Positions 1 to 64,000 of a stretch of 64,000 bases of DNA are shown here, one piece after another. Origin of the DNA: a bacterium (GTDB lineage Bacteria > Electryoneota > B3-LCP); assembly GCA_026394195.1 (NCBI GenBank), contig JAPKYS010000043.1:83131-147130 (forward strand), given 5' to 3'. Made by a program: the position numbers and the translations under genes. Every line of letters starts with the position of its first letter. Within the stretch, counting starts at the first letter, position 1. The notes beneath the pieces are model-generated. The model searched no databases and was not told where the DNA came from. It saw only the letters and a list, made by a program, of their open reading frames with translations.

Positions 1-554
1 GAATCGGCTGGGGGTTGGTGACGGACATTCAACCACCCGATTATGAAACCCGTTTGGCTATTCTGCAGAAACGCTCTGACATGGAAGGAATCTACCTTCC
101 AGAAGAAGTGGCTGATTTTCTGGCTCGATACTTCGTTGATAACATTCGAGAACTGGAGAGCGCTTTGATCAGACTGGTGGCGCACAGTTCTATTACCGGG
201 ACCGACCTGACTCTTCAGCTTACCCAGGAGATCTTCAAAAACCAGATCCGTACGACCTCGGTCAGTATCAGCGTCGAGATGATTCTGCAGAAGGTGGCTG
301 AGTTCTACAAGATACCTCTTGACTCGCTGCTTGCACATAACCGCAAGAAGGAAATTGTTTGGGCCAGGCAGGTTGCCATGTACCTCTGCACAATACTGAC
401 CAACGCTTCACTGGAAAGCATCGGTGTGCACATTGGTAACCGCGATCATTCTACCGTGATTCATGCCCGTAATCTGGTGGCGAAGAAAACCGCATCAAAT
501 CAGGATATATTCGGTGAGATAGAGAGTATTAAAGCAAACATATCAACTCACTGA
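1..554 (+). CDS. dnaA: Chromosomal replication initiator DnaA, C-terminal part (domains III-IV); the 5' end is truncated by the window edge
   Basis: The reading frame is open from base 1. The DnaA-box-binding domain IV is present (LAHNRKKEIVWARQVAMYLCTILTN...GNRDHSTVIHA). dnaN lies immediately downstream. Confidence 0.9.
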   Translation, partial: IGWGLVTDIQPPDYETRLAILQKRSDMEGIYLPEEVADFLARYFVDNIRELESALIRLVAHSSITGTDLTLQLTQEIFKNQIRTTSVSISVEMILQKVAEFYKIPLDSLLAHNRKKEIVWARQVAMYLCTILTNASLESIGVHIGNRDHSTVIHARNLVAKKTASNQDIFGEIESIKANISTH

Positions 555-844
555 ACTTTTACGGTGTGGGTAACCTGGAATAACTTGTGGATAAGTCACA
601 CTTATCCACAGCTAAAATTCAAATTAGCCTGTGTTTCTGAGTTATGAGTTACTTATTAACAAAATGCAAGTACTGCTTCAACAATTTTTCAACGACGTTC
701 ATAAGGATGACGCATTGAGTTTAAACTACCTATTAACATAAAATGAAGACTTACTACTACTGTTTTTCTCTCTTTCTCTTTAAGAAGAAAAGCTAATAAT
801 AGTCACTTCACAAACGTAAAATAGGAAAACAGAGGGAGCACAAG
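555..844. promoter_or_regulatory. Candidate oriC and DnaA-regulatory region. Perfect DnaA boxes lie at 586-594 (TGTGGATAA, minus orientation) and 602-610 (TTATCCACA), and a one-mismatch box at 565-573. An AT-rich DUE-like stretch follows at 610-830.
   Basis: The consensus TTATCCACA was read directly from the sequence. The spacer between dnaA and dnaN is AT-rich relative to the flanks. Confidence 0.6.
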
Positions 845-1966
845 ATGAAGTTCAAAGTATCACAGGAACCCTTTCTGCAGGGAGTTTCCAGAGTTTCGGG
901 TGTAATCCCCACCAGAACACCGCTGACCTTTTTATATAATATCCACGCGACTCTTTCTGAAAATAGCCTTACCCTGACGGCATCAGATGGTGACGTTTTT
1001 CTGATCACCACCGTGCAGGTCGAAGGGTTGGAACCAGGGTCGATTTTAGTTCCGGCGCGCCCCTTGCTCGACCTGCTCCGAGAAATGCCAGGGGTTGAAA
1101 TTGAGTTTACCACATCTCCAGAGCAACACCTCATAGTAAACACATCCAAGGGTAAGTTTACTATCCCCGGCGAGGATCCATCCCGCTTTCCTACCGCTCC
1201 TAAGGATTGGCCGCCTCACAAACTGGCATTCAGTTCTCAAGAATTGAAGAATATACTGGATCAAACCACCTTTGCGGTGTCGCATGATGAACTCAGACCG
1301 GCACTAACAGGATTGCTGCTTCAGTTTATGGAAAATGAAATGCGCGCCGTTTCGACGGATGGTCACCGTATGGTAAAATTGGTGCGGACCAGCGCCGAAC
1401 CGGTCGTAGCAGCCGAAGGAGAGGTTGAAGTCATCGTCCCATTACGCACGCTGAATTTGTTGCAGCGCAACCTCGATGAGGTCGAAAAGGTGGATATTTA
1501 CCTGGCGAACAACCGGGTAGTTTTCGACACCGGAAATTTGATAATTACCAGCAAAGTGGTGGAAGGTAAATTCCCTGCCTATGATGCGGTGATTCCCAAA
1601 GACAACCCGCAACATTTACAAATGGATCTCGAACCCTTCACGGCTGCCGTGAAGCGCGTTTCCATCTTTGCGAATCCGATCAATCGGCTGGTTGTACTGA
1701 CATTGGAACAGACCTCCGTAAAATTCTTTGCCGAAGACCCAGACAGCGGACGGCAAGGTGAAGAAGAAGTCGAAGCACTCTACACCGGGCAGAGCTTCCA
1801 GATCGGTTACAACGCCAACTACCTGTTGGAAGCCCTGCGGCACATGCCGGGCAGCGCTATTGACTTATATCTGGGATCACCGACCTCTGCGGGTATCCTT
1901 AAACCGCGTGAAAACGCCACAGGTCAGGACCTGATGATGCTGTTGATGCCAATCAGGTTACAATAA
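845..1966 (+). CDS. dnaN: DNA polymerase III beta subunit (sliding clamp)
   Basis: 373 aa with three-domain beta-clamp architecture. Position directly after dnaA. RBS-like GGGAG lies upstream. Confidence 0.92.
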   Translation: MKFKVSQEPFLQGVSRVSGVIPTRTPLTFLYNIHATLSENSLTLTASDGDVFLITTVQVEGLEPGSILVPARPLLDLLREMPGVEIEFTTSPEQHLIVNTSKGKFTIPGEDPSRFPTAPKDWPPHKLAFSSQELKNILDQTTFAVSHDELRPALTGLLLQFMENEMRAVSTDGHRMVKLVRTSAEPVVAAEGEVEVIVPLRTLNLLQRNLDEVEKVDIYLANNRVVFDTGNLIITSKVVEGKFPAYDAVIPKDNPQHLQMDLEPFTAAVKRVSIFANPINRLVVLTLEQTSVKFFAEDPDSGRQGEEEVEALYTGQSFQIGYNANYLLEALRHMPGSAIDLYLGSPTSAGILKPRENATGQDLMMLLMPIRLQ

Positions 1967-2001
1967 AGCAGATATCAGTACCCGGACGAAGATAGTCATA
2001 T

Positions 2002-2328
2002 TTGCAGGCGATGCGAAAACGAAGCGAACCTAACTCGACCAGACCGGTTGCATTTATTCCGCTTGCCGCGGCGATAGACAGCGCGCTTTCCGCCCCGAAG
2101 ATCAGGCAGCAGATCCTCGCATCAGTTCTCGCATCGGAATGGGAAGAGATCGTAGGAACGACGATCTTCAACCATGTTAAGCCCACGGCATTGTCGGGAA
2201 GCGTCCTTACCTTGCAGGCAGATTCTTCGGTGTGGAGGCAGCAGGTCAGCTTTCTAAAAAATGATCTGAAGGATCGAATCAACTCAAAATTAGGTTACAT
2301 CAAGATTCGAGATATCAAGGTCAGGTAA
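2002..2328 (+). CDS. DUF721 (DciA-like) protein, occupying the usual recF/gyrB neighbourhood
   Basis: 108 aa. Pattern W..IVG...HV.P..L..G.L.L.ADSSVW.Q is typical of the DUF721 proteins that sit between dnaN/recF and gyrB. Confidence 0.55.
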   Translation: MQAMRKRSEPNSTRPVAFIPLAAAIDSALSAPKIRQQILASVLASEWEEIVGTTIFNHVKPTALSGSVLTLQADSSVWRQQVSFLKNDLKDRINSKLGYIKIRDIKVR

Positions 2329-2349
2329 TCCGAATAAAAAGGAGAGCCG

Positions 2350-2970
2350 ATGCAAAAGAAAAACGTGGATCTATGGGGCATTTCTTTCGCTCTGGTCATC
2401 GTCACTCTTTTTCTACTTCCCACCCTCACATCTTCCAAGGAGGCTGATATGGATGAAATAACCACGAAAGATTTGGTCCGCATGGGCGATATTCCGTTGA
2501 CCCTGGTCGGACCACAGCTCAAGATAGGACAAAAACTTCCTGACGCCACCCTTGTCGACGGCGACATGCAGGAAGTTCTACTCTCGACTTACTTCGGTAA
2601 GATTCTGATCATCAGCACCGTTCCTTCACTGGATACACCGGTCTGCAATGCGCAGACGAGACACTTCAATCTCGAAGCATCATCCCTGGGACCACAGGTT
2701 CAGATCATCACCATCTCCAACGATCTGCCCTTTGCGCAGAAAAGGTTCTGCGCCGCCGAAGGGATCACTCAGGTCAAGGTGCTTTCAGATTATCGGGGTC
2801 AGCAGTTCGCTCGCGCCGCCGGACTATTTATCAAGGAAAACTGGTTGCTGGCGCGCACGGTCGAAGTTGTTGATCAGCGAGGCATCGTGCGGTACATTCA
2901 GATTGTTCCCGTGCTGGGTCAGGAACCGGACTATGAACCGGTCATTGAAGCCGTGAAAAAGCTGCAATAA
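2350..2970 (+). CDS. tpx: Thiol peroxidase (Tpx, atypical 2-Cys peroxiredoxin). An N-terminal hydrophobic extension is present, and the true start may be the internal Met near 2449.
   Basis: LTLVGPQLKIGQKLPDATLVD...PSLDTPVC...NDLPFAQKRFC matches the Tpx family, with both peroxidatic and resolving Cys present. Confidence 0.8.
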   Translation: MQKKNVDLWGISFALVIVTLFLLPTLTSSKEADMDEITTKDLVRMGDIPLTLVGPQLKIGQKLPDATLVDGDMQEVLLSTYFGKILIISTVPSLDTPVCNAQTRHFNLEASSLGPQVQIITISNDLPFAQKRFCAAEGITQVKVLSDYRGQQFARAAGLFIKENWLLARTVEVVDQRGIVRYIQIVPVLGQEPDYEPVIEAVKKLQ

Positions 2971-3108
2971 CCTCCTGCGCAGAAAATCTATCATCTTGTA
3001 CGCCCGCAATGGAATCCAGGGTTGAATGGAAGGGCGCTTACGGCATTGCTTCAGCAGGACAAGATAAAAAAGCGGCAAACCTTTTTTTAACTGGGGAGGG
3101 TTCGCGCG

Positions 3109-3876
3109 ATGGGAACCGTTAATCAGGAACTGCTGGGGAATTTACAGCAAAAGCTGGGCGTGGGGAAAACACAGGTTTACTGGCATATTGCCAGAAGGCG
3201 GGAAGAGACCCGTCTCTCCCGGGACCTTTCTGCGATCGCCCTGGCGCTGGAAACCGGTCTCGACGTTTCCAGGTACGCTACCGAACACGACCTGGAAATT
3301 ATATTGCATTCATCTCCGATTCTGGCGCCCCAGATCGAAAAAATTCTACCTCAGAAACGAGAGGTTTCACGAGCAATCCAGGAATTGAATCAGCAGGAAA
3401 GCAGTTCCAGCCCATTTGTCGATAGCAAGACGATTCATGCCGCCTACCGTAATGCCGAACTCTACGCCAAATTCTACCTCTTCGAAAATTCCCTGCGCAT
3501 GTTGGTTCATGCGATCATGGAGAAGAAATACGGCGCAGAGTGGTGGTATGAGACGGCCCCTCGAGATATCATGAATGCCACCTTCGAGCGCCGGTCCGGA
3601 GAAAAAGAGCCGCGCTGGCGGGGTCAATGGGGCGCGGAACCGATCTATTACACCGACATCAAGGATTTATCGGTGATCATGGAAACGCACCAAGACCTGT
3701 TTTCCCGGTATCTGGGGGAAAACATTAAGATCGACGGCATAATTGATTTGATCGAGCGGATACGCACGTCCTTCGCCTTCACCAATCCGGTTGCACAGAA
3801 AGACCGGGAGCAATTCACCGCGTTTTTGGATCAATGGAACACCCTGCTTGATCAGGCTCATCATAGGATGTCCTGA
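3109..3876 (+). CDS. Hypothetical protein with an N-terminal HTH-like segment and an uncharacterised C-terminal alpha-helical domain
   Basis: 255 aa with a good RBS (GGGGAGGG). LQQKLGVGKTQVYWHIARR resembles a helix-turn-helix. No confident family assignment. Confidence 0.4.
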   Translation: MGTVNQELLGNLQQKLGVGKTQVYWHIARRREETRLSRDLSAIALALETGLDVSRYATEHDLEIILHSSPILAPQIEKILPQKREVSRAIQELNQQESSSSPFVDSKTIHAAYRNAELYAKFYLFENSLRMLVHAIMEKKYGAEWWYETAPRDIMNATFERRSGEKEPRWRGQWGAEPIYYTDIKDLSVIMETHQDLFSRYLGENIKIDGIIDLIERIRTSFAFTNPVAQKDREQFTAFLDQWNTLLDQAHHRMS

Positions 3877-4005
3877 ACTACGGAAAGCGCAGTAAAAGTT
3901 AAAGCAGCGCCCGTGTTGGCCCAAGTGTGTAAGTATTAATTTCAGGTAAAGATACGGACCGCCAGAGTACCAAGCCCTGCCTCTTCGACCAAGCACGAGC
4001 CCTAC

Positions 4006-4884
4006 TTGTCAAAAACCAGGAAAGGTTACGCCTTTGTCATAGCCAGCTCCTTTTTTACCGGGATAATGTACTCCCTCGGAAAGGTGGTGCTCGAAGAAAT
4101 CACGCCGGTCCACATGATCGGTTTGATTTTCTCTGTTTCGGTGCTGCCGCTGGCGGGTTGGTCGATTGCCAATGGCGAATGGAGACAGTTCAGAAATTGT
4201 ACGCGCCGTGATTGGCTCTATATTATTGCCTTCAGTCTGACCTCCATTGCGGCGTTACTTGCCATGTGGACGGGTATCGAGCATCTTGACCCGACGGTCG
4301 CCAGTTTCATCGGGCGGTTGCAAACGTTGGTGGCGGTCTTTTTGGGTATCCTCTTTTTACGCGAACGCTTTCATCTGTCCGAATTCGTTGGCGGGCTGAT
4401 CGTTATCGTCGGTATCGTGATCATCCGCATCTCCTTCGACGTCAGCCTGAGCCTATGGTTCTGGGTGATGGTCGTCAGTGCCTTCTTTTTCGGCGTCACA
4501 GAAGTTTATGCCAAGTTATCGGTTCGCAGCCTGGCTCCCGTGCCGCTCAACCTGGTGCGGAATGGAATTATTGCCATCTTCTTTTTGGTCTGGACCTGGT
4601 TCAGCGAAGCGTCTATATTCAATCTGGGTCGGCTCTGGCCGTATATTATCGCTCTTTCGCTGGGTGGTCCGGTGGGATCGCGCCTCTGCTTTCTGTTTGC
4701 TTTGAAATACATCGACGTTTCCAAAGCCGTGCTGGTCAACCAAATGCAGCCTCTTTTCGTTTCGGCGATAGCATTTACCTTTATCGGAACCATCCCCACC
4801 CTGCAGGAATGGATCGGAGGCGTTCTGGTTTTGGGCGGGTGTGTGGTGTTGATGGGGTGGAGGGGGAAGGTAATCTCGAGGTGA
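4006..4884 (+). CDS. EamA/DMT-family membrane transporter
   Basis: About 10 hydrophobic spans arranged as a duplicated EamA-like repeat. TTG start. Confidence 0.75.
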   Translation: MSKTRKGYAFVIASSFFTGIMYSLGKVVLEEITPVHMIGLIFSVSVLPLAGWSIANGEWRQFRNCTRRDWLYIIAFSLTSIAALLAMWTGIEHLDPTVASFIGRLQTLVAVFLGILFLRERFHLSEFVGGLIVIVGIVIIRISFDVSLSLWFWVMVVSAFFFGVTEVYAKLSVRSLAPVPLNLVRNGIIAIFFLVWTWFSEASIFNLGRLWPYIIALSLGGPVGSRLCFLFALKYIDVSKAVLVNQMQPLFVSAIAFTFIGTIPTLQEWIGGVLVLGGCVVLMGWRGKVISR

Positions 4885-4892
4885 GTAGTACG

Positions 4893-5600
4893 ATGAGTAA
4901 AAAGACGAGCGCCGATCCGAGGAAAGAATTTGAGGAGATGAGGGAAGCGATAACACTTCATTTTCGAGAGTGCTTTAATTATTTGGAAAATTATGATACT
5001 GTTGTAAACATACAGGACAAAGAACGTGAATTGTACCAATTCGCATCTTTCTTTTTTAAAGATCTTCGGAAAGCATTTTGGTGTACTCTTGTTCTTTGGA
5101 TTTATAAATTGACCAAAGATAAATACGTTGGCATGATTCACTTATTGAATTTTGCTGAAGAACACACCGATTTGTTCACTCGAAATGGGACAATTTCACC
5201 TGAATCCATTAAGACTGACAGAAAAACTATTGAAAAAAATCCAGAATTCATTTCGATTATGAATCGGAGACATCATTATTATGGACACTTTAATCCAGAA
5301 TTTGTGAGGCATCCAGAGCTGATGGAAAAAAAGTACCCAATCACCTGGAAGAATCTTACAGCAGCCATAGATGAAGCATGGGAAATTCTTCAAAAATATT
5401 CTTGCTCGTATGATGGTGGATGTTCTGCGAAATATTGGTTAAGAGATGGTTCCGGTGGTATAGGTAAGGTTATCGACTTGATCAGGAATCAGAGTTTGAA
5501 GATTGAGCGCGAGCAACAGGAAGAGTACAATCGTTTGTTTGGTGAAACAGGAATTAATCCAAAGGGCAACCATGGCAGCCGTCAAAGAGATTCTGATTGA
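4893..5600 (+). CDS. Hypothetical protein in a low-GC islet, with a HEPN-like R-x6-H motif (NRRHHYYGH). Candidate abortive-infection or defence effector.
   Basis: The ATG at 4893 lies in frame within the long ORF that starts at 4455. GC is about 33%, against roughly 55-60% in the flanks. It sits immediately upstream of a toxin-antitoxin pair. Confidence 0.5.
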   Translation: MSKKTSADPRKEFEEMREAITLHFRECFNYLENYDTVVNIQDKERELYQFASFFFKDLRKAFWCTLVLWIYKLTKDKYVGMIHLLNFAEEHTDLFTRNGTISPESIKTDRKTIEKNPEFISIMNRRHHYYGHFNPEFVRHPELMEKKYPITWKNLTAAIDEAWEILQKYSCSYDGGCSAKYWLRDGSGGIGKVIDLIRNQSLKIEREQQEEYNRLFGETGINPKGNHGSRQRDSD

Positions 5601-5670
5601 AAAACAAGGTTTGAAGCCAGGATGAGAACAACAGGAAGAGTACAAATGATTTTAAACAGGATAAGAAATC

Positions 5671-5895
5671 ATGCAAAAAACCGTGACGATAGAACAAATT
5701 GAAAAATCACTAGAGAGCCTTCCAGCGAATGAGCAGTTGCGATTGATTGAAAAACTTGCTCGTCTCATTCGAAAGCAGGAAAAGAAAAGAAACCAAACCC
5801 TTATCTGGTCTGATCTTTATGGAAGCGGTAAAGGTATCTGGGATGGTGAGGATGCTCAGGAGTATGTCAATCGTATGAGGGAAGACAGATCATGA
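5671..5895 (+). CDS. Type II antitoxin (small, VapB-like partner of the downstream PIN toxin)
   Basis: 74 aa. There is a 4-nt ATGA overlap with the downstream PIN gene. Low GC. Confidence 0.55.
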   Translation: MQKTVTIEQIEKSLESLPANEQLRLIEKLARLIRKQEKKRNQTLIWSDLYGSGKGIWDGEDAQEYVNRMREDRS

Positions 5896-6344
5896 CCATC
5901 AAAAGCGAGATACGCCGGATCGATACGCTCTTTATTGATACCGCGCCCATCATCTACTTTATCGAATCACACCCCCAATATGGACCGATTGTTGATGAAG
6001 TCATGCAGTCGATGCAACGGGGAAATCTTTTCGGCCTTTCATCCGTCATCACGTTGACTGAAGTCTTACCAAAACCCACAGAATTAAAAAAAGAAGATCT
6101 CGTAAAAAAATTCATAACTTTCTTAAAAAACGGTCAGAATTTTGAGTTACTTGATGTTAATCTAAACATAGCCGAGTTAGCCGGTCGGATGCGAGGAATG
6201 TATCCCTCGCTGAAGACAATCGATGCAATTCAGCTTGCTACTGCAATTGAGGTGAAAGCAGACGCCTTTTTAACCAATGACCTTAGACTAAAACAAATCA
6301 GGGAAATCCGGGTAATTTGTTTGAAGGATTTCCTAAAACAATAA
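5892..6344 (+). CDS. vapC: PIN-domain toxin (VapC-like ribonuclease)
   Basis: Acidic PIN residues are present (FIDTAPIIY..E...T..E......DAIQLATAIE....LTND). Confidence 0.8.
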   Translation: MTIKSEIRRIDTLFIDTAPIIYFIESHPQYGPIVDEVMQSMQRGNLFGLSSVITLTEVLPKPTELKKEDLVKKFITFLKNGQNFELLDVNLNIAELAGRMRGMYPSLKTIDAIQLATAIEVKADAFLTNDLRLKQIREIRVICLKDFLKQ

Positions 6345-6366
6345 GCGTGAAGAATAAGTTACCCCC

Positions 6367-8352
6367 ATGCCTGACATAGAAAAAATCGAACCGATCGAAA
6401 CCTACGACGCGCAAAAGATCACCGTCTTAAAAGGTCTGGAAGCGGTGCGCAAACGCCCGGCCATGTACATCGGCGACGTTTCGGCGCGCGGGTTGCACCA
6501 CCTGGTCTACGAAGTGGTGGATAACGCCGTGGATGAAGCCATGGCGGGATTCTGCACGGAGATCGAGGTGAACCTCCACCCGGACGATTCCGCAGAAGTC
6601 TGGGATAACGGCCGCGGCATCCCCATCGACAAACATAAGACCGAAAAAGTGTCAGCCCTGCAGGTGGTCATGACCATGCTGCACGCCGGCGGCAAATTCG
6701 ACAAGCAGTCGTACAAGGTTTCCGGAGGACTGCACGGTGTCGGCGTCTCGGTGGTGAACGCGCTTTCGCTCTGGTGCTGGGCGGAAGTTTGCCGCGAAGA
6801 AAAACTCTACCGTCAGAGCTATCAGTGCGGTCACGCTGACGGACCGGTTCAGGAGACCGGCAAATGCCGCCAGCGCGGCACCCGGGTGCGCTTTTTCCCC
6901 GATCCGGAAATCTTTAAGGAGACTCGATTCAGCTTCGATACGGTCTCCAACCGACTTCGGGAATTAGCCTTCTTGAACAGCGGACTCAAGATTACCGCCC
7001 GCGACCTGCGAGCCGAAGAAGCAAGGGAAAGGGAGTTCCAATACAAGGGTGGACTATCCGAGTTCGTGGCTTATCTCGATGAAACCCGCATTGCGCTGCA
7101 TCAGAGTCCGATCATCATCACCGGCGAGAAAGAGGGTGTCGTCGTTGATATCGCCATGGAGTACAACGATTCCTACCAGGAAAACATCTTCACCTACGTC
7201 AATAATATCTACACGTTAGAAGGCGGTACGCACCTTTCTGGCTTCAAAGCAGCGCTGACCCGGACTTTAAACTATTGGGCGCTGAAAAACAATATCTTCA
7301 AGACTGATAAGTTCACACTATCAGGTGAAGACACGCGCGAAGGGCTTACGGCAGTCCTTTCCATCAAAGTGCCGGAACCGCAGTTTGAAGGGCAGACCAA
7401 GACCCGTCTGGGCAATTCCGAAGTCAAAGGCATCGTCGAATCTATCGTCAATGATGGTTTGACCGAATACCTGGAAGAACACCCAGGTTACGCCCGCCGC
7501 ATCCTTGATAAGTGCACGTCATCTGCGCGAGCCCGTGAAGCTGCTCGCAAAGCCAAGGACCTGGTGCGTCGCAAAGGCGCCTTGGAATCAGGTTCCCTGC
7601 CCGGCAAGCTGGCGGATTGTTCCATCAACGACCCGGAACACTGCGAACTATTCATCGTGGAAGGCGATTCCGCAGGAGGATCCGCCAAGCAAGGGCGCGA
7701 CCGCCGCTTCCAGGCAATTCTGCCGCTGCGAGGTAAAATCCTCAACGTCGAAAAGGCTCGCCCCGATAAAATCCTGTCCAACGAAGAAATCCGCACCCTC
7801 ATTCAGGCGATCGGCACGGGTATCGGCGGGGACGAACCGCTTGAGGGCAGCGACGGTGAAGCAGACCCGACCGCCGGAGAAAACGGCAATTTCAACCTGA
7901 CCAAACTGCGCTATGGCAAGATCATCATCATGACCGATGCCGACGTCGACGGGGCTCACATCCGCACGCTGCTGCTGACCTTCTTCTTCCGGCACATGAA
8001 GCAGTTGGTGGAAACCGGCCACATCTTCATTGCGCAGCCGCCCCTGTACCGCATCACCAAGAGCAAGAGCGATCATTACGCCTACGATGAAAAAGAGATG
8101 AACGAGGTACTCAAGCGGATCGGCGGCATGCAGGGCGCTCACATGCAGCGTTATAAGGGCTTGGGCGAGATGAACCCCGATCAGCTCTGGACTACCACCA
8201 TGGACCCTGAACGCCGCACTGTGCTCAGGGTTGAATTGGAAGACGCCGCCACCGCCGACAAGATGTTCGAAACCCTGATGGGAGATCACGTGGACAAAAG
8301 ACGCGCCTTCATCGAAGAAAATGCTCGTTACGTCCGCAATCTGGACATTTAA
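6367..8352 (+). CDS. gyrB: DNA gyrase subunit B
   Basis: GHKL ATPase N-terminus (LEAVRKRPAMYIGD..GLHHLVYEVVDNAVDE), a TOPRIM region (EGDSAGGSAKQGRD) and the C-terminal GyrB tail. Confidence 0.95.
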   Translation: MPDIEKIEPIETYDAQKITVLKGLEAVRKRPAMYIGDVSARGLHHLVYEVVDNAVDEAMAGFCTEIEVNLHPDDSAEVWDNGRGIPIDKHKTEKVSALQVVMTMLHAGGKFDKQSYKVSGGLHGVGVSVVNALSLWCWAEVCREEKLYRQSYQCGHADGPVQETGKCRQRGTRVRFFPDPEIFKETRFSFDTVSNRLRELAFLNSGLKITARDLRAEEAREREFQYKGGLSEFVAYLDETRIALHQSPIIITGEKEGVVVDIAMEYNDSYQENIFTYVNNIYTLEGGTHLSGFKAALTRTLNYWALKNNIFKTDKFTLSGEDTREGLTAVLSIKVPEPQFEGQTKTRLGNSEVKGIVESIVNDGLTEYLEEHPGYARRILDKCTSSARAREAARKAKDLVRRKGALESGSLPGKLADCSINDPEHCELFIVEGDSAGGSAKQGRDRRFQAILPLRGKILNVEKARPDKILSNEEIRTLIQAIGTGIGGDEPLEGSDGEADPTAGENGNFNLTKLRYGKIIIMTDADVDGAHIRTLLLTFFFRHMKQLVETGHIFIAQPPLYRITKSKSDHYAYDEKEMNEVLKRIGGMQGAHMQRYKGLGEMNPDQLWTTTMDPERRTVLRVELEDAATADKMFETLMGDHVDKRRAFIEENARYVRNLDI

Positions 8353-8366
8353 ATTTATTTTCCCGG

Positions 8367-8396
8367 GAACAAACCGGAAAAAGTTTCGGTTTGTGA
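8367..8396 (+). terminator. Rho-independent terminator hairpin after gyrB
   Basis: ACAAACCG-GAAAAAGTTT-CGGTTTGT inverted repeat followed by T-rich sequence. Confidence 0.5.
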
Positions 8397-8557
8397 TGTA
8401 GGGCACATTTATGCTCTCTAAAAATGTGCTGTTTATGGGTACCATATGACCGATGTCGGTTCTACTTAAGCGGGGCGAAGGGATCGGCGCGGGGGTACGC
8501 ACAACGATCGGATGCTCGAATGATAGGGGGTGGGATGATGAATAGGGAGAAGACTGC

Positions 8558-9328
8558 ATGTCCATACTGCTATTTGTGGATGAAAGCCGCTGGGAGTCGC
8601 CGGGCAAGCCGGATTATTACGCCACCATGTCCGGCATCGCCGTCGAAGAGCTCTCCTATGTGGATTTCTGCCGGAGGCTGATGAAGCTTAAGGGTCGCTT
8701 CTTCAAGCGTCCCGGTATCGACGAGTACGCTCTGCAGGGCCGCGCCCTGTTGTGCAACCGCGCGCTGACCAGCTACCGCAAAGTCGAATTCGTACAGGAG
8801 CTTTTCAGCCTGTGCCGTTTGCAAAAGGTTGTCGCCTTTTCCACCACCCGCAAGTGTTTGCCTTCCCGGGACGAACGAACACCCAGCGAACTCCCCACCG
8901 CATTCCCTATGGCTGCCATTTCACCCACCGATAAATACAGCGGGGAGGTCTGCTCGATTCTGCTGGCATACCTGGTCGAACGAGTCAACACCTTCATGCT
9001 GGAACGGCATCCCGGCCAAGTTGCCAAGATAATCTTCAAGACCGAAGAAGCCAACCACGATCGCCTCTTGAGCTCCTGCCTGATGAATTTCATCTTCAAG
9101 ACCTCGTTCGGCAGCGGGTTTCACGGTATTTTGGGGACACCCTTCTTCGCTCCGGCGTCGCATTCGCCCGGTTTGCAGTTGGCGGATCTGTTCGCTTACA
9201 TCATCAACCAGCACCACGGCGGGCGCAAGGAGATGCGAGATTTCTTCGAAGAGGTGCTGACCATGCAGTTTATTTCTTCGATTGAGCAGGATGAATTTGA
9301 ACTACGGGGGATGAACTTGATCGAATGA
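8558..9328 (+). CDS. DUF3800-family protein
   Basis: N-terminal LLFVDESRW and C-terminal GLQLADLFAYII motifs characteristic of DUF3800. Confidence 0.65.
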   Translation: MSILLFVDESRWESPGKPDYYATMSGIAVEELSYVDFCRRLMKLKGRFFKRPGIDEYALQGRALLCNRALTSYRKVEFVQELFSLCRLQKVVAFSTTRKCLPSRDERTPSELPTAFPMAAISPTDKYSGEVCSILLAYLVERVNTFMLERHPGQVAKIIFKTEEANHDRLLSSCLMNFIFKTSFGSGFHGILGTPFFAPASHSPGLQLADLFAYIINQHHGGRKEMRDFFEEVLTMQFISSIEQDEFELRGMNLIE

Positions 9329-9360
9329 TGCAGATTTGGTGGCACGAGGCACGAGGCACG
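9329..9360. repeat. Tandem heptamer array (GGCACGA x4) immediately after the stop codon
   Basis: Direct reading: GGCACGAGGCACGAGGCACGAGGCACGAG. Confidence 0.9.
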
Positions 9361-9479
9361 AGGCACGAGAATTCCGTAGTCGGGGTCGTCCCTGACCCTG
9401 ACGTTGCTAATTTTTTTAAAGCAATGAATCAAGCACTCGTTGACATCAAGTCGTTGAAATGACTAAAAAAAGCAGACTT

Positions 9480-9625
9480 TTCACCAGGCGCTAAAGCACC
9501 TGGCTACCGGATTCCAAAGCCCCCTCAAAGGGGGCTGGAGCCCCGTTCACGGGGCTTTGTAATAGCGTAGACCCGTCCTTTAGGGCGGGGCGAGAGAGGC
9601 TGCATTCTCCCCGGGGAGACGGCCT
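9480..9625. other. Cluster of GC-rich hairpins (CCCCC-loop-GGGGG type) ending in a T-tract. Candidate small structured RNA or REP-like element.
   Basis: Several perfect inverted repeats were read directly (AGCCCCCTCAAAGGGGGCT, GCCCCGTTCACGGGGC, TCTCCCCGGGGAGA) followed by TTTTTTT. Confidence 0.25.
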
Positions 9626-9833
9626 TTTTTTCATTTCAGGCCATAAAAAAGCGGGGAAGCAGTCCCAAGTAAACTCAGGAAAAAGCACGATCTATCAGGT
9701 CATGCCCGCCTCCCCGAAGGTAACAGTACAATATATACGTAAAATTTTCATTTGTCAAGTTTTTTTACTGCGATAGCGGCGATAGAATACAGTTTGAGAC
9801 CAAGCGCGCTCTTTTTGCCTGAAAAATAAAAAC

Positions 9834-9862
9834 TTGCAATTCGGGATTTTTTGATTATATTA
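9834..9862 (+). promoter_or_regulatory. Sigma70-like promoter (TTGCAA-N16/17-TATATT) upstream of the 10029 gene
   Basis: Near-consensus -35 and -10 hexamers with canonical spacing. Confidence 0.45.
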
Positions 9863-10028
9863 GAGAGTGTTGAAAAATAATAAAAATAGAGTCATTGCGA
9901 GCGTAGCGAAGCAATCTCGTAGCTTGGTTCTACCGGATTGCTTCGGGACTTCGTCCCTCGCAATGACGCAAAAAGTATTTTTCAACGCTCTCATATTAAG
10001 ATATCTTAATAACCTTCTGGAGCCACCC

Positions 10029-11693
10029 ATGAAACCCCAAACCCTGCTTGCCGCGCTGGCTACCCTACTGCTGGCGCTTGCTTTACCCGCCCAAGCCCAC
10101 TGGCCGACCAACCGGTTTGAGAACGTGGCAGTATCCGGCGATAGCGTAACACCTGCAGCCAACCCCTATGCATTCCGCATTGCCAATGGAAGTACCTTGA
10201 TCACATTTGGGGTAGGACTTATTGGTAATAGCTACCAGATTATCAATCGTTATGGGGATTTAGTTTTCCCAGAACCACAATCCTTGTGGCCTGCAATTTC
10301 ATCTTATTACACTGGATATCCAGTGTCGATTTCTGATCAAAGAGGCGGTGTTATTGCTTGCTGGAGGAGTCTGTCAGGCGGCAGTATTCCCCACGCCTAT
10401 TTTGCCCAGCGGTTGGATTCTCTGGGGAACTTGCTCTGGGGGAAATCCGCAGTCCAACTCTACCTTTTTGATGATAATGAGGAATGGGATATTTGTCCGG
10501 ATGGTAGCGGGGGACTCTTTTTCTCGACGGCTAAAGGAGATCCATCTTCTGGACTCATGGATATACGTCTCCAGCACGTGAATTCCCGGGGGCAACCCTT
10601 GTTGGGCGACAGCGGAATGGTGGCGATATCGGCCCCGCAGAATCAGGATAGACCCAAGCTGGCGCCGGATGGGCAGGGGGGCGTCTACATCGCCTGGCGT
10701 GATTATCGACCACCTTACTGGGGAGCAATTTTTGTAGGTAGGTTCGATGCCATGGGTCAGCAAGTCTGGCCGGTAGGCGGCGGAAACTATGTGGCTCAAT
10801 ACAGCTTTTCTCACAAAGTTTGTGCAGATAGCGCCGGAGGACTGCTTATTTTGAAAAGCATCGGTTCATTGTATACCAATACGATCTACCGCATTCATCC
10901 AAACGGTTCGATTCTTTGGACGCTGCCTAACGTTTCCTACGGTGACGACGCCTGCATATTACCGGGGGAACCGGGCTTTTTTTACATTGGCTTCTTTTAT
11001 GACGATGATCCCCAGGGAGTATATGCACAGAGAATCGATTTGGAGGGACACATCCGTTGGTATCTGTATCAACCGGGCGCCAGACTGGTTGTGGAACCGA
11101 ACTGGAATGGAAGTTGGGCGCGATTTGCCTATTACAACAACAATCTATATTGTGTTTGTAACCTGAACAGCCTTACTGGTAGTATTCGCACCTTTCGTGC
11201 CCAAATTGTAAATTCCTCTGGACAGTGCCGTTTTAGCAATAGTGGAGCAATTTTGAGCATTTCCCCTACCGTTAACGGGTGGCAGCATAAAACCCCCATA
11301 CCCGATGGTCGAGGTGGAATGGTGGGTGTCATGGAGTACTATAATGGTGTTGGACTTCATGAAATTCAGGCCAAGCACATGAATCCCAATGGTACTTTAG
11401 GGGGACCAACACTAGCCGGAGATGATGAATTAACTTTCCAAAAATCTGCGACGCTCGAAATTAAAGGCATTGACAGTAAATCGGCGACCTACGTGCTATC
11501 TCAGTCGACTCAAGTCAAACTGGAGCTCTACAACGTCTTAGGCGCGCGCGTGAAAATCTTGCAGGACGGTTATTTGGCTGCCGGAACCTATACCGTGCAA
11601 ATCGACAACCAACAGTTGCCGTCGGGGGTGTATTTCCTGCGCTTACAGGCAGGAGAAGAGGCGATGGTGAAAAAGATGGTGATGCTGAAGTAG
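10029..11693 (+). CDS. Secreted protein with a T9SS C-terminal sorting domain (Por secretion CTD)
   Basis: Signal peptide MKPQTLLAALATLLLALALPAQA. C-terminal CTD pattern LELYNVLGARV...GVYFLRLQAGEE..VKKMVMLK. The long ORF that starts at 9867 upstream of this ATG covers a 5' leader hairpin and is rejected. Confidence 0.75.
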   Translation: MKPQTLLAALATLLLALALPAQAHWPTNRFENVAVSGDSVTPAANPYAFRIANGSTLITFGVGLIGNSYQIINRYGDLVFPEPQSLWPAISSYYTGYPVSISDQRGGVIACWRSLSGGSIPHAYFAQRLDSLGNLLWGKSAVQLYLFDDNEEWDICPDGSGGLFFSTAKGDPSSGLMDIRLQHVNSRGQPLLGDSGMVAISAPQNQDRPKLAPDGQGGVYIAWRDYRPPYWGAIFVGRFDAMGQQVWPVGGGNYVAQYSFSHKVCADSAGGLLILKSIGSLYTNTIYRIHPNGSILWTLPNVSYGDDACILPGEPGFFYIGFFYDDDPQGVYAQRIDLEGHIRWYLYQPGARLVVEPNWNGSWARFAYYNNNLYCVCNLNSLTGSIRTFRAQIVNSSGQCRFSNSGAILSISPTVNGWQHKTPIPDGRGGMVGVMEYYNGVGLHEIQAKHMNPNGTLGGPTLAGDDELTFQKSATLEIKGIDSKSATYVLSQSTQVKLELYNVLGARVKILQDGYLAAGTYTVQIDNQQLPSGVYFLRLQAGEEAMVKKMVMLK

Positions 11694-11858
11694 ATGATGG
11701 AGGGACACGCTCCGCCGTGTCCTTTAACGGATATAAAACAGGACGGGACGGAGCCCGTCCCTCCAAATATGAAATGCCTAAATCATTCTAACATACCGGC
11801 ACGATCGCCCCGGAAATTAAAGCGCGATCAAAACAATATTATCCAGTGGAGGAAGAGT

Positions 11859-13157
11859 ATGAAACGCTTTGTTCAATTTCTGCTGATGTCAGCGCTGCTG
11901 GCAATGACGTTTATCTCTAACGCAAGAGCCTGGGACTACTTTCGCATTCCCGGCGGAGTAGCTCTGAAAACCATCGTCGTAGATAACGGCGGGGTAAAAG
12001 GGATGTGGATTCCGGAAAAACAAGCCGGAATGTATTGGGTGGATTGGGATGATGCAAACGACCATTTCGAACCCGTATCGAGTCTGGGTGAATTCGATGC
12101 CTACTACTGCTGGTTCATGGGCGGAGACGCCTGCAACTTCGGCACCTCAGAAAACCCGGTTCTTCGCTCTCTGGCTGCCACCTATCAAGGCGTACATCGT
12201 TATAAATATGAAACCTCTGCATGGGAACCCTACAACGCCCCGAACAATATCGTAAAGAATAACAACTGGCGCTGGCATGATGCAGTCTTCTATTCTGACC
12301 CGCGAGAACAGCAGCCCTCTTTCGCTATAGATAACTACATCGTTTCTGCCGTGCAGCCCTGGACTGACGGAAATGATTGGCGAATGGGGCTCTACTTAAT
12401 CCAAAACAATGAATTACCGGATAAAGAAGATGCACCAATCAGTGGCCCCTTGAGCCATAATTACAATTTCATTCACAGATCACTGGATACCCAAGCAACA
12501 GTTTTCTACACCTGGTACAATGACATAGACTTCAGCGCTTCGACTCAATCCGGTGAATTCCAGCGGTTAACCCTTACGGCTACAGGACAGGCGATTACTC
12601 CTACTTTAATCCCTGATGACTCGGGGTTGCCGGACTACTACTATAAGGTCTGCAATTTCTTCCAGGCCATCGAGAGCGGAACCTACTACCAGTGGATTAT
12701 GGTGGATACTCAAGATTATATAGGGACTTCCGATCCTATCCTTTACTATCGCGTTTACAATAACGGCTGGGAGGATTGGGAAGAGATGTTCCACGTGAGG
12801 AGCGTCACTGGATTTAGCCATTATGCCGGTATGGGTATGGCGGTTCATAAGAGGACTGTCGCCACCGTGGACTACTTCTACGTGTATCTTAACGTGGATT
12901 TCGAAGGCTTGGCGCTGATAAAATACGATCTAAACAATCCTCAAAACCCCTATTCCAAAAAGTGGTTGAATAATGATGGCACAAATTACATCCGCAAATG
13001 GAATGGTCGCAGCCTGAACATGGTACCGAATGGGTGGTTAAATAACTCCAGTCATGACATTCTGATCGTCGGCACAGCGCACGCAGACGTGTCTGTGGTG
13101 GAGGTGGATAATGAAACTGAGACGCCCCAGGTCGTGAGTATTGATAAATTGAATTAA
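11859..13157 (+). CDS. Hypothetical secreted protein
   Basis: Signal peptide MKRFVQFLLMSALLAMTFISNARA begins at an ATG preceded by GGAGGAAGAG. No recognisable family. Confidence 0.55.
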   Translation: MKRFVQFLLMSALLAMTFISNARAWDYFRIPGGVALKTIVVDNGGVKGMWIPEKQAGMYWVDWDDANDHFEPVSSLGEFDAYYCWFMGGDACNFGTSENPVLRSLAATYQGVHRYKYETSAWEPYNAPNNIVKNNNWRWHDAVFYSDPREQQPSFAIDNYIVSAVQPWTDGNDWRMGLYLIQNNELPDKEDAPISGPLSHNYNFIHRSLDTQATVFYTWYNDIDFSASTQSGEFQRLTLTATGQAITPTLIPDDSGLPDYYYKVCNFFQAIESGTYYQWIMVDTQDYIGTSDPILYYRVYNNGWEDWEEMFHVRSVTGFSHYAGMGMAVHKRTVATVDYFYVYLNVDFEGLALIKYDLNNPQNPYSKKWLNNDGTNYIRKWNGRSLNMVPNGWLNNSSHDILIVGTAHADVSVVEVDNETETPQVVSIDKLN

Positions 13158-13479
13158 ATATTTCATTCCCTTGTTTATATCTATGTTGGTTATGCGTCAG
13201 GTCTCCGCTGCGCTATAGAACTGCCGCAACGATATTCCCAGCCTTGTCGGATTCCGGACGCAGGCTAAAGCCTTTGCCGGAATGACAAGGTTCTCTTAAC
13301 TGACTGCTGATTGCGCTTATACTTGGTTACTTGTTCACTTGTTCACCTGGTTACTATTTCAAGGGCGTCCCTACCGGTCGCCCTTGGTGTTTTCAGCACC
13401 ATTCATGTGATATTTTTAACTTGTTTTTCCGCTAAATTTTCTTTATATTCTTAGACTTCTAAAAAACCTCGAGGAACAA

Positions 13480-14475
13480 GTGGATATACTGTCACAAATA
13501 CGCGCGAAAGCTCAAAAATTAAATCGTTCCGTCGTCTTCCCGGAAGGAGATGACGATCGCACCTTTCATGCCGTCGCTGATTTGCAGAAGGATAAAGTCG
13601 TCCGTTCCATCGTACTGGGCGACGAAAAAGCCATCGCCAACCGCTGCCGGGAACTCGGCATCGATCTGGGTGGTGCAACCATCATCGATCCGCACCTGGC
13701 GGTCAACAAGGGTGAACTTGCCGAAGTTCTGTACGAGCGGCGCAAACACAAGGGAATGACCCTGGACGAAGCTCGCAGACTGGCGCTGGATCCGCTCTAC
13801 TTCGGCGCTCTGATGGTGAAAACCGGGCTGGCGCAGGGTTCCGTCACCGGAGCTGCTCATTCGACCGGCGACGTCATCCGCGCCGCGCTCTATTGCATCG
13901 GATTGGCGCCGGGCATCAAGGTGGTGTCCAGCTCCTTCATGATGGTCATGCCTTCAGGCAAAGTCTATATGTACTCGGACGGCGCCGTAGTCCCCGATCC
14001 CGATGCGGAACAGTTGGCCTCCATCGCCATCTCTGCATCAGCCGTCCACCATGCGTTGACCGGCGAGGTGCCGATCGTCGCCATGCTGTCATATTCCACC
14101 AAGGGATCTGCCGAAGGTCCATCCATTGATAAAGTGCGCCAGGCGACCGCGCTGGCCAAGCGACTCCGCCCTGACCTGATCATCGACGGCGAACTGCAGG
14201 TGGATGCCGCCATCGTCCCGAAGATCAATGCCAGCAAGGCTCCGGGATCACCAGTCAAAGGTGAAGCCAACGTGTTCATTTTCCCGGATCTGGACGCCGG
14301 CAATATCGCCTATAAAATCACGCAGCGGTTAGCTGGAGCCCAAGCCATCGGTCCCATCGTCCAGGGGTTGGAAAAGCCCGCCTTCGACCTGTCGCGCGGG
14401 TGCAGCGCCTCGGACATCGTCGCCGTGGCAGCCATCAACGCGCTCTATTCAGCAGCTCTGGAAGGAGTAGCATAA
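13480..14475 (+). CDS. pta: Phosphate acetyltransferase (short form)
   Basis: 331 aa with Pta-family motifs (VVFPEGDDDR, SVTGAAHSTGD, DGELQVDAA). Confidence 0.9.
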   Translation: MDILSQIRAKAQKLNRSVVFPEGDDDRTFHAVADLQKDKVVRSIVLGDEKAIANRCRELGIDLGGATIIDPHLAVNKGELAEVLYERRKHKGMTLDEARRLALDPLYFGALMVKTGLAQGSVTGAAHSTGDVIRAALYCIGLAPGIKVVSSSFMMVMPSGKVYMYSDGAVVPDPDAEQLASIAISASAVHHALTGEVPIVAMLSYSTKGSAEGPSIDKVRQATALAKRLRPDLIIDGELQVDAAIVPKINASKAPGSPVKGEANVFIFPDLDAGNIAYKITQRLAGAQAIGPIVQGLEKPAFDLSRGCSASDIVAVAAINALYSAALEGVA

Positions 14476-15245
14476 TCATCGTAAAACCATCCATCATCAT
14501 CCGGGCCGCTGTAACCCTCTGTCTGATCAGCATTTTGGCAGTGCCGGGTTTCGCTCAGGATGAACCCACCCTCGGAGCAGATTTAGGTTTCGCCACGCGC
14601 TACGTCTGGCGAGGACTGATTTTCGACGCCGATCCGGTGCTCCAGCCGGACGTCTGGCTGCAATCGCACGGTCTCAAGATGACCTTCTGGGGCAGTATGG
14701 ATCTGACCGACGAAGACAAGAAATTTCAGGGTCAGTTCAACGAGTGGGACACCTACCTGGATTTCGCCGGGTTATCCTGGAAGAAGCTCTCCTGGGGCGG
14801 CGGCGTCGCCTATGAGAGCTTCCCGGACGCCGCTGGCAACGGAACCAGCACGGCGGAGATTTCCACCTGGCTTTCCGGAGACGTCCCCGGGGAACCGACG
14901 TTATCTGTGTATTGGGATATCTGGCAGCTTCACGGCGTATACGTCAATGGGAGCCTGTCGCATTCGCTGGAGCTGGGTCCGGGCGAACTGGGCGTCAGCA
15001 CGGCTGCCGGTTGGGGCGATGAGAGGCACAACCGCTGGTCCGGGTTGGTCGATGCCGGAGGATGGCTCGATTATTCGGCTGGGGTCAGCTATATGCTGCC
15101 CGTCTACAAGCAGATCTGCCTCTGCCCGGCGGTAAGTTACAGCGCCATCTTGCAGAAGGACATCGCCGACGATTATGATCTGAGAGGGATCGAACCCAAC
15201 GCCGTTTACTTTTCGTTGACGGCGTCGTGGGCTGCCTTACCGTAA
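14400..15245 (+). CDS. Hypothetical secreted protein (W/G/D-rich, possibly outer-membrane associated). The start is uncertain.
   Basis: Signal-peptide-like IIRAAVTLCLISILAVPGFAQDEP. The only in-frame start candidates are a GTG at 14400 (75-nt overlap with pta) and non-canonical ATC/ATT codons right after the pta stop. Confidence 0.45.
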   Translation: MQRLGHRRRGSHQRALFSSSGRSSIIIVKPSIIIRAAVTLCLISILAVPGFAQDEPTLGADLGFATRYVWRGLIFDADPVLQPDVWLQSHGLKMTFWGSMDLTDEDKKFQGQFNEWDTYLDFAGLSWKKLSWGGGVAYESFPDAAGNGTSTAEISTWLSGDVPGEPTLSVYWDIWQLHGVYVNGSLSHSLELGPGELGVSTAAGWGDERHNRWSGLVDAGGWLDYSAGVSYMLPVYKQICLCPAVSYSAILQKDIADDYDLRGIEPNAVYFSLTASWAALP

Positions 15246-15315
15246 CAATGGATTGGAATCGAAGAATTCGAATCGAAATAGAAATGCCTGAACATCCAAG
15301 GAGGCAAACCCATAT

Positions 15316-16533
15316 ATGAGCATCAGTATACTGGCCAGGTCCATCCAGGAATCACCGACGTTAGCCTTAAACGAGCAGGCCAGACTCCTGCGCGAGAAAG
15401 GCGAGGCGGTGGTCCATCTGGGAGCGGGTGAACCGAAAAACAAAGCTCCCATCAACGCGATCTTGACGTCGGTCGCCAAGCTGAATGCCGGCGACATCAA
15501 GTACACTCCCACCGATGGCATCCCCTCTTTGAAGAAAGCCATCATCCGCTACACCGAAGAGAACTACGACCGTCTGCCGGCACCCGAGCAGGTGATGGTG
15601 TCGGGCGGAGCCAAACAATCACTGTGGAACTTGCTCTTCACCATCTTAAATCCTCAGGATGAAGTCGTTATCATCGCACCGTATTGGGTGAGCTACCCGG
15701 AAATGATCAAGATGTGTTACGGCATCCCGGTGGTGGTCACTCCGGAAGACGGCGGCTTCTACCCCCGCATGAAAGAGATCGAGCAGGCAGTTAGTTCGTA
15801 CACCAAAGCGATCATCATCAACAGCCCCAACAACCCGTCCGGAGTGATGTACCCTGAAAGCTTCATCGCAGAAATCGTCGAATACTGCGAGAAAAAGGGC
15901 ATCTACCTGATCATGGACGACATCTACCACAAGCTGATTTTCGACGGAAAAACCGTCATTACGCCCTACAAGTACACCAGCAAGAATATCGAAGAAACCA
16001 AGGTGATCACCATCAACGGGATCTCGAAACTGTACGGCATGACCGGTTTCCGCATCGGCTGGCTCGTCGCTCCCAAGCAATTAGTTGATATCATGATCAA
16101 TGTCCAGGCGCAGACCACTTCCTGCACCTCGCTGGTCTTGCAGGCAGCCGCCGAAGGCGCATTGACCGGCTTGCAGAGCGTCGTCGAAACTCTGCGGCTG
16201 ACTCTGGAAAACAATCGCAACGTCATGCTGGCGGAGTTGAAAACTTTCAATGGGATTCGCGTCACCAAACCGGATGGAACCTATTACTGCCTGCCTGATT
16301 TCAGCGCTTATGGAAAAGACTCGGTAAAGTTGTCCAAAATGTTGCTGCAAAAGGCTCTCGTGGTGACGGTACCCGGCAAGGAATTCGGTATGGAAGGCCA
16401 TCTGCGGCTGAGCTATGCGACCACGGTCAAGGACATCAAGGAGGGCATTGAGCGCATGCGCTGGGCATTGGATCCGAATTCGCCGAACGAAATATACATC
16501 GGTGAAAGAAAACTGGTGAGGGACTGGCTATGA
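15316..16533 (+). CDS. Class I/II pyridoxal-phosphate aminotransferase (aspartate/aromatic type)
   Basis: 405 aa. Fold-type I PLP aminotransferase motifs including the SKLYGMTGFRIGW lysine region. Confidence 0.88.
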   Translation: MSISILARSIQESPTLALNEQARLLREKGEAVVHLGAGEPKNKAPINAILTSVAKLNAGDIKYTPTDGIPSLKKAIIRYTEENYDRLPAPEQVMVSGGAKQSLWNLLFTILNPQDEVVIIAPYWVSYPEMIKMCYGIPVVVTPEDGGFYPRMKEIEQAVSSYTKAIIINSPNNPSGVMYPESFIAEIVEYCEKKGIYLIMDDIYHKLIFDGKTVITPYKYTSKNIEETKVITINGISKLYGMTGFRIGWLVAPKQLVDIMINVQAQTTSCTSLVLQAAAEGALTGLQSVVETLRLTLENNRNVMLAELKTFNGIRVTKPDGTYYCLPDFSAYGKDSVKLSKMLLQKALVVTVPGKEFGMEGHLRLSYATTVKDIKEGIERMRWALDPNSPNEIYIGERKLVRDWL

Positions 16534-18170
16534 ACAATCTCTTAAATATAAAAACTCCCTGCGAAGGTCAAGCTCTGGCGCAAAAAGCCTTCTACGGAAT
16601 CGAAAATCACGGGCTCGCCAACCTGCGCCAGGTCTATTGGAACCTGCCCACCGAAGCGCTCTATGAAGAGATCGCCTTCCGCGGCGAAGCGAAAATCACC
16701 CATATGGGACCGATCCTTGCCTGGACTGGAAAACACACGGCTCGTTCCGCCAACGACAAATTCGTGGTCAAAGAAGGCACCACCGAAGACAAAATCTGGT
16801 GGGGCGAGTACAATCGTCCTTTCAGCGAAGACAAGTTCAACGACCTGTTCAACCGCATGCAGGGCTACCTGCAGGGGCGCGACGTCTTTGTGCAGGACTG
16901 CTATGCCGGAGCTGATCCTAATTACCGGATGCCCATCCGCGTCATCACCGAATTAGCCTGGCACAGTCACTTCGCTCGCAACATGTTCATCCCCACGAAA
17001 ACGCTGAACGAGATGCAGCGACACGTCCCGGATTTCACGATCCTGGCGCTTCCCGGGTTCAAAGGAATTCCGCAGATTGACGGTACGGCTTCCAACACTT
17101 TCATCGTGTTGAATTTCGCCGCAAAGATGTGCATCATCGGGACGACGGCCTACGCCGGTGAAATCAAGAAGTCTGTCTTCTCGATTCTGAATTACCTGCT
17201 GCCGTTGCAGGGCGTTATGCCCATGCACTGCTCGGCCAATATCGGCCCGAAAGGCGACACCGCTCTCTTCTTCGGTCTTTCCGGAACCGGCAAAACGACC
17301 CTGTCGGCTGACCCGGGCCGCGGGCTGATCGGCGACGATGAACACGGCTGGTCCGATGACGGCATCTACAACTTTGAAGCGGGCTGCTACGCCAAGGTGA
17401 TCGCCCTATCCCCCTCTGCAGAACCGCAAATCTACGCCTGCACCCAGAAGTTCGGCACTATCCTGGAAAACGTCCCCTTTGATCCGGTCACCCGCAGAAT
17501 CGATCTGGACGATGAATCCATCACCGAAAATACCCGCTGTTCCTACCCGATGGAATACATCGACAATGCCGTGCCGGAAAAGATGGGCGGACATCCCAAG
17601 AACATCATTCTGCTGACCTGCGACGCCTCGGGCGTCATGCCCCCCATCGCCAAACTGACCCCGGATCAGGCCCTCTACCAATTCATCTCGGGGTATACCT
17701 CCAAGATCGCCGGCACCGAAGTCGGTCTGGGCAAGGAACCGGAAATGACCTTCAGTACCTGCTTCGGAGGTCCCTTCATGGTGCACCATCCTTACTTCTA
17801 TGGCGATCTGCTGAAACGCAAGATCCTGAAGCACGATGCTCACTGCTGGCTGGTCAACACCGGCTGGGTGGGAGGCAAGTACGGCATCGGCAAGCGCATC
17901 AGCATCAAGTACACCCGCGCTCTGCTGAACGCGGCGTTGGACGGCAAGCTGCTCAAGGTGGAATACAAGCAGGACCCGGTCTTCGGTTTCTCCGTGCCCA
18001 TGTCCTGCCCGGACGTGCCGGACAGCGTCCTGAACCCGGCTGAAGCCTGGTCCGACAAGAACGCCTACATGAAGAGCTACAAGGAACTGGCGTCCCGCTA
18101 CATCGAGAACTTCAAGAAGTTCGAAGACGGCTGCCCGCCGGAAGTCAAAGCGGCAGGGCCGAAGAGGTAA
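16530..18170 (+). CDS. pckA: Phosphoenolpyruvate carboxykinase (ATP)
   Basis: Kinase-1a/Walker motif FFGLSGTGKTTLS and PEPCK-ATP signature regions. 4-nt overlap with the upstream aminotransferase. Confidence 0.93.
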   Translation: MNNLLNIKTPCEGQALAQKAFYGIENHGLANLRQVYWNLPTEALYEEIAFRGEAKITHMGPILAWTGKHTARSANDKFVVKEGTTEDKIWWGEYNRPFSEDKFNDLFNRMQGYLQGRDVFVQDCYAGADPNYRMPIRVITELAWHSHFARNMFIPTKTLNEMQRHVPDFTILALPGFKGIPQIDGTASNTFIVLNFAAKMCIIGTTAYAGEIKKSVFSILNYLLPLQGVMPMHCSANIGPKGDTALFFGLSGTGKTTLSADPGRGLIGDDEHGWSDDGIYNFEAGCYAKVIALSPSAEPQIYACTQKFGTILENVPFDPVTRRIDLDDESITENTRCSYPMEYIDNAVPEKMGGHPKNIILLTCDASGVMPPIAKLTPDQALYQFISGYTSKIAGTEVGLGKEPEMTFSTCFGGPFMVHHPYFYGDLLKRKILKHDAHCWLVNTGWVGGKYGIGKRISIKYTRALLNAALDGKLLKVEYKQDPVFGFSVPMSCPDVPDSVLNPAEAWSDKNAYMKSYKELASRYIENFKKFEDGCPPEVKAAGPKR

Positions 18171-18195
18171 GGCAAAAGGAAAAAGGTAAAAGTAA

Positions 18196-18228
18196 AAAGG
18201 GGCGATCCGGGTGGGTCGCCCTTTTTGA
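18196..18228 (+). terminator. Rho-independent terminator (GGGGCGATCCGGGTGGGTCGCCC + T-tract)
   Basis: A GC stem followed by TTTTTG. The same stem sequence recurs after other genes. Confidence 0.6.
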
Positions 18229-18262
18229 TTTAAAAAAAACCGCCCACCACCTAAAAATCTCT

Positions 18263-18291
18263 TGACAATACCCGATTGATTCGCTATATTG
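18263..18291 (+). promoter_or_regulatory. Sigma70 consensus promoter TTGACA-N16/17-TATATT
   Basis: Read directly: cTTGACAatacccgattgattcgcTATATTg. Confidence 0.55.
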
Positions 18292-18364
18292 AATATAGGG
18301 AGGCACAAACTTCAAACAAAACCTGATTTGAGTAAACATCTATAATCAAATGTGGAGACCCGCC

Positions 18365-20410
18365 ATGAAGAAGAGCTGGATACTCGCAACGGCAGCCGTG
18401 ATCATAATCGCTGGCGTTTTTACCCCTTACACCAAGGTTCACGCCATTGTCGATCTGGGTTGGGCGATCCACCAACCGGGCCCAGCCCATGGTGATGATT
18501 CCCCTGTTGGCGTCGAAGTGGATGCTTCAGGAAATGTCTACGTAGTAGGACATAGTTACCACGATGAAATCACCGGATATGACTATCTGACTATCAAATA
18601 CACACCTGATGGGGCAGTATTGTGGAGATCGTATTATGATAGCCCATCGGAAAATTCTTGGGATGTTCCTATGGATTTTATCCTCAATGATCAAGGGAAT
18701 GTTTACATCACGGGAGAGTGCATCGGGGACGAAAATAATCTTGATTTTGCTACCGTCTGCTTCAATTCGCAGGGACGGCAGTTGTGGGAAGCCATCTACG
18801 CCGGTCCAAACCAATTCAATGATGAGGCGCAAGCTCTCGCGCTGGACGCGGCCGGTAACCTTTACGTTACGGGTCGCTCGTACACTTCCGTAGATAATGC
18901 GGATTTCGCCACTATCAAGTACAATTCGCTGGGCGAACAACAGTGGGTGGCGCTCTACAACGGTCCGGGTAACCGCACGGACTATCCTGTAGATATTGCG
19001 GTCGATGGAACCGGAAATGTATATGTCACAGGAAATAGCGATTCTGATCCATCGCCGCGTTTCAATTACGATTTCGCCACGATTAAATATAATTCAATGG
19101 GCGTACAGCAATGGGTAGTATACCACAACGGTCCCTACAATGGGAATGATTACCCGGTGGCGTTAGCCCTGGATGGTGACGCCAACGTTTATGTGACCGG
19201 CCAGAGCCAGAATGCATCGAACTCAGACTGCATAACCGTGAAATACAACTCGAATGGGGTTCAACAGTGGGTACACGGGTACACCGAGACTCAGGTTGGT
19301 TATCCCATACCCTTTTCGATGAAGTTGGATCGTCAGAATAACGTCGTCATTGCCGGTTGCTACTCGGGAGAAACGGGAAGCAAATACTTCACTCTGAAGC
19401 TGAATAGCGCCGGGGTGCAGCAGTGGGCCAGACTATACCAGAGTAGTGGCACCTGGGGGGAACGAGCCAACGCAGTCGCGGTTGACCGCGACCTGAACGT
19501 TTATGTAACGGGTGAGAGTCACACTTCTTCGTGGTTTCCCACTTGCACTACATTAAAATATGACCAGGCAGGTACTTTGAAATGGACTGCTTACTATGAC
19601 TCGGATCTTGACGCTCTGAAGAGTGGGGTGGATTTAGCCATCGATCGACACGGAAACGTCCTCGTCGCTGCCCAATTTATGTTCATGGAGCAGGCAGATT
19701 ACGATTTTCTCACGCTTAAGTACCACCAAGTTCAGGGTGACGTGGCTGTAGGAATGATTCCGACAGTTTCTCCAATTCAGATCCCCCCAACTGGAGGCAG
19801 TTTTAGCTATCATCTCACCACGGTCAACGGCGTTCGCGACAGTTTGCCGGTTGATCTGTGGTGGCAGATCAACTTTCCAGGCTTATATCCGCGAGTAGTT
19901 AACATAGGATTACAATCACGGGATCTCCCCTTGGACACTTGCGTCATCGTTCGTACCCAGAACGTCTCCGCCAACGTTCCGGCAGGGACATACCAGTATG
20001 CTGCCTATATTGGTGATTTCCCCGAAATAGTTTGGGCGTCCGATACTCTGACCTTTGAGAAACAATCAGACAGTTCCGACCCGTGGGTAACAACTCAAGA
20101 TGAGAGTTTTTCAGGTCCATTTGAAGAGACAGAGCCTGCCACTCCTACGCAGTTCGAACTTTTATGCGTTTTCCCCAACCCCTTCAACCCCAGCACCACC
20201 ATCAGCTACGCGTTGCCGACAGCGGGTCTGGTGAATCTATCCGTCTACGACATTTCGGGGAAGAAGGTGGTGGAGCTGGTGAATGGAACCAGAGACGCAG
20301 GAAAGCAGGAGGTCACTTTCGACGGTTCAAATCTCCCATCGGGAATTTATTTCTGCCGCCTGCAGGCGGGGGTGTGCACCGCGGTGGAGAAGATGGTGCT
20401 GCTGAAATAG
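18365..20410 (+). CDS. SBBP beta-propeller repeat protein with a T9SS C-terminal sorting domain
   Basis: Repeated NVYVTG.S....D..TIKYN..G...W...Y.G units. C-terminus ends ...GIYFCRLQAG..TAVEKMVLLK. Confidence 0.8.
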   Translation: MKKSWILATAAVIIIAGVFTPYTKVHAIVDLGWAIHQPGPAHGDDSPVGVEVDASGNVYVVGHSYHDEITGYDYLTIKYTPDGAVLWRSYYDSPSENSWDVPMDFILNDQGNVYITGECIGDENNLDFATVCFNSQGRQLWEAIYAGPNQFNDEAQALALDAAGNLYVTGRSYTSVDNADFATIKYNSLGEQQWVALYNGPGNRTDYPVDIAVDGTGNVYVTGNSDSDPSPRFNYDFATIKYNSMGVQQWVVYHNGPYNGNDYPVALALDGDANVYVTGQSQNASNSDCITVKYNSNGVQQWVHGYTETQVGYPIPFSMKLDRQNNVVIAGCYSGETGSKYFTLKLNSAGVQQWARLYQSSGTWGERANAVAVDRDLNVYVTGESHTSSWFPTCTTLKYDQAGTLKWTAYYDSDLDALKSGVDLAIDRHGNVLVAAQFMFMEQADYDFLTLKYHQVQGDVAVGMIPTVSPIQIPPTGGSFSYHLTTVNGVRDSLPVDLWWQINFPGLYPRVVNIGLQSRDLPLDTCVIVRTQNVSANVPAGTYQYAAYIGDFPEIVWASDTLTFEKQSDSSDPWVTTQDESFSGPFEETEPATPTQFELLCVFPNPFNPSTTISYALPTAGLVNLSVYDISGKKVVELVNGTRDAGKQEVTFDGSNLPSGIYFCRLQAGVCTAVEKMVLLK

Positions 20411-20478
20411 TCTTCAACTTTGAACTTTTAACTTTCAACTTGTAACTTCAAAAGGGGCGCAGAGTTTGCACCCTTTTT
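20411..20478 (+). repeat. Conserved post-stop element (AACTT-type heptamer array CAACTTTG-AACTTTT-AACTTTC-AACTTGT-AACTTCA) plus terminator hairpin; copy 1
   Basis: Near-identical copies at 22269-22340 and 22630-22700. Confidence 0.8.
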
Positions 20479-20497
20479 CACTATTTGCAGAAAAGAC

Positions 20498-20526
20498 TTG
20501 ACTTTTAGGCGCTTTTTGCTTATATT
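20498..20526 (+). promoter_or_regulatory. Sigma70 consensus promoter TTGACT-N17-TATATT
   Basis: Read directly. Confidence 0.55.
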
Positions 20527-20591
20527 ACGCTTGCCGAAAGGTTGAAATCCAAGTTTTTTAAAACAACAACATAATTGTGGAGGGACGTCTG

Positions 20592-22268
20592 ATGAGCATC
20601 TCAATAATACGCACCGGGGCAGCTGTAATCGTTGTTACCTTGCTGACTGTGCTTCCCGCCTTCAGTCAGGTTACCCAGGAATGGGTCCGGTACTATGATG
20701 GATCCGGAAACCAGAACGATCAAGCTTCCGCGATGGTTGTGGACCCGATGGGGAACGTCATCGTGACCGGTCAGTCCCAGGGCGAGTGGCTGACGATAAA
20801 GTACGATTCGGATGGTAATACACTGTGGTCGATACGTGAAGACGAAGGAGAATGGCCGACCGCGCTGGCGGTCGACGAAATCGGCGACATCTACCTTACC
20901 GGTTATAAATATACCGGATCGGCGATAGAATTATTCAACATTATTACCATAAAGTACAATGCTGACGGAGATCTGCTTTGGGGCGCCTCATACAATGGAC
21001 CCAGCAATCTGGACGATTTGGCCACCGCGATCTGTCTGGATGATTCGGGCTACATTTACGTCACAGGCTCAACAGTCTATTCCTTCGGTACCCAGGACCT
21101 GATTGTAATAAAGTACGACTCAACAGGAGGTTATTCCTCCACCTGGCCAAATACTGGCTTGGGAATTGGAGTTAGAATCTATAATGGGGGCGGCAGCAAC
21201 GGTTACGATTGCGGGCAGTCAATAGCCGTGGATCACGCCGGAAACGTGTATGTAACCGGAGAATCAGCGTCGGGAGGGTCAGGATCGAATATGGACTATG
21301 CGACCCTAAAGTACAGCGCCAGCGGAAACCAGCTCTGGGCAGCGCGTTATGATGGTCCGGTCAACGGAACTGATACGCCGGTTGGCTTGGTTCTGGACGA
21401 TCTGGGTAACGTTTACGTAGCCGGTACCTCCCTGGGCTTCATGAACCAGGGTAATTATCGTAATGACTACGCAACCGTCAAGTATGACGGCGACGGCAAT
21501 CAGATGTGGGCAGCGCGCTACGATGGTCCGATACAATATGAAGATTACTGCCACGACATTGCCATTGATGCTGCCGCCAATATTTATGTGACCGGATGCG
21601 CAGCCAATTCAAGTTATGATATAGCTACAGTAAAGTATAATTCCAATGGAACAGAATTATGGGTTGCCATCTACGACGGTTCTAACCATAATGTAGATCA
21701 AGGCAACACTTTAATGGTTGATCAGGCTGAGAACGTCTACGTGGCAGGTCAAGTTTCAGCCGGCTCATGCGGCTGGGATATTGCGACGGTCAAATATGAT
21801 GCGGCTGGGACTCAAATTTGGGCCATCGAATTCAATGCCGCTGATAGCCTGGGTGACAGACCCGTAGCGATAGCCCTGGATTCAGAAGATAACGTATATG
21901 TGCATGGGACTTCCGGAACAGACGGTGCCTGGGATAACTATGTTACGATCAAATATAACCAGGTTAATGGGATTGAACCAGGGTGGTCTTCGGGTAATCG
22001 ACCTATCAGCTATAAGCTGAATTCCAATTTCCCCAACCCCTTCAACCCCACCACCACGATTAGCTATTCTCTACCGACAACGAGTTTGGTGAATCTGTCA
22101 ATTTATGATGTGTCAGGGAAAAAGGTGGCTGAGTTGGTAAATGGAATGAGAGCAGCAGGAGCCAAGAAGATCACCTTCGACGGCTCTAACCTCACCTCCG
22201 GCATCTATTTCTGCCGATTGCAGGCAGGGGAGTACTCAGCAGTGCAGAAGATGATTCTCCTGAAATAG
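20592..22268 (+). CDS. SBBP beta-propeller repeat protein with a T9SS C-terminal sorting domain
   Basis: Same repeat architecture as the previous gene. C-terminus ends ...GIYFCRLQAGEYSAVQKMILLK. The ATG at 20592 is preceded by GGAGGGA. Confidence 0.8.
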   Translation: MSISIIRTGAAVIVVTLLTVLPAFSQVTQEWVRYYDGSGNQNDQASAMVVDPMGNVIVTGQSQGEWLTIKYDSDGNTLWSIREDEGEWPTALAVDEIGDIYLTGYKYTGSAIELFNIITIKYNADGDLLWGASYNGPSNLDDLATAICLDDSGYIYVTGSTVYSFGTQDLIVIKYDSTGGYSSTWPNTGLGIGVRIYNGGGSNGYDCGQSIAVDHAGNVYVTGESASGGSGSNMDYATLKYSASGNQLWAARYDGPVNGTDTPVGLVLDDLGNVYVAGTSLGFMNQGNYRNDYATVKYDGDGNQMWAARYDGPIQYEDYCHDIAIDAAANIYVTGCAANSSYDIATVKYNSNGTELWVAIYDGSNHNVDQGNTLMVDQAENVYVAGQVSAGSCGWDIATVKYDAAGTQIWAIEFNAADSLGDRPVAIALDSEDNVYVHGTSGTDGAWDNYVTIKYNQVNGIEPGWSSGNRPISYKLNSNFPNPFNPTTTISYSLPTTSLVNLSIYDVSGKKVAELVNGMRAAGAKKITFDGSNLTSGIYFCRLQAGEYSAVQKMILLK

Positions 22269-22340
22269 TCTTCAACTTTGAACTTTTAACATTCAACCTG
22301 TAACTTCAAAAGGGGCGATCCGGGTGGGTTGCCCTTTTTG
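22269..22340 (+). repeat. Conserved post-stop AACTT-heptamer element plus terminator; copy 2
   Basis: TCAACTTTGAACTTTTAACATTCAACCTGTAACTTCAAAAGGGGCGATCCGGGTGGGTTGCCC. Confidence 0.8.
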
Positions 22341-22493
22341 TATGCAATTTTCTGCACGAAGCTGAAACCCGCGGCATTGAGGTTGTTACAGGAGCAACTG
22401 TTTCGATATGGAGCCTGTCCAATAATACGGGAGGGAAGCAATCAACCCTTATCTGTATCATTTGGATGCAGGCAATTCAAAGGAAAGTGAACC

Positions 22494-22649
22494 ATGAAAT
22501 CGTACCGAACTTTCGCAGTAGCAATCGTTACAGTTTTGATAACCTTCACGATTGCGCAGGCTCAGTGGACCCAGGCCTGGTGCCCCACAGCTCTGCTATG
22601 GGTTCGCTTAATCCCCCTTGCCTCCCCCTCCCCAACTTTCAACTTTTAA
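22494..22649 (+). pseudogene. Remnant of a secreted-protein gene: a signal peptide plus about 25 codons, running straight into copy 3 of the post-stop element
   Basis: MKSYRTFAVAIVTVLITFTIAQAQ... then the frame ends inside CAACTTTCAACTTTTAACATTCAACTTATAAC. This is consistent with an internal deletion. Confidence 0.55.
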
Positions 22650-22700
22650 CATTCAACTTATAACTTTAAATTACAACGGGCGGTCAGATGACCGCCCGTC
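22630..22700 (+). repeat. Post-stop AACTT-heptamer element, copy 3 (diverged), plus a terminator hairpin (GGGCGGTCagatGACCGCCC)
   Basis: Direct reading. Confidence 0.7.
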
Positions 22701-22830
22701 TGCGTTGGTGCGTTTGATCGCAGACCGTACCTACAGCCCCAAAGGAAACCATTTCGGCAGTCCTATTCCAAGGCTGAAATAATACGGGTGCGGTGGGTCT
22801 GCCGAAGGTTCTTTGACATAGGAGGTTAAA

Positions 22831-23859
22831 TTGGCGACGCTTTACAAGCGACGAAGTAGGGACGGTACGAACACTTGGTATGTCCTCTATCAGGAGGGCA
22901 ACAAGTCCCGCATGCGATCAACCGGTACGAGCGATAAAACTCTCGCTCATGAGGTGATGAAAAAGATCAAGGAGGATGCGGTGAGAAGGAGTCGCGGATT
23001 GGAACCGATAGAAACCGTGGAGTCGATTCTTCTATCTGAGTTTATTGCTGTGTATTTGACCGAACGGAAGAAGGATGGCAAAATGCCCCGGACTATCGAA
23101 ACCGATTCTTACGCCTTGGGTAGGTTACTCAACCGCATTGGTGACTGTTCTCTAATTTCAATCACCAAGGAATCAGCCCGAAAGTACAAAGGCTACAAGC
23201 TCGAAAACGTTAAACCAGTTTCAGCAAGTATTGAGCTACGGTCAATCCGGGCAGCCTTCAACTGGGCTTTAGAAAAGCCTGGGACTAAATACCTATATAG
23301 CAACCCCTTCAAGCAGAAGGGATTAATCCCAACCGTACCAGGTAGAACAATCCCACCGATTTTCTCACCCGAGGAAAAGGCGAGGTTTCTCGAGTCAATT
23401 GAAGATGAGAATCACAAACGGCTCTTCAAGTTCTTCTTGCTTACGGGTTGCCGGAGAGCTGAAGCGGTGAATTTGAAATGGGCTGACATCGATTTTGAGC
23501 AGAAGCAACTCACCTTTCGCCGAACAAAAACGAAAAGAGATCGGGCTATTCCGATCAACCTCGAACTAATGCAGATACTGATCGCACTTGATCGTACTCA
23601 GGCGAAACCTTTCAGTTTTGGCTCAGATTGGATTTCGCACTTGTTCGAAAGGTATCTGCGCCGGGCAAAGATTGATAGACCGATGTCCCTACATGGTCTA
23701 AGACACACTTGTGCTTCCGACATGGTTCGAGCCGGGGTCCATCTAACCAAGATCCAGAAGTTCCTCGGACACACTTCAGTTAAAACGACAGAGATTTACA
23801 CTCACGTTTTACCTGAAGATTTGCGGGAAGCTGCGGAGGTACTTTCCTGTGTCGGTTAG
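22831..23859 (+). CDS. Tyrosine-type site-specific recombinase/integrase
   Basis: C-terminal catalytic region HGLRHTCASDMVRAGVHL...LGHTSVKTTEIYTHV. Adjacent to tRNA genes. Confidence 0.85.
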   Translation: MATLYKRRSRDGTNTWYVLYQEGNKSRMRSTGTSDKTLAHEVMKKIKEDAVRRSRGLEPIETVESILLSEFIAVYLTERKKDGKMPRTIETDSYALGRLLNRIGDCSLISITKESARKYKGYKLENVKPVSASIELRSIRAAFNWALEKPGTKYLYSNPFKQKGLIPTVPGRTIPPIFSPEEKARFLESIEDENHKRLFKFFLLTGCRRAEAVNLKWADIDFEQKQLTFRRTKTKRDRAIPINLELMQILIALDRTQAKPFSFGSDWISHLFERYLRRAKIDRPMSLHGLRHTCASDMVRAGVHLTKIQKFLGHTSVKTTEIYTHVLPEDLREAAEVLSCVG

Positions 23860-23968
23860 TCGCGTGCAAGGATTTTGCAAGGTTAATCCACAGAAATACC
23901 CTAAAAACACCTCAAAAACCGTAAGATGAGTTCAGGGTAAGTTCTTGTTTATTTGCGTTTTAAGCTTG

Positions 23969-24041
23969 TACGCCCGCTGGGGCTCGAACCCAGAACCTAC
24001 GGCTTAGAAGGCCGTTGCTCTATCCATTGAGCTACAGGCGC
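23969..24041 (-). tRNA. tRNA-Arg (anticodon TCT)
   Basis: Minus-strand read GCGCCTGTAGCTCAATGGATAGAGCAACGGCCTTCTAAGCCGTAGGTTCTGGGTTCGAGCCCCAGCGGGCGTA. Cloverleaf deduced by eye. Confidence 0.8.
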
Positions 24042-24085
24042 AATCGAGCAATCAGGCGATGGATGATGCTGATAAAGCACATTTG

Positions 24086-24160
24086 TCGGGGCGACTGGAT
24101 TTGAACCAGCGACACCCTGGTCCCAAACCAGGTGCGCTACCAGGCTGCGCTACGCCCCGA
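24086..24160 (-). tRNA. tRNA-Pro (anticodon TGG)
   Basis: Minus-strand read CGGGGCGTAGCGCAGCCTGGTAGCGCACCTGGTTTGGGACCAGGGTGTCGCTGGTTCAAATCCAGTCGCCCCGA. Confidence 0.8.
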
Positions 24161-24354
24161 AAGTAATTACGAATGATGAATGATGAGTTATGAGTAGAAA
24201 ACGTCGGAGTGATCCGAACTTATCAAGACGACACCCTGGTCCAAATCCGTTAGAGGGTGAGCCGAAGCAAACGGCGACGCTTGATCTATCCAAAGTTAGC
24301 TTAATAATATACAACTTAAACAACCCTTTGTCAAGTACTTGCCGCAGAATCCTC

Positions 24355-25443
24355 CTACTTGGGCACACGCCAATAGAGCAGCATCCCCACCACGGTGAAG
24401 GTCAGGTTTGCAGTCCAGGCCGCAATGAAGGGTTCCAAAGATCCGCTGTAACCCATAATGCGTCCGGTCTGCTGCATGGCGAAGAACAGGAAGCTGATCA
24501 ATAATCCGATGCCGAACGCCAGCGAAACGCCGCTGCGCCGATACCGGGCGGCGATGGGAACGCCCAACAGAATGACGATGGCGCAGGTCCAGGGCATGGC
24601 TTGCTTGAAAGCCAGCTCGACTTCCCATTTGTGTGGATCACCGCCCATGTCGCGAACTTTCTGCACGAAGTCCAGCAGCTGCCAGTACCCCATATCCTTG
24701 GGATCGGTTTGCACCTTGGCCAGGTCAGAAGGTTTAAAGCCCAGATTCGCGAAGGGTTCACGGACAAAACGCACTTGTCGGATGCTATCGGGCGAGTAGA
24801 AATATTTCCTGCCGCTTTCGAGAACCCAGGTCGAATCCAGCCATAATGCCTTGGGCGCGGTGACGCGCCGTACCATGACTTCCTGATTGAACTGCTGCCA
24901 ATCCAGATCATATATCTGCCCGCGCGTTTGATCAAAATGCTTGATGCGCACCAGTTCTCCCGGTCGGTTGCGCAAGTAAGTCACTCCGCTGCTGCTGACC
25001 TGTTCGGGAGATTCCCCCTTCACATAGTAGCGGTAGATTTGCTGATCGATCTTGTTGCTGTAAGGAACAATTGTTTCGCCGAAGAAAAAATTGCCCGTTG
25101 ATAGCAGCAAACCCAGCACCAGCAGGTGCAACTGGATCCGATGCAGCCCTATCCCCGAGGCTTTCATAGCCGTGATTTCGTTGGTGCGGCTCAAACCGCC
25201 GACGGTAAAAAGCGCTGATAACAGAGCTGCTACCGGCAACACCAGATAGATGATGTTGGGCAGAAAATAGGCGTAATACTCGAAGACAATAATGAACGGG
25301 ACCTTGCGGTCGATGAACTTGTCCAGGTGCTCAACCAGATCGACAACAATAAAAATAACGGTGGCAGCAAGCAGGGCAAACAGGAGCTGCCTGATAAAAA
25401 GATTCAAGACGTAGCGGTCGAATAGTTTAAGTGGAAGTTTCAT
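24355..25443 (-). CDS. LptF/LptG-family LPS export permease (YjgP/YjgQ)
   Basis: 362 aa with an N-terminal three-TM bundle, a periplasmic beta-jellyroll region and C-terminal TMs. Confidence 0.75.
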   Translation of the reverse strand: MKLPLKLFDRYVLNLFIRQLLFALLAATVIFIVVDLVEHLDKFIDRKVPFIIVFEYYAYFLPNIIYLVLPVAALLSALFTVGGLSRTNEITAMKASGIGLHRIQLHLLVLGLLLSTGNFFFGETIVPYSNKIDQQIYRYYVKGESPEQVSSSGVTYLRNRPGELVRIKHFDQTRGQIYDLDWQQFNQEVMVRRVTAPKALWLDSTWVLESGRKYFYSPDSIRQVRFVREPFANLGFKPSDLAKVQTDPKDMGYWQLLDFVQKVRDMGGDPHKWEVELAFKQAMPWTCAIVILLGVPIAARYRRSGVSLAFGIGLLISFLFFAMQQTGRIMGYSGSLEPFIAAWTANLTFTVVGMLLYWRVPK

Positions 25444-25680
25444 GGCTGTCTGACTGAGTTCAACTCGCGAGAACCAATTTCAGATGCAGTGATGAATCAT
25501 ATTTTCTCTTTAGATCAAATATAGGATATTTGCGACTTGCAGTCAAGAGAAAGCTCACTTTGTACGGGTTCGCACCTGAGGTGCTCGACTAAAATTCCTG
25601 CTGAAAGTACTTGAATGCGCTTGAAATCTTTTGCATAATAGTACGGGTAACAACCTGCTCTATCCTCTTAGAACGACACC

Positions 25681-28566
25681 ATGTTCCAAAGTAAGAGAAA
25701 ATCCAGCACAAAGGAAGATCTTCGGACCGAGCTGAAGGCATGTGGTAAGCGCATTTCAGAGCTTGAAATGCTGGTCAGGGATACCGCCTCGCGAAGAAGT
25801 GAATCAGCTGATGTTGCTGAATATCAGCGTCTTTCGGCTGAAAACGCGGCAGACGTCATCTGGGTGGCGGACCTCGATCTGAGATTACTCTATGTCAGTC
25901 CCTCGATTGAGAAGATGACGGGTTATTCAGTCGAAGAGACCCTCTCGGGATTAGTTCATGCTCATCTCACTCCCAATTCACTTCAGGAAGTCAGGGAGTT
26001 AAACCAAAAAATCGTCGCCCTTGAAAAAGGGGGAGACTTAAAAGCCGATCAAAGCTGGACAATGGAGGTCGAATACGTTCGTAAGGACGGATCGAAAACC
26101 TGGATTGAGATAAAATCCAGGCTGCTCAGAACCCCTGATGGAAAACTGAAAGGGTTTTTAGGTATCAACCGCGACATTTCAGACCGCAAGCGTGTAGAAG
26201 ATCTATTAAGGCTGCATTTGGAAAATTACACCCGCCTTTTAGAAAACATCCACAGCGGCATAGCGCTGGTCAATTATCAAGGAATTTTTCTATATCTAAA
26301 TACGCCAGCCGCAAAAGCTCTGGGCAAACGAGTCGATGAGATTGTCGGAAAGACACAATGGGATATCTTCCCAAAGGAAATCGCCGATGCGCAGATGGTA
26401 ACAATCCGAAAAGTGATCGAAGCAAGAAAGGAATATAGAGGCGACGCCAAAACCTGGGTGAACAATGAGTGGAGATGGTATAATACGATTTTGCAGCCTT
26501 TTAAAAATGCTGAAGATCAAGAATACGTTGCGCTGGTCATCATTCATGATATTACAGAACGCAAACGGGCTGAGCAAGAATGGGCGCAATCTCACGACGT
26601 TCTACAACAACACATCACTGACAAAAGCCTGGAATTGAACCGTGAGTTGGAAGAGCGCAAGCGGGTCGAAGCTCAATTAGAATTGCTGAACATGGCTGTT
26701 GAACAGAGCACTGAAGGGATTATGGTCAGCAACATGGATGGCTATATTGTCTATGTAAATAATCATCTCGCCATGCTGCACGGATATACAAAAGAAGAAC
26801 TGATCGGCAAACACCTGTCCATTTTCCACACTGCGGAACAGATGGAAAGTGTTCGAATAGCCGCAGAACGAACTTTAAAGTCCGATCAATTCAGTGGAGA
26901 ATTGTGGCAGGTACGCAAGGATGGTTCTGTCTTCCCCGGATATGTGCACGGCACCATTTTCCGCGATGAAAAGGGTGCTCCTCTTGGCGTTCTGGGCACT
27001 TTGAGCGACATTACCAACCGAAAATTGGCAGAGTTGGCTCTGAAATCCAGCGAGGAACGCTACCGTCTGCTGGTGGAAACCTCTCCTGACGCCATACTTA
27101 CCACCAATCTTGATGGCAAAATTTTGTCCATCAACGTCCAGATGGCAACCATGTTCGGTTTCAATGGCACCAACGATCCCGCGATTATCGGTCAATCGGC
27201 ATTAAATATAATAAATCCTGAGGACCGCCCCGAAGTTCGTAAACGTAAACCGGAGGTGATGCAGCTTCTTCAGGTGAAAAACCTCCAATTTCGTGCCCAA
27301 AGGAAGGATGGAAGTAATTTCTATGTTGAAATCAACGCTGCTCTTTTCGAGGATGCAAATGAAAAGCCTCTGGGTTTTATCGGGATCCTCCGCGATATAA
27401 CTGAGCGGAAGGGCGCTGAAGAGGCGCTGAAATCCAGCGAAGAGCAATACCGCAAACTGGTGGAAACGATGCGGGAAGGACTACTCCTGAACGATGAAAA
27501 CGCCCATATGACTTTTGTAAATCAAAGATTCTGTGAGATGGTAGGCTACCCGCGGGAAGAATTGATCGGCGCCAGTTTTGGCATCCTGGTTAGTCAAGAG
27601 GACATTCCGGAAGGTCGCTCACAGATCGAGAAACGGCGCCTTGGCATTGAAACACCCTATGAAATCACTCTCCGACATAAAAATGGTGAAAAAATAATCG
27701 TCTCCATTTCCCCCAAGGCGCTTTTCGATAACGATGGGAATTACCGGGGCAGCTTCGGCGTCGTCACCGACATTACTGAACGCAAGCGTGTGGAAGATGA
27801 ATTGAATTTATACCGGGAGAAATTGGAGCATCTGGTCAGTGAGCGTACGACCAGAATTCTGCAACTGGAAAGAGAGAAAATTGAGACTGAAAAACTTGCT
27901 GCCGCCGGACGTATGGCTGCTCAGGTGGCTCACGAAATCAATAACCCGTTGGCGGGAATAAAGAGCGCATTCGGTCTGGTAGCCGGTGGCGTCCCTGCCG
28001 ATTACCCATATTATCACTATATTTCCAATATCAACAAAGAGATCGATCGGATTGGAAAAATTGTAGAACGGATGTATCGCCTCTATCGAGTGGATGAAGA
28101 GGCGGCAACCGAATTTGTTCTGGACAGCGTCATCGCCGAGATCCTCGATCTGATCAAACAGGAGCCCCGTTGCATAGAGAGAAAAATTCGGTTAAAAGCG
28201 CTCTCCAAAGCGGCTGGATTGAAGATAAAAGTCCCGGAAAACCTACTGCGGCAGATTTTGTTTAATCTTTTAAAAAATGCCGTCGAAGCATCCCCACAGC
28301 AGGGTATCGTGGAACTCTGCACTAGGGCTCAGCATGGTCGAATCGTTATAACCTGCCGCGATCAAGGCAGCGGCATTCCGGAAGAGATACGCGGAAAAAT
28401 ATTTGAACCGTTCTTCACCACCAAGAGTTCTCTGCCCAGCCCGGGATTGGGAATGGGGCTGTCGATCACCAAAAGCCTGGTGGAAGTAATGCGAGGAACC
28501 ATCGCCTTCAGCAGCGAAGTAAATCAGGGTACGACATTCAGGATAGAAATACCTCTACCAAATTAA
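25681..28566 (+). CDS. Multi-PAS sensor histidine kinase
   Basis: Several PAS/PAC repeats (DITERKRAE linkers), H-box HEINNPLAGI and the G2 box GLGMGLSITKSLVE. Confidence 0.85.
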   Translation: MFQSKRKSSTKEDLRTELKACGKRISELEMLVRDTASRRSESADVAEYQRLSAENAADVIWVADLDLRLLYVSPSIEKMTGYSVEETLSGLVHAHLTPNSLQEVRELNQKIVALEKGGDLKADQSWTMEVEYVRKDGSKTWIEIKSRLLRTPDGKLKGFLGINRDISDRKRVEDLLRLHLENYTRLLENIHSGIALVNYQGIFLYLNTPAAKALGKRVDEIVGKTQWDIFPKEIADAQMVTIRKVIEARKEYRGDAKTWVNNEWRWYNTILQPFKNAEDQEYVALVIIHDITERKRAEQEWAQSHDVLQQHITDKSLELNRELEERKRVEAQLELLNMAVEQSTEGIMVSNMDGYIVYVNNHLAMLHGYTKEELIGKHLSIFHTAEQMESVRIAAERTLKSDQFSGELWQVRKDGSVFPGYVHGTIFRDEKGAPLGVLGTLSDITNRKLAELALKSSEERYRLLVETSPDAILTTNLDGKILSINVQMATMFGFNGTNDPAIIGQSALNIINPEDRPEVRKRKPEVMQLLQVKNLQFRAQRKDGSNFYVEINAALFEDANEKPLGFIGILRDITERKGAEEALKSSEEQYRKLVETMREGLLLNDENAHMTFVNQRFCEMVGYPREELIGASFGILVSQEDIPEGRSQIEKRRLGIETPYEITLRHKNGEKIIVSISPKALFDNDGNYRGSFGVVTDITERKRVEDELNLYREKLEHLVSERTTRILQLEREKIETEKLAAAGRMAAQVAHEINNPLAGIKSAFGLVAGGVPADYPYYHYISNINKEIDRIGKIVERMYRLYRVDEEAATEFVLDSVIAEILDLIKQEPRCIERKIRLKALSKAAGLKIKVPENLLRQILFNLLKNAVEASPQQGIVELCTRAQHGRIVITCRDQGSGIPEEIRGKIFEPFFTTKSSLPSPGLGMGLSITKSLVEVMRGTIAFSSEVNQGTTFRIEIPLPN

Positions 28567-28581
28567 GCACGGGAGTATTCG

Positions 28582-29325
28582 ATGGAAAGGCAGGGGCGAA
28601 TTTTATTCGCCGACAACGAAGACACATTTTGTGAGGCTCAGGCAGACCACCTCAGAAAGGAAGGGTATGTCTGTGATTGCGCCGGGGACAGCAAGTCGGC
28701 AGCAAAGTTGATTGGGATGAACGAATATGATCTCTTGATCGCCGACATCAGGATGCCCGGCAATGAGAACCTGGAGTTTCTCTATTCGCTCAGCAAGAAG
28801 AAACCCACACTACCCGTTATTATCGTAACGGCTTACGCAACCGTTGAAACGGCTGTGGATTCGATACAATTACCGGTTGTAGGTTATTTTCGAAAACCCT
28901 ACGATCAGAAGGCGTTTAATACTCAAGTACGCCTGGTCATGGGGCGCTCGCAGATACGTAAAATCATCAGCCAGTCCAAATCCAACCTGCAAAGTTGGAA
29001 AGAAGAACTTGAAAAGGTCGAGTCGTCAGTCATCAAGAATACGGAAGGTGATACCTATCTCTCCGTGGATGCATACCTGTCCCTCACCCTCAACAACATT
29101 CTCAACAATCTGGCTGACATCCGCGGTCTGACCGAAGCGTTTGCCGGAATGACGGGTGAGAAATACGCCTGCCAGATGCTCAACTGTCCTCGCGCCATTC
29201 GCTTGACCGCAGGAATCAAAGAAACCCTGCGAGTTCTTGAAAAGACGAAAAAATCTTTCAAATCGAAGGAGTTGGCTGAGTTACGCCAGAAGTTGGAAAC
29301 GCTGCTTAGAAGCGAGGGGATTTGA
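28582..29325 (+). CDS. Response regulator (receiver domain with an uncharacterised C-terminal helical domain)
   Basis: Receiver motifs ILFADNED...LLIADIRMPG...IIVTAY. Confidence 0.75.
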   Translation: MERQGRILFADNEDTFCEAQADHLRKEGYVCDCAGDSKSAAKLIGMNEYDLLIADIRMPGNENLEFLYSLSKKKPTLPVIIVTAYATVETAVDSIQLPVVGYFRKPYDQKAFNTQVRLVMGRSQIRKIISQSKSNLQSWKEELEKVESSVIKNTEGDTYLSVDAYLSLTLNNILNNLADIRGLTEAFAGMTGEKYACQMLNCPRAIRLTAGIKETLRVLEKTKKSFKSKELAELRQKLETLLRSEGI

Positions 29326-29497
29326 TCCGATGGAACCCACGAGGAAGCAGGATTCGTTTTTTTACTTTCGCTGAAATAAAATAAAATGGTGTTCGGCAAC
29401 TTTTCCGCTTTTTCCACCGTCAAATTAATAAGGACGGCAATAAAACCCATTAAACCAAAATGATTGCAGGAACAATCGAAGAAAAAGGAAGAATCTC

Positions 29498-32400
29498 ATG
29501 AAGAAGTTGATCATTTGGTCTGCAATACTAACCTTAATTCTGATGATTACCAGCGTTTCTGCCGCCGAAGAACAGGGGTTTCTTCGCTATCCGGACGCTT
29601 TCAGGGGACAGGTCGCTTTTACTTCAGAAGGCGATCTCTGGATAGTCTCACTGGATGGCGGCATTGCCCGCAGGCTCACGACTCACGATGGGGATGAAAC
29701 CTATCCGAAGTTTTCACCGGACGGCAAGTGGATCGCCTTCAGTGGACAATATGAAGGCAATCAGGACGTCTACGTCATTCCCGTGGAAGGGGGGGAACCC
29801 AGACGCTTGACTTTTCATTCCGGCGGCGAGGGTGTGGTCGGCTGGACCAATGATGGAAAAATCATGTTCCGCACCCTGGCATTTTCCGGCGACGAGACAC
29901 AGAGCATCTACACCGTCTCTCCGGAAGGAGGTTATCCGGTCAACATGGGTTTGGATGAAGCTGCTTTAGCCTCTTGGGAACCGAACGGCACGCGTGTGGC
30001 TTACACCCGCTTTTTCCGTAATAATGCCACCTGGAAACGATATAAGGGTGGGCTGTCCGATCAGATCTGGGTCGCTGATCCGATTAAAAAACAGTACGGG
30101 AAAAAGGCGATCAGCACTTATGTCGGTCATAATTCCTACCCCATGTGGGTCGGTGACCGCATCTACTTCCTTTCCGATTCTACCGGCAGGAAAAATATCT
30201 GGTCGATGAAGCCGGATGGCTCCGATCAGAAGCAGCATACCTTACACAAAGATTATGATGCTCGCTGGCCCAGCGACGGCGACGGCTGCATCGTCTATCA
30301 GTTGGCGATGGACGTCTGGAAATATGACGTCAAGTCAGGAAAAACGTCGAAAATAGAGATTCAACTCCCTTCGGATCGCATCTACACCCGTACCCGGATC
30401 ATCGATCCTTCAGGATATGTCACCGGTTTTGATCTCAACAAAGACGGCGGCTGGATGGTCATTGCCGCTCGTGGGCAACTCTTCAGTGTCCCCACCAAGA
30501 GTCGCGAGAGCCTGGTTCGCAGGTTGACGCCCGACTTCAAGAGCCGAGCCAAGTCGCCGTTTTTCTTGGGGAATCAGGTCGTGGCGCTGACGGATATCAC
30601 CGGCGAGGACGAATTTTTCCAATTCGACCCCTTCCTGAAGAAAGAGTGCAAACAGCTTTCACGTGATAACCACATGTGGCGTTATGACGGTCAACCTTCG
30701 CCTGATGAGAAATGGATCGCCTTTGACGATGGCAATATGACGCTTTCCACGTTGAACGTTGCAACCGGCGAGATAAAAAAGATCGCCACGGGAAAAGCCT
30801 GGGAAATCCGCGACTATAGCTGGTCGCCGGACAGCCGCTATATCGCCTACACCAACCCCGAAAACGAGGTCATCCAGACCATCCATGTCTACGATACCAA
30901 GGAGGGACAGGACCATGCCGTCACCGACCTCATGTATAATTGCTACTTCCCGACCTGGGACCCCAAAGGTCAGCGGCTGTACTTCCTCGAAGAAGCGAAC
31001 TTCAACCCAATGACGGACATGTACTACGCTCAGTTCACCGTCTATACCCCCGACAAACTGTACATGTACCTGCTGTCGAAAGATGCAAAAAATCCCTTCG
31101 CTCCTGACAGCAGTCTCCTGGCCATGAAAGAGGAAGAGAAAGACAAAGACAAGGACAAAGATAAGGCGAAAGAAGAAAAAGACGACAAGAAGGATAAGGG
31201 TAAAGATAAGGACAAGAAGAAGAAGGACGACGACGAGAAGAAAGACGAGGAGAAAGTCGTAGTCAAGATCGACTGGGATGGATTGCAGGATCGAATGGTG
31301 GAGATCCCTGTATCTCCCGGCTATTATGCGGGGCTGCGCGCCGCCGAGGATATGCTCTATTATCTATCCGGTGAAAACCGCGGTCAGCGCACGGAAGAAG
31401 AACAAAAATTAGCCCTCAACTTGTATAAATTCGAGGAGCGTAAAAACCATACGGTGATGGAAGATGTGAAAAGCTACGACATATCCGATGACGGTAAAGT
31501 CGTGGTGGCTTATGACGGATCGACCTTTACACGGATGGACGCTGGCGTCACCTCCAAACCCGAAGGTGAAGGCGACGAGGATCCAACCGTAAAGCTGGAT
31601 AATTGGAGCATACGAATGGAGCCGCGCCAGGAATGGCAGCAGATGTTTCAGGAAGCCTGGCGTATTCAGCGGGATTTCTTCTACGATCCCCAAATGTACG
31701 GCATGGATTGGTCGAAAGTGCTCAAAACCTACGAGAGCTTGATCAATCGAATCTCAACACGGAGCGAGTTGAACGATCTGATCGGCGAAATGATCGGTGA
31801 ACTCTGTTCCGGACACGCCTACGTTTTCGGAGGAGATCTGCATCAGCCGGATATTGTCCAGGTGGGGCTTCTGGGAGCGGATATCAGCCGTGACGCTGGT
31901 TCGGGTTTCTTCAAGATCGATAAGATCTATTCCCCCGATCGCGCTTTCGAAGAATACTGCTCGCCGCTAAGCGCTCCGCAGGTGAAAGCCCAGGTCGGCG
32001 ATTACATCGTGGCGATCGACGGAATTGCCACCAATACCGTAGACAGTTACCTCGAACTGCTGCAGGATAAAGCCAACTGCGCCGTCGTCCTGACCTTGAA
32101 TGGCAAACCATCGGTCACGGGCGGGCGCGAGGTCATCATCACCACGATTGGGAACGAAGATGAGATGCGCTACCAGGATTGGGTCAAGAGCCGCCGGGAT
32201 TACGTCTATAAAGCTTCCGGAGGCAAGATTGGCTACCTGCACCTTTCCGACATGCAGACGAATGGACTCTGGCAGTTTGGACACCAGTACTACCCGCAGT
32301 TCAATAAAGAAGGCATGATTCTGGACGTGCGTCATAATGGCGGCGGCAGCGTGGCGCAGATACTGCTGGCGCAACTCAACCGCAAGGTCTGGTCTGCAGG

Positions 32401-32845
32401 CAGAGCGCGGCGCGGCGGTGTGTATCGGACGCCATCGGTGGCGTTTTACGGCTATTACGCTATATGCTGCGATGAAAAGACCGGTTCCGACGGTGAAACG
32501 TTCACCTTGGGATCCAAGCTGCTGGAACTGGGTCCCGTCTACGGCAAGCGCACCTGGGGTGGCTGGGTCGGCATCCGTGGCGACAAGCCATTAAACGACA
32601 AAGTCTGGTTCACCACGCCGGAATTCGGCGGTTGGGGCGTCTTTGGCAGCGATAAAGGGAAATGGTTAATCGAAGGACACGGCGTAGATCCCGACGTGGT
32701 GGTCGAAAATGATCCGGGTTCGGTGCTGGCGGGCAAAGATCCTCAACTGGACGCCGCCATCGAATATCTGCTGAAGAAGATGAAGGATCAACCCAAGGTG
32801 CTGCCGGAAGAACCACCCATCCCCAAGAGGGACGTGAACTACTAA
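29498..32845 (+). CDS. Tricorn-protease homologue (TolB-like beta-propellers, PDZ, S41 peptidase) carrying a K/D/E low-complexity insert
   Basis: 1115 aa with a signal peptide, the N-terminal RYPDAFRGQVAFTSEGDLW repeat and the S41 core near the C-terminus. Confidence 0.85.
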   Translation: MKKLIIWSAILTLILMITSVSAAEEQGFLRYPDAFRGQVAFTSEGDLWIVSLDGGIARRLTTHDGDETYPKFSPDGKWIAFSGQYEGNQDVYVIPVEGGEPRRLTFHSGGEGVVGWTNDGKIMFRTLAFSGDETQSIYTVSPEGGYPVNMGLDEAALASWEPNGTRVAYTRFFRNNATWKRYKGGLSDQIWVADPIKKQYGKKAISTYVGHNSYPMWVGDRIYFLSDSTGRKNIWSMKPDGSDQKQHTLHKDYDARWPSDGDGCIVYQLAMDVWKYDVKSGKTSKIEIQLPSDRIYTRTRIIDPSGYVTGFDLNKDGGWMVIAARGQLFSVPTKSRESLVRRLTPDFKSRAKSPFFLGNQVVALTDITGEDEFFQFDPFLKKECKQLSRDNHMWRYDGQPSPDEKWIAFDDGNMTLSTLNVATGEIKKIATGKAWEIRDYSWSPDSRYIAYTNPENEVIQTIHVYDTKEGQDHAVTDLMYNCYFPTWDPKGQRLYFLEEANFNPMTDMYYAQFTVYTPDKLYMYLLSKDAKNPFAPDSSLLAMKEEEKDKDKDKDKAKEEKDDKKDKGKDKDKKKKDDDEKKDEEKVVVKIDWDGLQDRMVEIPVSPGYYAGLRAAEDMLYYLSGENRGQRTEEEQKLALNLYKFEERKNHTVMEDVKSYDISDDGKVVVAYDGSTFTRMDAGVTSKPEGEGDEDPTVKLDNWSIRMEPRQEWQQMFQEAWRIQRDFFYDPQMYGMDWSKVLKTYESLINRISTRSELNDLIGEMIGELCSGHAYVFGGDLHQPDIVQVGLLGADISRDAGSGFFKIDKIYSPDRAFEEYCSPLSAPQVKAQVGDYIVAIDGIATNTVDSYLELLQDKANCAVVLTLNGKPSVTGGREVIITTIGNEDEMRYQDWVKSRRDYVYKASGGKIGYLHLSDMQTNGLWQFGHQYYPQFNKEGMILDVRHNGGGSVAQILLAQLNRKVWSAGRARRGGVYRTPSVAFYGYYAICCDEKTGSDGETFTLGSKLLELGPVYGKRTWGGWVGIRGDKPLNDKVWFTTPEFGGWGVFGSDKGKWLIEGHGVDPDVVVENDPGSVLAGKDPQLDAAIEYLLKKMKDQPKVLPEEPPIPKRDVNY

Positions 32846-32961
32846 AATAAAATCCGCCTGTCATAGGTGAGGTTTACGACAGTTAGGAATAAATAACACA
32901 ATAAGGGCGCACATCCATCGTGGTGTGCGCCCTTGTACATTTTTACAGTAAATCTAACCTT

Positions 32962-34623
32962 CTATGGTTCACACACTTTGCTGCCTCGCGCCGGCGAAGT
33001 ATCGGCTGATTTTGCCTCGCCCTTGATCGGATTCCACTCCCCGATAGATTCGACGTAAATCTTGCACTTCCCTTTCGCGGTCCACTTGGTCTCATAATTG
33101 TAATTCCATCCCAGGTATTGGGAATTACCGCCCCCCATGGTGGTGATCAGGTAGCGGTTGGCGATGTGCCCGATAAAATCCGCCTGTGCTTCCGGAGAGG
33201 CCTGATCGCCTCCGGAGGGATCAACCGGAATCCAGCCGTAGTTGGGCAGGTAGACTTCTGCCCAGCGATGGAATACGTCGTCGATGCTGGCGTCATCGCC
33301 GCGCACCGTGATGGCTCCGGCATAGCGCGCCGGCAACCCCGCCGCCCGGCACATCGACAGGAAGACGAAGGTATACTCGGAACAGGAACCGTTACCACGG
33401 TCCAGTACCGTTGGAGCCGTATTCCAGCCTCCCGACAGTTGATATTCCATGCGTTCGTTGATATAGCGGAAGATCTTGCGCATGATCCAGTAAGGGTTCT
33501 TCTCATCGCCGACAGCCTGTTTGACCGCTTTCTGGATGATGGGATTTTTCAGATCGAACTTCTCGTCGTCGATGAGGTAACGGGAACGAAGATCTGCTGG
33601 GATTTCGTCAAATCCGCCAACCTTTTCCGGAAAGAGAAAATAGCGAGTATCCCATAACCGCGCCGGAACCTTCATCACGACCTTCTGCTGACTGCCTGCC
33701 GGGCAGGAGCTGAACCTGAAGTGAGCCACCTTCTGACCCCACTGATCCGTCAGTATATCCGCAGGCGGCGGCGAAAATACCGGTTCTGTCAACATTTCCT
33801 GGCTGGGGAGGTTCTGCGGTATCGCCAGATAGAAATCCAGTGTTTCCACCGTACCGGGACCGTAGTTGCGCAGTTCGCTGGTAAATTCCATAGTTTCCAG
33901 TTTCGCATCTTTATGCGAGTATAGATTGCCGTCGCCGATAGTCAGGCAGTACAGCGAATCGGACTGGAAATCGGCGTTCCAGAGGTTCTTGCCGTCCCAG
34001 GCGAGACCGTCGGCGTAGGGCGCCGGAGCCGAAAACATCAGCACCACATCGCCGGTTTCGGGGCTCATCATGTAGATGCGATTGGTCGTCCGATCGGACA
34101 CCCAGAGGTAACGGCCATCGAAGGCCAGACCCTGCGGGGATTTAGACGGGGCGGGAACGGAACGGATGGTGGTGCCGTCTTCGGGACTGATCTGGTGGAT
34201 CTTGCCGTCACCCTTCGACGCCAGCCAGAGGTATTTGCCGTCCCAGGCTAAACCGGCGGGCTGGGTTGCCGGTGAGTCCAGAGTGCGCGTTATGATGCCG
34301 GTCTTAGGGTTGAAGCGAAAAATCTTCTCTTCTTCGCCGCAGGTGACCCAGAGCTGCTCGCCATCCCAAGTCAATCCCACCGCTCGGAAGGTCGGAGCGG
34401 GCAGTTGCTGCGTCACCTTTCCATTCTCAGGATTGATGGCATAGAGCGAGTCGGTTTTCAGATCCGCCAGCCAGAACTGCCTGCCGTCCCAGGCCAGACC
34501 GGTGGAACAGGTCCCGGGTGTGGGGAAGCCGCGCTGTACGTCGCCGGTGGCAGCAATTAACAGGGAGGCTGAAGCAACGACGCTCATTAACGTGAAGAAA
34601 CAGAGGAGGAAGTATCTCTTCAT
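32962..34623 (-). CDS. Secreted protein with N-terminal WD-like/glutamine-cyclotransferase-like beta-propeller repeats and a C-terminal transglutaminase-like cysteine-peptidase domain
   Basis: Five repeats of GLAWDG..LW..D.....LY.I.P..G. TGase core GNGSCSEYTFVFLSMCRAAGLPARY with downstream His/Asp. Start chosen at MKRYFLL, preceded by AGGAG. Confidence 0.6.
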   Translation of the reverse strand: MKRYFLLCFFTLMSVVASASLLIAATGDVQRGFPTPGTCSTGLAWDGRQFWLADLKTDSLYAINPENGKVTQQLPAPTFRAVGLTWDGEQLWVTCGEEEKIFRFNPKTGIITRTLDSPATQPAGLAWDGKYLWLASKGDGKIHQISPEDGTTIRSVPAPSKSPQGLAFDGRYLWVSDRTTNRIYMMSPETGDVVLMFSAPAPYADGLAWDGKNLWNADFQSDSLYCLTIGDGNLYSHKDAKLETMEFTSELRNYGPGTVETLDFYLAIPQNLPSQEMLTEPVFSPPPADILTDQWGQKVAHFRFSSCPAGSQQKVVMKVPARLWDTRYFLFPEKVGGFDEIPADLRSRYLIDDEKFDLKNPIIQKAVKQAVGDEKNPYWIMRKIFRYINERMEYQLSGGWNTAPTVLDRGNGSCSEYTFVFLSMCRAAGLPARYAGAITVRGDDASIDDVFHRWAEVYLPNYGWIPVDPSGGDQASPEAQADFIGHIANRYLITTMGGGNSQYLGWNYNYETKWTAKGKCKIYVESIGEWNPIKGEAKSADTSPARGSKVCEP

Positions 34624-34886
34624 GGTAAGATCTCCTATAGGCAAGGATGTGACATTAGAGCAGGCATGGTGCCTGGTGTGTTCATCTCCAAAATTTAACC
34701 ATTTCCTGCAGCAAAGGCAATCATTTTTTAAGATGGATTATATGGGCCGTAGTCAACGATAAAAATATACTGAAAAATTGATTGACAAAACCATTTGGGA
34801 TACCTATCTTGAGATGGATTTCTGGGGAAGCAAACTGAATCGGACCGTCTGGTCTTCAACAAACCGCAATTAAAAAGGAGATTCAA

Positions 34887-35576
34887 ATGATTCCGTTCGC
34901 CAGAGTTCTCACCGCACTCCTCTTGGGAGCTGCAATCGCCATTCTCACCATCAGAGCTCCATTCTGGCTGGGTACTGCGCAGGGAACCGCTCTTCCGAAT
35001 TCTTTGGTTACTCACACTCTGATGCTCACCATCTCTCTGCTGAGCATCGCCTACCTCTCCAATGGGAAATTCAAGACCTATGGATTCAGCCTCGGATCGT
35101 ATCGATTCAAACCCACGATTCTGCTCTGGCTGATCCCCACGGGAATTTTATCCCTCCTGCAATTTGTGGCGTCCCGCATGGGCGTACCGCATCAGAACCC
35201 CTTTGACTATACAGTTCTGCAAACCATCCTGCTGATCTGGATTTATGCCAGTATCTGCGAAGAGGTTTTCGTACGTGGATTGTTACAGGGGTATCTATCG
35301 CCGCTGCAGAAGTATAAGGTTACTCTCTTCAAGAAATGGCCGTTAAGTCTCCCGGTCATTCTGGGAGCACTTTTCTTCGGGAGCATGCACATTGTGCTTT
35401 GGACGAAGATAGGGCGCCGCGCCCTCGTGCCCATGGTTTTAGCCACGTTATTGGGCGTGGTAGTCGGTTACTATCGGGAAAAGACCGGCAGTCTGGTTCC
35501 GGCAGTGATGATTCATGCCATGTTCAACATCGGCGGGTCTCTGCCGTTCTGGATACTTTCAGCGCTGATCCATTAG
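34887..35576 (+). CDS. CPBP-family (CAAX/Abi) intramembrane metalloprotease
   Basis: EExxxR motif (CEEVFVRG), FxxxH (FGSMH) and a distal His (MIHAMFN) in a multi-TM protein. Confidence 0.75.
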   Translation: MIPFARVLTALLLGAAIAILTIRAPFWLGTAQGTALPNSLVTHTLMLTISLLSIAYLSNGKFKTYGFSLGSYRFKPTILLWLIPTGILSLLQFVASRMGVPHQNPFDYTVLQTILLIWIYASICEEVFVRGLLQGYLSPLQKYKVTLFKKWPLSLPVILGALFFGSMHIVLWTKIGRRALVPMVLATLLGVVVGYYREKTGSLVPAVMIHAMFNIGGSLPFWILSALIH

Positions 35577-35580
35577 ATCG

Positions 35581-36024
35581 ATGATGGACGCAACTTTTAA
35601 GACTCGACCGGCGCTCGCTGCTGACGCCGCCGCCATCGGCGAATTGTCGGCTCAGCTGGGTTATCCCAGCACCCCGCAACAGGTTCAGACTCGATTGGAG
35701 CGCTTCAATCCCGATGACGAAGCAGCCTTCGTGGCGGAAGACCAGCCCGGCAAAGTCATCGGATGGATTCACGTTTTCACGGCCCGCCATCTGCAATCGG
35801 AGCCCTTTGCCGAACTGGGAGGATTAGTGGTCGATCAGGACTACCGGGGGAAGGGAGTGGGGACCGCTCTGATGAACGCGGCGGAAGATTGGGCGAAACG
35901 GCGCGGTTTCACCATGCTGCGGCTGCGCAGCCGTTCCACCCGGACCGATGCGCATCGACTCTATGACCGCCAAGGATATAGCAGAGTCAAATCACAGATC
36001 GTATTTGATAAGAAGATAGGCTAA
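35581..36024 (+). CDS. GNAT-family N-acetyltransferase
   Basis: Acetyl-CoA-binding motif QDYRGKGVGTALM. Confidence 0.8.
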   Translation: MMDATFKTRPALAADAAAIGELSAQLGYPSTPQQVQTRLERFNPDDEAAFVAEDQPGKVIGWIHVFTARHLQSEPFAELGGLVVDQDYRGKGVGTALMNAAEDWAKRRGFTMLRLRSRSTRTDAHRLYDRQGYSRVKSQIVFDKKIG

Positions 36025-36030
36025 GAAGAA

Positions 36031-36597
36031 ATGAGCGAATTCCAACCGATGACCTCCCGCCGCCTGACGCTGCGGCGCCTGCTGCCTTCCGACGGCAGGG
36101 CGGTGTACGCTTACCGTTCCCGCCCCGAAGAGGCGCAGTTCCAAAGCTGGGTTCCCAAGTCCGCTCACGAAGCCGAGGACTTCATCCACAGGATTATTTC
36201 GCTGGAACCCGGCATCCCCGGCACCTGGTTTCAGTTAGCGATAACTCTGAAAGATTCCGGCGAACTGATCGGCGACTGCGGGCTCTATTTCCCCGATTAC
36301 ATGCCCAAACAGGCGGAATTGGGCATCACGGTGTCGTCGCAGTACTGGAAGAAGGGGTACGCCATCGAAACGCTGACGGCGGCGCTGGATTACCTCTTTG
36401 GCGAGATGAAGCTGCACCGGGTCTACGCTTCCACCGACCCCAACAACCACCCCGCCATCCGGCTGCTGGAATACCTGGGCTTGCGCAAGGAAGCTCACTT
36501 CCGCCAGAGCCTCTGGTTTAAGAACGCCTGGGCCGACGACCTGGTCTACGCCACCCTGAGCGGCGAATGGGAGAAGAGACGGAGGAGGTTGGGGTAG
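36031..36597 (+). CDS. GNAT-family N-acetyltransferase (RimJ/RimL-like)
   Basis: 188 aa with the GNAT fold pattern ...WKKGYAIETL.... Confidence 0.8.
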   Translation: MSEFQPMTSRRLTLRRLLPSDGRAVYAYRSRPEEAQFQSWVPKSAHEAEDFIHRIISLEPGIPGTWFQLAITLKDSGELIGDCGLYFPDYMPKQAELGITVSSQYWKKGYAIETLTAALDYLFGEMKLHRVYASTDPNNHPAIRLLEYLGLRKEAHFRQSLWFKNAWADDLVYATLSGEWEKRRRRLG

Positions 36598-36599
36598 GG

Positions 36600-36650
36600 G
36601 GAAATAATTGGAGATTGGAGATTGAAGATTGAAGATTGAAGAATTAAGAG
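36600..36650. repeat. Tandem heptamer array (GATTGGA x2, GATTGAA x3, GAATTAA) directly after the stop codon
   Basis: Direct reading. Confidence 0.9.
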
Positions 36651-36654
36651 GGGG

Positions 36655-36900
36655 AGTTTCCGGCGAAATAGCCTTGTCATTCCGGCGAGGCCCGCCCCAT
36701 TGGGGTCCGGAATCAGACAAGGCGGGGGAAGAGTAGCTCACTGTCGTGCTGTCGACTCTCCGCAAGAGGTAGGGTGGACTAGCGAAGCGTAGTCCACCAC
36801 CCCATCTAATTTATTTAATGGTGGACTACACCCTGCGGGTTAGTCCACCCTACTTCTACCAGCCACCAGCAACTATAGGGGTTGCGTCAGGTCTTGCGGA
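36655..36900. repeat. Block of dispersed small palindromic elements (CCTTGTCATTCCGGC; GCTGTCGACTCTCCGCA; GGTGGACTA...TAGTCCACC hairpins)
   Basis: Motifs recur at 13255-13290, in inverted orientation at 45795-45835, and as AATCAGACAA at 45757. Confidence 0.6.
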
Positions 36901-37076
36901 AACGCAGTTGACGTGTGACCTGACGCTGGAAAAACTGACCAACCCACAGCAAGCTGGGAGGAAGCGAGGGATTTCCTGGAACCCCTCTTGAAATTTTGAA
37001 GAAAGGGGTTGATTTTGGGAGGGAAGAGGAGTATAATTACTTTGCAGAATGCAGATAAAATAAAATGAGGTGTTAA

Positions 37077-38888
37077 ATGAGCTATCTCGATCAAGCTATT
37101 GAAAAAGGATATGCCATAATAACAGGTGAAGAAAACAAAAAACGCATCACCTACATGGCTGTTAATCACTCTGAAAGATATTCAGATCCGGAGGAACAAG
37201 TCCGCGCAGAGTATTGGGCTGAATTAATTTTTCGATACGGCTATGAACCTTCCCGCATCGGCGTTGATGTTACTGTTCCAGATAGAACTCCCAAGGATGC
37301 GGCAGATTTAGTTGTATTCTCAAATGATACTCGCACACGACCTTTCGCGGTAATCGAATGCAAACGAGATGGCGTAACCGATGCTGAATTCGCTCAAGCC
37401 GTCGAACAAGCTTGCGGCAACGGCACCTGGGCGAAATTCCGCGCCCAATACATCGGTGTTATCGCCGGGCAGACCCGCCGTTTCCTCGATTTCTCCGAAA
37501 AATATGGCGTTCTGGAACGTGAGGCTAACATTATCGCTGATTTGCCTCGCCAGTACGGAAAACCAGAGGAATGGCGTTTTCTAAAAGGCACCGCAGACGA
37601 TATCCAGCCTGTCAGTAAAGAAACCCTCATAGCCACCATAAAAAAATGCCACCAAACCCTATGGGGTGGCGGGCGCTTATCTCCCCCCATGGCTTTCGGT
37701 GAATTATGCAAACTCCTCTTTGTAAAAATCCAAGACGAAAAAGTACCACGGAAAAATGGTCAACCCTATGAATTTCAGATAAAAACTCACGAGCCAAGCC
37801 GTAAGCTCGCTGAACGAATCAAAGCTATTTATGAAATTGCTAAGAAAAAAGATCCGCAAGTATTCACCGACACAATTCGTATAGATGATGCAACATTGCG
37901 CATCCTTGTTTCACATATGGAAGCAGTAAGTTTCAGCAAGACCGATTTAGATACGAAAGGTGTCGCCTTCGAGCAGTTCATGGATGGATTTTTCAAAGGA
38001 GATTTTGGGCAATACTTTACACCACGGGAAATTATTGCATTCGCAGTTGAAATGATGCAACCTAAATCGGATGATTTAGTTATCGATCCAGCTTGCGGCT
38101 CTGGCGGTTTCCTTCTTTATGCTCTTGATTCAGTTCGTCGCGAGGCTGCAAGTTATCATGCTTTGGATAGCGTGGATCATTACAAACATTGGCACGATTT
38201 CGCAGAAAAACGCCTCTTTGGTATCGAAATCAATGACGAGATCGCCCGAGTTGCCAAGATGAATATGATCTTACATGACGATGGCCATAGTAACGTCGTT
38301 GGTGAAGACGCTTTAGATCGTTTCGAGCGCATTCGTGAACGCACCAGTAATAATGGGTTTAAAGAAAATAATTTCGATCTAATTTTGACTAACCCTCCAT
38401 TTGGCTCGCAGGTCAATTTGACGGAACGACCTTACTTATCCGATTATGAACTTGGTAATAAGGAGGATAAGAAAGGAAAACGTTCCCCACGTACGAACCA
38501 AAAAACGGAGATACTCTTTATCGAGCGTGTCTTCCAATTTCTAAAGGCTGGAACCGGTCGCGCGGCCATGGTTTTGCCGGATGGAATTCTTACAAATTCA
38601 TCTCTTCAAGATGTCCGAGATTTTATACTTAAAAACTTCCAACTTCTTGCTGTAGTAAGTTTACCACAGACTTCTTTCGCTCATTTCGGTGCAGGAGTTA
38701 AAGCAAGTCTAGTTTTTCTCCGTAAACGGGCAGATAATGAAAAGTCCAGCGATAATGAAGCAATCTTCATGGCCACGCCTGAGAAAATCGGGTATGACGC
38801 AACGGGCCGTAAGTGCGATAATCAGTTGCCGGAAGTTATCAAGCAATACGTTGAATTCAAGAAGAACCCGGCACGTTTTTTCGTCTAA
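37077..38888 (+). CDS. Type IIB (BcgI-like) restriction-modification catalytic subunit: an N-terminal PD-(D/E)xK endonuclease domain fused to a gamma-class N6-adenine DNA methyltransferase
   Basis: Nuclease motif D..LVVF ... VIECKRD. Methylase motif I VIDPACGSGGFL and motif IV LILTNPPFG. The length (603 aa) and domain order match the BcgI A subunit. Confidence 0.7.
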   Translation: MSYLDQAIEKGYAIITGEENKKRITYMAVNHSERYSDPEEQVRAEYWAELIFRYGYEPSRIGVDVTVPDRTPKDAADLVVFSNDTRTRPFAVIECKRDGVTDAEFAQAVEQACGNGTWAKFRAQYIGVIAGQTRRFLDFSEKYGVLEREANIIADLPRQYGKPEEWRFLKGTADDIQPVSKETLIATIKKCHQTLWGGGRLSPPMAFGELCKLLFVKIQDEKVPRKNGQPYEFQIKTHEPSRKLAERIKAIYEIAKKKDPQVFTDTIRIDDATLRILVSHMEAVSFSKTDLDTKGVAFEQFMDGFFKGDFGQYFTPREIIAFAVEMMQPKSDDLVIDPACGSGGFLLYALDSVRREAASYHALDSVDHYKHWHDFAEKRLFGIEINDEIARVAKMNMILHDDGHSNVVGEDALDRFERIRERTSNNGFKENNFDLILTNPPFGSQVNLTERPYLSDYELGNKEDKKGKRSPRTNQKTEILFIERVFQFLKAGTGRAAMVLPDGILTNSSLQDVRDFILKNFQLLAVVSLPQTSFAHFGAGVKASLVFLRKRADNEKSSDNEAIFMATPEKIGYDATGRKCDNQLPEVIKQYVEFKKNPARFFV

Positions 38889-38989
38889 GCCCCGCCGAAC
38901 CGGGCAAGGCGAACTGCTTTGCCGTCAAGCGGGGCGTAACGAAAGAGCGGTTTGATCCCAAATTTATTATTCATGGTGGCAATCAAACT

Positions 38990-40270
38990 TTGAAGGGAAT
39001 AACTTCTTACTTACTAGGTGATTTAGTCGTGCGAGAACCGGAATATGGTTCGGGCGAAAGAGCCGTACCAGTTAGAGATCCAAATGATATAAAATATATT
39101 CGTATCACTGACTTCAATGACGACGGAATTGTACCTGCCAACGAATTTGCCACTGCTGAGAATATCGAAGACCGATTTCTGCTGGCTGATGGTGATATTC
39201 TATTTGCAAGGAGCGGAGCAACAGCGGGCAAGACATTTATCTTTTCGTCAGAAATAGGGAAATCAATATTTGCGGGCTACTGTATTCGATTCAGGTTCGA
39301 TATCAAAAAGGTCATTCCTAAGTTCGTTTACTATTATACGAAATCAAATCGTTATCGGGCATGGGTTCGATCGATTCAACGTCCTTCCGGTCAACCGAAC
39401 ATCAATAAGGAGGAGTTTAAATCATTTACTATTCCCCTTCCTCCCACGTCCGTTCAGCTTAAGCTTGTTCGAGAGATGGAGCAAGAGCAAGAATCAAGGC
39501 GTCGCAATTTGGAACAGGCTGAAGTTCTACTTGATGGATTAGATGCATTTCTTCTTGATTGTATTGGGCTAGCTATACCTATGCTAGATAATCGCTTGGC
39601 TTATGCTTTGAAGCAATCAGTGCTTCATAGGTCGAAACAGATCGGGGCGGATTATTTTCATCCAGAACGAATTAATGCAATTAGGGCTATCCAGACAGCG
39701 AAAAAAGTAAAGCACGCCGTGCGACTGGAAGATATCGCCTGTTTCTTGCGTGATTATACAACCGAATATAAACCGGAGCAATACCTAGGACTAGCAGGGG
39801 TTCAAAGCCATACTGGTGAACTAACCGAAACAACAGAAGAACCAGGCTCAGGGCAAGCTTCGATCTTCGAGGAAAACGATGTATTGTTCGCTCGCTTGCG
39901 CCCCTACTTGAATAAGGTTTGGCGAGCAGAACAGGACGGCGTATGCTCGACAGAATTTCACGTTATCCGTATTAGGAATGATGTGAATTACCTGCTGCCT
40001 GATTATCTCGCGGCTGTCCTGCGTTCGTCTGTCGTTGTTGCTCAGACCAAACATATGATGACTGGCAACACCCACCCACGACTCGCCAACGAGGATGTTG
40101 TGGACTTGCTCATTCCTATACCCAGCATTAATATGCAGCATGAGGTCGTGGAAGAATTACAAAACCGTCGCATGCAGGCCCGCCGCCTGCGCGAAGAAGC
40201 GGCTAAAGAGTGGAAGGCGGCTAAGGCTCGTTTTGAGGAAAAGTTGTTAGGCGAGGAGAAAATAAAATGA
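38990..40270 (+). CDS. Restriction-modification specificity (S) subunit with two target-recognition domains
   Basis: Duplicated TRD architecture with a central conserved region and a C-terminal coiled region (EELQNRRMQARRLREEAAKEW). TTG start. The reading frame is open for about 45 more codons upstream with no canonical start codon. Confidence 0.72.
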   Translation: MKGITSYLLGDLVVREPEYGSGERAVPVRDPNDIKYIRITDFNDDGIVPANEFATAENIEDRFLLADGDILFARSGATAGKTFIFSSEIGKSIFAGYCIRFRFDIKKVIPKFVYYYTKSNRYRAWVRSIQRPSGQPNINKEEFKSFTIPLPPTSVQLKLVREMEQEQESRRRNLEQAEVLLDGLDAFLLDCIGLAIPMLDNRLAYALKQSVLHRSKQIGADYFHPERINAIRAIQTAKKVKHAVRLEDIACFLRDYTTEYKPEQYLGLAGVQSHTGELTETTEEPGSGQASIFEENDVLFARLRPYLNKVWRAEQDGVCSTEFHVIRIRNDVNYLLPDYLAAVLRSSVVVAQTKHMMTGNTHPRLANEDVVDLLIPIPSINMQHEVVEELQNRRMQARRLREEAAKEWKAAKARFEEKLLGEEKIK

Positions 40271-40938
40271 ATCAATCACTAATCTATCTGATGGATGAAA
40301 TTTGCGCAGGTGTAGAAATCTACTTTACGGGTCGCTTAGGGAGTCAGTATTTAAAAACTGCCTTTCTTCTATGTGATGATTATTCAGAGCTTATCTCAAA
40401 ACTTTTCCTACTTATCGACAATCCGAAATGGACCGAGATGAAAGCCAATTCTAATTTTAAAAGTTACCCAGATATAATGGCTGAGGTAGAAACAACTACT
40501 TCAAAAAATAATCCTAATAAATTGGAAAAAGTAAGAGAATTGATTAGCGCAATGAAAAAACGTAGAAAGCGCCGTAATGACTTTTTTCATTCTACGAGTC
40601 TACTTGATTTGAGCGTAACGAATAGAAATTGTGTCGAAGCCTTTTGTGATCTTCTAGAATATGGGGATATTTTGTTTGGGGTAAATTGGCGCACGACGTT
40701 AGAAGGTTCTAGAAATCTATCGACCTTTGATGTATTGCTCCGGTTAGAAAGGCATTCATTTTCTGATCCATCAATCACTCAAAAAATGAATCGTGTTCTG
40801 CAGAATTGGCCTAGAAATATTAAAAATGCGAAGCGGGCAGGTGTCCATTTGGCAGAATATCCAGAAGACCTTCATCTAAGACTGTGTGTAACCTGGGGAG
40901 GAAACGAACTTAGAGATAAATTAAAAACTTTACTCTGA
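40267..40938 (+). CDS. Small low-GC protein with a HEPN-like R-x4-H motif (RRNDFFHS), translationally coupled to the S gene
   Basis: ATGA overlap with the S-gene stop. GC is far below the neighbouring genes. No family assigned. Confidence 0.45.
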   Translation: MNQSLIYLMDEICAGVEIYFTGRLGSQYLKTAFLLCDDYSELISKLFLLIDNPKWTEMKANSNFKSYPDIMAEVETTTSKNNPNKLEKVRELISAMKKRRKRRNDFFHSTSLLDLSVTNRNCVEAFCDLLEYGDILFGVNWRTTLEGSRNLSTFDVLLRLERHSFSDPSITQKMNRVLQNWPRNIKNAKRAGVHLAEYPEDLHLRLCVTWGGNELRDKLKTLL

Positions 40939-41024
40939 CCAAATCCCCGAGCCAACCCACCCCTCTACTGTAGATTCACCCGTCGGGGTCAGGGGCGACC
41001 CCGACTATGTTTATCGCTCTCAAA

Positions 41025-41065
41025 GTGGAGAATGGAGAATGAAGAGTGACGAATGACGAATTGAA
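41025..41065. repeat. Tandem heptamer array (GAGAATG x2, AAGAGTG, ACGAATG, ACGAATT)
   Basis: Direct reading. Confidence 0.85.
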
Positions 41066-41094
41066 GAAAAAAAACGACCCTTACGCGGTTTTTT

Positions 41095-41150
41095 CATCAG
41101 CGTAATCAGTGTCATCAGCGGTTTCAGCGGTTCAGACTATTTTCTGGATT
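41095..41150. repeat. Dispersed intergenic repeat (GCGTAATCAG ... TTCAGACWATTTTC), with a second copy at 45728-45770
   Basis: Shared blocks read in both locations. Confidence 0.55.
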
Positions 41151-41313
41151 CCGGCCCGTTCCTCATCTATCCCCCCGTCCTGCGGACACCCCCCTTTTTA
41201 AGGGGGGCTTCGAACTCTCTCGCGCCAGCGTATCTCTTACCCCCTTTAATAAGGGGGGGCAGGGGGGGATCAATTCGTCCTCCCCCTAAAACCCCGCAAA
41301 TGTGATCCACGTC

Positions 41314-41342
41314 TTGTTTTTTCGGAAATTATTCCGTATATT
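41314..41342 (+). promoter_or_regulatory. Sigma70-like promoter TTGTTT-N17-TATATT
   Basis: Read directly. Confidence 0.4.
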
Positions 41343-41379
41343 ATGGGAATCACTCAAACCCGATCAAACCGAGGAGCTC

Positions 41380-43446
41380 ATGAACCTGCACCAATGCTTT
41401 ATCTGCGTCATACTCGCGCTGTTGTCGCTGGCGATTGTCGCCGGCAGTGTGCCTCTTGCCCCTGAAACCGAAGCCCGGCTGAGGGCTTCCGGTCAGTGGG
41501 ACCAGATCAAGGACGCCGTCCGCCAGGCGCGCTCCCTTGGAGTCGACGCTCCCACCACCCGCCCCATCAACGTGCGCCAATTTGTCAACACGGATATCGA
41601 TCTGCACGTCCTGACCATTCTGGTCGATTTTTCCGACAAACCCGCCAACTACAGCTTGTATCCCACGTCGCACTACGAGGAGATGCTCTATTCGCAGGGG
41701 GTCTGGTCGACCGGCAGTATGCGGGATTACTACCGGGAAAATTCCTACAACCAGATCGACATCGTCGGGGAAGCCGCCGGATGGTATCGCATGCCGCAGC
41801 CCTATTCCTATTACGTCGGCACGAATTACGGCATGGGGAGTTATCCCAACAATTCGCAGAAATTGACCGAAGACGCCGTGGCGGCCGCCGATCCCTTCGT
41901 CGACTTCTCACAATATGACGACGATCAGGACGGCTATGTGGACGGGCTCTTCATCGTGCACGCCGGAGTTGGCGCTGAACAGAGCGGCAGTCACAACGAC
42001 ATCTGGTCGCACGCCTGGGTGACTCACGCACCCATCTACGTGGATGGCGTGACGGTGCACAACTATTCCACCGAACCCGAAAACGGCAACATCGGCGTGT
42101 TTTCCCACGAACTGGGTCACGCTCTTTTCGGACTCCCCGATCTGTACGATTACGACTACGATTCGAACGGCACAGGTAATTGGTCTCTGATGTCCGGAGG
42201 CAGCTGGGGTGGCGGTGGAACCCGCCCGGTGCATCTGGATGCGTATTCCAAGACATTGTGCGGTCTGGCAACCGGGACTAACGTCACGGCGAACCTGACC
42301 CACGTCGCCTTCCCGCAGGTCGAAACCAATAACGTGGTCTATCGGCTCTGGTCCGATGGAGCTTACGGACCCCAGTATTTCCTGGTGGAAAACCGCCAGC
42401 GGGTCGGGTTCGATTTATCCCTGCCAGCATCGGGTCTGCTGATCTATCACATCGAAGAAGAGGATGGCAGCAACAACCATCAGTGGTATCCCGGTTACAC
42501 CAGCAACGGGCATTACCTGGTGGCGGTCGAACAGGCGGATGGTCTCTGGCAGTTGGAACATAACACCAACGGCGGCGATGGCGGCGATCCCTGGCCCGGG
42601 ACCACTAACAAGCACGAATTTGACGTCAGCAGCACGCCAGACACCAAAAATTACGCCTTCCAACCGACCATGGTGGCGATCGGCAATATATCGAATTCGG
42701 CTGATACCATGTACGCCGATCTTTCGGTGACCATTTACGTGCCTAACGTCAATATCACCACCTCGCCGGTGGCTCCTCCGGTGGTCATCCCGGTTAACGG
42801 TGGGAGTTTCCAATATAACGCCCAGCTCAGCAATCCGGGGACGATTCCGGAATCGGTCCAGGTCTGGAATCGCCTGCGGACGGGAAATACCTTCTTCCAG
42901 ATCTTCGGTCCGAGACCGCTGACCGTCCCGGGCGGAGCCAACCTGAACCGCACCGTGACGCAGTACGTTTCCGGTAATATTCCGGCTGGGTCCTACAGCT
43001 TCGTATCGTATGTGGGGACTTACCCCGGCATCATCTCCGACAGCAGTTTCTTCAACGTCACCAAGAATGCGCTCGCGGACGGCGGTCCCTGGATCGGCGC
43101 ATCCTACGCCGAGGGTGATTTGTTCGATGAATATCCGACGTCAGACGTAAGGGCACAGCATGCTGCGCCCCTACAACCGGCGCAATTTGCCCTGCAGGGC
43201 GCGTTTCCGAATCCCTTCAATCCGACAACGGCTATCCGCTTCGATTTACCGGACGTCAGCCCGGTAACGCTGACGGTTTACGACATTAATGGGCGTATCG
43301 TCAGGGCGATGCATGCATCGCCCCTACAATCGGGATCGCAGGAGATAACGTTCGACGGATCGAATCTGGCTTCGGGGATTTACCTGTACCGGCTGGAAGC
43401 GGGCAGCTATACGGCGGCGGGCGGGAAGATGGTGCTTTTAAAATAG
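41380..43446 (+). CDS. M6-family (immune inhibitor A-like) zinc metalloprotease with a T9SS C-terminal sorting domain
   Basis: HExxH in FSHELGHALFGLPDLYD. C-terminus ends ...GIYLYRLEAGSYTAAGGKMVLLK. The ATG at 41380 is preceded by GAGGAG and followed by a signal peptide. Confidence 0.8.
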   Translation: MNLHQCFICVILALLSLAIVAGSVPLAPETEARLRASGQWDQIKDAVRQARSLGVDAPTTRPINVRQFVNTDIDLHVLTILVDFSDKPANYSLYPTSHYEEMLYSQGVWSTGSMRDYYRENSYNQIDIVGEAAGWYRMPQPYSYYVGTNYGMGSYPNNSQKLTEDAVAAADPFVDFSQYDDDQDGYVDGLFIVHAGVGAEQSGSHNDIWSHAWVTHAPIYVDGVTVHNYSTEPENGNIGVFSHELGHALFGLPDLYDYDYDSNGTGNWSLMSGGSWGGGGTRPVHLDAYSKTLCGLATGTNVTANLTHVAFPQVETNNVVYRLWSDGAYGPQYFLVENRQRVGFDLSLPASGLLIYHIEEEDGSNNHQWYPGYTSNGHYLVAVEQADGLWQLEHNTNGGDGGDPWPGTTNKHEFDVSSTPDTKNYAFQPTMVAIGNISNSADTMYADLSVTIYVPNVNITTSPVAPPVVIPVNGGSFQYNAQLSNPGTIPESVQVWNRLRTGNTFFQIFGPRPLTVPGGANLNRTVTQYVSGNIPAGSYSFVSYVGTYPGIISDSSFFNVTKNALADGGPWIGASYAEGDLFDEYPTSDVRAQHAAPLQPAQFALQGAFPNPFNPTTAIRFDLPDVSPVTLTVYDINGRIVRAMHASPLQSGSQEITFDGSNLASGIYLYRLEAGSYTAAGGKMVLLK

Positions 43447-43547
43447 TCACGGGGCACGAGATGCGAGTCACGAGATAAAACAACAAAAGGGCGGCCCGGC
43501 GGGTCGCCCTTTTTTGATGAAAATCTTTCCCCAGCCGAATTATTTAC

Positions 43548-43576
43548 TTGACTTTTGGGAAATAGTTGTGTATATT
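43548..43576 (+). promoter_or_regulatory. Sigma70 consensus promoter TTGACT-N17-TATATT
   Basis: Read directly. Confidence 0.55.
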
Positions 43577-43667
43577 ATTAAAGTAAGGTCGGTGTCCCCC
43601 CCAACCTTATTACACCGACTTACGCAACCCTATCGAAGTTAATCATCCATTCTTCAAGGAGACTGCC

Positions 43668-45629
43668 ATGCGCAGTTCACCTTTCTTTATTCTTGCGGTT
43701 CTGCTTCTGACCGCCACCACTGCCTTCGCTCAGAACCTAACTGTCGAAGTCACACCGCAAATCAACACCGTTGAGATCCCACCTGAAGGCGGATCGTTCA
43801 GCTTTTATGTTACGGTCGCCAACCACGAACCATTACCCCAGCAAGTCACCGCATGGTGCCTCCTTACCACCCCGATGGGAGACCAACGAAACATCCTCCT
43901 TCCCGTGACATTTGACCTTGCGGCCGTGCAAATCCAAGAGCGATACTATACACGATTCGTTCCAGCAGCTTCGCCTGTTGGAAATTATGTATTGACGGCG
44001 AACATCGGCATCTACCCCAATACCATTTGGGATAGCGATCAATGTACCATTAGTAAGCTGAACCCGCCGGTGTGGGTAGCGCGCTATAGTAGCCCCGGGA
44101 ATTTTGGAGATGGAGCTAATTCCATCGCATTGGACAGCAGCGGCAATGTCTATGTGACGGGTCATTACCAAGGGGGTGGGACTGATTACGACTATGCCAC
44201 CATCAAGTACAACTATGCCGGGCAGCAACAGTGGGTAGTGCGCTACAACGGACCGGATAACGGCTGGGATTACCCTACCAGCCTGGCGGTGGACGGCAGC
44301 GGCAACGTCTACGTAACGGGTGGAAGTGATGGAAGCTGGACTTATGCCGACTACGCCACCATCAAGTACAATTCCACCGGAGTTCAGGAGTGGGTGGCGC
44401 GCTACAACGGGCCGGGAAATAGCTCTGATGGGGCTACCAGCCTGGCGGTGGACGGCAGCGGCAACGTCTACGTGACAGGTGAAAGCTGGGGAAACGGGAC
44501 CGCTGCCGATTACGCCACTGTCAAATACAACTCCGCCGGGCAGCAGCAGTGGGTGGCGCGCTACGATGGTACTGGAAATGATGATGATTGCGCTAATTCC
44601 ATCGGATTAGACGGCTTTGGCAACGTCTGCGTTACGGGCAGCAGTCATGGTAGTGGGTCTGGCAGGAACTACGTCACCATTAAATACAACGCCAACGGCA
44701 ATATGCTCTGGGTGGATCGTTATATTGGATCGTGGGATGATGAAGCTAAATCTCTCACAGTGGAAAGTGGTGGTAACGTCTACGTGACCGGTAAAAGCGA
44801 TGGAGACTATGGAACTATCAAATACGACGCTAACGGTAATCGGCTTTGGATGGCTCGCTACAATGGACCGGCGAACATAAACGATGAAGCAAATTCCATC
44901 GCTCTGGACAGTTTCGGTAACGTCTACGTGACGGGCCACAGTTATAGTAGTTGGACTGGTGGGGACTACGCCACGATTAAATATGACGTCGATGGCAATC
45001 AACTCTGGGTCGCGCGCTACAATGGATCTGGAAATTATGAAGATGCAGCTAGATCTCTCACAGTAGACTCCTACGGTAATGTCTATGTGACAGGCTATAG
45101 CCAGGGAATTTGGAATAATATGGACTATACCACTATCAAATACGATTCTAACGGCAATCAGCTTTGGGTGGCGCGCTACAATGGGCCGGGGAATAATTTT
45201 GACGCGGCTTCTTCACTCGCTTTGGATACTTTTGGCAACGTTTATGTGACGGGCAGGAGCGTAGGAAGCAGGACTGATAAAGACTTTTGCACCATCAAAT
45301 ATTCCGCTACTGATCTGCCCAACTGGCAGCAGCCAGTGGCTACGGTTTTCGGCGCGCCGCTGCCAGCGGAATACCGTTTGGAGCAGAACTACCCCAATCC
45401 CTTCAACCCCACCACTACCATCAGTTATCAGCTTCCATCCAGAAGCCAGGTGAAGTTGGAGGTGTTCGACGTTTCCGGGCGGTTGGTTACCACTTTAATC
45501 AACGGCTGGAGGGAGGCGGGGTCGCATGAGGTGACCTTCGACGGGTCGGGGTTAGCGGCGGGGGTGTATGTTTACCGACTGCAGGTGGGGGAGTATACCG
45601 GGGTGCAGAAAATGGTGCTTTTAAAATAG
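43668..45629 (+). CDS. SBBP beta-propeller repeat protein with a T9SS C-terminal sorting domain
   Basis: About 10 repeats of GNVYVTG.S...DYATIKYN..G...WVARYNGPGN. C-terminus ends ...GVYVYRLQVGEYTGVQKMVLLK. Confidence 0.8.
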   Translation: MRSSPFFILAVLLLTATTAFAQNLTVEVTPQINTVEIPPEGGSFSFYVTVANHEPLPQQVTAWCLLTTPMGDQRNILLPVTFDLAAVQIQERYYTRFVPAASPVGNYVLTANIGIYPNTIWDSDQCTISKLNPPVWVARYSSPGNFGDGANSIALDSSGNVYVTGHYQGGGTDYDYATIKYNYAGQQQWVVRYNGPDNGWDYPTSLAVDGSGNVYVTGGSDGSWTYADYATIKYNSTGVQEWVARYNGPGNSSDGATSLAVDGSGNVYVTGESWGNGTAADYATVKYNSAGQQQWVARYDGTGNDDDCANSIGLDGFGNVCVTGSSHGSGSGRNYVTIKYNANGNMLWVDRYIGSWDDEAKSLTVESGGNVYVTGKSDGDYGTIKYDANGNRLWMARYNGPANINDEANSIALDSFGNVYVTGHSYSSWTGGDYATIKYDVDGNQLWVARYNGSGNYEDAARSLTVDSYGNVYVTGYSQGIWNNMDYTTIKYDSNGNQLWVARYNGPGNNFDAASSLALDTFGNVYVTGRSVGSRTDKDFCTIKYSATDLPNWQQPVATVFGAPLPAEYRLEQNYPNPFNPTTTISYQLPSRSQVKLEVFDVSGRLVTTLINGWREAGSHEVTFDGSGLAAGVYVYRLQVGEYTGVQKMVLLK

Positions 45630-45724
45630 CCGCTGGTTGCTTGTTGTTGGTGGCTGGTAGGGGCGTTTAATTAAACGCCCTGTCGAGGAACACAAAGGTG
45701 AGGGCGATCCACCTGAGGCGGGTC

Positions 45725-45835
45725 GCCCTTTTTTTATCGGCGTAATCAGGGAAATCTGTGATTCAGACAATTTTCCCAGCGTCAGGGTTTCTATATCCCG
45801 GCTGTCGACTGCGGAGAGTCGACAGCACAGCAACG
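45725..45835. repeat. Dispersed repeat copy, comprising the GCGTAATCAG...TTCAGACAATTTTC block and the perfect palindrome GCTGTCGACTGCGGAGAGTCGACAGC
   Basis: Matches motifs at 41095-41150 and 36700-36770. Confidence 0.55.
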
Positions 45836-45920
45836 GACATGCTTCGTACGACTACGTCGTCCAGAAGCATGCCACCCACGGCCTTTTCCTGATGGCTGAA
45901 TGCTGATTGCTGACTGCTTC

Positions 45921-48281
45921 TCACTCCAGCTCCACAATGGTCACGCCGAAATCGCCTTCTTCTGGCCTGCCGTAGCGGAAGGATTTGATACCGAGGCTTC
46001 GTTCCAACAACTCCCGCACTCGGGTACGTAACGCACCGGTCCCCTTGCCGTGAATGATGCGCACCGATTTCCAGCCCGCTAACGACGCCTCACTGAGGTA
46101 CTTTTCGACGGTGAACTCGGCTTCGTCGCCGGTCATGCCGCGCAGGTCGATTTCGTAACCCGGCCGTGTCGAATCGCTTTCCGCCAGATTCAGGTTGACG
46201 CTCGCTTTGATTTTATCTTCGGCAGGAATATCCACCTTCGTCAACCGATCCACGTCCATCCAGATGTGGATCCCCCCCATTTCCAGCTTGGCTTCCTGAC
46301 CATCCCTACGCAGCGCCATTACCCGCACCGTCCCCTTCAGATCTTCGACCTTGACCCGGTCACCCGCCTGCAAGCCGGGTTCAGGCGGCGGAGTTTCCTC
46401 TTCCTTCGGGGCGCTTAGTATCTGTTCAACCTTCTGCTTCTGGTATTTAATCACGGTATGCGCCTGTTTGATCGCTTCCTTTGAAGCCTGTGTCTCGCGG
46501 ATGGATTTGACGGCGGCTTCGATGCTGCGATTGGCGTCGGCTAAAAGCTCCTTCGCCTTGACGGCGGCTTCGTGCAGGCGCTGCTTTTCGGTGTCTTTGA
46601 TCTCTCTGATACGGTCGGCGTAGAGTTTCCTCAACGCTTCCTGTTCGGTGCGCTTGATTTCAGCCTGGCGGCGAGTCTCTTCGGATATCCGGAGCGATTC
46701 ATTCAGCCGGGTCAGCAGATCTTCGAGACGGCTGGTCTGTTCCCCCAGGAAGCGCTGAGCGACCCGCAGAACCTCTGCGGGGAAACCCACCCGGGCGCCG
46801 ATCTGCAGGGCATAAGAACTTCCCGGTATTCCCGAATGGAAGCGAAATGTCGGCTGCAAGGTTTCGCCATCGAATTCCATGCTGCCGTTGAAGATACCTT
46901 CGGCTTCATGAGCGAAGGCTTTCAAGATCCCCTGGTGGGTGGTGGCGACCGTCAGAGCTCCCTGGGCTTGCAGTTCCAGCAGAGCGGCTCTGGCTATGGC
47001 GGTCCCTTCAGCCGGATCGGTGCCGGAACCGACTTCGTCCAGCAGCACTAACTTGGGTTGGCGTGGGTCCTGCAGCGCCGCTTTCAGGCGTATCAGGTGC
47101 GACGTGAAAGTCGAAAGATCCTGTTCCAGCGATTGCGGATCGCCGATGTCGCAGTGCAGGGCCGCCAGCACGGGAATCTGCGTGCCTTCGCCGGCGGGAA
47201 CCAGCAGACCGCAGGCGGCCATCAGGCAGAGCATCCCGACGGTCTTCAGTGTAACCGTCTTGCCTCCGGCGTTGGGACCGGTGATGATTAAGACCTCGCC
47301 GTCTGCTCCGCCCAAAGTTAAATTCAGCGGCACCACGCTTTTGCCCAGCTTTAGACCCAGCAGAGGGTGCCGGGCATTGACCAGCTTGATAAAAGGCGCT
47401 TCGGTCATTTCCGGAGGCACACAGTCCAAGCGGATCGCCAGGCGCGCTCGGGCGTAAATGCTGTCCAGTTCGGAAAGAATCGCCAACGAAGCATATATTT
47501 CCGGCAGCCGGGAACGGAATTTATCGCAGAGCTCCAACAGAATCCTGAAGATTTCCCGCCTCTCTTCGTTGTCCAGCCTGCGCATAACGTTGCTGACGGC
47601 AATGGCTTCCAGCGGTTCGACGAAAACAGTAGCTCCGGAAGCGGATTCGTCCTGGATGGCTCCGGAAACCCGCCCTCGATGTTCAGCCTTTACCGGAATC
47701 AACAGCTTGCCGTCGCGATATGCCAGAGCTTCATCCTGAGCGTAATTCAAGCGCTTCCATTCCCTTAGTACCTGCTCCAGGATCTTGTGCAAGTTGCGCG
47801 CTTCGGATTCTTTCTGCCGGCGAATTCGCTTCAATTCCGGGCTGGCGTCATCGCGTACGTCTCCGGCAGGATCGAAGATTTTATCCACCAGAGCGGTCAA
47901 TTCCCCGAAATCGCCCAATTGCTTTGCCAGGCTGACCAGTCCGGGATAGTCTTCCTTCTGTTCAGCGAAAAATGCAGCCAACTTCCCCGAAGCCGCGACC
48001 AGGTCTCTTAAAGGGGGGTATTCGTGACGATCCAAAACCGACCCGGCGGGCGATAGTTTCTTCAAGGTGGCAGATACGTCACTGAGTCCCTGTATCGGCA
48101 GCGATTTACGCCCTAACAGGCGCGCCATTTCATCGACCAGCGCCAATTCCCGGCGGATGGCGGTAATGTCTGCCAGCGGTTCCAATTCCAGAATGCGCCG
48201 CCGGCCCAGTTCGGAAGAAGCTTCTCCCGCACAGGTTTCCAGCAGTTTATCCAATTCCAGCAGTTCAAATGAGGCTTGCAT
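45921..48281 (-). CDS. mutS2: Endonuclease MutS2 (MutS domain III/ATPase plus a C-terminal Smr domain)
   Basis: Walker A GPNAGGKTV, the MutS signature and a C-terminal Smr domain (IDLRGMTGDEA...IIHGKGTGALR). Confidence 0.9.
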   Translation of the reverse strand: MQASFELLELDKLLETCAGEASSELGRRRILELEPLADITAIRRELALVDEMARLLGRKSLPIQGLSDVSATLKKLSPAGSVLDRHEYPPLRDLVAASGKLAAFFAEQKEDYPGLVSLAKQLGDFGELTALVDKIFDPAGDVRDDASPELKRIRRQKESEARNLHKILEQVLREWKRLNYAQDEALAYRDGKLLIPVKAEHRGRVSGAIQDESASGATVFVEPLEAIAVSNVMRRLDNEERREIFRILLELCDKFRSRLPEIYASLAILSELDSIYARARLAIRLDCVPPEMTEAPFIKLVNARHPLLGLKLGKSVVPLNLTLGGADGEVLIITGPNAGGKTVTLKTVGMLCLMAACGLLVPAGEGTQIPVLAALHCDIGDPQSLEQDLSTFTSHLIRLKAALQDPRQPKLVLLDEVGSGTDPAEGTAIARAALLELQAQGALTVATTHQGILKAFAHEAEGIFNGSMEFDGETLQPTFRFHSGIPGSSYALQIGARVGFPAEVLRVAQRFLGEQTSRLEDLLTRLNESLRISEETRRQAEIKRTEQEALRKLYADRIREIKDTEKQRLHEAAVKAKELLADANRSIEAAVKSIRETQASKEAIKQAHTVIKYQKQKVEQILSAPKEEETPPPEPGLQAGDRVKVEDLKGTVRVMALRRDGQEAKLEMGGIHIWMDVDRLTKVDIPAEDKIKASVNLNLAESDSTRPGYEIDLRGMTGDEAEFTVEKYLSEASLAGWKSVRIIHGKGTGALRTRVRELLERSLGIKSFRYGRPEEGDFGVTIVELE

Positions 48282-48360
48282 GGGTCATCATGTGTTACTG
48301 GTATACTGAGATGATAAATCCGCCGTGCGGCGGATTGTAATAAATCTGGAGTGATGATCG

Positions 48361-48858
48361 TCAGATGACATTTCTGGAATGATCCCTTTCGCCGACCAAC
48401 GTTTTCATCACTGGGTGGACGGTATTTAGAATCAAGGGCATGAAGCGGGTTTTAGGCGCTTCCAGATTGATCACTCGGCCCAGCGGAGTCAGTTGCAGCG
48501 CCATAACGATCAGCAGAACCGTAATGACGCCTCGAAGCACTCCGAAGACAACTCCGGCGACATGATCCAGCCAGCCGAGGAAGATTTTGCTGAAGGTCGT
48601 GCGCAGAGCCTTGCCCAGAAGTGTAAACAGGATGCTGACGATCGAGAGAATCAGTATGAAAGAGATCAGGTTCAAGATCCAGCCGGCGACGGGGATAAAA
48701 TCGAGGTAGACCGCGACGTCGGCGAAGAATTTGATCGCCAGGAAGATCCCCAGGATCAGACCTGCCAGCGAACAGATTTCGAAGACGAATCCCCGAACGC
48801 CTCCTTCAATGGCAGAACCAACGATAATCAGCAATACGACGATATCCAGCCAGTGCAT
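48361..48858 (-). CDS. cvpA: CvpA-family membrane protein
   Basis: N-terminus MHWLDIVVLLIIV with four TM segments. Start taken at the Met preceded by AGAGGA. Confidence 0.7.
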   Translation of the reverse strand: MHWLDIVVLLIIVGSAIEGGVRGFVFEICSLAGLILGIFLAIKFFADVAVYLDFIPVAGWILNLISFILILSIVSILFTLLGKALRTTFSKIFLGWLDHVAGVVFGVLRGVITVLLIVMALQLTPLGRVINLEAPKTRFMPLILNTVHPVMKTLVGERDHSRNVI

Positions 48859-48865
48859 ATATCCT

Positions 48866-49714
48866 CTAGCGAATGATAGCCAACAGCAGTTCCCGCACGA
48901 CTTCTGCGGCAAAGATCGACGACCTGCCCGTGGTGTCCCAAATCGGAGACAGCTCGACTACGTCGGCGCCAACCACGTCTAACCGAGTTAACTGGGCGGC
49001 AATTTTCAGGAAATCAAAGAACTTGAGTCCTCCGGGTTCGGGATTGCCGACGCCCGGCAGCTCAGCCGGATCGAAGACGTCGAGATCCAACGTGAAATAG
49101 ATCGGTTTGCCGCGCAGCCGGTCGATGGCACTCAACAGACTATCCAGATCGCAACCGATGTAGCTGCCCTGTGTTTCCGCCAACTCGAATTCCGACCGTT
49201 CGCCCGAGCGGATACCCCATTGGATGACATTCTCAGCTCCAACCAGCTCAGCCAACCTGCGAATCACGCTGGCGTGGGAGTAGATGCCGCCGGTGTATTC
49301 CTGCCGCAAGTCGAAGTGAGCATCCAGATGCAGGACGCTGGGCTTGACGCCCGCCTGCACCAGTCCCTGCACCGCTCCGATGGTCACGGTATGTTCACCA
49401 CCGATGCCCAGAATTCGCTTCCCTGCTTTGGTCTGTTCGAGGTAATAATCGGATATTTCCTGTACGGCTTGTTGCGGAGGATGCTGAGCGATGGGGAGAT
49501 CCCCGGCGTCGAAAAAGCGCAGATCCTCCAGATCCTTGCGGCAGTAGGGGCTAAAGGATTCGATGGAATCGGACGCCAGTCGCAGTTGTTCCGGACCAAA
49601 TTGCGCACCGCGCCGGTAGGAGCTGGTCTGGTCGTAAGGGAGACCGACCAGCTGCCAGATGCAAGCAGCGGAATCAGCTTTGGAGGCGAGGAATGGGAAA
49701 GTCGGTTTTAACAT
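48866..49714 (-). CDS. speB: Agmatinase (arginase-family ureohydrolase)
   Basis: Mn-binding motifs GGEHTVT, LHLDAHFDLR and LDLDVFDP. Confidence 0.85.
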   Translation of the reverse strand: MLKPTFPFLASKADSAACIWQLVGLPYDQTSSYRRGAQFGPEQLRLASDSIESFSPYCRKDLEDLRFFDAGDLPIAQHPPQQAVQEISDYYLEQTKAGKRILGIGGEHTVTIGAVQGLVQAGVKPSVLHLDAHFDLRQEYTGGIYSHASVIRRLAELVGAENVIQWGIRSGERSEFELAETQGSYIGCDLDSLLSAIDRLRGKPIYFTLDLDVFDPAELPGVGNPEPGGLKFFDFLKIAAQLTRLDVVGADVVELSPIWDTTGRSSIFAAEVVRELLLAIIR

Positions 49715-49728
49715 CTGCTGGGTGTTCC

Positions 49729-50583
49729 CTAAAACTGTTTCATGAAATTCGGCAGTACGAAAGCTGCCTGATGCATCTGCCGGTTGTAGTATTTGGCTGT
49801 GAGTTCGATGGTGGCTGCCGCTTGCGGACGCCGGATGATGGGCTCTTCACCACTTTTTGAACAATAGGTAAAGCTCCAGGTTCCATGCGGGTAGCAGGGG
49901 ATGGGACCCCAGTACAATTTTACCAAGGGAAAGATGGCGCGCATTTTCTTCTGGATGGCTGCTACTTCTCCCTTAATGCCGAAGGGTGATTCGCTCTGCA
50001 CCACCACGATACCGCCCGGGTTTAAAGAGCGCAGTACGTCCTGGTAGAAGGCGCTGCTGAAAAGTCCTTCACCGGGGCCGATAGGATCGGTGGAATCGAC
50101 CAGGACAACGTCGTACACCTCTCTCAAACCCTTAACGAATTCCACGGCATCCTGGATGATCAGCTTCACCTTGGGATTGTCTAACTTGCAGCTCAACCCC
50201 GGCAGGAATTGGCGCGAAACCTTGACCACTTCCTCGTCGATTTCGACCATGTCCACCTGTTGGACGGTGTTGTGCAGCAGGACCTCTCGGGCAGTTCCTC
50301 CATCGCCGCCGCCGATAATCAGAATCCGCTGCGGATTCGGATGCGAGAGCATGGGAATGTGCACCAGCATTTCGTGGTAGAGGAATTCGTGAGCTTCGGT
50401 CAGCATGATGCAGCCGTCCAGCGCCAGCATGTTGCCGAAATCCGAGGTGCCGTAGACGTCGACGGTCTGAAAGGGGCTGACCGAATGGTGCAGATGTTCG
50501 ATGATTCTATAGCCAATACTCGAAGCATCCTGAAAACGCTCGTCGTACCAGTGGTTTATAATTTTATTCATGTGGAATCTCAA
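49729..50583 (-). CDS. speE: Spermidine synthase (polyamine aminopropyltransferase)
   Basis: IIGGGDGGTAREV and VDSTDP motifs. Confidence 0.88.
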   Translation of the reverse strand: MRFHMNKIINHWYDERFQDASSIGYRIIEHLHHSVSPFQTVDVYGTSDFGNMLALDGCIMLTEAHEFLYHEMLVHIPMLSHPNPQRILIIGGGDGGTAREVLLHNTVQQVDMVEIDEEVVKVSRQFLPGLSCKLDNPKVKLIIQDAVEFVKGLREVYDVVLVDSTDPIGPGEGLFSSAFYQDVLRSLNPGGIVVVQSESPFGIKGEVAAIQKKMRAIFPLVKLYWGPIPCYPHGTWSFTYCSKSGEEPIIRRPQAAATIELTAKYYNRQMHQAAFVLPNFMKQF

Positions 50584-50668
50584 TTTTGTTGATGGCGGGG
50601 AGGAGGTTCTTTTCAGGGGGTAACGAGGGAACGACCGGAACCGTTGGCAAACGGATGCTGACTTAAAA

Positions 50669-51136
50669 TCAAGGAATCAGCGCCACGCCGGCGAATGCCG
50701 CCGCGACGTCCTTCACTTTGATCTCGACCGCCCGGCTTTCGATGCTTTTAATTGAAAGCCCCCGCATTTCAAGCGCTGTTCGAGCCATGTCGGTTGCTAT
50801 TTTTTCGACTTCGGCCTGATGCCCTACGGCGGAATGTTCCATGATGACGCCGACCTGATCGATTTCTTCCGGAATGCCGACAGCGATGGCGGCGGCGATC
50901 ACCTCGCCGGGTTTATCGCTGCTGATAGAGGCATAGGCGATAGGGATCAGGGCGCCTTTGGGCAGAGCGATCGGGTCTATCCTGCGGCAGGCGGGCGGCA
51001 CGATGCTGGAGACTTTCAGCAGATTTACGTCCCCGACGCCGGCCTGACGAAGAGCACCATCGAACGCGTTGAGTTCCGTTGGAGCTTCGCTGCAACCCGA
51101 TACCAGAAAATATCTGCGCGGAACGCTGAAACTCAT
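50669..51136 (-). CDS. pdaD: Pyruvoyl-dependent arginine decarboxylase
   Basis: About 155 aa PdaD pattern with the LKVSS self-cleavage region. Confidence 0.75.
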
Positions 51137-51546
51137 GCCGAAATCCCCAGTGTAGCTTTCATCATGGGCGGTTTATGCGTGAGGGGCCGGCCATGTACTT
51201 CCAGGACGCCGCGCTTTAGTTCCATCACGGAAACTGACCTGGCGTGGAGCAATTTCTTCAGGTGTTCAAAGGCCTTCTCCGGCTGGATTTCGTCCCCGCA
51301 GGTGAAGAGGTCGACTGCGGCGTAGCCGTATTCCGGCCAGGTGTGGATAGACAGGTGCGACTCGGCGATCACTACGACGCCGCTAATGCCGTGAGGGTTG
51401 AAGAGATGAAAGACCTCTTCCACGACCGTCGCCCCCGAGAGGCGAGCAGCTTCCAACATGGCAGAAGCAACCAGATTGCAATCATTCAGAGCCTTGGCAT
51501 CGCAATCGTAGTATTCCACCAGTATCTGTCGTCCCAATGCGTTCAA
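51133..51546 (-). CDS. speH: S-adenosylmethionine decarboxylase proenzyme (small bacterial/archaeal form)
   Basis: [14 protein letters not shown] and [11 protein letters not shown] motifs. TTG start chosen 9 nt after AGGAGG, and the longer upstream extension is rejected. Confidence 0.78.
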
Positions 51547-51601
51547 TTTATGGTACCTCCTCGTTCCGGGCTGCACCCCTGCAGCCACCCGGTTTGTTGG
51601 T

Positions 51602-52138
51602 TTAGAAGTAAGGTGGACAGGTCACCCAGAGCACCACGGCATCGCTGCTGCCGACGTTCTGCAGCCAATGTTGCCGGTCGGCCGTGAAATAGAAACTGTC
51701 ACCTTTTTTAGCTTTGAAGGTCTGTTTGCCTAATTTCAGGGCGACTCGCCCCTGCAGGATGTATCCGAATTCTTCTCCGGTGAAGGGTTCACTTTCCTCG
51801 GTCGATTCACCCGGAGCCAGGATCAGCAGAGCCGGTTCCATCTGACGGTTTGTGGCTCCCGGCACCAGAAGCTCAAAGCCCTGGACGCCCTCTTTTTCGA
51901 TGGTCCGCCGGGATTCCTGAGGATAGATGACCTTTTCGCCCGAAGGTTCGCTGAAGAAGGACGAAAGCGAGATGTTCATCGCCGTCAGGATCTGTTCCAG
52001 GCTGTCCAGCGAGATCGACGTCAGATCCCGTTCGATCTGAGAGATAAATCCCTTGGTCAGTCCGGCGCGATCCGCCAGCTCTTCCTGGGTCAGTTCCGAA
52101 GCCGATCGCAAATTGTGGATTTTTTCGCCGATGTTCAT
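51602..52138 (-). CDS. XRE-family HTH transcriptional regulator with a C-terminal cupin domain
   Basis: HTH_3 motif ([28 protein letters not shown]) plus a cupin fold. Confidence 0.75.
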
Positions 52139-52145
52139 TTTATTT

Positions 52146-52180
52146 CAAGCGTAGTTTACTAAATCCGATGTTTAGTAAAG
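52146..52180. promoter_or_regulatory. Perfect inverted repeat GTTTACTAAA-N7-TTTAGTAAA, 10-40 nt upstream of the XRE-cupin regulator gene. Candidate operator.
   Basis: Read directly. A related TTTAGTA/TACTAA pair lies at 52425-52445. Confidence 0.45.
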
Positions 52181-53129
52181 TAGACCAAGAAATATAGTAA
52201 AAATAAATGCCTGAGTCAAGAAAAATTCTCTAATTATTTTCACGATTTTTTACACCCTTTTTGCTGCGGGCAGAAGGTAGGAAATACGCAGTTGCACTAT
52301 CGCCGGATTTGTGAGGTTTATCGCGGGGCTTTTCACGCGATTGCCGGAGGAGAGATCGGCGGATGAAGTTTAGTTTTCTCTGAATATTCTGTAAAATATT
52401 TGGATCAACAAGCGAAGTATACTAAGCCGGTTGTTTAGTATAATGGGTCGGGAATTGGGTAGAAATGTGAGCGACAGACAGGATTATTCTCGGTTCCCGC
52501 ACCAATTCACGAATGGATATCACGACGGAGAATAGGAACACCCATCAGCAGAAGACCCAAACAGAGAAAACGCCGAATATTTCGGCGTTTTCTCAAAGCA
52601 ATAGCATAAAAGCTGTTTGGCACCAACGATTGTGAGAACTGAATACATGTCTGAATACGCATTACACATGGAATGTGTTGGTCAGCAATTCATGCTGACT
52701 AACGTACTCATCCTACTTGCAGCCCGATTGACTGCCCGTTCAGGAGGCATGAACTCCACCACCAACCTGACAGATGAAAAATGCTGCGGCTCCCCTGTCC
52801 CCAGGCGTGCGCTGATACTCCTGGGCTATTTCGGCAGTATCCACGAAAAAGCAATAGTGTGAACAATGGCATTGGATACCGGTGTTTCTCCCACCGTCCG
52901 CAAGGCTGATCCATAGAATCAGAATTTGTCTGCGGAGGGTCACGCATGAGCCGCAGCGTTTAATTCCATAAAAAAAGGCCTAATCCACAAGCGCGTCAAA
53001 CGCGCCGCTGATTATGCCTTCATCTTGTGGCTCTAAAAAGCCACCCGATAAGACGGCTTGCATCCGAAATGCAAGTCGATTTGATTGTCGTTATCTATCT
53101 ATCGGCAGAACAACGCCGATACTTTAGTG

Positions 53130-53204
53130 TGGGCGATATTGGATTCGAACCAACGACTTCCTGCTTGTAAGGCAGGCGCTCTGAACCAGCTGAGCTAATC
53201 GCCC
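53130..53204 (-). tRNA. tRNA-Val (anticodon TAC)
   Basis: Minus-strand read GGGCGATTAGCTCAGCTGGTTCAGAGCGCCTGCCTTACAAGCAGGAAGTCGTTGGTTCGAATCCAATATCGCCCA. Confidence 0.8.
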
Positions 53205-53440
53205 TTTTGGTTACGGGAACGCCGGATGATGGCCCAGGGTACCAGAACACAATAACCTAACACCAGGAGCATGGGCGCCAGGCGCAGAGACCAGAATGAA
53301 TTCCAGGGGCCCTGCATCATGGCGATATAGCCGAGGAAGATAACGCCAATTGCTCCGAGAAAGAAAATGTAATTCTCTTTTCCGAAGATATTGACGGCCG
53401 CTTCCTTATGGGTGCGTTTTTTAACGGTTTTTTCTTTCAT
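53195..53440 (-). CDS. Small two-TM membrane protein (start at MKEKTVKKR). The stop codon overlaps the predicted tRNA-Val 5' end by a few nt.
   Basis: ORF with hydrophobic segments and low GC. The call is weak. Confidence 0.3.
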   Translation of the reverse strand: MKEKTVKKRTHKEAAVNIFGKENYIFFLGAIGVIFLGYIAMMQGPWNSFWSLRLAPMLLVLGYCVLVPWAIIRRSRNQKGD

Positions 53441-53540
53441 GCCAGGGTTTCGCTGAAATGTCGGTGGTTTCTGTACAAGTATCGAGCAATATACGAAACA
53501 ATTCTGTGTTTTGCAAGAAAAATTATGGTTGAATTTATTT

Positions 53541-54488
53541 TTAGGAAAACAGCTCAATTTTTCTCATCAGGAAGGTCCATTCCCGGTCGACACGCTGCTG
53601 CATGAGCTGCAAGTCCTGTTCTTTCAAGTGCTTAAAGCGTCCCTGCAGGCGGACGTATTCCTGCACCGGCACCCCTTTGGACGCGTGGTTGATGGTGTAT
53701 CTGGTTCCGTTTTCGACCTCGTAGAGCGGAAATACCTTGGTTTCAACCGCCAGTCGGCTGATTTTAATGGAGTCGCTTTCCAGCGACTTGTGCCCGGGCG
53801 GGCAGGGGCTGAAGATGTGGATCAGCCTCATCCCCTTGGTGGCTTTGGCTTTTTCCAGCTTTCTCCTGAGATCATCCGGAAACGCGACCGTCGCCGTGGC
53901 AGCATAGGGAATACGGTGCGCTGCCAGAATTTCGACCAGGTTCTTTTTGGGTTCTTCCTTGGGATGTTCGCGTGGTGTGGTGGTCGTCCAGGCGCCAATG
54001 GGAGTCGATGAAGAGCGCTGAACGCCGGTGTTCATGTAGGCTTCGTTGTCGTAGCAGACGTACAGGATATTTTCGTTCCTTTCTGCAGCTGCCGATAGAG
54101 CGCCAAAGCCAATATCCATGGTGCCGCCGTCACCTGCCCAGGCGACGACGTTCACGTCTTGAACGCCTTGAACGTCGAGACCATGGCGCACCCCGGTTGC
54201 AGTGATGGCGGCGGTCTCGAAGGCGCAGTGCACCACGGGCACTCCTGCCGCTGAATAGGGGAAGGGTCCGTCAATCACCGCCCAGCAGCAGGCGGGGATG
54301 CAGAGGACGGTGCGGGGTCCGAACACCTTCAGCGCGATGCGCATCGCCAGGGAAGCTCCGCACCCCGGACAAGCCAGGTGACCGGACGACATCAGTTCGC
54401 ATTCCGGTAGATCGTAAGTGATTTGACCAGGTACATGAGGGGACATCTTTATCTCCGTAGAGTCATTGATTCCTGTAGTAAGCTGCAC
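53541..54488 (-). CDS. porB: Pyruvate/2-oxoacid:ferredoxin oxidoreductase beta subunit (TPP-binding)
   Basis: TPP motif GDGG...N near CPGC and the typical PorB length. Confidence 0.85.
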   Translation of the reverse strand: MQLTTGINDSTEIKMSPHVPGQITYDLPECELMSSGHLACPGCGASLAMRIALKVFGPRTVLCIPACCWAVIDGPFPYSAAGVPVVHCAFETAAITATGVRHGLDVQGVQDVNVVAWAGDGGTMDIGFGALSAAAERNENILYVCYDNEAYMNTGVQRSSSTPIGAWTTTTPREHPKEEPKKNLVEILAAHRIPYAATATVAFPDDLRRKLEKAKATKGMRLIHIFSPCPPGHKSLESDSIKISRLAVETKVFPLYEVENGTRYTINHASKGVPVQEYVRLQGRFKHLKEQDLQLMQQRVDREWTFLMRKIELFS

Positions 54489-54528
54489 AAACTGCGCACC
54501 GATAATGCCATCGGTGCTGACGATGCAG

Positions 54529-56016
54529 CTATTTCGTGGTATCTATTAGAGTGAACCTGCCTTCGGGCAATAGTTCACTGAAAAACAGCAGTTTATCACA
54601 TTGCATAGACAGATGCCGTCCTGCCAATTTATCGCTGATATCGCCTTCTTGCTGGGCGTCCAGCAGTAGGATCGGCCGGTCGGTGCGTACCTGCATCTTC
54701 CTAAAATCGCTGAGGCTTACCCAGGTTGCTTCCCTTTCAGAATAGGCGATGATCTGAAAAATGGGTTCCCAGGGCCATTTGCCTCCCCCTACCAGCAGCA
54801 ACGTATCTGTCGGCGCGACGTATTTCTCGATATATGGGAACAGCTCCTGAAACGGCTGCTTCGGCGAGGATTGCAGCTTCAGCGGAAATATGATTAAAAC
54901 GGCGACGTAAATAACCAGAAAAACAGCCACGACATTGCCGATGTATCGCCGAACTCGCTCGGAGGTGACGTAGTTAATACCGATCCCCGTCAAGAACGCC
55001 AGTGAAGGATAGATCGGAAAAAGGTAATGATGCGATTTTCCCTTGGATATACTCACTCCCAAGATGATAACGACCGCGCTGATTAAAAAAATACTGACTT
55101 GCGGCAACTCCAATTTCTTTCTAAACGAGACCCAGATCCCAATGGCGCAGAAAAGCAGCCAGTGCCAGTACTGCGCGAGTAAAATATTGGGGTAAAAGAA
55201 CGGGCCCGGTTTGATTTTGGTGCTGCCGGTCGTCATGGTTTTATAGACCTGGTCATGCACGTACCCGCTGACCGCGGAAGCGCCTTCTCCGTACAACCAG
55301 ACGGCAAACGGCAGAAAGCTTATCATCAACGCCAGATAGAAGCGCCAGTCTGCCAGAATTTCCCACTTGCGAAATATCAGAATCCAGATGAATAGTACAG
55401 CGATCGGTGCAGCTCCGACTGGACCCTTGGTCATGATGGCGGCTGACGTGGAGAACCCGACCACCAGCCAGGGCCAGAGTTTGCGATTTTGTAGGTTCAG
55501 CAAACCCCAGAGCGCCAGGGTAATAAAGAACACCAAAGGCATATCGAGGCGCGGCTTGGAGGCCATCGCCGTAAAGCGCGGAGACGCCAATAGACAGACC
55601 CCCGCAAAGAAACCGACCCACGCACCTCCGAACCGCCTGCCGATGCGATAGATCAATAACACCAATCCCAATCCCAACAATCCGGGTAATACTTTACTCT
55701 GTGCTAACCCGGATCCGGCGACTTTAAACCAGAGCGCCTGTACCCAGAAGAAAAAGGGTGGATGTTCGTGAAATTCGGGCCACCAGAGCTGTGAATGATG
55801 CAACGGCATCCAGTTCCCGTGTTCTGCCGCGTTTTTCGATACCGTCCAGTAAACCAGAGCGTCGGTGTCGCTGATTGGTTCCCAGATATGCGCAAAAATC
55901 AGTACAGAGGCAACGGCAAAGAGCAAAATAAAGAGCAAGGATTTTCTGATCTGGACGTCCACCCTAAAGGGGATCAGATAATCGCGGAAGAATTCTGAAA
56001 GGGCAGCCAAAGACAA
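54529..56016 (-). CDS. GT-C (family 39/ArnT-like) membrane glycosyltransferase
   Basis: About 12 TM segments with a periplasmic loop and the PMT/ArnT-like N-terminal region. Confidence 0.75.
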   Translation of the reverse strand: MSLAALSEFFRDYLIPFRVDVQIRKSLLFILLFAVASVLIFAHIWEPISDTDALVYWTVSKNAAEHGNWMPLHHSQLWWPEFHEHPPFFFWVQALWFKVAGSGLAQSKVLPGLLGLGLVLLIYRIGRRFGGAWVGFFAGVCLLASPRFTAMASKPRLDMPLVFFITLALWGLLNLQNRKLWPWLVVGFSTSAAIMTKGPVGAAPIAVLFIWILIFRKWEILADWRFYLALMISFLPFAVWLYGEGASAVSGYVHDQVYKTMTTGSTKIKPGPFFYPNILLAQYWHWLLFCAIGIWVSFRKKLELPQVSIFLISAVVIILGVSISKGKSHHYLFPIYPSLAFLTGIGINYVTSERVRRYIGNVVAVFLVIYVAVLIIFPLKLQSSPKQPFQELFPYIEKYVAPTDTLLLVGGGKWPWEPIFQIIAYSEREATWVSLSDFRKMQVRTDRPILLLDAQQEGDISDKLAGRHLSMQCDKLLFFSELLPEGRFTLIDTTK

Positions 56017-56083
56017 TCAATCGCTCCCAGAGGCTGTTGTTGTCAAAGGACGTTGACTTTGTTGGCGAAGGTGCGTGCGTTCA

Positions 56084-57244
56084 TTATGCCTTCAATTCGA
56101 TCCAGTTCAGGTGTCGTTCTGTCTTTTCCGGATGCAGGGTCTTCTCCAGAATTTCGGTGATGGTCTTCGGCGTAATGTCCCGTCCGCCTAAGCCCGCGAT
56201 GAACCCGTAGATCGCGGGGCGAAAGCGCTCTTCCATATCGTACATGGAGGCTTTGATTTCCTGAGCGAAGATGCCGCCGAAACCCGGGCAGATATTGCGG
56301 TCGATGACGCCGACCTTGGGGATGCCGCGCAGCGCATCCCGCACCAGCGCAATGGGGAAGGGGCGGAAAGTGCGAATTTTTAGCAACCCCACCGCTTCGC
56401 CGCGATCGCGCCACTCGTCGATTACGTCTCGGGCGGTGGAAGTCACCGTCCCCGAGGTGACGATGACGGCTTCTGCGTCTTCGCAGCGGTACGGTTCGAT
56501 CAACCCATAAGACCTGCCGAAGTGCTGAGCGAATTCCCGATCCACCTCCGCGGAAACCCTGAGTGCGTCGTTCATGGCTTCCTGCTGCATGTAGCGGAAT
56601 TCCATGTAGACGTCCACTCCGGTCATACCGCCGAAAGCTCTGGGGTTGTCGACGTCAACCTTGATATCCGCCCGGTAGGGAGGCAGGAAGGCGTCGACTT
56701 CCGGAGCTTCGGGGATGTCGATGGCTTCAGCGGTGTGAGAAAGGTAGAAGGCGTCCAACACCAGCATCACCGGCAGCTTGATGGTTTCCGCTATTTTAAA
56801 GGCTTGCAGGGCCGTATCCAGCACTTCCTGGTTGGATTCGCAGTAGAATTGCAGCCAGCCGGTGTCGCGCTGCGACAGGGTATCGTTCTGATCGGTCCAG
56901 ATAGTCCAGCCGGGAGCCATGGCGCGATTGACGTCCGCCAGTACGATGGGCAGGCGCGCTCCCGCCGCCCAGTGGATCAGTTCGTGCATCAACGCCAGAC
57001 CTTGCGCCGACGTGGCGGTAAAGGAGCGAGCTCCGGTGAGGGAAGCTCCGATGCACCCTGCCAGCGCCGAGTGTTCGGATTCCACCTTGATGAAGCTGGC
57101 GTCCAGCTTTCCCTCTGAAACCAGGTCAGCTAACTCTTCGATGATGGAGGTCTGCGGAGTAATGGGGTAGGCGGATACGACCTGCGCGCGGGCTCTCATC
57201 ACGCCCCAGGCCACCGCTTGATTTCCAGTTAAGACTTTTTGCAT
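56084..57244 (-). CDS. porA: Pyruvate:ferredoxin oxidoreductase alpha subunit
   Basis: 386 aa PorA pattern (MQKVLTGNQAVAWGV...). Confidence 0.88.
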   Translation of the reverse strand: MQKVLTGNQAVAWGVMRARAQVVSAYPITPQTSIIEELADLVSEGKLDASFIKVESEHSALAGCIGASLTGARSFTATSAQGLALMHELIHWAAGARLPIVLADVNRAMAPGWTIWTDQNDTLSQRDTGWLQFYCESNQEVLDTALQAFKIAETIKLPVMLVLDAFYLSHTAEAIDIPEAPEVDAFLPPYRADIKVDVDNPRAFGGMTGVDVYMEFRYMQQEAMNDALRVSAEVDREFAQHFGRSYGLIEPYRCEDAEAVIVTSGTVTSTARDVIDEWRDRGEAVGLLKIRTFRPFPIALVRDALRGIPKVGVIDRNICPGFGGIFAQEIKASMYDMEERFRPAIYGFIAGLGGRDITPKTITEILEKTLHPEKTERHLNWIELKA

Positions 57245-57261
57245 GGATGATTCTTTATGGT

Positions 57262-57876
57262 TTATAGGCCAAGTTCGCGGAGGAATTTCGCGAACGAGGG
57301 ACTTCTTTTTTTGATTTGTGGATCCTTCATCTTCAGTGATTTCGCCAAGCTTGGTAAATGTTTTGTTTTGTGATATGAATTATTCTTATAGAAGCCATCG
57401 CGGAGTATTTTTATCGCATCTTGACAATCCGCTCGATTTTTTACCCGATTTGCAACTTCTTTCTTCTCGAACAACTTACAATTGAAAACTTCTTGATCCG
57501 CCAAAACCCAATTTTCCACCATGTGGTCAGCGCAAATGACCGAGAAATTTCTTGCAGTAATTCCGTTCACCTGTTCTTCAATTCTATCCCTAACCATTTC
57601 AGCAAATTCCCCCGGGCATTGGGGATTATCTTCCCGATCAAACACAAGGACTATCTTTTCTGGTTTTCTTTTTAAAGCCGCCTCAACCTGTCGGAAAACT
57701 TTTGGACTTACCCGCAGCTGTTGATTTCTAAAGGTTATTGCTTCAGTTTTTCGTGCCTCGCTGACCAATAAGTTGAATAATCTCAAAATATACGGCAGTA
57801 CTTGATACTCGGATTCACCTGGCACCAATAAGACTATTTTCGGACGATTTAACTTTGGAGGTTTATTCTTCTTCAT
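57262..57876 (-). CDS. Small TOPRIM-like protein (resembles the DUF4276/OLD-family nuclease core), partner of the upstream ABC ATPase
   Basis: Conserved acidic motifs KIVLLVPGESE, KIVLVFDREDN and ICADHMVENW. The start overlaps the ATPase stop by 14 nt (or 47 nt if the GTG at 57909 is used). Low GC. Confidence 0.55.
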   Translation of the reverse strand: MKKNKPPKLNRPKIVLLVPGESEYQVLPYILRLFNLLVSEARKTEAITFRNQQLRVSPKVFRQVEAALKRKPEKIVLVFDREDNPQCPGEFAEMVRDRIEEQVNGITARNFSVICADHMVENWVLADQEVFNCKLFEKKEVANRVKNRADCQDAIKILRDGFYKNNSYHKTKHLPSLAKSLKMKDPQIKKRSPSFAKFLRELGL

Positions 57877-59182
57877 CTTCGTCGAATAATGGTAATTGAA
57901 CAGGAACACCGCCTAATGCGCCCGATTCCCAGTACTCCCCGGGTTTCATGATTTTTTCATCAACGATTTCAATCAACTCAGGATTTTTTTCTAGAGCGGA
58001 TCGGATAATTGTTTCGCCTCTCCGATTCCTTTCAATTATATAAAGCGATTTTGGAGGCACTTCGTTTACAATATCCGTTGAGTGCGTTGCAAGCACAATC
58101 TGTCTTCCTCCTTCACTCTCCTCAACGCAAGTTCTCACAAAATGCTTTTGTATCCACGGGTGCACGCTGTTCTCTGGTTCATCGTAGGCAGCAAATTGAA
58201 CGTCCTCATGTACCAAAGGAGTGAAGAGCGCTAGCGCCTGAATTGAACCATCAGAGATGTCCTTTAGATGCCAAGGACGCTTAATTCCGCTCTCTTTAAA
58301 ATTATAGCTGAGCTGTTTGTTATCAGTATAGTATAAGTTTATAGACTCGAGAGTTGGTACGACTATTTTAAGATGATCAAACAATTCTTCGTAAGAATCA
58401 GGTATCTCTTTTTGGAGATATCTTATAATCGCAGCAAGGTTTGTTCCCTCGGCATTTAATAGTGTTCCTGCGGCAACTATGTCACGCACCGGCTGCCTTG
58501 CCTCATCGGGAATTAGATGATAAGTTCGGCAACCATCAAAATAATCAAGAAAAGAAGTGAGAAGTGGATTTTGATTCCACCCTGCTACGATTAACTCTGA
58601 ACTGCCTTTCCCCTCATGGAAAAAAGGACCATTATCAATGGCTGGTTGAAAGAAATCTAGTAATTCACTTTTTTTTAGCGAATCGGTTACTTTCTTATCT
58701 AGTTCCCATTCGAGTGGTTTGCCCTTCTCGCGCAGTAGATGAAATAAACGACCTCCTGCATTTGCAGCATACACTTCTATCTCGAAATTCTCAAATGGAA
58801 CTTCATAGGGTGAATCAATTGTTGTCTCCGAAGATTGAAAAGCAAAGGAATACTTCCAATTAATTTTACCGATTATTAGAGATTTTTGATTTTCGTCACC
58901 AGGGTAAACCTTTCGAATATTATCCCATTCTAGCTCAAAATCGAACCTAATTGCTTTTTTTGATCTACGAATTCTTCTATAACAGATATTTTCATAACCA
59001 CCAAATTTATCGACTGAGTTTGATAAACCTTCTCTCATGACGCTAAAAAGAAACTCCAACGCCTTCACAAAATTCGATTTCCCTGACGAGTTCGCTCCTA
59101 CCAATACCATAAACGGCGGCATGGGGTCAATGACGACGTCCCGCAGCGATTTGAAATTCTGGATGTGTAATCGGGTGATCAT
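57863..59182 (-). CDS. AAA_21/ABC-type ATPase of the OLD / PARIS-AriA / Septu-PtuA kind
   Basis: Walker A LVGANSSGKSN, ABC signature ISDGSIQALAL, Walker B FAAYDEPENSVHP and H-loop LATHS. Low GC. Confidence 0.8.
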   Translation of the reverse strand: MITRLHIQNFKSLRDVVIDPMPPFMVLVGANSSGKSNFVKALEFLFSVMREGLSNSVDKFGGYENICYRRIRRSKKAIRFDFELEWDNIRKVYPGDENQKSLIIGKINWKYSFAFQSSETTIDSPYEVPFENFEIEVYAANAGGRLFHLLREKGKPLEWELDKKVTDSLKKSELLDFFQPAIDNGPFFHEGKGSSELIVAGWNQNPLLTSFLDYFDGCRTYHLIPDEARQPVRDIVAAGTLLNAEGTNLAAIIRYLQKEIPDSYEELFDHLKIVVPTLESINLYYTDNKQLSYNFKESGIKRPWHLKDISDGSIQALALFTPLVHEDVQFAAYDEPENSVHPWIQKHFVRTCVEESEGGRQIVLATHSTDIVNEVPPKSLYIIERNRRGETIIRSALEKNPELIEIVDEKIMKPGEYWESGALGGVPVQLPLFDEDEEE

Positions 59183-59348
59183 TTCTTCACCTCATGTGCT
59201 TGTTTTTTCACTTCCACACCTCATCTCCAACCAGCCATTCACCGATTTCTTTCGCCACCAGGCGGCTGCCACCGGCTCCGAGTACGCTGCCGCTTTGTGC
59301 TTATTCCGGTTTCCCAGATTTGATTTATTAGAGGGAGACGTTAAGAAG

Positions 59349-59963
59349 CTATAAATATTTGCGCCAAATTCCGCGACCTGATTTTCCGCGCCGCACGGCG
59401 CATTCAAATCCAGCATGTTCGAAAACGGATTCAAGACCAGTCCAGACGAAGACATCCGGCAGTTTTCCGGATTTCAAATGTGCCGGATAGCCTTCGATGA
59501 CCGTCGCGCCATGCTCTTTGGCGAATTTTGTCGCCGCTTTCAACAATTCAAGAGTCAAGCCGCACTTTCGTTCTTTCCTGGCGATGAAAAAGCAGACCAC
59601 CGACCAGGTTGGCAGATCGTCGATGGGAGCCAATACCTTAGAGCGAGACAGCAGATAATAGGCGCTCCTCGGACCGACGGCGACCCAACCCACCGGCTCA
59701 CCGGAACGAATTGCGATCAGTCCAGGAATTTCACCGCTTTCCACGAGGCGCTGCATGGCTGAGTGATTCCCTTCGCCCTTGGTTTTAGCAAAATCCGCAG
59801 AGGATAAGCGCCAGTGCATACACCAGCAGCCTCCGCAAGCGCCGTTGGCTCCGAAGAGTTTTTCCAGATCCTTCCAGCGGTCCGGTGTGACCGGAACTAT
59901 TTCCAGATTATCCAACGTTCTCTCTCCCGATTTTCCAGACCGTCTCGGTGCAGCAGGCGTCAA
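59349..59963 (-). CDS. GNAT-like acetyltransferase family protein
   Basis: Conserved GGCWCMHWR-containing N-acyltransferase-like fold. Moderate confidence. Confidence 0.5.
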   Translation of the reverse strand: MTPAAPRRSGKSGERTLDNLEIVPVTPDRWKDLEKLFGANGACGGCWCMHWRLSSADFAKTKGEGNHSAMQRLVESGEIPGLIAIRSGEPVGWVAVGPRSAYYLLSRSKVLAPIDDLPTWSVVCFFIARKERKCGLTLELLKAATKFAKEHGATVIEGYPAHLKSGKLPDVFVWTGLESVFEHAGFECAVRRGKSGRGIWRKYL

Positions 59964-59989
59964 AGTCGAGTCGGGGCAATTTCATATCA

Positions 59990-60472
59990 TCACCTGAAAC
60001 TCGATATTCGTTCGGTAATCGCCGCGGCCAGAGCATCCGGTTCGTCAGTGCCGATGCGGATGATGCGGTCCTGGTCTTTCAGCGCCAATTGCACGGCATC
60101 CGGTCCCGAAATATTGTAGAGCCAACCTCGGGGAATCTTATGGACGCCATACCCCCAAAACCAGGAATTGCGCACGGTTTTGCATCCAATAATCTCAGAA
60201 AGTTTGAACTTCTTGGATACGACTCCGATACCGAAAGATACGACAATCCATTCCGGGTCGATGCGGACGGTCAAGCTGTGAAAGATGAGGATGGTAAAAA
60301 GGAGGATAATTGTCGCTCCTCCGATTATCCAGAGAATGATTTGTGTCTCCTCGGCAGACTGCCCCACTTTCAGGCTGCCATTCAGCGCCAACCAGACAAT
60401 GGACAGCATCGCCACTGCCGATGCTCCCATGATAATTCGCACCAGAGTCCCCGGCTGGGTGTGCTGATACAA
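59990..60472 (-). CDS. Hypothetical membrane protein (two N-terminal TM segments plus a PH-like soluble domain)
   Basis: ORF with a hydrophobic N-terminus. No family assigned. Confidence 0.4.
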   Translation of the reverse strand: MYQHTQPGTLVRIIMGASAVAMLSIVWLALNGSLKVGQSAEETQIILWIIGGATIILLFTILIFHSLTVRIDPEWIVVSFGIGVVSKKFKLSEIIGCKTVRNSWFWGYGVHKIPRGWLYNISGPDAVQLALKDQDRIIRIGTDEPDALAAAITERISSFR

Positions 60473-60482
60473 GGTGATTCTC

Positions 60483-62189
60483 CTATTTCAGCACTTTAAT
60501 TGAAATTGCGTTGCGCGGGCATTCGGTGACGCAGATGCCGCAGCCTTTGCAGTATTCGTAGTTGATGGCGTATTTTCCTCCGGGCAGCCGTGCGATGGCT
60601 GCGTCCGGACAGAAGATCAGGCAGTTGTCGCATTCCGGACAAGTACCGCAGGAAAAACAGCGCTGCGCCTCTTCCAATGCCTGTTGCTCGGTCAACCCGG
60701 AATAGATTTCCTCGAAGTTTTTGACCCTCTCCGGAAGGGGCATACCTCGCGGTTCCAGGCGTTCCACCAGAGTAAAATAATTGGTGTTGATCTCTTCCCA
60801 GGCGACGACGTGACTGTTGCGCCCTTCAAGTGAACGGGAAATCGTCTCGCATTCCGGCGGCGGCTGATTTTTCAAGAAGGAGTCGATGGCGATGGCAGCC
60901 TGCCGACCATGCCCTACGGCATGAGTCACCGTCCCTTCACCGGTAGCGGTATCGCCGCCGGAGAAGACGTTGGGCAGGTTGGTACGACCGTACCCATCCA
61001 CCAGGATGCCCCAGCTTTCAGATTTAACGTCGGAAGGCAGGTAGCGCAGATCCGGCTGTTCGCCGATGGCGGTGATGACCATGTCCGCGTCGATGACGAA
61101 GTTGGAACCAGCGATGGGGATTGGCTTGCGGCGTCCCGAAGCATCCGGTTCACCCAATTCCATGCGAATAAACTCAACCTTGAGAGCAGACCCATTATTG
61201 CTGAGGTGTACCTTAACCGGCAAAGTCAGGAAATCGATCGGGATGCCCTCAGCGATCAGATCGTCGATCTCTTCTGCAATGGCGGGCATCTCTTCCCGGG
61301 AACGCCGGTAAACCACGCGCGGTTTGGATCCCAGGCGCATAACCGACCTCGCCACGTCCATAGCGGTGTTACCGCCTCCCACGACGATAATTCGGTCTCC
61401 TAATTCGACGTCTTCCTTCAAGGCGATCTTGCGCAGGACTTCGATGCCGGGGATGACCTCTTCGAGGTCCTGGCCTTCAGCGCCCAATTGCCGGGACAGG
61501 TGGTACCCGGTTCCGATGAAGATGGCTTCGTGCCGTTTCTGCAATTCCTCGAAGCTGACGTTCTGCCCCACCTTGCAGTTGAGCTTCAGGTCGACTCCGA
61601 AGGAAAGAATGTAGCCGATTTCACGGTCGAGAACGTCTTTAGGCAGACGATAATCCGGGATGCCGATGCGCATCATGCCGCCGGATGACGGGAGGGCTTC
61701 ATAGACGGTCACCTTATAGCCCCGACGCGCCAACTGATAGGCGCAGGAAAGACCCGCCGGACCAGAACCAATAACCCCGACGCTCTGGCTCTTTTTCGCT
61801 TCCAAAAACTCCGGCGGAGGAATCTTGTCGAAGTTGACGTCGGCGAGAAACCTTTCGACCATATGGACGTTCAACCGTCCCCCCAGGTTGCCGCGGTTGC
61901 AATCCCGTTCGCAGGGGTGCGGGCAGACTCTGCCGCAAGTTGCGGGGAAGGGGTTGGTATTTAAAATCCACTTCCAGCCCTCTTCGTATTTGCCTTCCGC
62001 CACCAGGTGGATGAACTTGACGCAATCGGTACCCGCCGGGCAATTCAGGTTGCAGGGAGGAGCCTTTTCTTCGTAGTAGGGTTCAGCGTTGCGCCAGGAA
62101 GCGGTTTTATTGATGGTCATCCTACCCATCGACGCCGGCATGTACGGCATGTCGCGGTAGGTTTTTATGGTTATTTTTCCGTCGCTCAT
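60483..62189 (-). CDS. GltD-like NAD(P)H-dependent FAD/FeS oxidoreductase fused to a C-terminal 2x[4Fe-4S] ferredoxin (PorD-like) domain
   Basis: N-terminal Cys cluster, two Rossmann GxGxxG regions (GSGPAGLSCAY and VVGGGNTAMD) and C-terminal CxxCxxCxxxCP x2. Confidence 0.8.
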   Translation of the reverse strand: MSDGKITIKTYRDMPYMPASMGRMTINKTASWRNAEPYYEEKAPPCNLNCPAGTDCVKFIHLVAEGKYEEGWKWILNTNPFPATCGRVCPHPCERDCNRGNLGGRLNVHMVERFLADVNFDKIPPPEFLEAKKSQSVGVIGSGPAGLSCAYQLARRGYKVTVYEALPSSGGMMRIGIPDYRLPKDVLDREIGYILSFGVDLKLNCKVGQNVSFEELQKRHEAIFIGTGYHLSRQLGAEGQDLEEVIPGIEVLRKIALKEDVELGDRIIVVGGGNTAMDVARSVMRLGSKPRVVYRRSREEMPAIAEEIDDLIAEGIPIDFLTLPVKVHLSNNGSALKVEFIRMELGEPDASGRRKPIPIAGSNFVIDADMVITAIGEQPDLRYLPSDVKSESWGILVDGYGRTNLPNVFSGGDTATGEGTVTHAVGHGRQAAIAIDSFLKNQPPPECETISRSLEGRNSHVVAWEEINTNYFTLVERLEPRGMPLPERVKNFEEIYSGLTEQQALEEAQRCFSCGTCPECDNCLIFCPDAAIARLPGGKYAINYEYCKGCGICVTECPRNAISIKVLK

Positions 62190-62238
62190 GTTTTTTTAGT
62201 TTGGGTTACATTCAGAGTTATTCCGACTCGTACTCTTC

Positions 62239-62799
62239 TCAGGCCAGAACCAATTCTCTCATGGAATTATACGCGTCCACCGCCGCGGCAGCGTTGGCTT
62301 CTGTCTTGAAGGGGACTTCTTCCTTGACCGCGGCAACCACGGATTCGATCTTCACCAGGCCGGTCACCCTGGCAAGAGCTCCTAAAACTGCTGTATTCAC
62401 GATTGGCTGTGTGATCGAACCTAATTTGTGCTGAATGGCGATGTGAGCCGCGTTGACGCAGACGATGCGATACCGGTCGGGTAGATTGAGTTCGGATGGA
62501 TCTTTGTCCGTATTGACCAGGATGGTGCCGCCATCTTTTAATCCCAGAGTCACGTCGTAAAATTGGATCAGTGACGGGTCGAGAATGACCAGGTGATCCG
62601 GGCTGTAGACCTGTGTCCTAAGCCGAATCGGTCGATCCGAAATACGCACGAAGGTCATTACTGGGGCTCCACGGCGCTCCACCCCGAAGGTGGGGAAGGT
62701 CTGAACGAATTTACCTTCTTTGAAGATCGCTACAGCCAGCAACTTTCCGGCGATTACGCCGCCCTGTCCGCCGCGGCTATGAAATCGTAGTTCTATCAT
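62239..62799 (-). CDS. porG: Pyruvate:ferredoxin oxidoreductase gamma subunit
   Basis: MIELRFHSRGGQGGVIAGKLLA... is typical of PorG. Confidence 0.85.
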   Translation of the reverse strand: MIELRFHSRGGQGGVIAGKLLAVAIFKEGKFVQTFPTFGVERRGAPVMTFVRISDRPIRLRTQVYSPDHLVILDPSLIQFYDVTLGLKDGGTILVNTDKDPSELNLPDRYRIVCVNAAHIAIQHKLGSITQPIVNTAVLGALARVTGLVKIESVVAAVKEEVPFKTEANAAAAVDAYNSMRELVLA

Positions 62800-62845
62800 G
62801 ATGATTTTGTCGTTATGTGATCGATTGCAGAATTATCGTATACTA

Positions 62846-63469
62846 CTATATGGGTACCTCATCCAGAAGGCGATACACCATCGGTGGTTCCAGACGAGTG
62901 CCGCCCCGGTGATGTTCCACTTCATCCCTCCGGCAAATAGCGTATTGCAGATTGCAAACTGGAGTGGTTTCCAGGTGGATATTCCAGAAAAAAGGGGCGA
63001 TGTGACAGAGATCTTTGGCGGTTTTCGGAACCCTTTCAAAGGCAAAACAGGCCGAACAATGGCGCAAGGGAAGACGGTTGGCTCGAAAACTGGCACGCAA
63101 GTCTTCGAACCCCTTTCCCATCCAGATCTCTTCGAGTGAAGCATCGCGAACACTGCCCAAGTTTATCAAGCCGTGGTCAGCGCATACGCAGGTGACTTCA
63201 CCGTTGGAGAACACCAGGGCGTTCTGTCCCTCGAAGATATTCCGGCAGTGAAACTGGATTCCGGGTCGCAGCGGCTTGTAAACGTAATGGTAAAAAGCTC
63301 TGAGGATTTCCTTGGCGAGGTGCCGCAGTGCGATGTTGAATCTATAATTAATGTCCGACTTGGCGGATTTTGTCATCTGCTTCCAGCGGAAGTGGCTTTC
63401 CTTAAGGTAAAAAAAAAATGCCGTAAATCCAAGTAAAAACTGAAAAAAGTAACCTTTTCCACTTCGCAT
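62846..63469 (-). CDS. Cys-rich hypothetical protein (SPASM/twitch-like Cys spacing) upstream of porG
   Basis: ORF only, with Cys motifs CVCADHG, HCSACFAF and CNLQYAIC. Coding status is unverified. Confidence 0.3.
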   Translation of the reverse strand: MRSGKGYFFQFLLGFTAFFFYLKESHFRWKQMTKSAKSDINYRFNIALRHLAKEILRAFYHYVYKPLRPGIQFHCRNIFEGQNALVFSNGEVTCVCADHGLINLGSVRDASLEEIWMGKGFEDLRASFRANRLPLRHCSACFAFERVPKTAKDLCHIAPFFWNIHLETTPVCNLQYAICRRDEVEHHRGGTRLEPPMVYRLLDEVPI

Positions 63470-63567
63470 CCAAAGGAAAATCGAGTGACCATGATGACCA
63501 GATTGAAAATTGCTTGCATTTGCCCGGTGAAATTCTTACTATATTCGCAGAAGGTACAAGGTAAAAC

Positions 63568-64000
63568 ATGAAAAATTACGATCTGCTGGTCATCGGTTCC
63601 GGACCAGCCGGCGAACGAGCTGCGGTCCAGGCTGCCAAGTTGAAGAAACGGGTTGCCATCATCGAAAAAGGCAGGCTGGTTGGGGGCGTATCACTCCACA
63701 CCGGCACGCTTCCTTCGAAAACTCTGCGAGAAACGGTCTTGCACTATTCACAGCTCCGCAGACGTTCGGTTTACGGCATTCAGTGCTATTTACGGCAGGA
63801 CATTTCCGTGCAGGAATTGATGTTCCGCAAGGATCAAGTCATCCAGAGCGAACTGGACGTCATCGAAGGTCACCTCTTTCGCAACAACATCGAGATCGTC
63901 TACGGTACGGCTTCTTTCATCGATTCCAATACTCTCGAAGTCAAGCTGCCGGATGGAAACGAAGCCGTCTACAAGGGAGAAGTGATTCTGATCGCCACCG
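63568..64000 (+). CDS. FAD-dependent pyridine-nucleotide disulfide oxidoreductase (soluble transhydrogenase/dihydrolipoamide-dehydrogenase-like); the 3' end is truncated by the window edge
   Basis: MKNYDLLVIGSGPAGERAAVQAAKLKKRVAIIEK...GGVSLHTGTLPSK. The reading frame is still open at the window end. Confidence 0.75.
   Translation, partial: MKNYDLLVIGSGPAGERAAVQAAKLKKRVAIIEKGRLVGGVSLHTGTLPSKTLRETVLHYSQLRRRSVYGIQCYLRQDISVQELMFRKDQVIQSELDVIEGHLFRNNIEIVYGTASFIDSNTLEVKLPDGNEAVYKGEVILIAT

Follow-up and report, generated by a model that had tools for sequence, protein, structure and literature searches.

Our analysis of a 64,000-nucleotide stretch of bacterial DNA (the window) centers on three genes between about 36.95 and 40.98 kb. 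We favor, with moderate confidence, the view that they form a horizontally acquired, self-contained defense operon, in which a restriction-modification (RM) enzyme is joined by a latent, PrrC-like HEPN protein as a back-up. The region contains the following features.

37009..37037, + strand: the region's best candidate for a sigma-70-like promoter (TTGATT-17-TATAAT, matching at 10 of 12 positions), ~40 nt 5' of the gene 1 ATG; a candidate by consensus match only, as such sites are no more numerous here than expected from shuffling
37077..38888, + strand: gene 1, a 603-aa RM fusion in which a predicted N-terminal PD-(D/E)xK nuclease is joined through a helical connector to a gamma-class N6-adenine DNA methyltransferase
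37188..37490, + strand: nuclease (HSDR_N_2) domain of gene 1, residues ~38-138, from Pfam and invariant residues
37950..38786, + strand: N6_Mtase domain of gene 1, residues 292-570, from Pfam
38990..40270, + strand: gene 2, S subunit with two TRDs, from two Methylase_S matches and PADLOC Specificity_I
40267..40938, + strand: gene 3, a predicted 223-aa stand-alone HEPN protein, from the fold model and R-x4-H motif
40267..40677, + strand: predicted HEPN core of gene 3, residues 1-137
40570..40590, + strand: R-x4-H motif of gene 3, R102-R103-N104-D105-F106-F107-H108, from the alignment
40681..40935, + strand: C-terminal helical extension of gene 3, residues 139-223, from the alignment and model
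40982..41005, + strand: terminator-like hairpin whose GC-rich stem has 9 bp, lying 44 nt past the gene 3 stop codon

The three open reading frames are located on the + strand of a low-GC tract, with exactly the boundaries given in a preliminary description of this DNA. That description also singled out gene 3 for its much lower GC content. We found a GC content of 0.36-0.40 in gene 3, compared to 0.42-0.50 in genes 1 and 2 and 0.55-0.59 in the flanks. The reported overlap between gene 3 and the end of the S gene is present as well. Where the gene 3 ATG (40267-40269) and the TGA stop of S (40268-40270) overlap, the sequence reads ATGA, and a Shine-Dalgarno-like GAGGAG is located 5' of the gene 3 start.

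In gene 1, Pfam places HSDR_N_2 at residues 38-108 (E = 4.7e-10) and N6_Mtase at residues 292-570 (E = 6.3e-40). Nuclease and methylase motifs had been proposed in both regions, and all of them are present and invariant in the orthologues. Invariant residues in the nuclease domain are E39, E40, E49, D69, D77, E94 and K96. D77, in ADLVVF, is encoded at 37305-37307, and E94-C-K96, in VIECK, at 37356-37364. These residues, including the D77 and E94-x-K96 motif, are kept in 13 orthologues with 62-85% identity and in an alignment of 40 sequences. The SAM-binding motif D337-P-A-C-G-S-G-G-F345 (38085-38111) and the catalytic N439-P-P-F442 (38391-38402) are invariant in the same alignment. The invariance of the nuclease catalytic residues across deep divergence argues that the nuclease is active. 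The nuclease region is predicted to have the expected alpha-beta-beta-alpha-beta-beta order, but with low pLDDT (<50 at residues 63-163).

The best solved relative of gene 1 is the RM subunit of BsaXI (phmmer E = 1.1e-39). This alignment begins at residue 154. In a Foldseek search with the gene 1 model, the BsaXI RM subunit matched with E = 3e-26 over ~640 columns, compared to 2e-16 for the best type I HsdM. NCBI calls gene 1 'N-6 DNA methylase' (MCX6640624.1), its best PADLOC model is the type I methyltransferase (MTase_I), and JGI labels these proteins 'type I restriction enzyme M protein'.

Gene 2 encodes 426 amino acids from a TTG start, and the NCBI call has 413 from an alternative start at 39029. 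Methylase_S matches it in two stretches (Pfam, E = 1.9e-19), as do many PADLOC Specificity_I models, in agreement with its earlier description as a two-TRD specificity subunit. Identity of S among the loci ranges from 25% to 75% and varies independently of gene 1.

What defines type IIB enzymes is that they cut both strands on either side of a bipartite site and so release a short fragment. By sequence and predicted structure, genes 1 and 2 probably encode a BsaXI/BcgI-type, type IIB-like RM enzyme. As in BsaXI and BcgI, the gene 1 chain runs from an N-terminal PD-(D/E)xK domain through a helical connector to a gamma-class N6A methyltransferase, the two-TRD S subunit is a separate protein, and no HsdR was found. 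The RM polypeptide probably assembles as (RM)2S on the two-TRD S subunit, as BsaXI does. The preliminary description had preferred a BcgI A/B architecture over type I, and the closer relationship to BsaXI than to HsdM supports this. We rejected a classical type I system, as no HsdR was found in the large window ORFs or the related loci examined and a nuclease domain is fused to the methylase instead. A scan of 10 large window ORFs, of which 8 are at least 560 aa long, found no HsdR, helicase or ResIII protein, and Pfam detected no helicase domain in the three cassette proteins. HsdR and helicases are also absent within 6-8 kb (less at contig ends) of nine related loci (L001, L003, L004, L027-L029 and L079-L081). 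The gene 1 and S pair looks self-sufficient, because it is found alone between housekeeping genes (L027, L030, L044 and L045).

There are also differences from BsaXI. Gene 1 is only ~25% identical to its RM subunit and has 603 rather than 916 residues. The E/D/ExK cluster of BsaXI (E73/D90/E105/K107), a possible counterpart of the invariant nuclease residues of gene 1, is essential for cleavage, and residues of its C-terminal 'paddle' (~residues 811-823) are also required (PMC11997821). Gene 1 is too short to contain the paddle. A third, HEPN gene is not described for BsaXI or BcgI in the literature we examined.

Gene 3 has no significant match to any Pfam, NCBIfam, PADLOC or PHROG model. Its score against HEPN_Cthe2314 (PF18730) is 14.1 bits (E = 0.047), which does not reach the gathering threshold of 27.1 bits. 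Weak matches to the same model are found in 13 of the 59 members of the gene 3 family (best E = 6.5e-4). An AlphaFold2 model of the protein is all-helical (pLDDT 89.7, pTM 0.87). Helices H1 (residues 3-21) and H2 (26-51) are followed by an insert (52-81), H3 (83-108) and H4 (119-137). The HEPN-type R-x4-H motif noted previously is real, and the model supports a HEPN fold. Helix 3 ends in R103...H108, and helix 2 carries the invariant acidic residues D37 and E41. R102, R103, N104, F106, F107 and H108 are invariant in all 59 aligned members and D105 is kept in at least 90%; a distant branch keeps the motif as RN.FFH. Conservation of RRNDFFH is far beyond that of a chance R-x4-H. The positions of the helices, the motif, the helix-2 acids and the insert between H2 and H3 match the published HEPN definition.

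Together, the alignment and the model indicate that gene 3 is a stand-alone HEPN protein of an unannotated family. With its intact R-x4-H active site, the protein most likely acts as a metal-independent, dimeric RNase. No ATPase or NTPase was found in it with Pfam, NCBIfam or PADLOC, and no other sensor domain is recognizable. The ~85-residue C-terminal helical extension is specific to the family. Its conserved residues include W141, R149, N150, E161, D167, P168, G192, P199-E-D201, H203, R205 and G211. The extension is a candidate docking or sensor module.

The three genes are found together well beyond the window. Homologous RM loci do contain gene 3: in ~30 of them, spread over more than 10 phyla, a gene 1-like gene, S and gene 3 follow one another in this order. 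Among the 21 genome loci, S is directly 5' of gene 3 in 18. Upstream sequence is missing from one of the other three, and two are decayed fragments. Gene 1 precedes S in 13 loci, which are all those whose contig extends far enough, and ~10 further metagenome loci have the same gene order. The junction between S and gene 3 is an overlap or a gap of at most 12 nt in all called loci. Loci whose gene 1 is more diverged from the window copy also tend to have a more diverged gene 3 (Spearman 0.69, p = 5e-4, n = 21). The triad is kept even in a distant branch, with only 30% identity to the window protein in gene 3 and 28% in gene 1.

Gene 3 is nonetheless facultative, being absent from about one third of close gene 1 and S loci. 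Decayed copies were also observed, with an IS insertion (L037), a deletion (L040) or only fragments remaining (L025 and L026). At other gene 1 and S loci, the position after S is occupied by genes for DndB-like plus DUF4917/SIR2-like or TIR-like proteins. To judge from these genes, the position after S is an accessory effector slot that holds differing defense-type genes.

HEPN proteins have been linked to RM systems in principle since 2013. Anantharaman et al. (2013, PMC3710099) connected 16 or more HEPN clades with RM operons, among them solo HEPN proteins that lack an ATPase. The experimental model for this link is PrrC (PMC3710099). Like PrrC in the EcoprrI system (a type Ic hsdMSR operon) and RloC, gene 3 is a predicted HEPN nuclease gene inside an RM operon, beside the S gene. 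The proposed logic is also the same, that of a latent RNase serving as a second line once restriction is neutralized (PMC3710099). However, the large N-terminal ABC-ATPase regulatory domain of PrrC and RloC is missing from the 223-aa gene 3 protein, and on this ground we rejected membership in their family. No similarity between the sequences of gene 3 and PrrC was detectable, and the Pfam, NCBIfam and PADLOC scans found no PrrC-type family. Its partner RM enzyme also differs from that of PrrC in being type IIB-like and without HsdR.

Closer in size are AbiU2, solo AbiJ, ApeA, pEK499_p136 and HEPN-T, which are small Rx4-6H HEPN proteins in conserved RM neighborhoods, as gene 3 is. Such solo proteins are predicted to provide multi-pronged defense (PMC3710099). 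The combination of a short HEPN protein with a type IIB-like pair had been called an unusual variant. The combination itself stands, but it is less unusual than suggested, as RM-linked solo HEPN proteins were reported in 2013 (PMC3710099). Gene 3 differs from these clades in several ways. It reaches none of their Pfam models and has its own C-terminal helical domain. Where the upstream sequence is readable, the gene immediately before it is always the S gene of an HSDR_N_2-N6_Mtase/S module, the exceptions being the two decayed, truncated fragments. The HEPN_Cthe2314 clade, to which gene 3 has its only, sub-threshold match, had no conserved neighborhood in the 2013 survey (PMC3710099). The HEPN-MNT (HepT-MntA) toxin-antitoxin type was rejected, as no MNT nucleotidyltransferase gene is present in or next to the cassette or in related loci.

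Because these three genes are found together in many bacterial phyla, gene 3 probably serves the restriction enzyme as an attached, second-line effector against phages. Gene 3, which is translationally coupled to S, would be made together with the RM/S complex. In the most likely mechanism, which follows a PrrC-like logic, the RNase would be kept inactive either through physical association with this complex or through its own helical C-terminal domain. Failure of restriction, or an attack on it by, for instance, a phage anti-restriction protein, would release the RNase. Once free, it may then cut cellular or phage RNA, which would abort the infection.

Other roles for gene 3 were considered. 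It might be an addiction toxin, neutralized by the RM/S complex or its own C-terminal domain, that stabilizes a mobile RM element through post-segregational killing or arrest of cells that lose the cassette. A selfish toxin would give the same pattern of a dispensable gene 3 with decayed copies. We regard this role as unlikely. RM systems alone already produce post-segregational killing, and the cassette contains no MNT or other antitoxin gene. Loss of the cassette would also remove the gene 3 template, and nothing suggests that the HEPN protein outlives its neutralizer. Moreover, the DndB-like, SIR2-like and TIR-like third genes of sister loci are typical defense effectors. A regulatory or processing RNase that tunes RM expression in a C-protein-like manner, for example by delaying the nuclease in a new host, seems improbable. 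Fusion of R and M in one polypeptide makes transcriptional staggering impossible, which would leave room for such control, and the association of gene 3 with the S gene to which it is coupled is ancient, with co-diverging genes. However, the many close gene 1 and S pairs without gene 3 indicate that establishment does not require it, and the literature examined holds no characterized HEPN controller of an RM system.

That gene 3 is not an independent RNase but a part of the restriction complex, with a structural or nucleic-acid-binding role in higher-order assembly or strand cleavage, is equally improbable in our view. It would address how one nuclease domain per RM subunit makes double-strand cuts on both sides of the site, which is still unexplained for BsaXI and BcgI (PMC11997821), and it would fit the tight coupling to S and the family-specific C-terminal domain. 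The invariant R-N-x3-H and helix-2 acids, however, characterize HEPN RNases that are catalytically active. Gene 1 and S pairs also occur without a third gene, and sister loci hold unrelated effectors in its place. We consider it very improbable that genes 1 and 2 are instead a type I-like or MADS-like methyltransferase module, with a nuclease-like domain that does not restrict and the HEPN protein as the sole, perhaps methylation-responsive, effector. The type I methyltransferase labels agree with such a module. MAD2 and MAD5 are the best NCBIfam matches for gene 1 (E = 4e-96) and gene 2, and MAD2 aligns along nearly the whole of gene 1, including the N-terminal region. Their scores are well under the equivalog cut-offs, however (322.7 against 720 for MAD2, 82.1 against 400 for MAD5). 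With three genes in all, the operon lacks the other six mad genes, so assignment to MADS itself was rejected. Invariance of the nuclease catalytic residues, the full-length relationship to BsaXI and the existence of pairs without a third gene also argue against such a module.

Dispersed repeats were previously proposed to bracket the island. Repeats are found on both sides, but they are short elements that recur elsewhere in the window rather than a matched pair delimiting the island. Repeat comparison within the window identified the following.

36607..36940, no strand: left flank, host intergenic repeat elements
36607-36642: left flank, tandem array of five ATTGAAG heptamers
36672-36723: left flank, REP-like hairpin, similar to 13241-13290
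36746-36764: left flank, element identical to 45810-45828
36765-36857: left flank, inverted repeat
36856-36873: left flank, element similar to 45643-45660
41026..41258, no strand: right flank, repeats
41026-41061: right flank, heptamer arrays
41094-41132: right flank, 9-mer repeats
41188-41207 and 41239-41258: right flank, two CCCCCC...GGGGGG palindromes

Heptamer arrays and REP-like hairpins also recur intergenically at 9341-9403, 13241-13290, 20413-20448 and 45632-45828. Because of this recurrence in other intergenic regions of the window, we interpret the flanking repeats as host-genome intergenic elements on either side of the insert. A near-identical copy of the REP-like hairpin at 40982-41005 is present at 9377-9403, which suggests that this hairpin is part of a host intergenic repeat as well.

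Three genes on the plus strand form the cassette, and their coordinates agree exactly with those assigned in a preliminary description of the sequence. The main features are as follows.

Features of the cassette
37009-37037: promoter-like site, TTGATT-17-TATAAT, the best of the region, about 40 nt 5' of gene 1
37077-38888, plus strand: gene 1, 603-aa ORF encoding the restriction-modification (RM) fusion, NCBI annotation 'N-6 DNA methylase'
38990-40270, plus strand: gene 2 (S), specificity subunit of 426 aa from a TTG start, NCBI annotation 'restriction endonuclease subunit S'
40267-40938, plus strand: gene 3, 223-aa ORF, NCBI annotation 'hypothetical protein'
40982-41005: terminator-like hairpin, the best of the region, 44 nt 3' of gene 3

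The ATG of gene 3 overlaps the TGA of gene 2 in the sequence ATGA, as previously stated, and a GAGGAG is found a few bases 5' of this start. The GC content is 0.55-0.59 in the flanks, 0.42-0.50 in genes 1 and 2 and 0.36-0.40 in gene 3, which bears out the much lower value described for the third ORF. Together, the drop in GC content, the promoter-like site and the terminator-like hairpin suggest that the three genes constitute a single compact operon of foreign origin, about 4 kb in size. Based on the GC profile and repeat content, the cassette extends from about 36,950 to 40,975. Outside the cassette, the window consists of ordinary chromosomal DNA, which includes gyrB, mutS2, a sensor kinase, a tricorn-like protease and many type IX secretion-tail proteins. 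The source record is an NCBI metagenome-assembled 'bacterium'.

On both sides of the cassette, the DNA carries GC-rich hairpins and short tandem arrays of heptamers. Tandem arrays with units of 7-8 nt and 3-5 copies are found at intergenic sites in the window, and the unit sequence differs at each site.

Intergenic tandem arrays
9341-9369
13320-13355
18169-18200
20413-20448
22633-22667
36607-36642
41026-41061
45632-45658
45895-45918

These arrays look as if they belonged to an intergenic architecture of the whole genome. Several start only a few bases from the end of an ORF (for example those ending at 18170, 20410 and 45629), and several are located beside GC-rich hairpins. Near-copies of the flank elements are present in other intergenic regions, typically just after stop codons (9341-9403, 13241-13355, 20413-20448, 22633-22667 and 45632-45918). 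REP-like palindromes or short conserved blocks are shared between the flanks and these regions.

Palindromes and blocks shared in pairs
36672-36723 and 13241-13290
40981-41007 and 9377-9403
36746-36764 and 45810-45828
36856-36873 and 45643-45660

They constitute a dispersed repeat family of the host genome. The cassette was previously described as an island bracketed by dispersed repeats. The repeats are real, but they are not the island ends. We rejected att-like boundaries, given that these elements recur between genes elsewhere in the window. The flank repeats belong to the host genome that surrounds the insert and do not form terminal repeats of an island.

Gene 1 contains an HSDR_N_2 domain (residues 38-108) and an N6_Mtase domain (292-570), and gene 2 contains two Methylase_S target-recognition stretches (Pfam). 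Residue invariance in gene 1 was scored in two sets, 13 orthologues whose loci show 62-85% identity and an alignment of 40 sequences. In both, the nuclease residues E39, E40, E49, D69, D77, E94 and K96 are invariant, as is the methylase catalytic motif N439-P-P-F442. In the SAM-binding motif DPACGSGGF, D337, C340, G341, S342, G344 and F345 are invariant, and conservation of the remaining three residues is 90% or higher. A relative with just 28% identity to gene 1 still has the nuclease core, in the form ADIVVY...FEIKK. The alignments thus confirm that the nuclease and methylase motifs are intact.

The nearest solved structure to gene 1 is the RM subunit of BsaXI, a type IIB enzyme, both by sequence (E = 1.1e-39, compared with 2.7e-23 for the next best, a type I HsdM) and by fold (Foldseek E = 3e-26 over about 640 columns, compared with 2e-16 for the best HsdM). 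The fold comparison used a mediocre AlphaFold2 model (pLDDT 71, nuclease domain poor), built from an alignment restricted to sequences of at least 72% identity, and the model served only for the overall match to BsaXI. The sequence alignment to BsaXI starts only at residue 154, and the N-terminal 179 residues of gene 1 have no PDB match by phmmer, so the nuclease domain is not alignable to BsaXI by sequence. Cleavage by BsaXI requires an N-terminal cluster of residues (E73/D90/E105/K107) that is conserved among type IIB enzymes (PMC11997821).

In agreement with the preliminary description, no separate HsdR-like protein was found among the large ORFs of the window, or within 6-8 kb in nine annotated related loci. 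Pairs of gene 1 and S stand alone between housekeeping genes in four related loci from other genomes or metagenomes (L027, L030, L044 and L045). The locus L029 (6001-8502) encodes a single 833-aa chain composed of a gene 1 orthologue (76% identity) and a Methylase_S region; the locus has neither a separate S gene nor a HEPN gene, and its next plus-strand neighbors are unrelated. The likeness to BsaXI, the invariant motifs, the lack of HsdR and the stand-alone or fused pairs fit a self-sufficient enzyme of the BcgI/BsaXI type. The RM part resembles type IIB enzymes and displays the features of that group that are accessible to computation; an equivalence of its nuclease residues to those of BsaXI and cleavage on both sides of the site are putative.

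The preliminary description had assigned gene 3 to the HEPN type from a short motif. An AlphaFold2 model of gene 3, built from a 59-member alignment, is confident and all-helical (pLDDT 89.7, pTM 0.87). Its helices span residues 3-21, 26-51, 67-81, 83-108 and 119-137, followed by four more up to residue 220. The alignment contains 29 invariant columns, including R102, R103, N104, F106, F107, H108, D37 and E41. The model agrees point by point with the published HEPN definition. The predicted fold and the invariant R103...H108 thus support the earlier assignment and indicate that gene 3 is a HEPN superfamily protein with an intact catalytic signature. Residues 139-223 form a family-specific C-terminal helical extension.

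Gene 3 is located outside every named Pfam HEPN family. Its only Pfam match is to HEPN_Cthe2314 and is sub-threshold, 14 bits against a cut-off of 27. Weak matches to the same family in 13 of the 59 members suggest a remote relationship with the HEPN_Cthe2314 clade. NCBIfam and PADLOC gave no match, PHROGs gave chance-level matches only, the family profile found nothing significant in the PDB, and tblastn found no homologue in plasmid and phage collections. A word-indexed search returned 222 homologues at about 50-70% identity, all unnamed proteins. Where named, their hosts are Schekmanbacteria, Acidobacteria, Armatimonadetes, Chloroflexi, a planctomycete (Tepidisphaeraceae) and Nostoc; Verrucomicrobia and Proteobacteria are further hosts among the genome-contig loci. 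The family is small, since an exhaustive search of 1.84 billion cluster representatives with a profile gave only 125 matches, many of them fragments.

Gene 3 is also present in homologous RM loci, where it occupies the third position. S is directly upstream of it on the same strand in 18 of 21 genome-contig loci bearing gene 3; among the remaining three, one has just about 200 nt of sequence before gene 3 and two are decayed C-terminal fragments. Gene 1 precedes S wherever the contig is long enough (13 loci), although it is split across reading frames in L013 and L023. In about ten distinct close relatives, on metagenome contigs retrieved with gene 1, S is likewise followed by gene 3. Wherever the locus was called, S and gene 3 either overlap or are separated by no more than 12 nt. 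The identities of gene 1 and gene 3 to the window proteins correlate (Spearman 0.69, p = 5e-4, 21 distinct loci). The identity of S varies independently, from 25% to 75%, as expected for swapping of target-recognition domains. A distant gene 3 branch, 30% identical, retains the DD.CEL and RN.FFH motifs. In three further loci it is again the third gene, after S and a 666-714-aa HSDR_N_2-N6_Mtase protein 28% identical to gene 1. The same triad in this branch indicates that it is old and maintained, and survival of the linkage to about 30% identity argues that it is under selection. Chance adjacency was rejected on the basis of the conserved order, the tight junctions, the co-divergence and this persistence. 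The third gene is absent from L030, L044 and L045, which are close relatives with sufficient downstream sequence, and from L027, a locus retrieved through a protein look-up. The synteny of gene 3 with gene 1 and S is conserved but facultative.

Several of these loci show individual variations. The S region of L001 (6717-8004, Schekmanbacteria) is called as two ORFs of 163 and 238 aa, which represent either a broken S gene or a pair of half-S subunits, and gene 3 overlaps the second ORF. Two loci are decayed: in L037 (4422-5972) gene 3 is cut after about 20 residues, beside an IS630-like transposase gene, and in L040 (6767-8494) a deletion fuses a truncated S in frame to the middle of gene 3. 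In L003 (8715-10313, Tepidisphaeraceae), the HEPN gene is followed directly, on its own strand, by the gene for a 532-aa protein with a NucS_C nuclease domain; genes for a large serine recombinase and a Mu Gam-like protein within 8 kb suggest a mobile-element context.

Other genes are found at the position after S. In two loci with gene 1 and S at 64-65% identity (L051:8191-10731 and L052:3790-6395), S is directly followed by a DndB-like protein of about 500 aa, of the ParB/DGQHR type ('IDGNHRL'). The next gene encodes a DUF4917/SIR2-like protein in L051 and a TIR/nucleoside-deoxyribosyltransferase-like protein in L052. More distant gene 1 relatives (42-44% identity) carry other small genes after S. 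In L062 (8636-10289) they encode an H-E-x-x-H motif protein and a protein of 199 aa, and in L065 (4180-5840) an unknown protein of 350 aa and another of 203 aa; these products appear ImmA/IrrE-like and RelA/SpoT-like by eye only. These alternative gene sets suggest that the position behaves as an accessory-effector slot.

The locus combines an RM fusion with intact nuclease and methylase motifs, an S subunit with two target-recognition domains and a HEPN protein that retains its active-site signature and is translationally coupled to S, and no HsdR was found. PrrC and RloC, large ATPase-HEPN fusions, are tied to type I systems. To our knowledge, a latent RNase as a second line in RM systems is known experimentally almost only from these two. 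Gene 3 differs from them in its size of 223 aa, the lack of an NTPase and its type IIB-like partner, and its membership in the PrrC/RloC group was rejected for lack of an ATPase. HEPN-MNT toxins were rejected since there is no nucleotidyltransferase antitoxin (MNT) gene. Both BREX and classical type I membership fail on a defining feature, which for type I includes the lack of an HsdR-like protein; the top PADLOC model for gene 1 is labelled type I methyltransferase. For PrrC with EcoprrI, release of a latent RNase upon restriction failure is established, and Anantharaman et al. proposed such logic for at least 16 HEPN clades in RM neighborhoods (PMC3710099).

By analogy, genes 1 and 2 would restrict and methylate DNA in the BsaXI/BcgI manner. 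Gene 3 would be a dimeric, metal-independent RNase, co-produced with the RM/S complex and kept inactive, and a block or overload of restriction would release it to abort infection. As gene 3 lacks an NTPase, either the RM/S complex or the C-terminal domain of gene 3 itself would have to restrain it. We consider this whole picture, a BsaXI/BcgI-like RM enzyme with a latent HEPN RNase that aborts infection on restriction failure, somewhat probable. A more specific and rather tentative proposal is that gene 3 is a minimal 'guard' subunit, whose C-terminal domain docks on S or the RM protein and whose RNase acts when the complex is disturbed. It would then be an ancient, ATPase-free counterpart of PrrC, and the position after S a general abortive-infection slot for HEPN, DndB-like, SIR2-like and TIR-like proteins. 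Possible triggers of such a guard are DNA-mimic anti-restriction proteins or overload with unmodified DNA.

Other roles can be envisaged for gene 3. It is unlikely to be an addiction toxin that stabilizes a mobile cassette. We give even less weight to an RNase that regulates the operon, and equally little to a subunit of the restriction complex with a structural or nucleic-acid-binding role. The methylation-associated defence system (MADS) offers a further comparison, as MAD2 and MAD5 are the best NCBIfam matches of genes 1 and 2. These matches are far below the cut-offs and the other mad genes are absent, and MADS membership was therefore rejected. That genes 1 and 2 form a non-restricting, MADS-like methyltransferase module with the HEPN protein as the sole effector appears the most improbable of these possibilities.

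The preliminary description regarded the arrangement as an unusual variant. This holds for its details and not for its kind, as RM operons with HEPN genes, some of them for solo HEPN proteins, have been known since 2013 (PMC3710099). What appears new is the HEPN clade, its exclusive and ancient linkage to the RM fusion and S, and the interchangeable third-gene slot; these are undescribed in curated libraries and searchable open-access full text, an absence that is not proof. With three genes in about 4 kb, the cassette is a compact system for asking how an RNase can be restrained and released by an RM complex in the absence of an ATPase sensor, whether gene 3 responds to anti-restriction proteins, and whether different abortive-infection effectors can generally replace one another at the position after S. 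Should gene 3 turn out to be no more than a hitch-hiking toxin, it would still represent a new HEPN family and correct the annotations 'hypothetical protein' and 'N-6 DNA methylase'.

Several minor features surround the cassette. A 98-aa minus-strand ORF (36873-37169) overlaps the promoter region and the start of gene 1, and is most likely spurious. Por_Secre_tail (type IX secretion) C-terminal sorting domains are found in secreted-protein genes at 9867-11693, 18350-20410, 20577-22268, 41302-43446 and 43668-45629. Among the carriers are SBBP beta-propeller repeat proteins and an M6 immune-inhibitor-A-like peptidase, whose gene adjoins the cassette directly downstream. A 159-nt tandem repeat is located inside 44178-44632.

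Follow-up and report, generated by a model that had tools for sequence, protein, structure and literature searches.

Two adjacent minus-strand genes lie directly 5′ of porA in the pyruvate:ferredoxin oxidoreductase (POR) operon of the window, that is, the whole 64,000-nt stretch of DNA analysed here (Table 1). The upstream gene codes for an ABC ATPase and the downstream gene for a DUF4276 protein, whose open reading frame extends from 57262 to 57909 with an ATG at 57876. The ORFs are in different frames and give two separate polypeptides, and the 14-nt overlap between them makes translational coupling plausible, as had been proposed when the two low-GC genes were first described. Their GC content is 0.41 (ATPase) and 0.40 (DUF4276) compared with 0.52–0.59 in the neighbouring operon genes, and their GC3 is 0.36 and 0.40 compared with 0.56–0.73; across the window's 47 long ORFs, mean GC is 0.517 (sd 0.052). 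The initial annotation placed the pair between porA and the porD-like and porG genes, which is correct on the porA side, but the other flank is a GNAT acetyltransferase gene, and this gene together with a 160-aa membrane-like ORF separates the pair from the porD-like fusion gene and porG. The genes flanking the pair are thus por subunits, the GNAT gene, the membrane-like ORF and a gene for a PMT_2 protein. Because the pair is packed tightly against porA, it is probably co-transcribed with the por operon, judged purely from spacing and the absence of consensus signals. In the GNAT–ATPase spacer no minus-strand terminator-like site was seen, and promoter-like and terminator-like sites occurred at chance frequency in a scan that leaves out FCB-type promoters. 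Moreover, no direct or inverted repeats bounding the pair, no adjoining tRNA or integrase gene and no Rfam match in the pair region were found, and no defence-related genes adjoin the pair, the nearest such islets being more than 17 kb away.

Table 1. Features of the ATPase–DUF4276 pair and its flanks (window positions)
Feature	Position	Strand	Remarks
HEC-01A-type ABC ATPase gene	57863..59182	-	439 aa
HEC-01B-type DUF4276 / Toprim-like gene	57262..57876	-	204 aa from ATG at 57876
14-nt overlap of ATPase stop and DUF4276 start (ATGAAGAAGAATAA)	57863..57876	-	read from sequence
porA (POR_N + PFOR_II), downstream flank of slot	56084..57244	-	
GNAT acetyltransferase gene, upstream flank of slot	59349..59963	-	
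Spacer, DUF4276 stop to porA start	57245..57261	-	17 nt
Spacer, GNAT stop to ATPase start	59183..59348	-	166 nt; GAGGTGA 6 nt 5′ of ATPase ATG
Walker A, G29ANSSGKS36	59075..59098	-	read from sequence; G29, G34 and K35 invariant in 51 homologues
ABC signature, S310-D-G-S313	58244..58255	-	S310 at least 90% conserved; G312 invariant
Walker B, FAAYD334E335PE	58172..58195	-	E335 invariant
H-loop, LATH367S368	58079..58093	-	H367 at least 90% conserved; S368 invariant
P19-G-E-S-E23, immediately following predicted strand beta1	57808..57822	-	P19 in place of the canonical Toprim Glu/Asp
D80-R-E82, following predicted strand beta3, DxD-equivalent	57631..57639	-	invariant in alignment A3
E121-N-W123, start of helix after beta4	57508..57516	-	E121 in 141/141 representatives

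The larger protein had been described as a 439-aa ABC/AAA_21 ATPase with Walker A, signature, Walker B and H-loop motifs, and this description stands, since the motifs can be read directly from the sequence and the protein matches Pfam AAA_15 (3.9e-23) and AAA_21 (1e-22) above their cut-offs. The motifs are intact throughout the clade of copies embedded in por loci (see below); residue 334 in Walker B is D in this clade, whereas 103 of 107 other homologues have E. The best PADLOC match is HEC-01A (1.3e-50), and the structural model resembles an SMC/Rad50-like ABC head that also lies near the ATPases of retrons, PtuA, AriA and GajA. A RecF-, SbcC/Rad50- or SMC-type ATPase with a housekeeping role in DNA repair or the chromosome, the case that would speak against a defence-type module, finds weak N-terminal matches to SMC_N and RecF in its favour, but such matches span residues 1–50 only or fall far short of the cut-off (RecF, 28 bits compared with 172). 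This reading is hardly credible, because the model shows no long coiled coil, partners of the Mre11/SbcD or RecO/RecR kind are absent, a DUF4276 protein is the obligate partner, and the gene is distributed patchily among close relatives. RecF/SbcC identity was ruled out, the models covering residues 1–50 alone with scores far under their cut-offs.

The small protein had been called a Toprim-like partner of roughly 205 aa resembling DUF4276, and both parts of this proposal hold. It matches Pfam DUF4276 (PF14103) with 41.3 bits against a gathering cut-off of 30.2 (E 2.6e-10), its best PADLOC match is HEC-01B (3.1e-15) and its top seven matches are all HEC-01B models, and the motifs GESE (residues 20–23), FDREDN (79–84) and CADH (115–118) can be read in the sequence. 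The model of the protein is confident and comes closest to the Toprim regions of OLD nucleases, the closest solved structure being the BpOLD C-terminal region. A Pfam search of the protein gave no Toprim-family match, so that the Toprim assignment rests on this fold comparison and on the literature, in which DUF4276 is placed in the Toprim superfamily and described as having a DxD motif as well as a conserved Glu (PMC12065111); a search of the DUF4276 alignment profile against PDB sequences gave nothing meaningful. Homologues were collected by an exhaustive representative search, which gave 178 cluster representatives at E ≤1e-3, and a word-indexed protein search returned the protein itself only.

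The putative nuclease site departs from the family at specific positions. Of 141 family representatives, 130 have D or E at position 19, and proline occurs there in the por-embedded clade only, replacing the canonical Toprim acidic residue in every embedded copy. Full-length embedded copies also exchange two conserved arginines (R118 to His and R193 to Pro). The site is otherwise kept, with E23 (E in 128/141 representatives), D80 (139/141), E82 (135/141), E121, K170 and conserved serine residues all present; E121 is the sole invariant acidic residue of the family and is probably equivalent to BpOLD E508. The three replacements suggest that the effector may work differently from typical members, or weakly. 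Absence of the canonical acidic residue is unexpected in an active nuclease, yet BpOLD tolerated the single change E400A and was still active in vitro.

Pfam and PADLOC searches had been proposed for both proteins; they matched AAA_15/AAA_21 and DUF4276, with HEC-01A and HEC-01B as the best systems models, and detected neither a helicase nor DUF4435, in agreement with the initial annotation. Together with the OLD-Toprim-like model of the small protein, these matches indicate that the ATPase-plus-Toprim reading is right. As judged from sequence, the pair is a member of the two-gene module of ABC ATPase and DUF4276 protein catalogued as PADLOC candidate HEC-01.

We then compared the pair across genomes. 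The GNAT|porA junction carries it in seven distinct contigs (the window, L001, L002/3, L004/12, L005, L143 and L144), and the porA genes of these contigs have LCP-89 MAGs as their closest relatives. In the six contigs in which the pair–porA junction is readable, the pair ends 14–24 nt 5′ of porA; spacing on the GNAT side is more variable, with 55 nt in L001, 32 nt in L004 and a 4-nt overlap in L005. The GNAT gene is kept in LCP-89-type loci with or without the pair. In the close relatives L008 and L014 the slot is empty, leaving a GNAT–porA spacer of 61–63 nt, and the 18 nt before porA are identical in L014 and the pair-bearing L004; in L009–L011 the slot holds a GDSL-type hydrolase gene instead. 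The pair is thus lost, or its slot otherwise occupied, in close relatives. Outside por loci, the contexts examined were L006, L007, L140, L141, L142 and the viral contigs L096 and L099, and in all of them the ATPase gene is followed on the same strand by the DUF4276 gene, overlapping it or at most 134 nt apart. The pair had been put forward for a conservation check, and the same gene order was found in all homologous loci examined, including the seven por-embedded contigs. In Ferribacterium the pair adjoins HsdR, Fic, an SLFN-like gene and integrases. Because the broad DUF4276 alignment was too variable, the scan of viral contigs was seeded with the ATPase alignment; it gave 52 loci, two or three of them with DUF4276 as well. 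A metagenome scan with the clade alignment returned no contig beyond the known ones.

From its position and low GC, the pair had been read as horizontally acquired. Compared with the por operon of most phyla, in which gltD/Fd and porA are contiguous, the pair is indeed an accessory insertion, and this contiguity, with the GC contrast in the window, would favour a newly arrived island. However, a recent arrival is very improbable: seven divergent contigs hold the pair at this junction, with 39–69% identity among the copies (47–69% for the ATPase, compared with no more than 39% to the other homologues found), and non-synonymous divergence is the same as in the GNAT gene next to it, ATPase dN (0.23–0.46) tracking GNAT dN (0.23–0.44) genome pair by genome pair. 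Moreover, no flanking direct or inverted repeat, integrase or tRNA target was found, and low GC occurs in every copy, the five long loci having values of 0.34–0.45 in the pair and 0.44–0.63 in flanking genes, and the two short contigs 0.36–0.37 compared with ∼0.58 around the pair. The pair still lies 15–25 points under the adjacent por and GNAT genes. Hence low GC is a persistent property of the pair and not a sign of recent arrival, and the earlier claim finds no support where acquisition is read as recent. Synonymous sites of the pair are saturated (pS at least 0.77; pN 0.20–0.37), so that its dN/dS is not computable; that of porA is ∼0.06. On the sequence comparisons, the pair is old at the GNAT|porA junction and has co-diverged with its neighbours, its lineage having stayed at one operon site across a candidate phylum.

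We consider it fairly probable that the pair is an old HEC-01-type module, probably co-transcribed, whose nuclease site has been remodelled. On the analogy of PARIS, OLD and Gabija, the ATPase, which has the full set of motifs for ATP binding and hydrolysis on an SMC/Rad50-like head lacking a long coiled coil, would dimerise on ATP and serve as both sensor and gatekeeper. The small protein would be an Mg-dependent, nucleic-acid-cleaving Toprim effector, which the ATPase may either keep inactive or activate upon detection of an invader. Defence genes do not typically stay fixed for long inside a core metabolic operon, and the fixed place of the pair over long divergence counts against a defence reading.

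This fixed place, 14–24 nt before porA in six readable contigs of seven, would fit a domesticated module that is no longer defensive in this lineage and has a cellular role tied to the por operon, for example ATP-gated RNA processing or turnover, or a coupling of metabolic state to growth arrest. Toprim RNases exist, such as RNase M5 and AriB. Purifying selection on the protein (pN well below pS), the clade-specific exchange in the Toprim protein of three charged residues that are conserved elsewhere, with the rest of the site kept, and the lack of adjoining defence genes are also consistent with domestication. Nevertheless we hold it to be unlikely, because the close relatives without the pair (L008 and L014 with an empty slot, L009–L011 with the hydrolase gene) have intact and highly conserved por genes, which shows that POR function does not need the pair; moreover, family members elsewhere lie in unrelated, defence or mobile contexts, and the persistent AT-richness is typical of accessory genes. 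In its fuller form, this would be a defence-type pair captured long ago as an integral, co-transcribed part of the por operon in LCP-89-type bacteria, its site rebuilt and its role now cellular rather than, or beside, defensive, which we likewise regard as doubtful.

The patchy distribution within the clade and the loss of the canonical catalytic residue could instead point to a selfish or addictive passenger, a toxin–antitoxin-like pair of little or no benefit to the host whose nuclease may be decaying. Such a pair would persist either through the harm done by losing it or through the lethality of imprecise deletions in an essential operon; AAA_21 is listed in Pfam as a putative toxin domain of the AbiEii type, and the genes overlap tightly in an operon with strongly constrained flanks, as the dN/dS of porA indicates. 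But clean losses exist in L008 and L014, the latter sharing the sequence before porA with L004. All seven copies are open frames that keep most family-conserved residues, which speaks for functional selection and against decay, and we therefore judge a passenger improbable.

For the preferred reading, an old HEC-01-type module, the pair is not new as a type of system and adds one more HEC-01 member, but the clade itself is noteworthy. It provides a clear case in which neither low GC nor an odd position signals recent acquisition, the pair having stayed AT-rich at one core metabolic junction throughout saturating synonymous divergence. The proline in place of the Toprim acidic residue is a natural active-site variant with which the needs of DUF4276 effector activity may be probed, and, if the pair is indeed expressed with POR, a defence-type module would be dosed by a central metabolic promoter.

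Among known systems that combine an ABC ATPase with a Toprim domain, the OLD proteins share with the small protein the motif order ExxxE…DxD/E…E…K save the first E, as far as the mapping can be drawn. In class 1 and class 2 OLD proteins (P2 Old and TsOLD; BpOLD, XcOLD and GajA) the ATPase and Toprim domains are fused, whereas here they are encoded by two ORFs, on which ground class 1 and class 2 identity was rejected; sequence similarity is confined to the ATPase N-terminus. Gabija was set aside too, since no UvrD/PcrA/Rep-like helicase (GajB) adjoins the pair, its neighbours being the GNAT gene and porA. PARIS, the best-understood model of ATPase-gated release of a Toprim tRNase, has the same split layout of an ABC ATPase (AriA) and a separate Toprim effector (AriB), but its partner is a DUF4435 protein of ∼300 aa compared with a DUF4276 protein of ∼200 aa here. 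The small protein gave no DUF4435/AriB match in Pfam or PADLOC at E ≤1, and AriA models matched the ATPase at 2.4e-24, far more weakly than HEC-01A, so that PARIS identity was rejected. Menshen shares the Pfam family DUF4276, which in this three-gene system is the C-terminal effector domain of NsnC (PMC12065111), whereas the window protein stands alone with its own ATPase; the NsnB model (3.2e-20) and, for AbiL, the AbiLi model (1.4e-24) matched the ATPase more weakly than HEC-01A, and both systems were discarded.

The initial annotation knew of no named system with this composition, but HEC-01 consists of an ABC ATPase and a separate DUF4276/TOPRIM protein, and Mad3/Mad4 of MADS are homologous. 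MADS is a methylation-associated defence system in which deletion of mad3 or mad4 lowers defence (bioRxiv 10.1101/2023.03.30.534895), and its mandatory genes are Mad6-8. The pair resembles Mad3/Mad4 in combining an AAA ATPase with a DUF4276 protein, and both window proteins match the MADS models weakly (ATPase, NF047739, 85.2 bits where the cut-off is 420; small protein, NF047734, 16.6 bits where it is 160). Both scores fall far short of these equivalog cut-offs, and neither the mandatory Mad6-8 nor methyltransferase or specificity genes adjoin the pair, so that the pair was not assigned to MADS. HEC-01 (Hma-embedded candidate 01) was defined as an ABC ATPase with a TOPRIM protein whose metal site is, according to its authors, conserved with BpOLD, and the one representative they tested did not protect E. 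coli (Payne et al., bioRxiv 10.1101/2024.01.29.577857). A cold-seep representative protected E. coli from at least one of T4, T5 and T7. HEC-01 is thus a widespread candidate defence family for which experimental support is thin and conflicting. The pair shares with it the adjacent, co-oriented genes, one for an ABC ATPase (AAA_15/21) and the other for a small DUF4276/TOPRIM protein encoded separately; it differs in belonging to a deep clade in neighbour-joining trees (built without support values), found so far only in contigs with LCP-89-like por genes, and in the missing canonical Toprim acidic residue of this clade. Like the family as first found, nested within another gene cluster (Hma), the window copy is a nested module, but its host is the metabolic por operon instead of the Hma defence system.

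The pair is embedded in a minus-strand pyruvate:ferredoxin oxidoreductase (por) operon, the members of which are listed in the table. In the gene order given by ORF calls and domain identification, the pair sits between GNAT and porA; the initial annotation was thus right about the porA flank and wrong about a porD-like/porG flank, as a GNAT acetyltransferase gene is the actual upstream neighbour. The ATPase gene is preceded by an SD-like GAGGTGA, and its end overlaps the DUF4276 start by 14 nt (ATGAAGAAGAATAA, read directly from the sequence). The ATPase and DUF4276 genes have GC of 0.41 and 0.40 and GC3 of 0.36 and 0.40, neighbouring operon genes have GC of 0.52–0.59 and GC3 of 0.56–0.73, and the mean GC over 47 long ORFs of the window is 0.517 (sd 0.052). 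The porD-like ferredoxin domain forms the C-terminal part of the 568-aa protein, which also contains Fer4_20 and Pyr_redox_2 (GltD-like NAD(P)H flavoprotein). Most of 80 loci, from many phyla, have this fusion gene between porG and porA. The 160-aa membrane-like ORF has no Pfam match. Nearly all LCP-89-type loci have this ORF and GNAT (59349-60472, minus) between the fusion and porA; the scan of more distant loci detected neither. Both diverge fast compared with por genes (identity 40–54% and 53–74%, respectively).

Features of the por operon and its variable slots (window coordinates unless a comparison locus, L, is named)
Feature	Position	Strand	Remarks
porG	62239-62799	minus	first in minus-strand order
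GltD-like flavoprotein + ferredoxin domain fusion (GltD/Fd), 568 aa	60483-62189	minus	after porG
Membrane-like ORF, 160 aa	59990-60472	minus	after GltD/Fd fusion
GNAT gene	59349-59963	minus	directly before pair
ABC ATPase gene	57863-59182	minus	439 aa; upstream member of pair
DUF4276 gene	ORF 57262-57909	minus	ATG at 57876, 204 aa; downstream member of pair
Small protein residues 115-118	57523-57534	minus	clade-fixed C115, H118
Small protein residues 192-194	57295-57303	minus	including P193
porA	56084-57244	minus	directly after pair
PMT_2-type membrane glycosyltransferase, 495 aa	54529-56016	minus	after porA; porA-porB slot
porB	53541-54488	minus	after PMT_2-type gene
Secreted or membrane-anchored hydrolase gene, 350-376 aa	L009 5806-7960; L010 6885-7949; L011 6907-7956; L002 4802-5878		GNAT-porA slot
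porA-porB slot, L001	9173-9694		173-aa ORF
porA-porB slot, L002	9248-13299		three Por_Secre_tail proteins
porA-porB slot, L004			nothing present
porA-porB slot, L013 and L030			>5 kb between porA and porB

Direct reading of both proteins recovered every motif previously listed: Walker A (G29ANSSGKS), signature (S310DGS), Walker B (YD334E335PE) and H-loop (ATH367S) in the ATPase, and GESE, FDREDN and CADH in the partner. The ATPase belongs to AAA_15/AAA_21 (Pfam, E about 1e-23) and the small protein to DUF4276 (Pfam, 41.3 bits; gathering score 30.2), and the best PADLOC-DB match of both is the candidate anti-phage system HEC-01 (HEC-01A, 1.3e-50; HEC-01B, 3.1e-15). In the same database the ATPase matched the AriA, AbiLi, mad3, NsnB, GajA and Old models far more weakly than HEC-01A, and the small protein matched no AriB or DUF4435 model. 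The AlphaFold model of the small protein, built from 51 homologues, is confident (pLDDT 94.7), and that of the ATPase (pLDDT 91.7) is an SMC/Rad50-type ABC head without the long coiled coil. These matches and models bear out the structural reading as an ABC ATPase with a Toprim-like partner. Identity as a RecF/SMC/Rad50 repair ATPase is contradicted, the NCBIfam matches to models of these families being limited to about the first 50 residues.

An exhaustive search returned 178 DUF4276 cluster representatives at E ≤1e-3; ATPase homologues at E ≤1e-10 number 117. Conservation of the pair across genomes was confirmed, in that the ATPase gene is followed by DUF4276 on the same strand, overlapping or ≤134 nt apart, in every additional locus examined (L006, L007, L140, L141, L142 and the viral contigs L096 and L099), and the GC of the pair is below that of its flanks in all of them. 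The pair adjoins HsdR, Fic, an SLFN-like gene and two integrases in Ferribacterium, and has housekeeping-like neighbours in the others.

Among ATPase homologues with an examined context, the four closest (44–48% identity, BLASTP) occupy the same por position in other metagenome contigs, with the layout porG, GltD/Fd fusion, 160-aa ORF, GNAT, ATPase, DUF4276, porA (L001, L002/L003, L004=L012, L005). The two closest DUF4276 cluster representatives, P0119 (50%) and P0120 (40%), lie on short contigs (L144 and L143) where porA starts about 18–20 nt past DUF4276, and the distinct instances at this position number seven. In a scan of species-representative genomes, the nearest porA relatives (78–83% identity) were LCP-89 MAGs and MAGs labelled Calditrichaeota or Zixibacteria. 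In most other phyla, porA and porB come immediately after the GltD/Fd fusion. In the close group, what occupies the GNAT-porA junction differs among loci: L008 and L014 have nothing there (spacer 61–63 nt), L009, L010 and L011 have one or two 350–376-aa ORFs related to a GDSL-lipase-annotated L002 gene, L002 has both this GDSL-type hydrolase and the pair, and the remaining loci that extend across the junction have the pair alone. The L009 hydrolase is present as two tandem copies, and for the L002 copy Pfam gives a weak Lipase_GDSL_2 annotation. In the porA, GltD/Fd fusion and GNAT trees (neighbour-joining, without support values), carriers and non-carriers are intermixed. Between L004, which has the pair, and L014, where the slot is empty, nucleotide identity is 86% in porA versus 67% in the genes upstream of the slot, and an identical 18-nt stretch (TCGAGATAAACAACCATG) precedes porA in both; this mosaic suggests recombination at or near the slot. 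A second slot, between porA and porB, is also variable in content; the por operon in this lineage tolerates unrelated genes at two junctions.

The embedded ATPases are mutual closest relatives (47–69% identity versus ≤39% to anything else), and their dN (0.23–0.46) closely matches that of GNAT in the same genome pairs (0.23–0.44), where porA has a dN of 0.08–0.12. The simplest history is one ancient insertion, followed by vertical descent under purifying selection and several clean losses. All embedded copies are AT-rich (GC 0.34–0.45 and GC3 0.23–0.46, versus 0.44–0.63 and 0.52–0.79 in the flanks). Because synonymous sites of the pair are saturated (pS ≥0.77; pN 0.20–0.37), this low GC must be maintained, whether through selection or through exchange in an AT-rich pool. 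The initial annotation took position and GC as marks of horizontal acquisition; as a recent arrival this is contradicted by seven instances at one junction, a dN that tracks GNAT and a persistently low GC, and low GC here is no mark of recent arrival.

Two other low-GC islets are present in the window. The first (37077-40938, plus strand; three ORFs, GC 0.44, 0.46 and 0.37) encodes a methylase of the type I R-M kind (N6_Mtase; PADLOC MTase_I, 1.7e-132) together with a specificity subunit (Methylase_S). An overlapping ORF of 223 aa, for which neither Pfam nor PADLOC gave a match, could be an unrecognised partner. No HsdR is adjacent; the next ORFs encode an M6 peptidase and a beta-propeller protein bearing T9SS sorting domains. 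The other (4455-6344, plus strand; GC 0.45 and 0.41) encodes a 381-aa HEPN_AbiU2-domain protein (4.8e-09) and then a 150-aa PIN-domain protein, neither with a PADLOC match.

The DUF4276 stop lies 14–24 nt ahead of the porA start in all six loci with a readable junction, no minus-strand terminator-like site was found in the region scanned, and promoter-like sites occur there at chance frequency; thus the pair is probably transcribed together with the por genes. Between GNAT and the ATPase gene the spacing varies, from an overlap of 4 nt in L005 up to 166 nt in the window. No Rfam family match was found in the region, and no flanking repeats around the pair.

The Toprim site of the embedded clade is remodelled. 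The position right after predicted beta1 (19) is D/E in 130 of 141 family representatives; of these 141, the window protein, P0119 and P0120 are the only ones with Pro. Translated copies from L001, L002, L004 and L005 share this Pro, in the motif LLVPG[E/D/Q]SE. In the six full-length embedded copies (the L005 copy, cut short before residues 118 and 193, is not among them), R118 (95/141 representatives) is replaced by His and R193 (107/141) by Pro, with C115 and C151 as further clade-fixed residues. The window protein retains E23, D80, E82, E121 (an invariant family residue), N122, W123, D127, D150, Y168, K170, S192 and S194, all but Y168 invariant in the six copies too. From motif order and predicted secondary structure rather than superposition, positions 19, 23, 80, 82, 121 and 170 would correspond to E400, E404, D455, D457, E508 and K562 of BpOLD. 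Since E400A alone had no discernible effect on BpOLD in vitro, where triple changes abolish cleavage, Pro19 is no proof of inactivity. On these residue patterns, we take Pro19 to mark a functional shift of the DUF4276 protein in this clade. Embedded ATPases keep every catalytic motif; their only notable change is at the first acidic residue of Walker B, which is D instead of E.

By analogy with PARIS, OLD and Gabija, the ATPase would sense and regulate in an ATP-dependent manner, and the DUF4276 protein would be a metal-dependent nuclease effector. Both would be made together with POR. Defence is the most likely role and on balance a probable one, given the precedent of the family and the patchy occurrence of the pair among relatives; domestication to a cellular role, or persistence as a selfish passenger, is in either case unlikely.

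HEC-01 as defined by Payne et al. (10.1101/2024.01.29.577857) is an ABC ATPase with a separate TOPRIM protein, nested in Hma defence systems; these authors describe a metal site in common with BpOLD, and their representative gave no protection in E. coli. A cold-seep study counted HEC-01 among the commonest candidate types and found one representative protective against at least one of T4, T5 and T7. DUF4276 has been placed in the Toprim superfamily with Mad4 of MADS as a homologue (PMC12065111), and deletion of mad3 or mad4 weakens MADS defence (10.1101/2023.03.30.534895); the window proteins differ from MADS in matching NCBIfam MAD3 and MAD4 below threshold (85 versus 420 bits and 16.6 versus 160 bits). 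The PARIS paper lists DUF4276 among partners used for annotating AAA_15/21 defence ATPases. Given these descriptions of HEC-01, MADS and PARIS, the earlier view that this composition lacks a named system is outdated. The literature searched does not mention DUF4276 in a por-operon context. Hence the system type is already known, and its por-embedded, Pro-bearing clade is, as far as that literature shows, a new variant.
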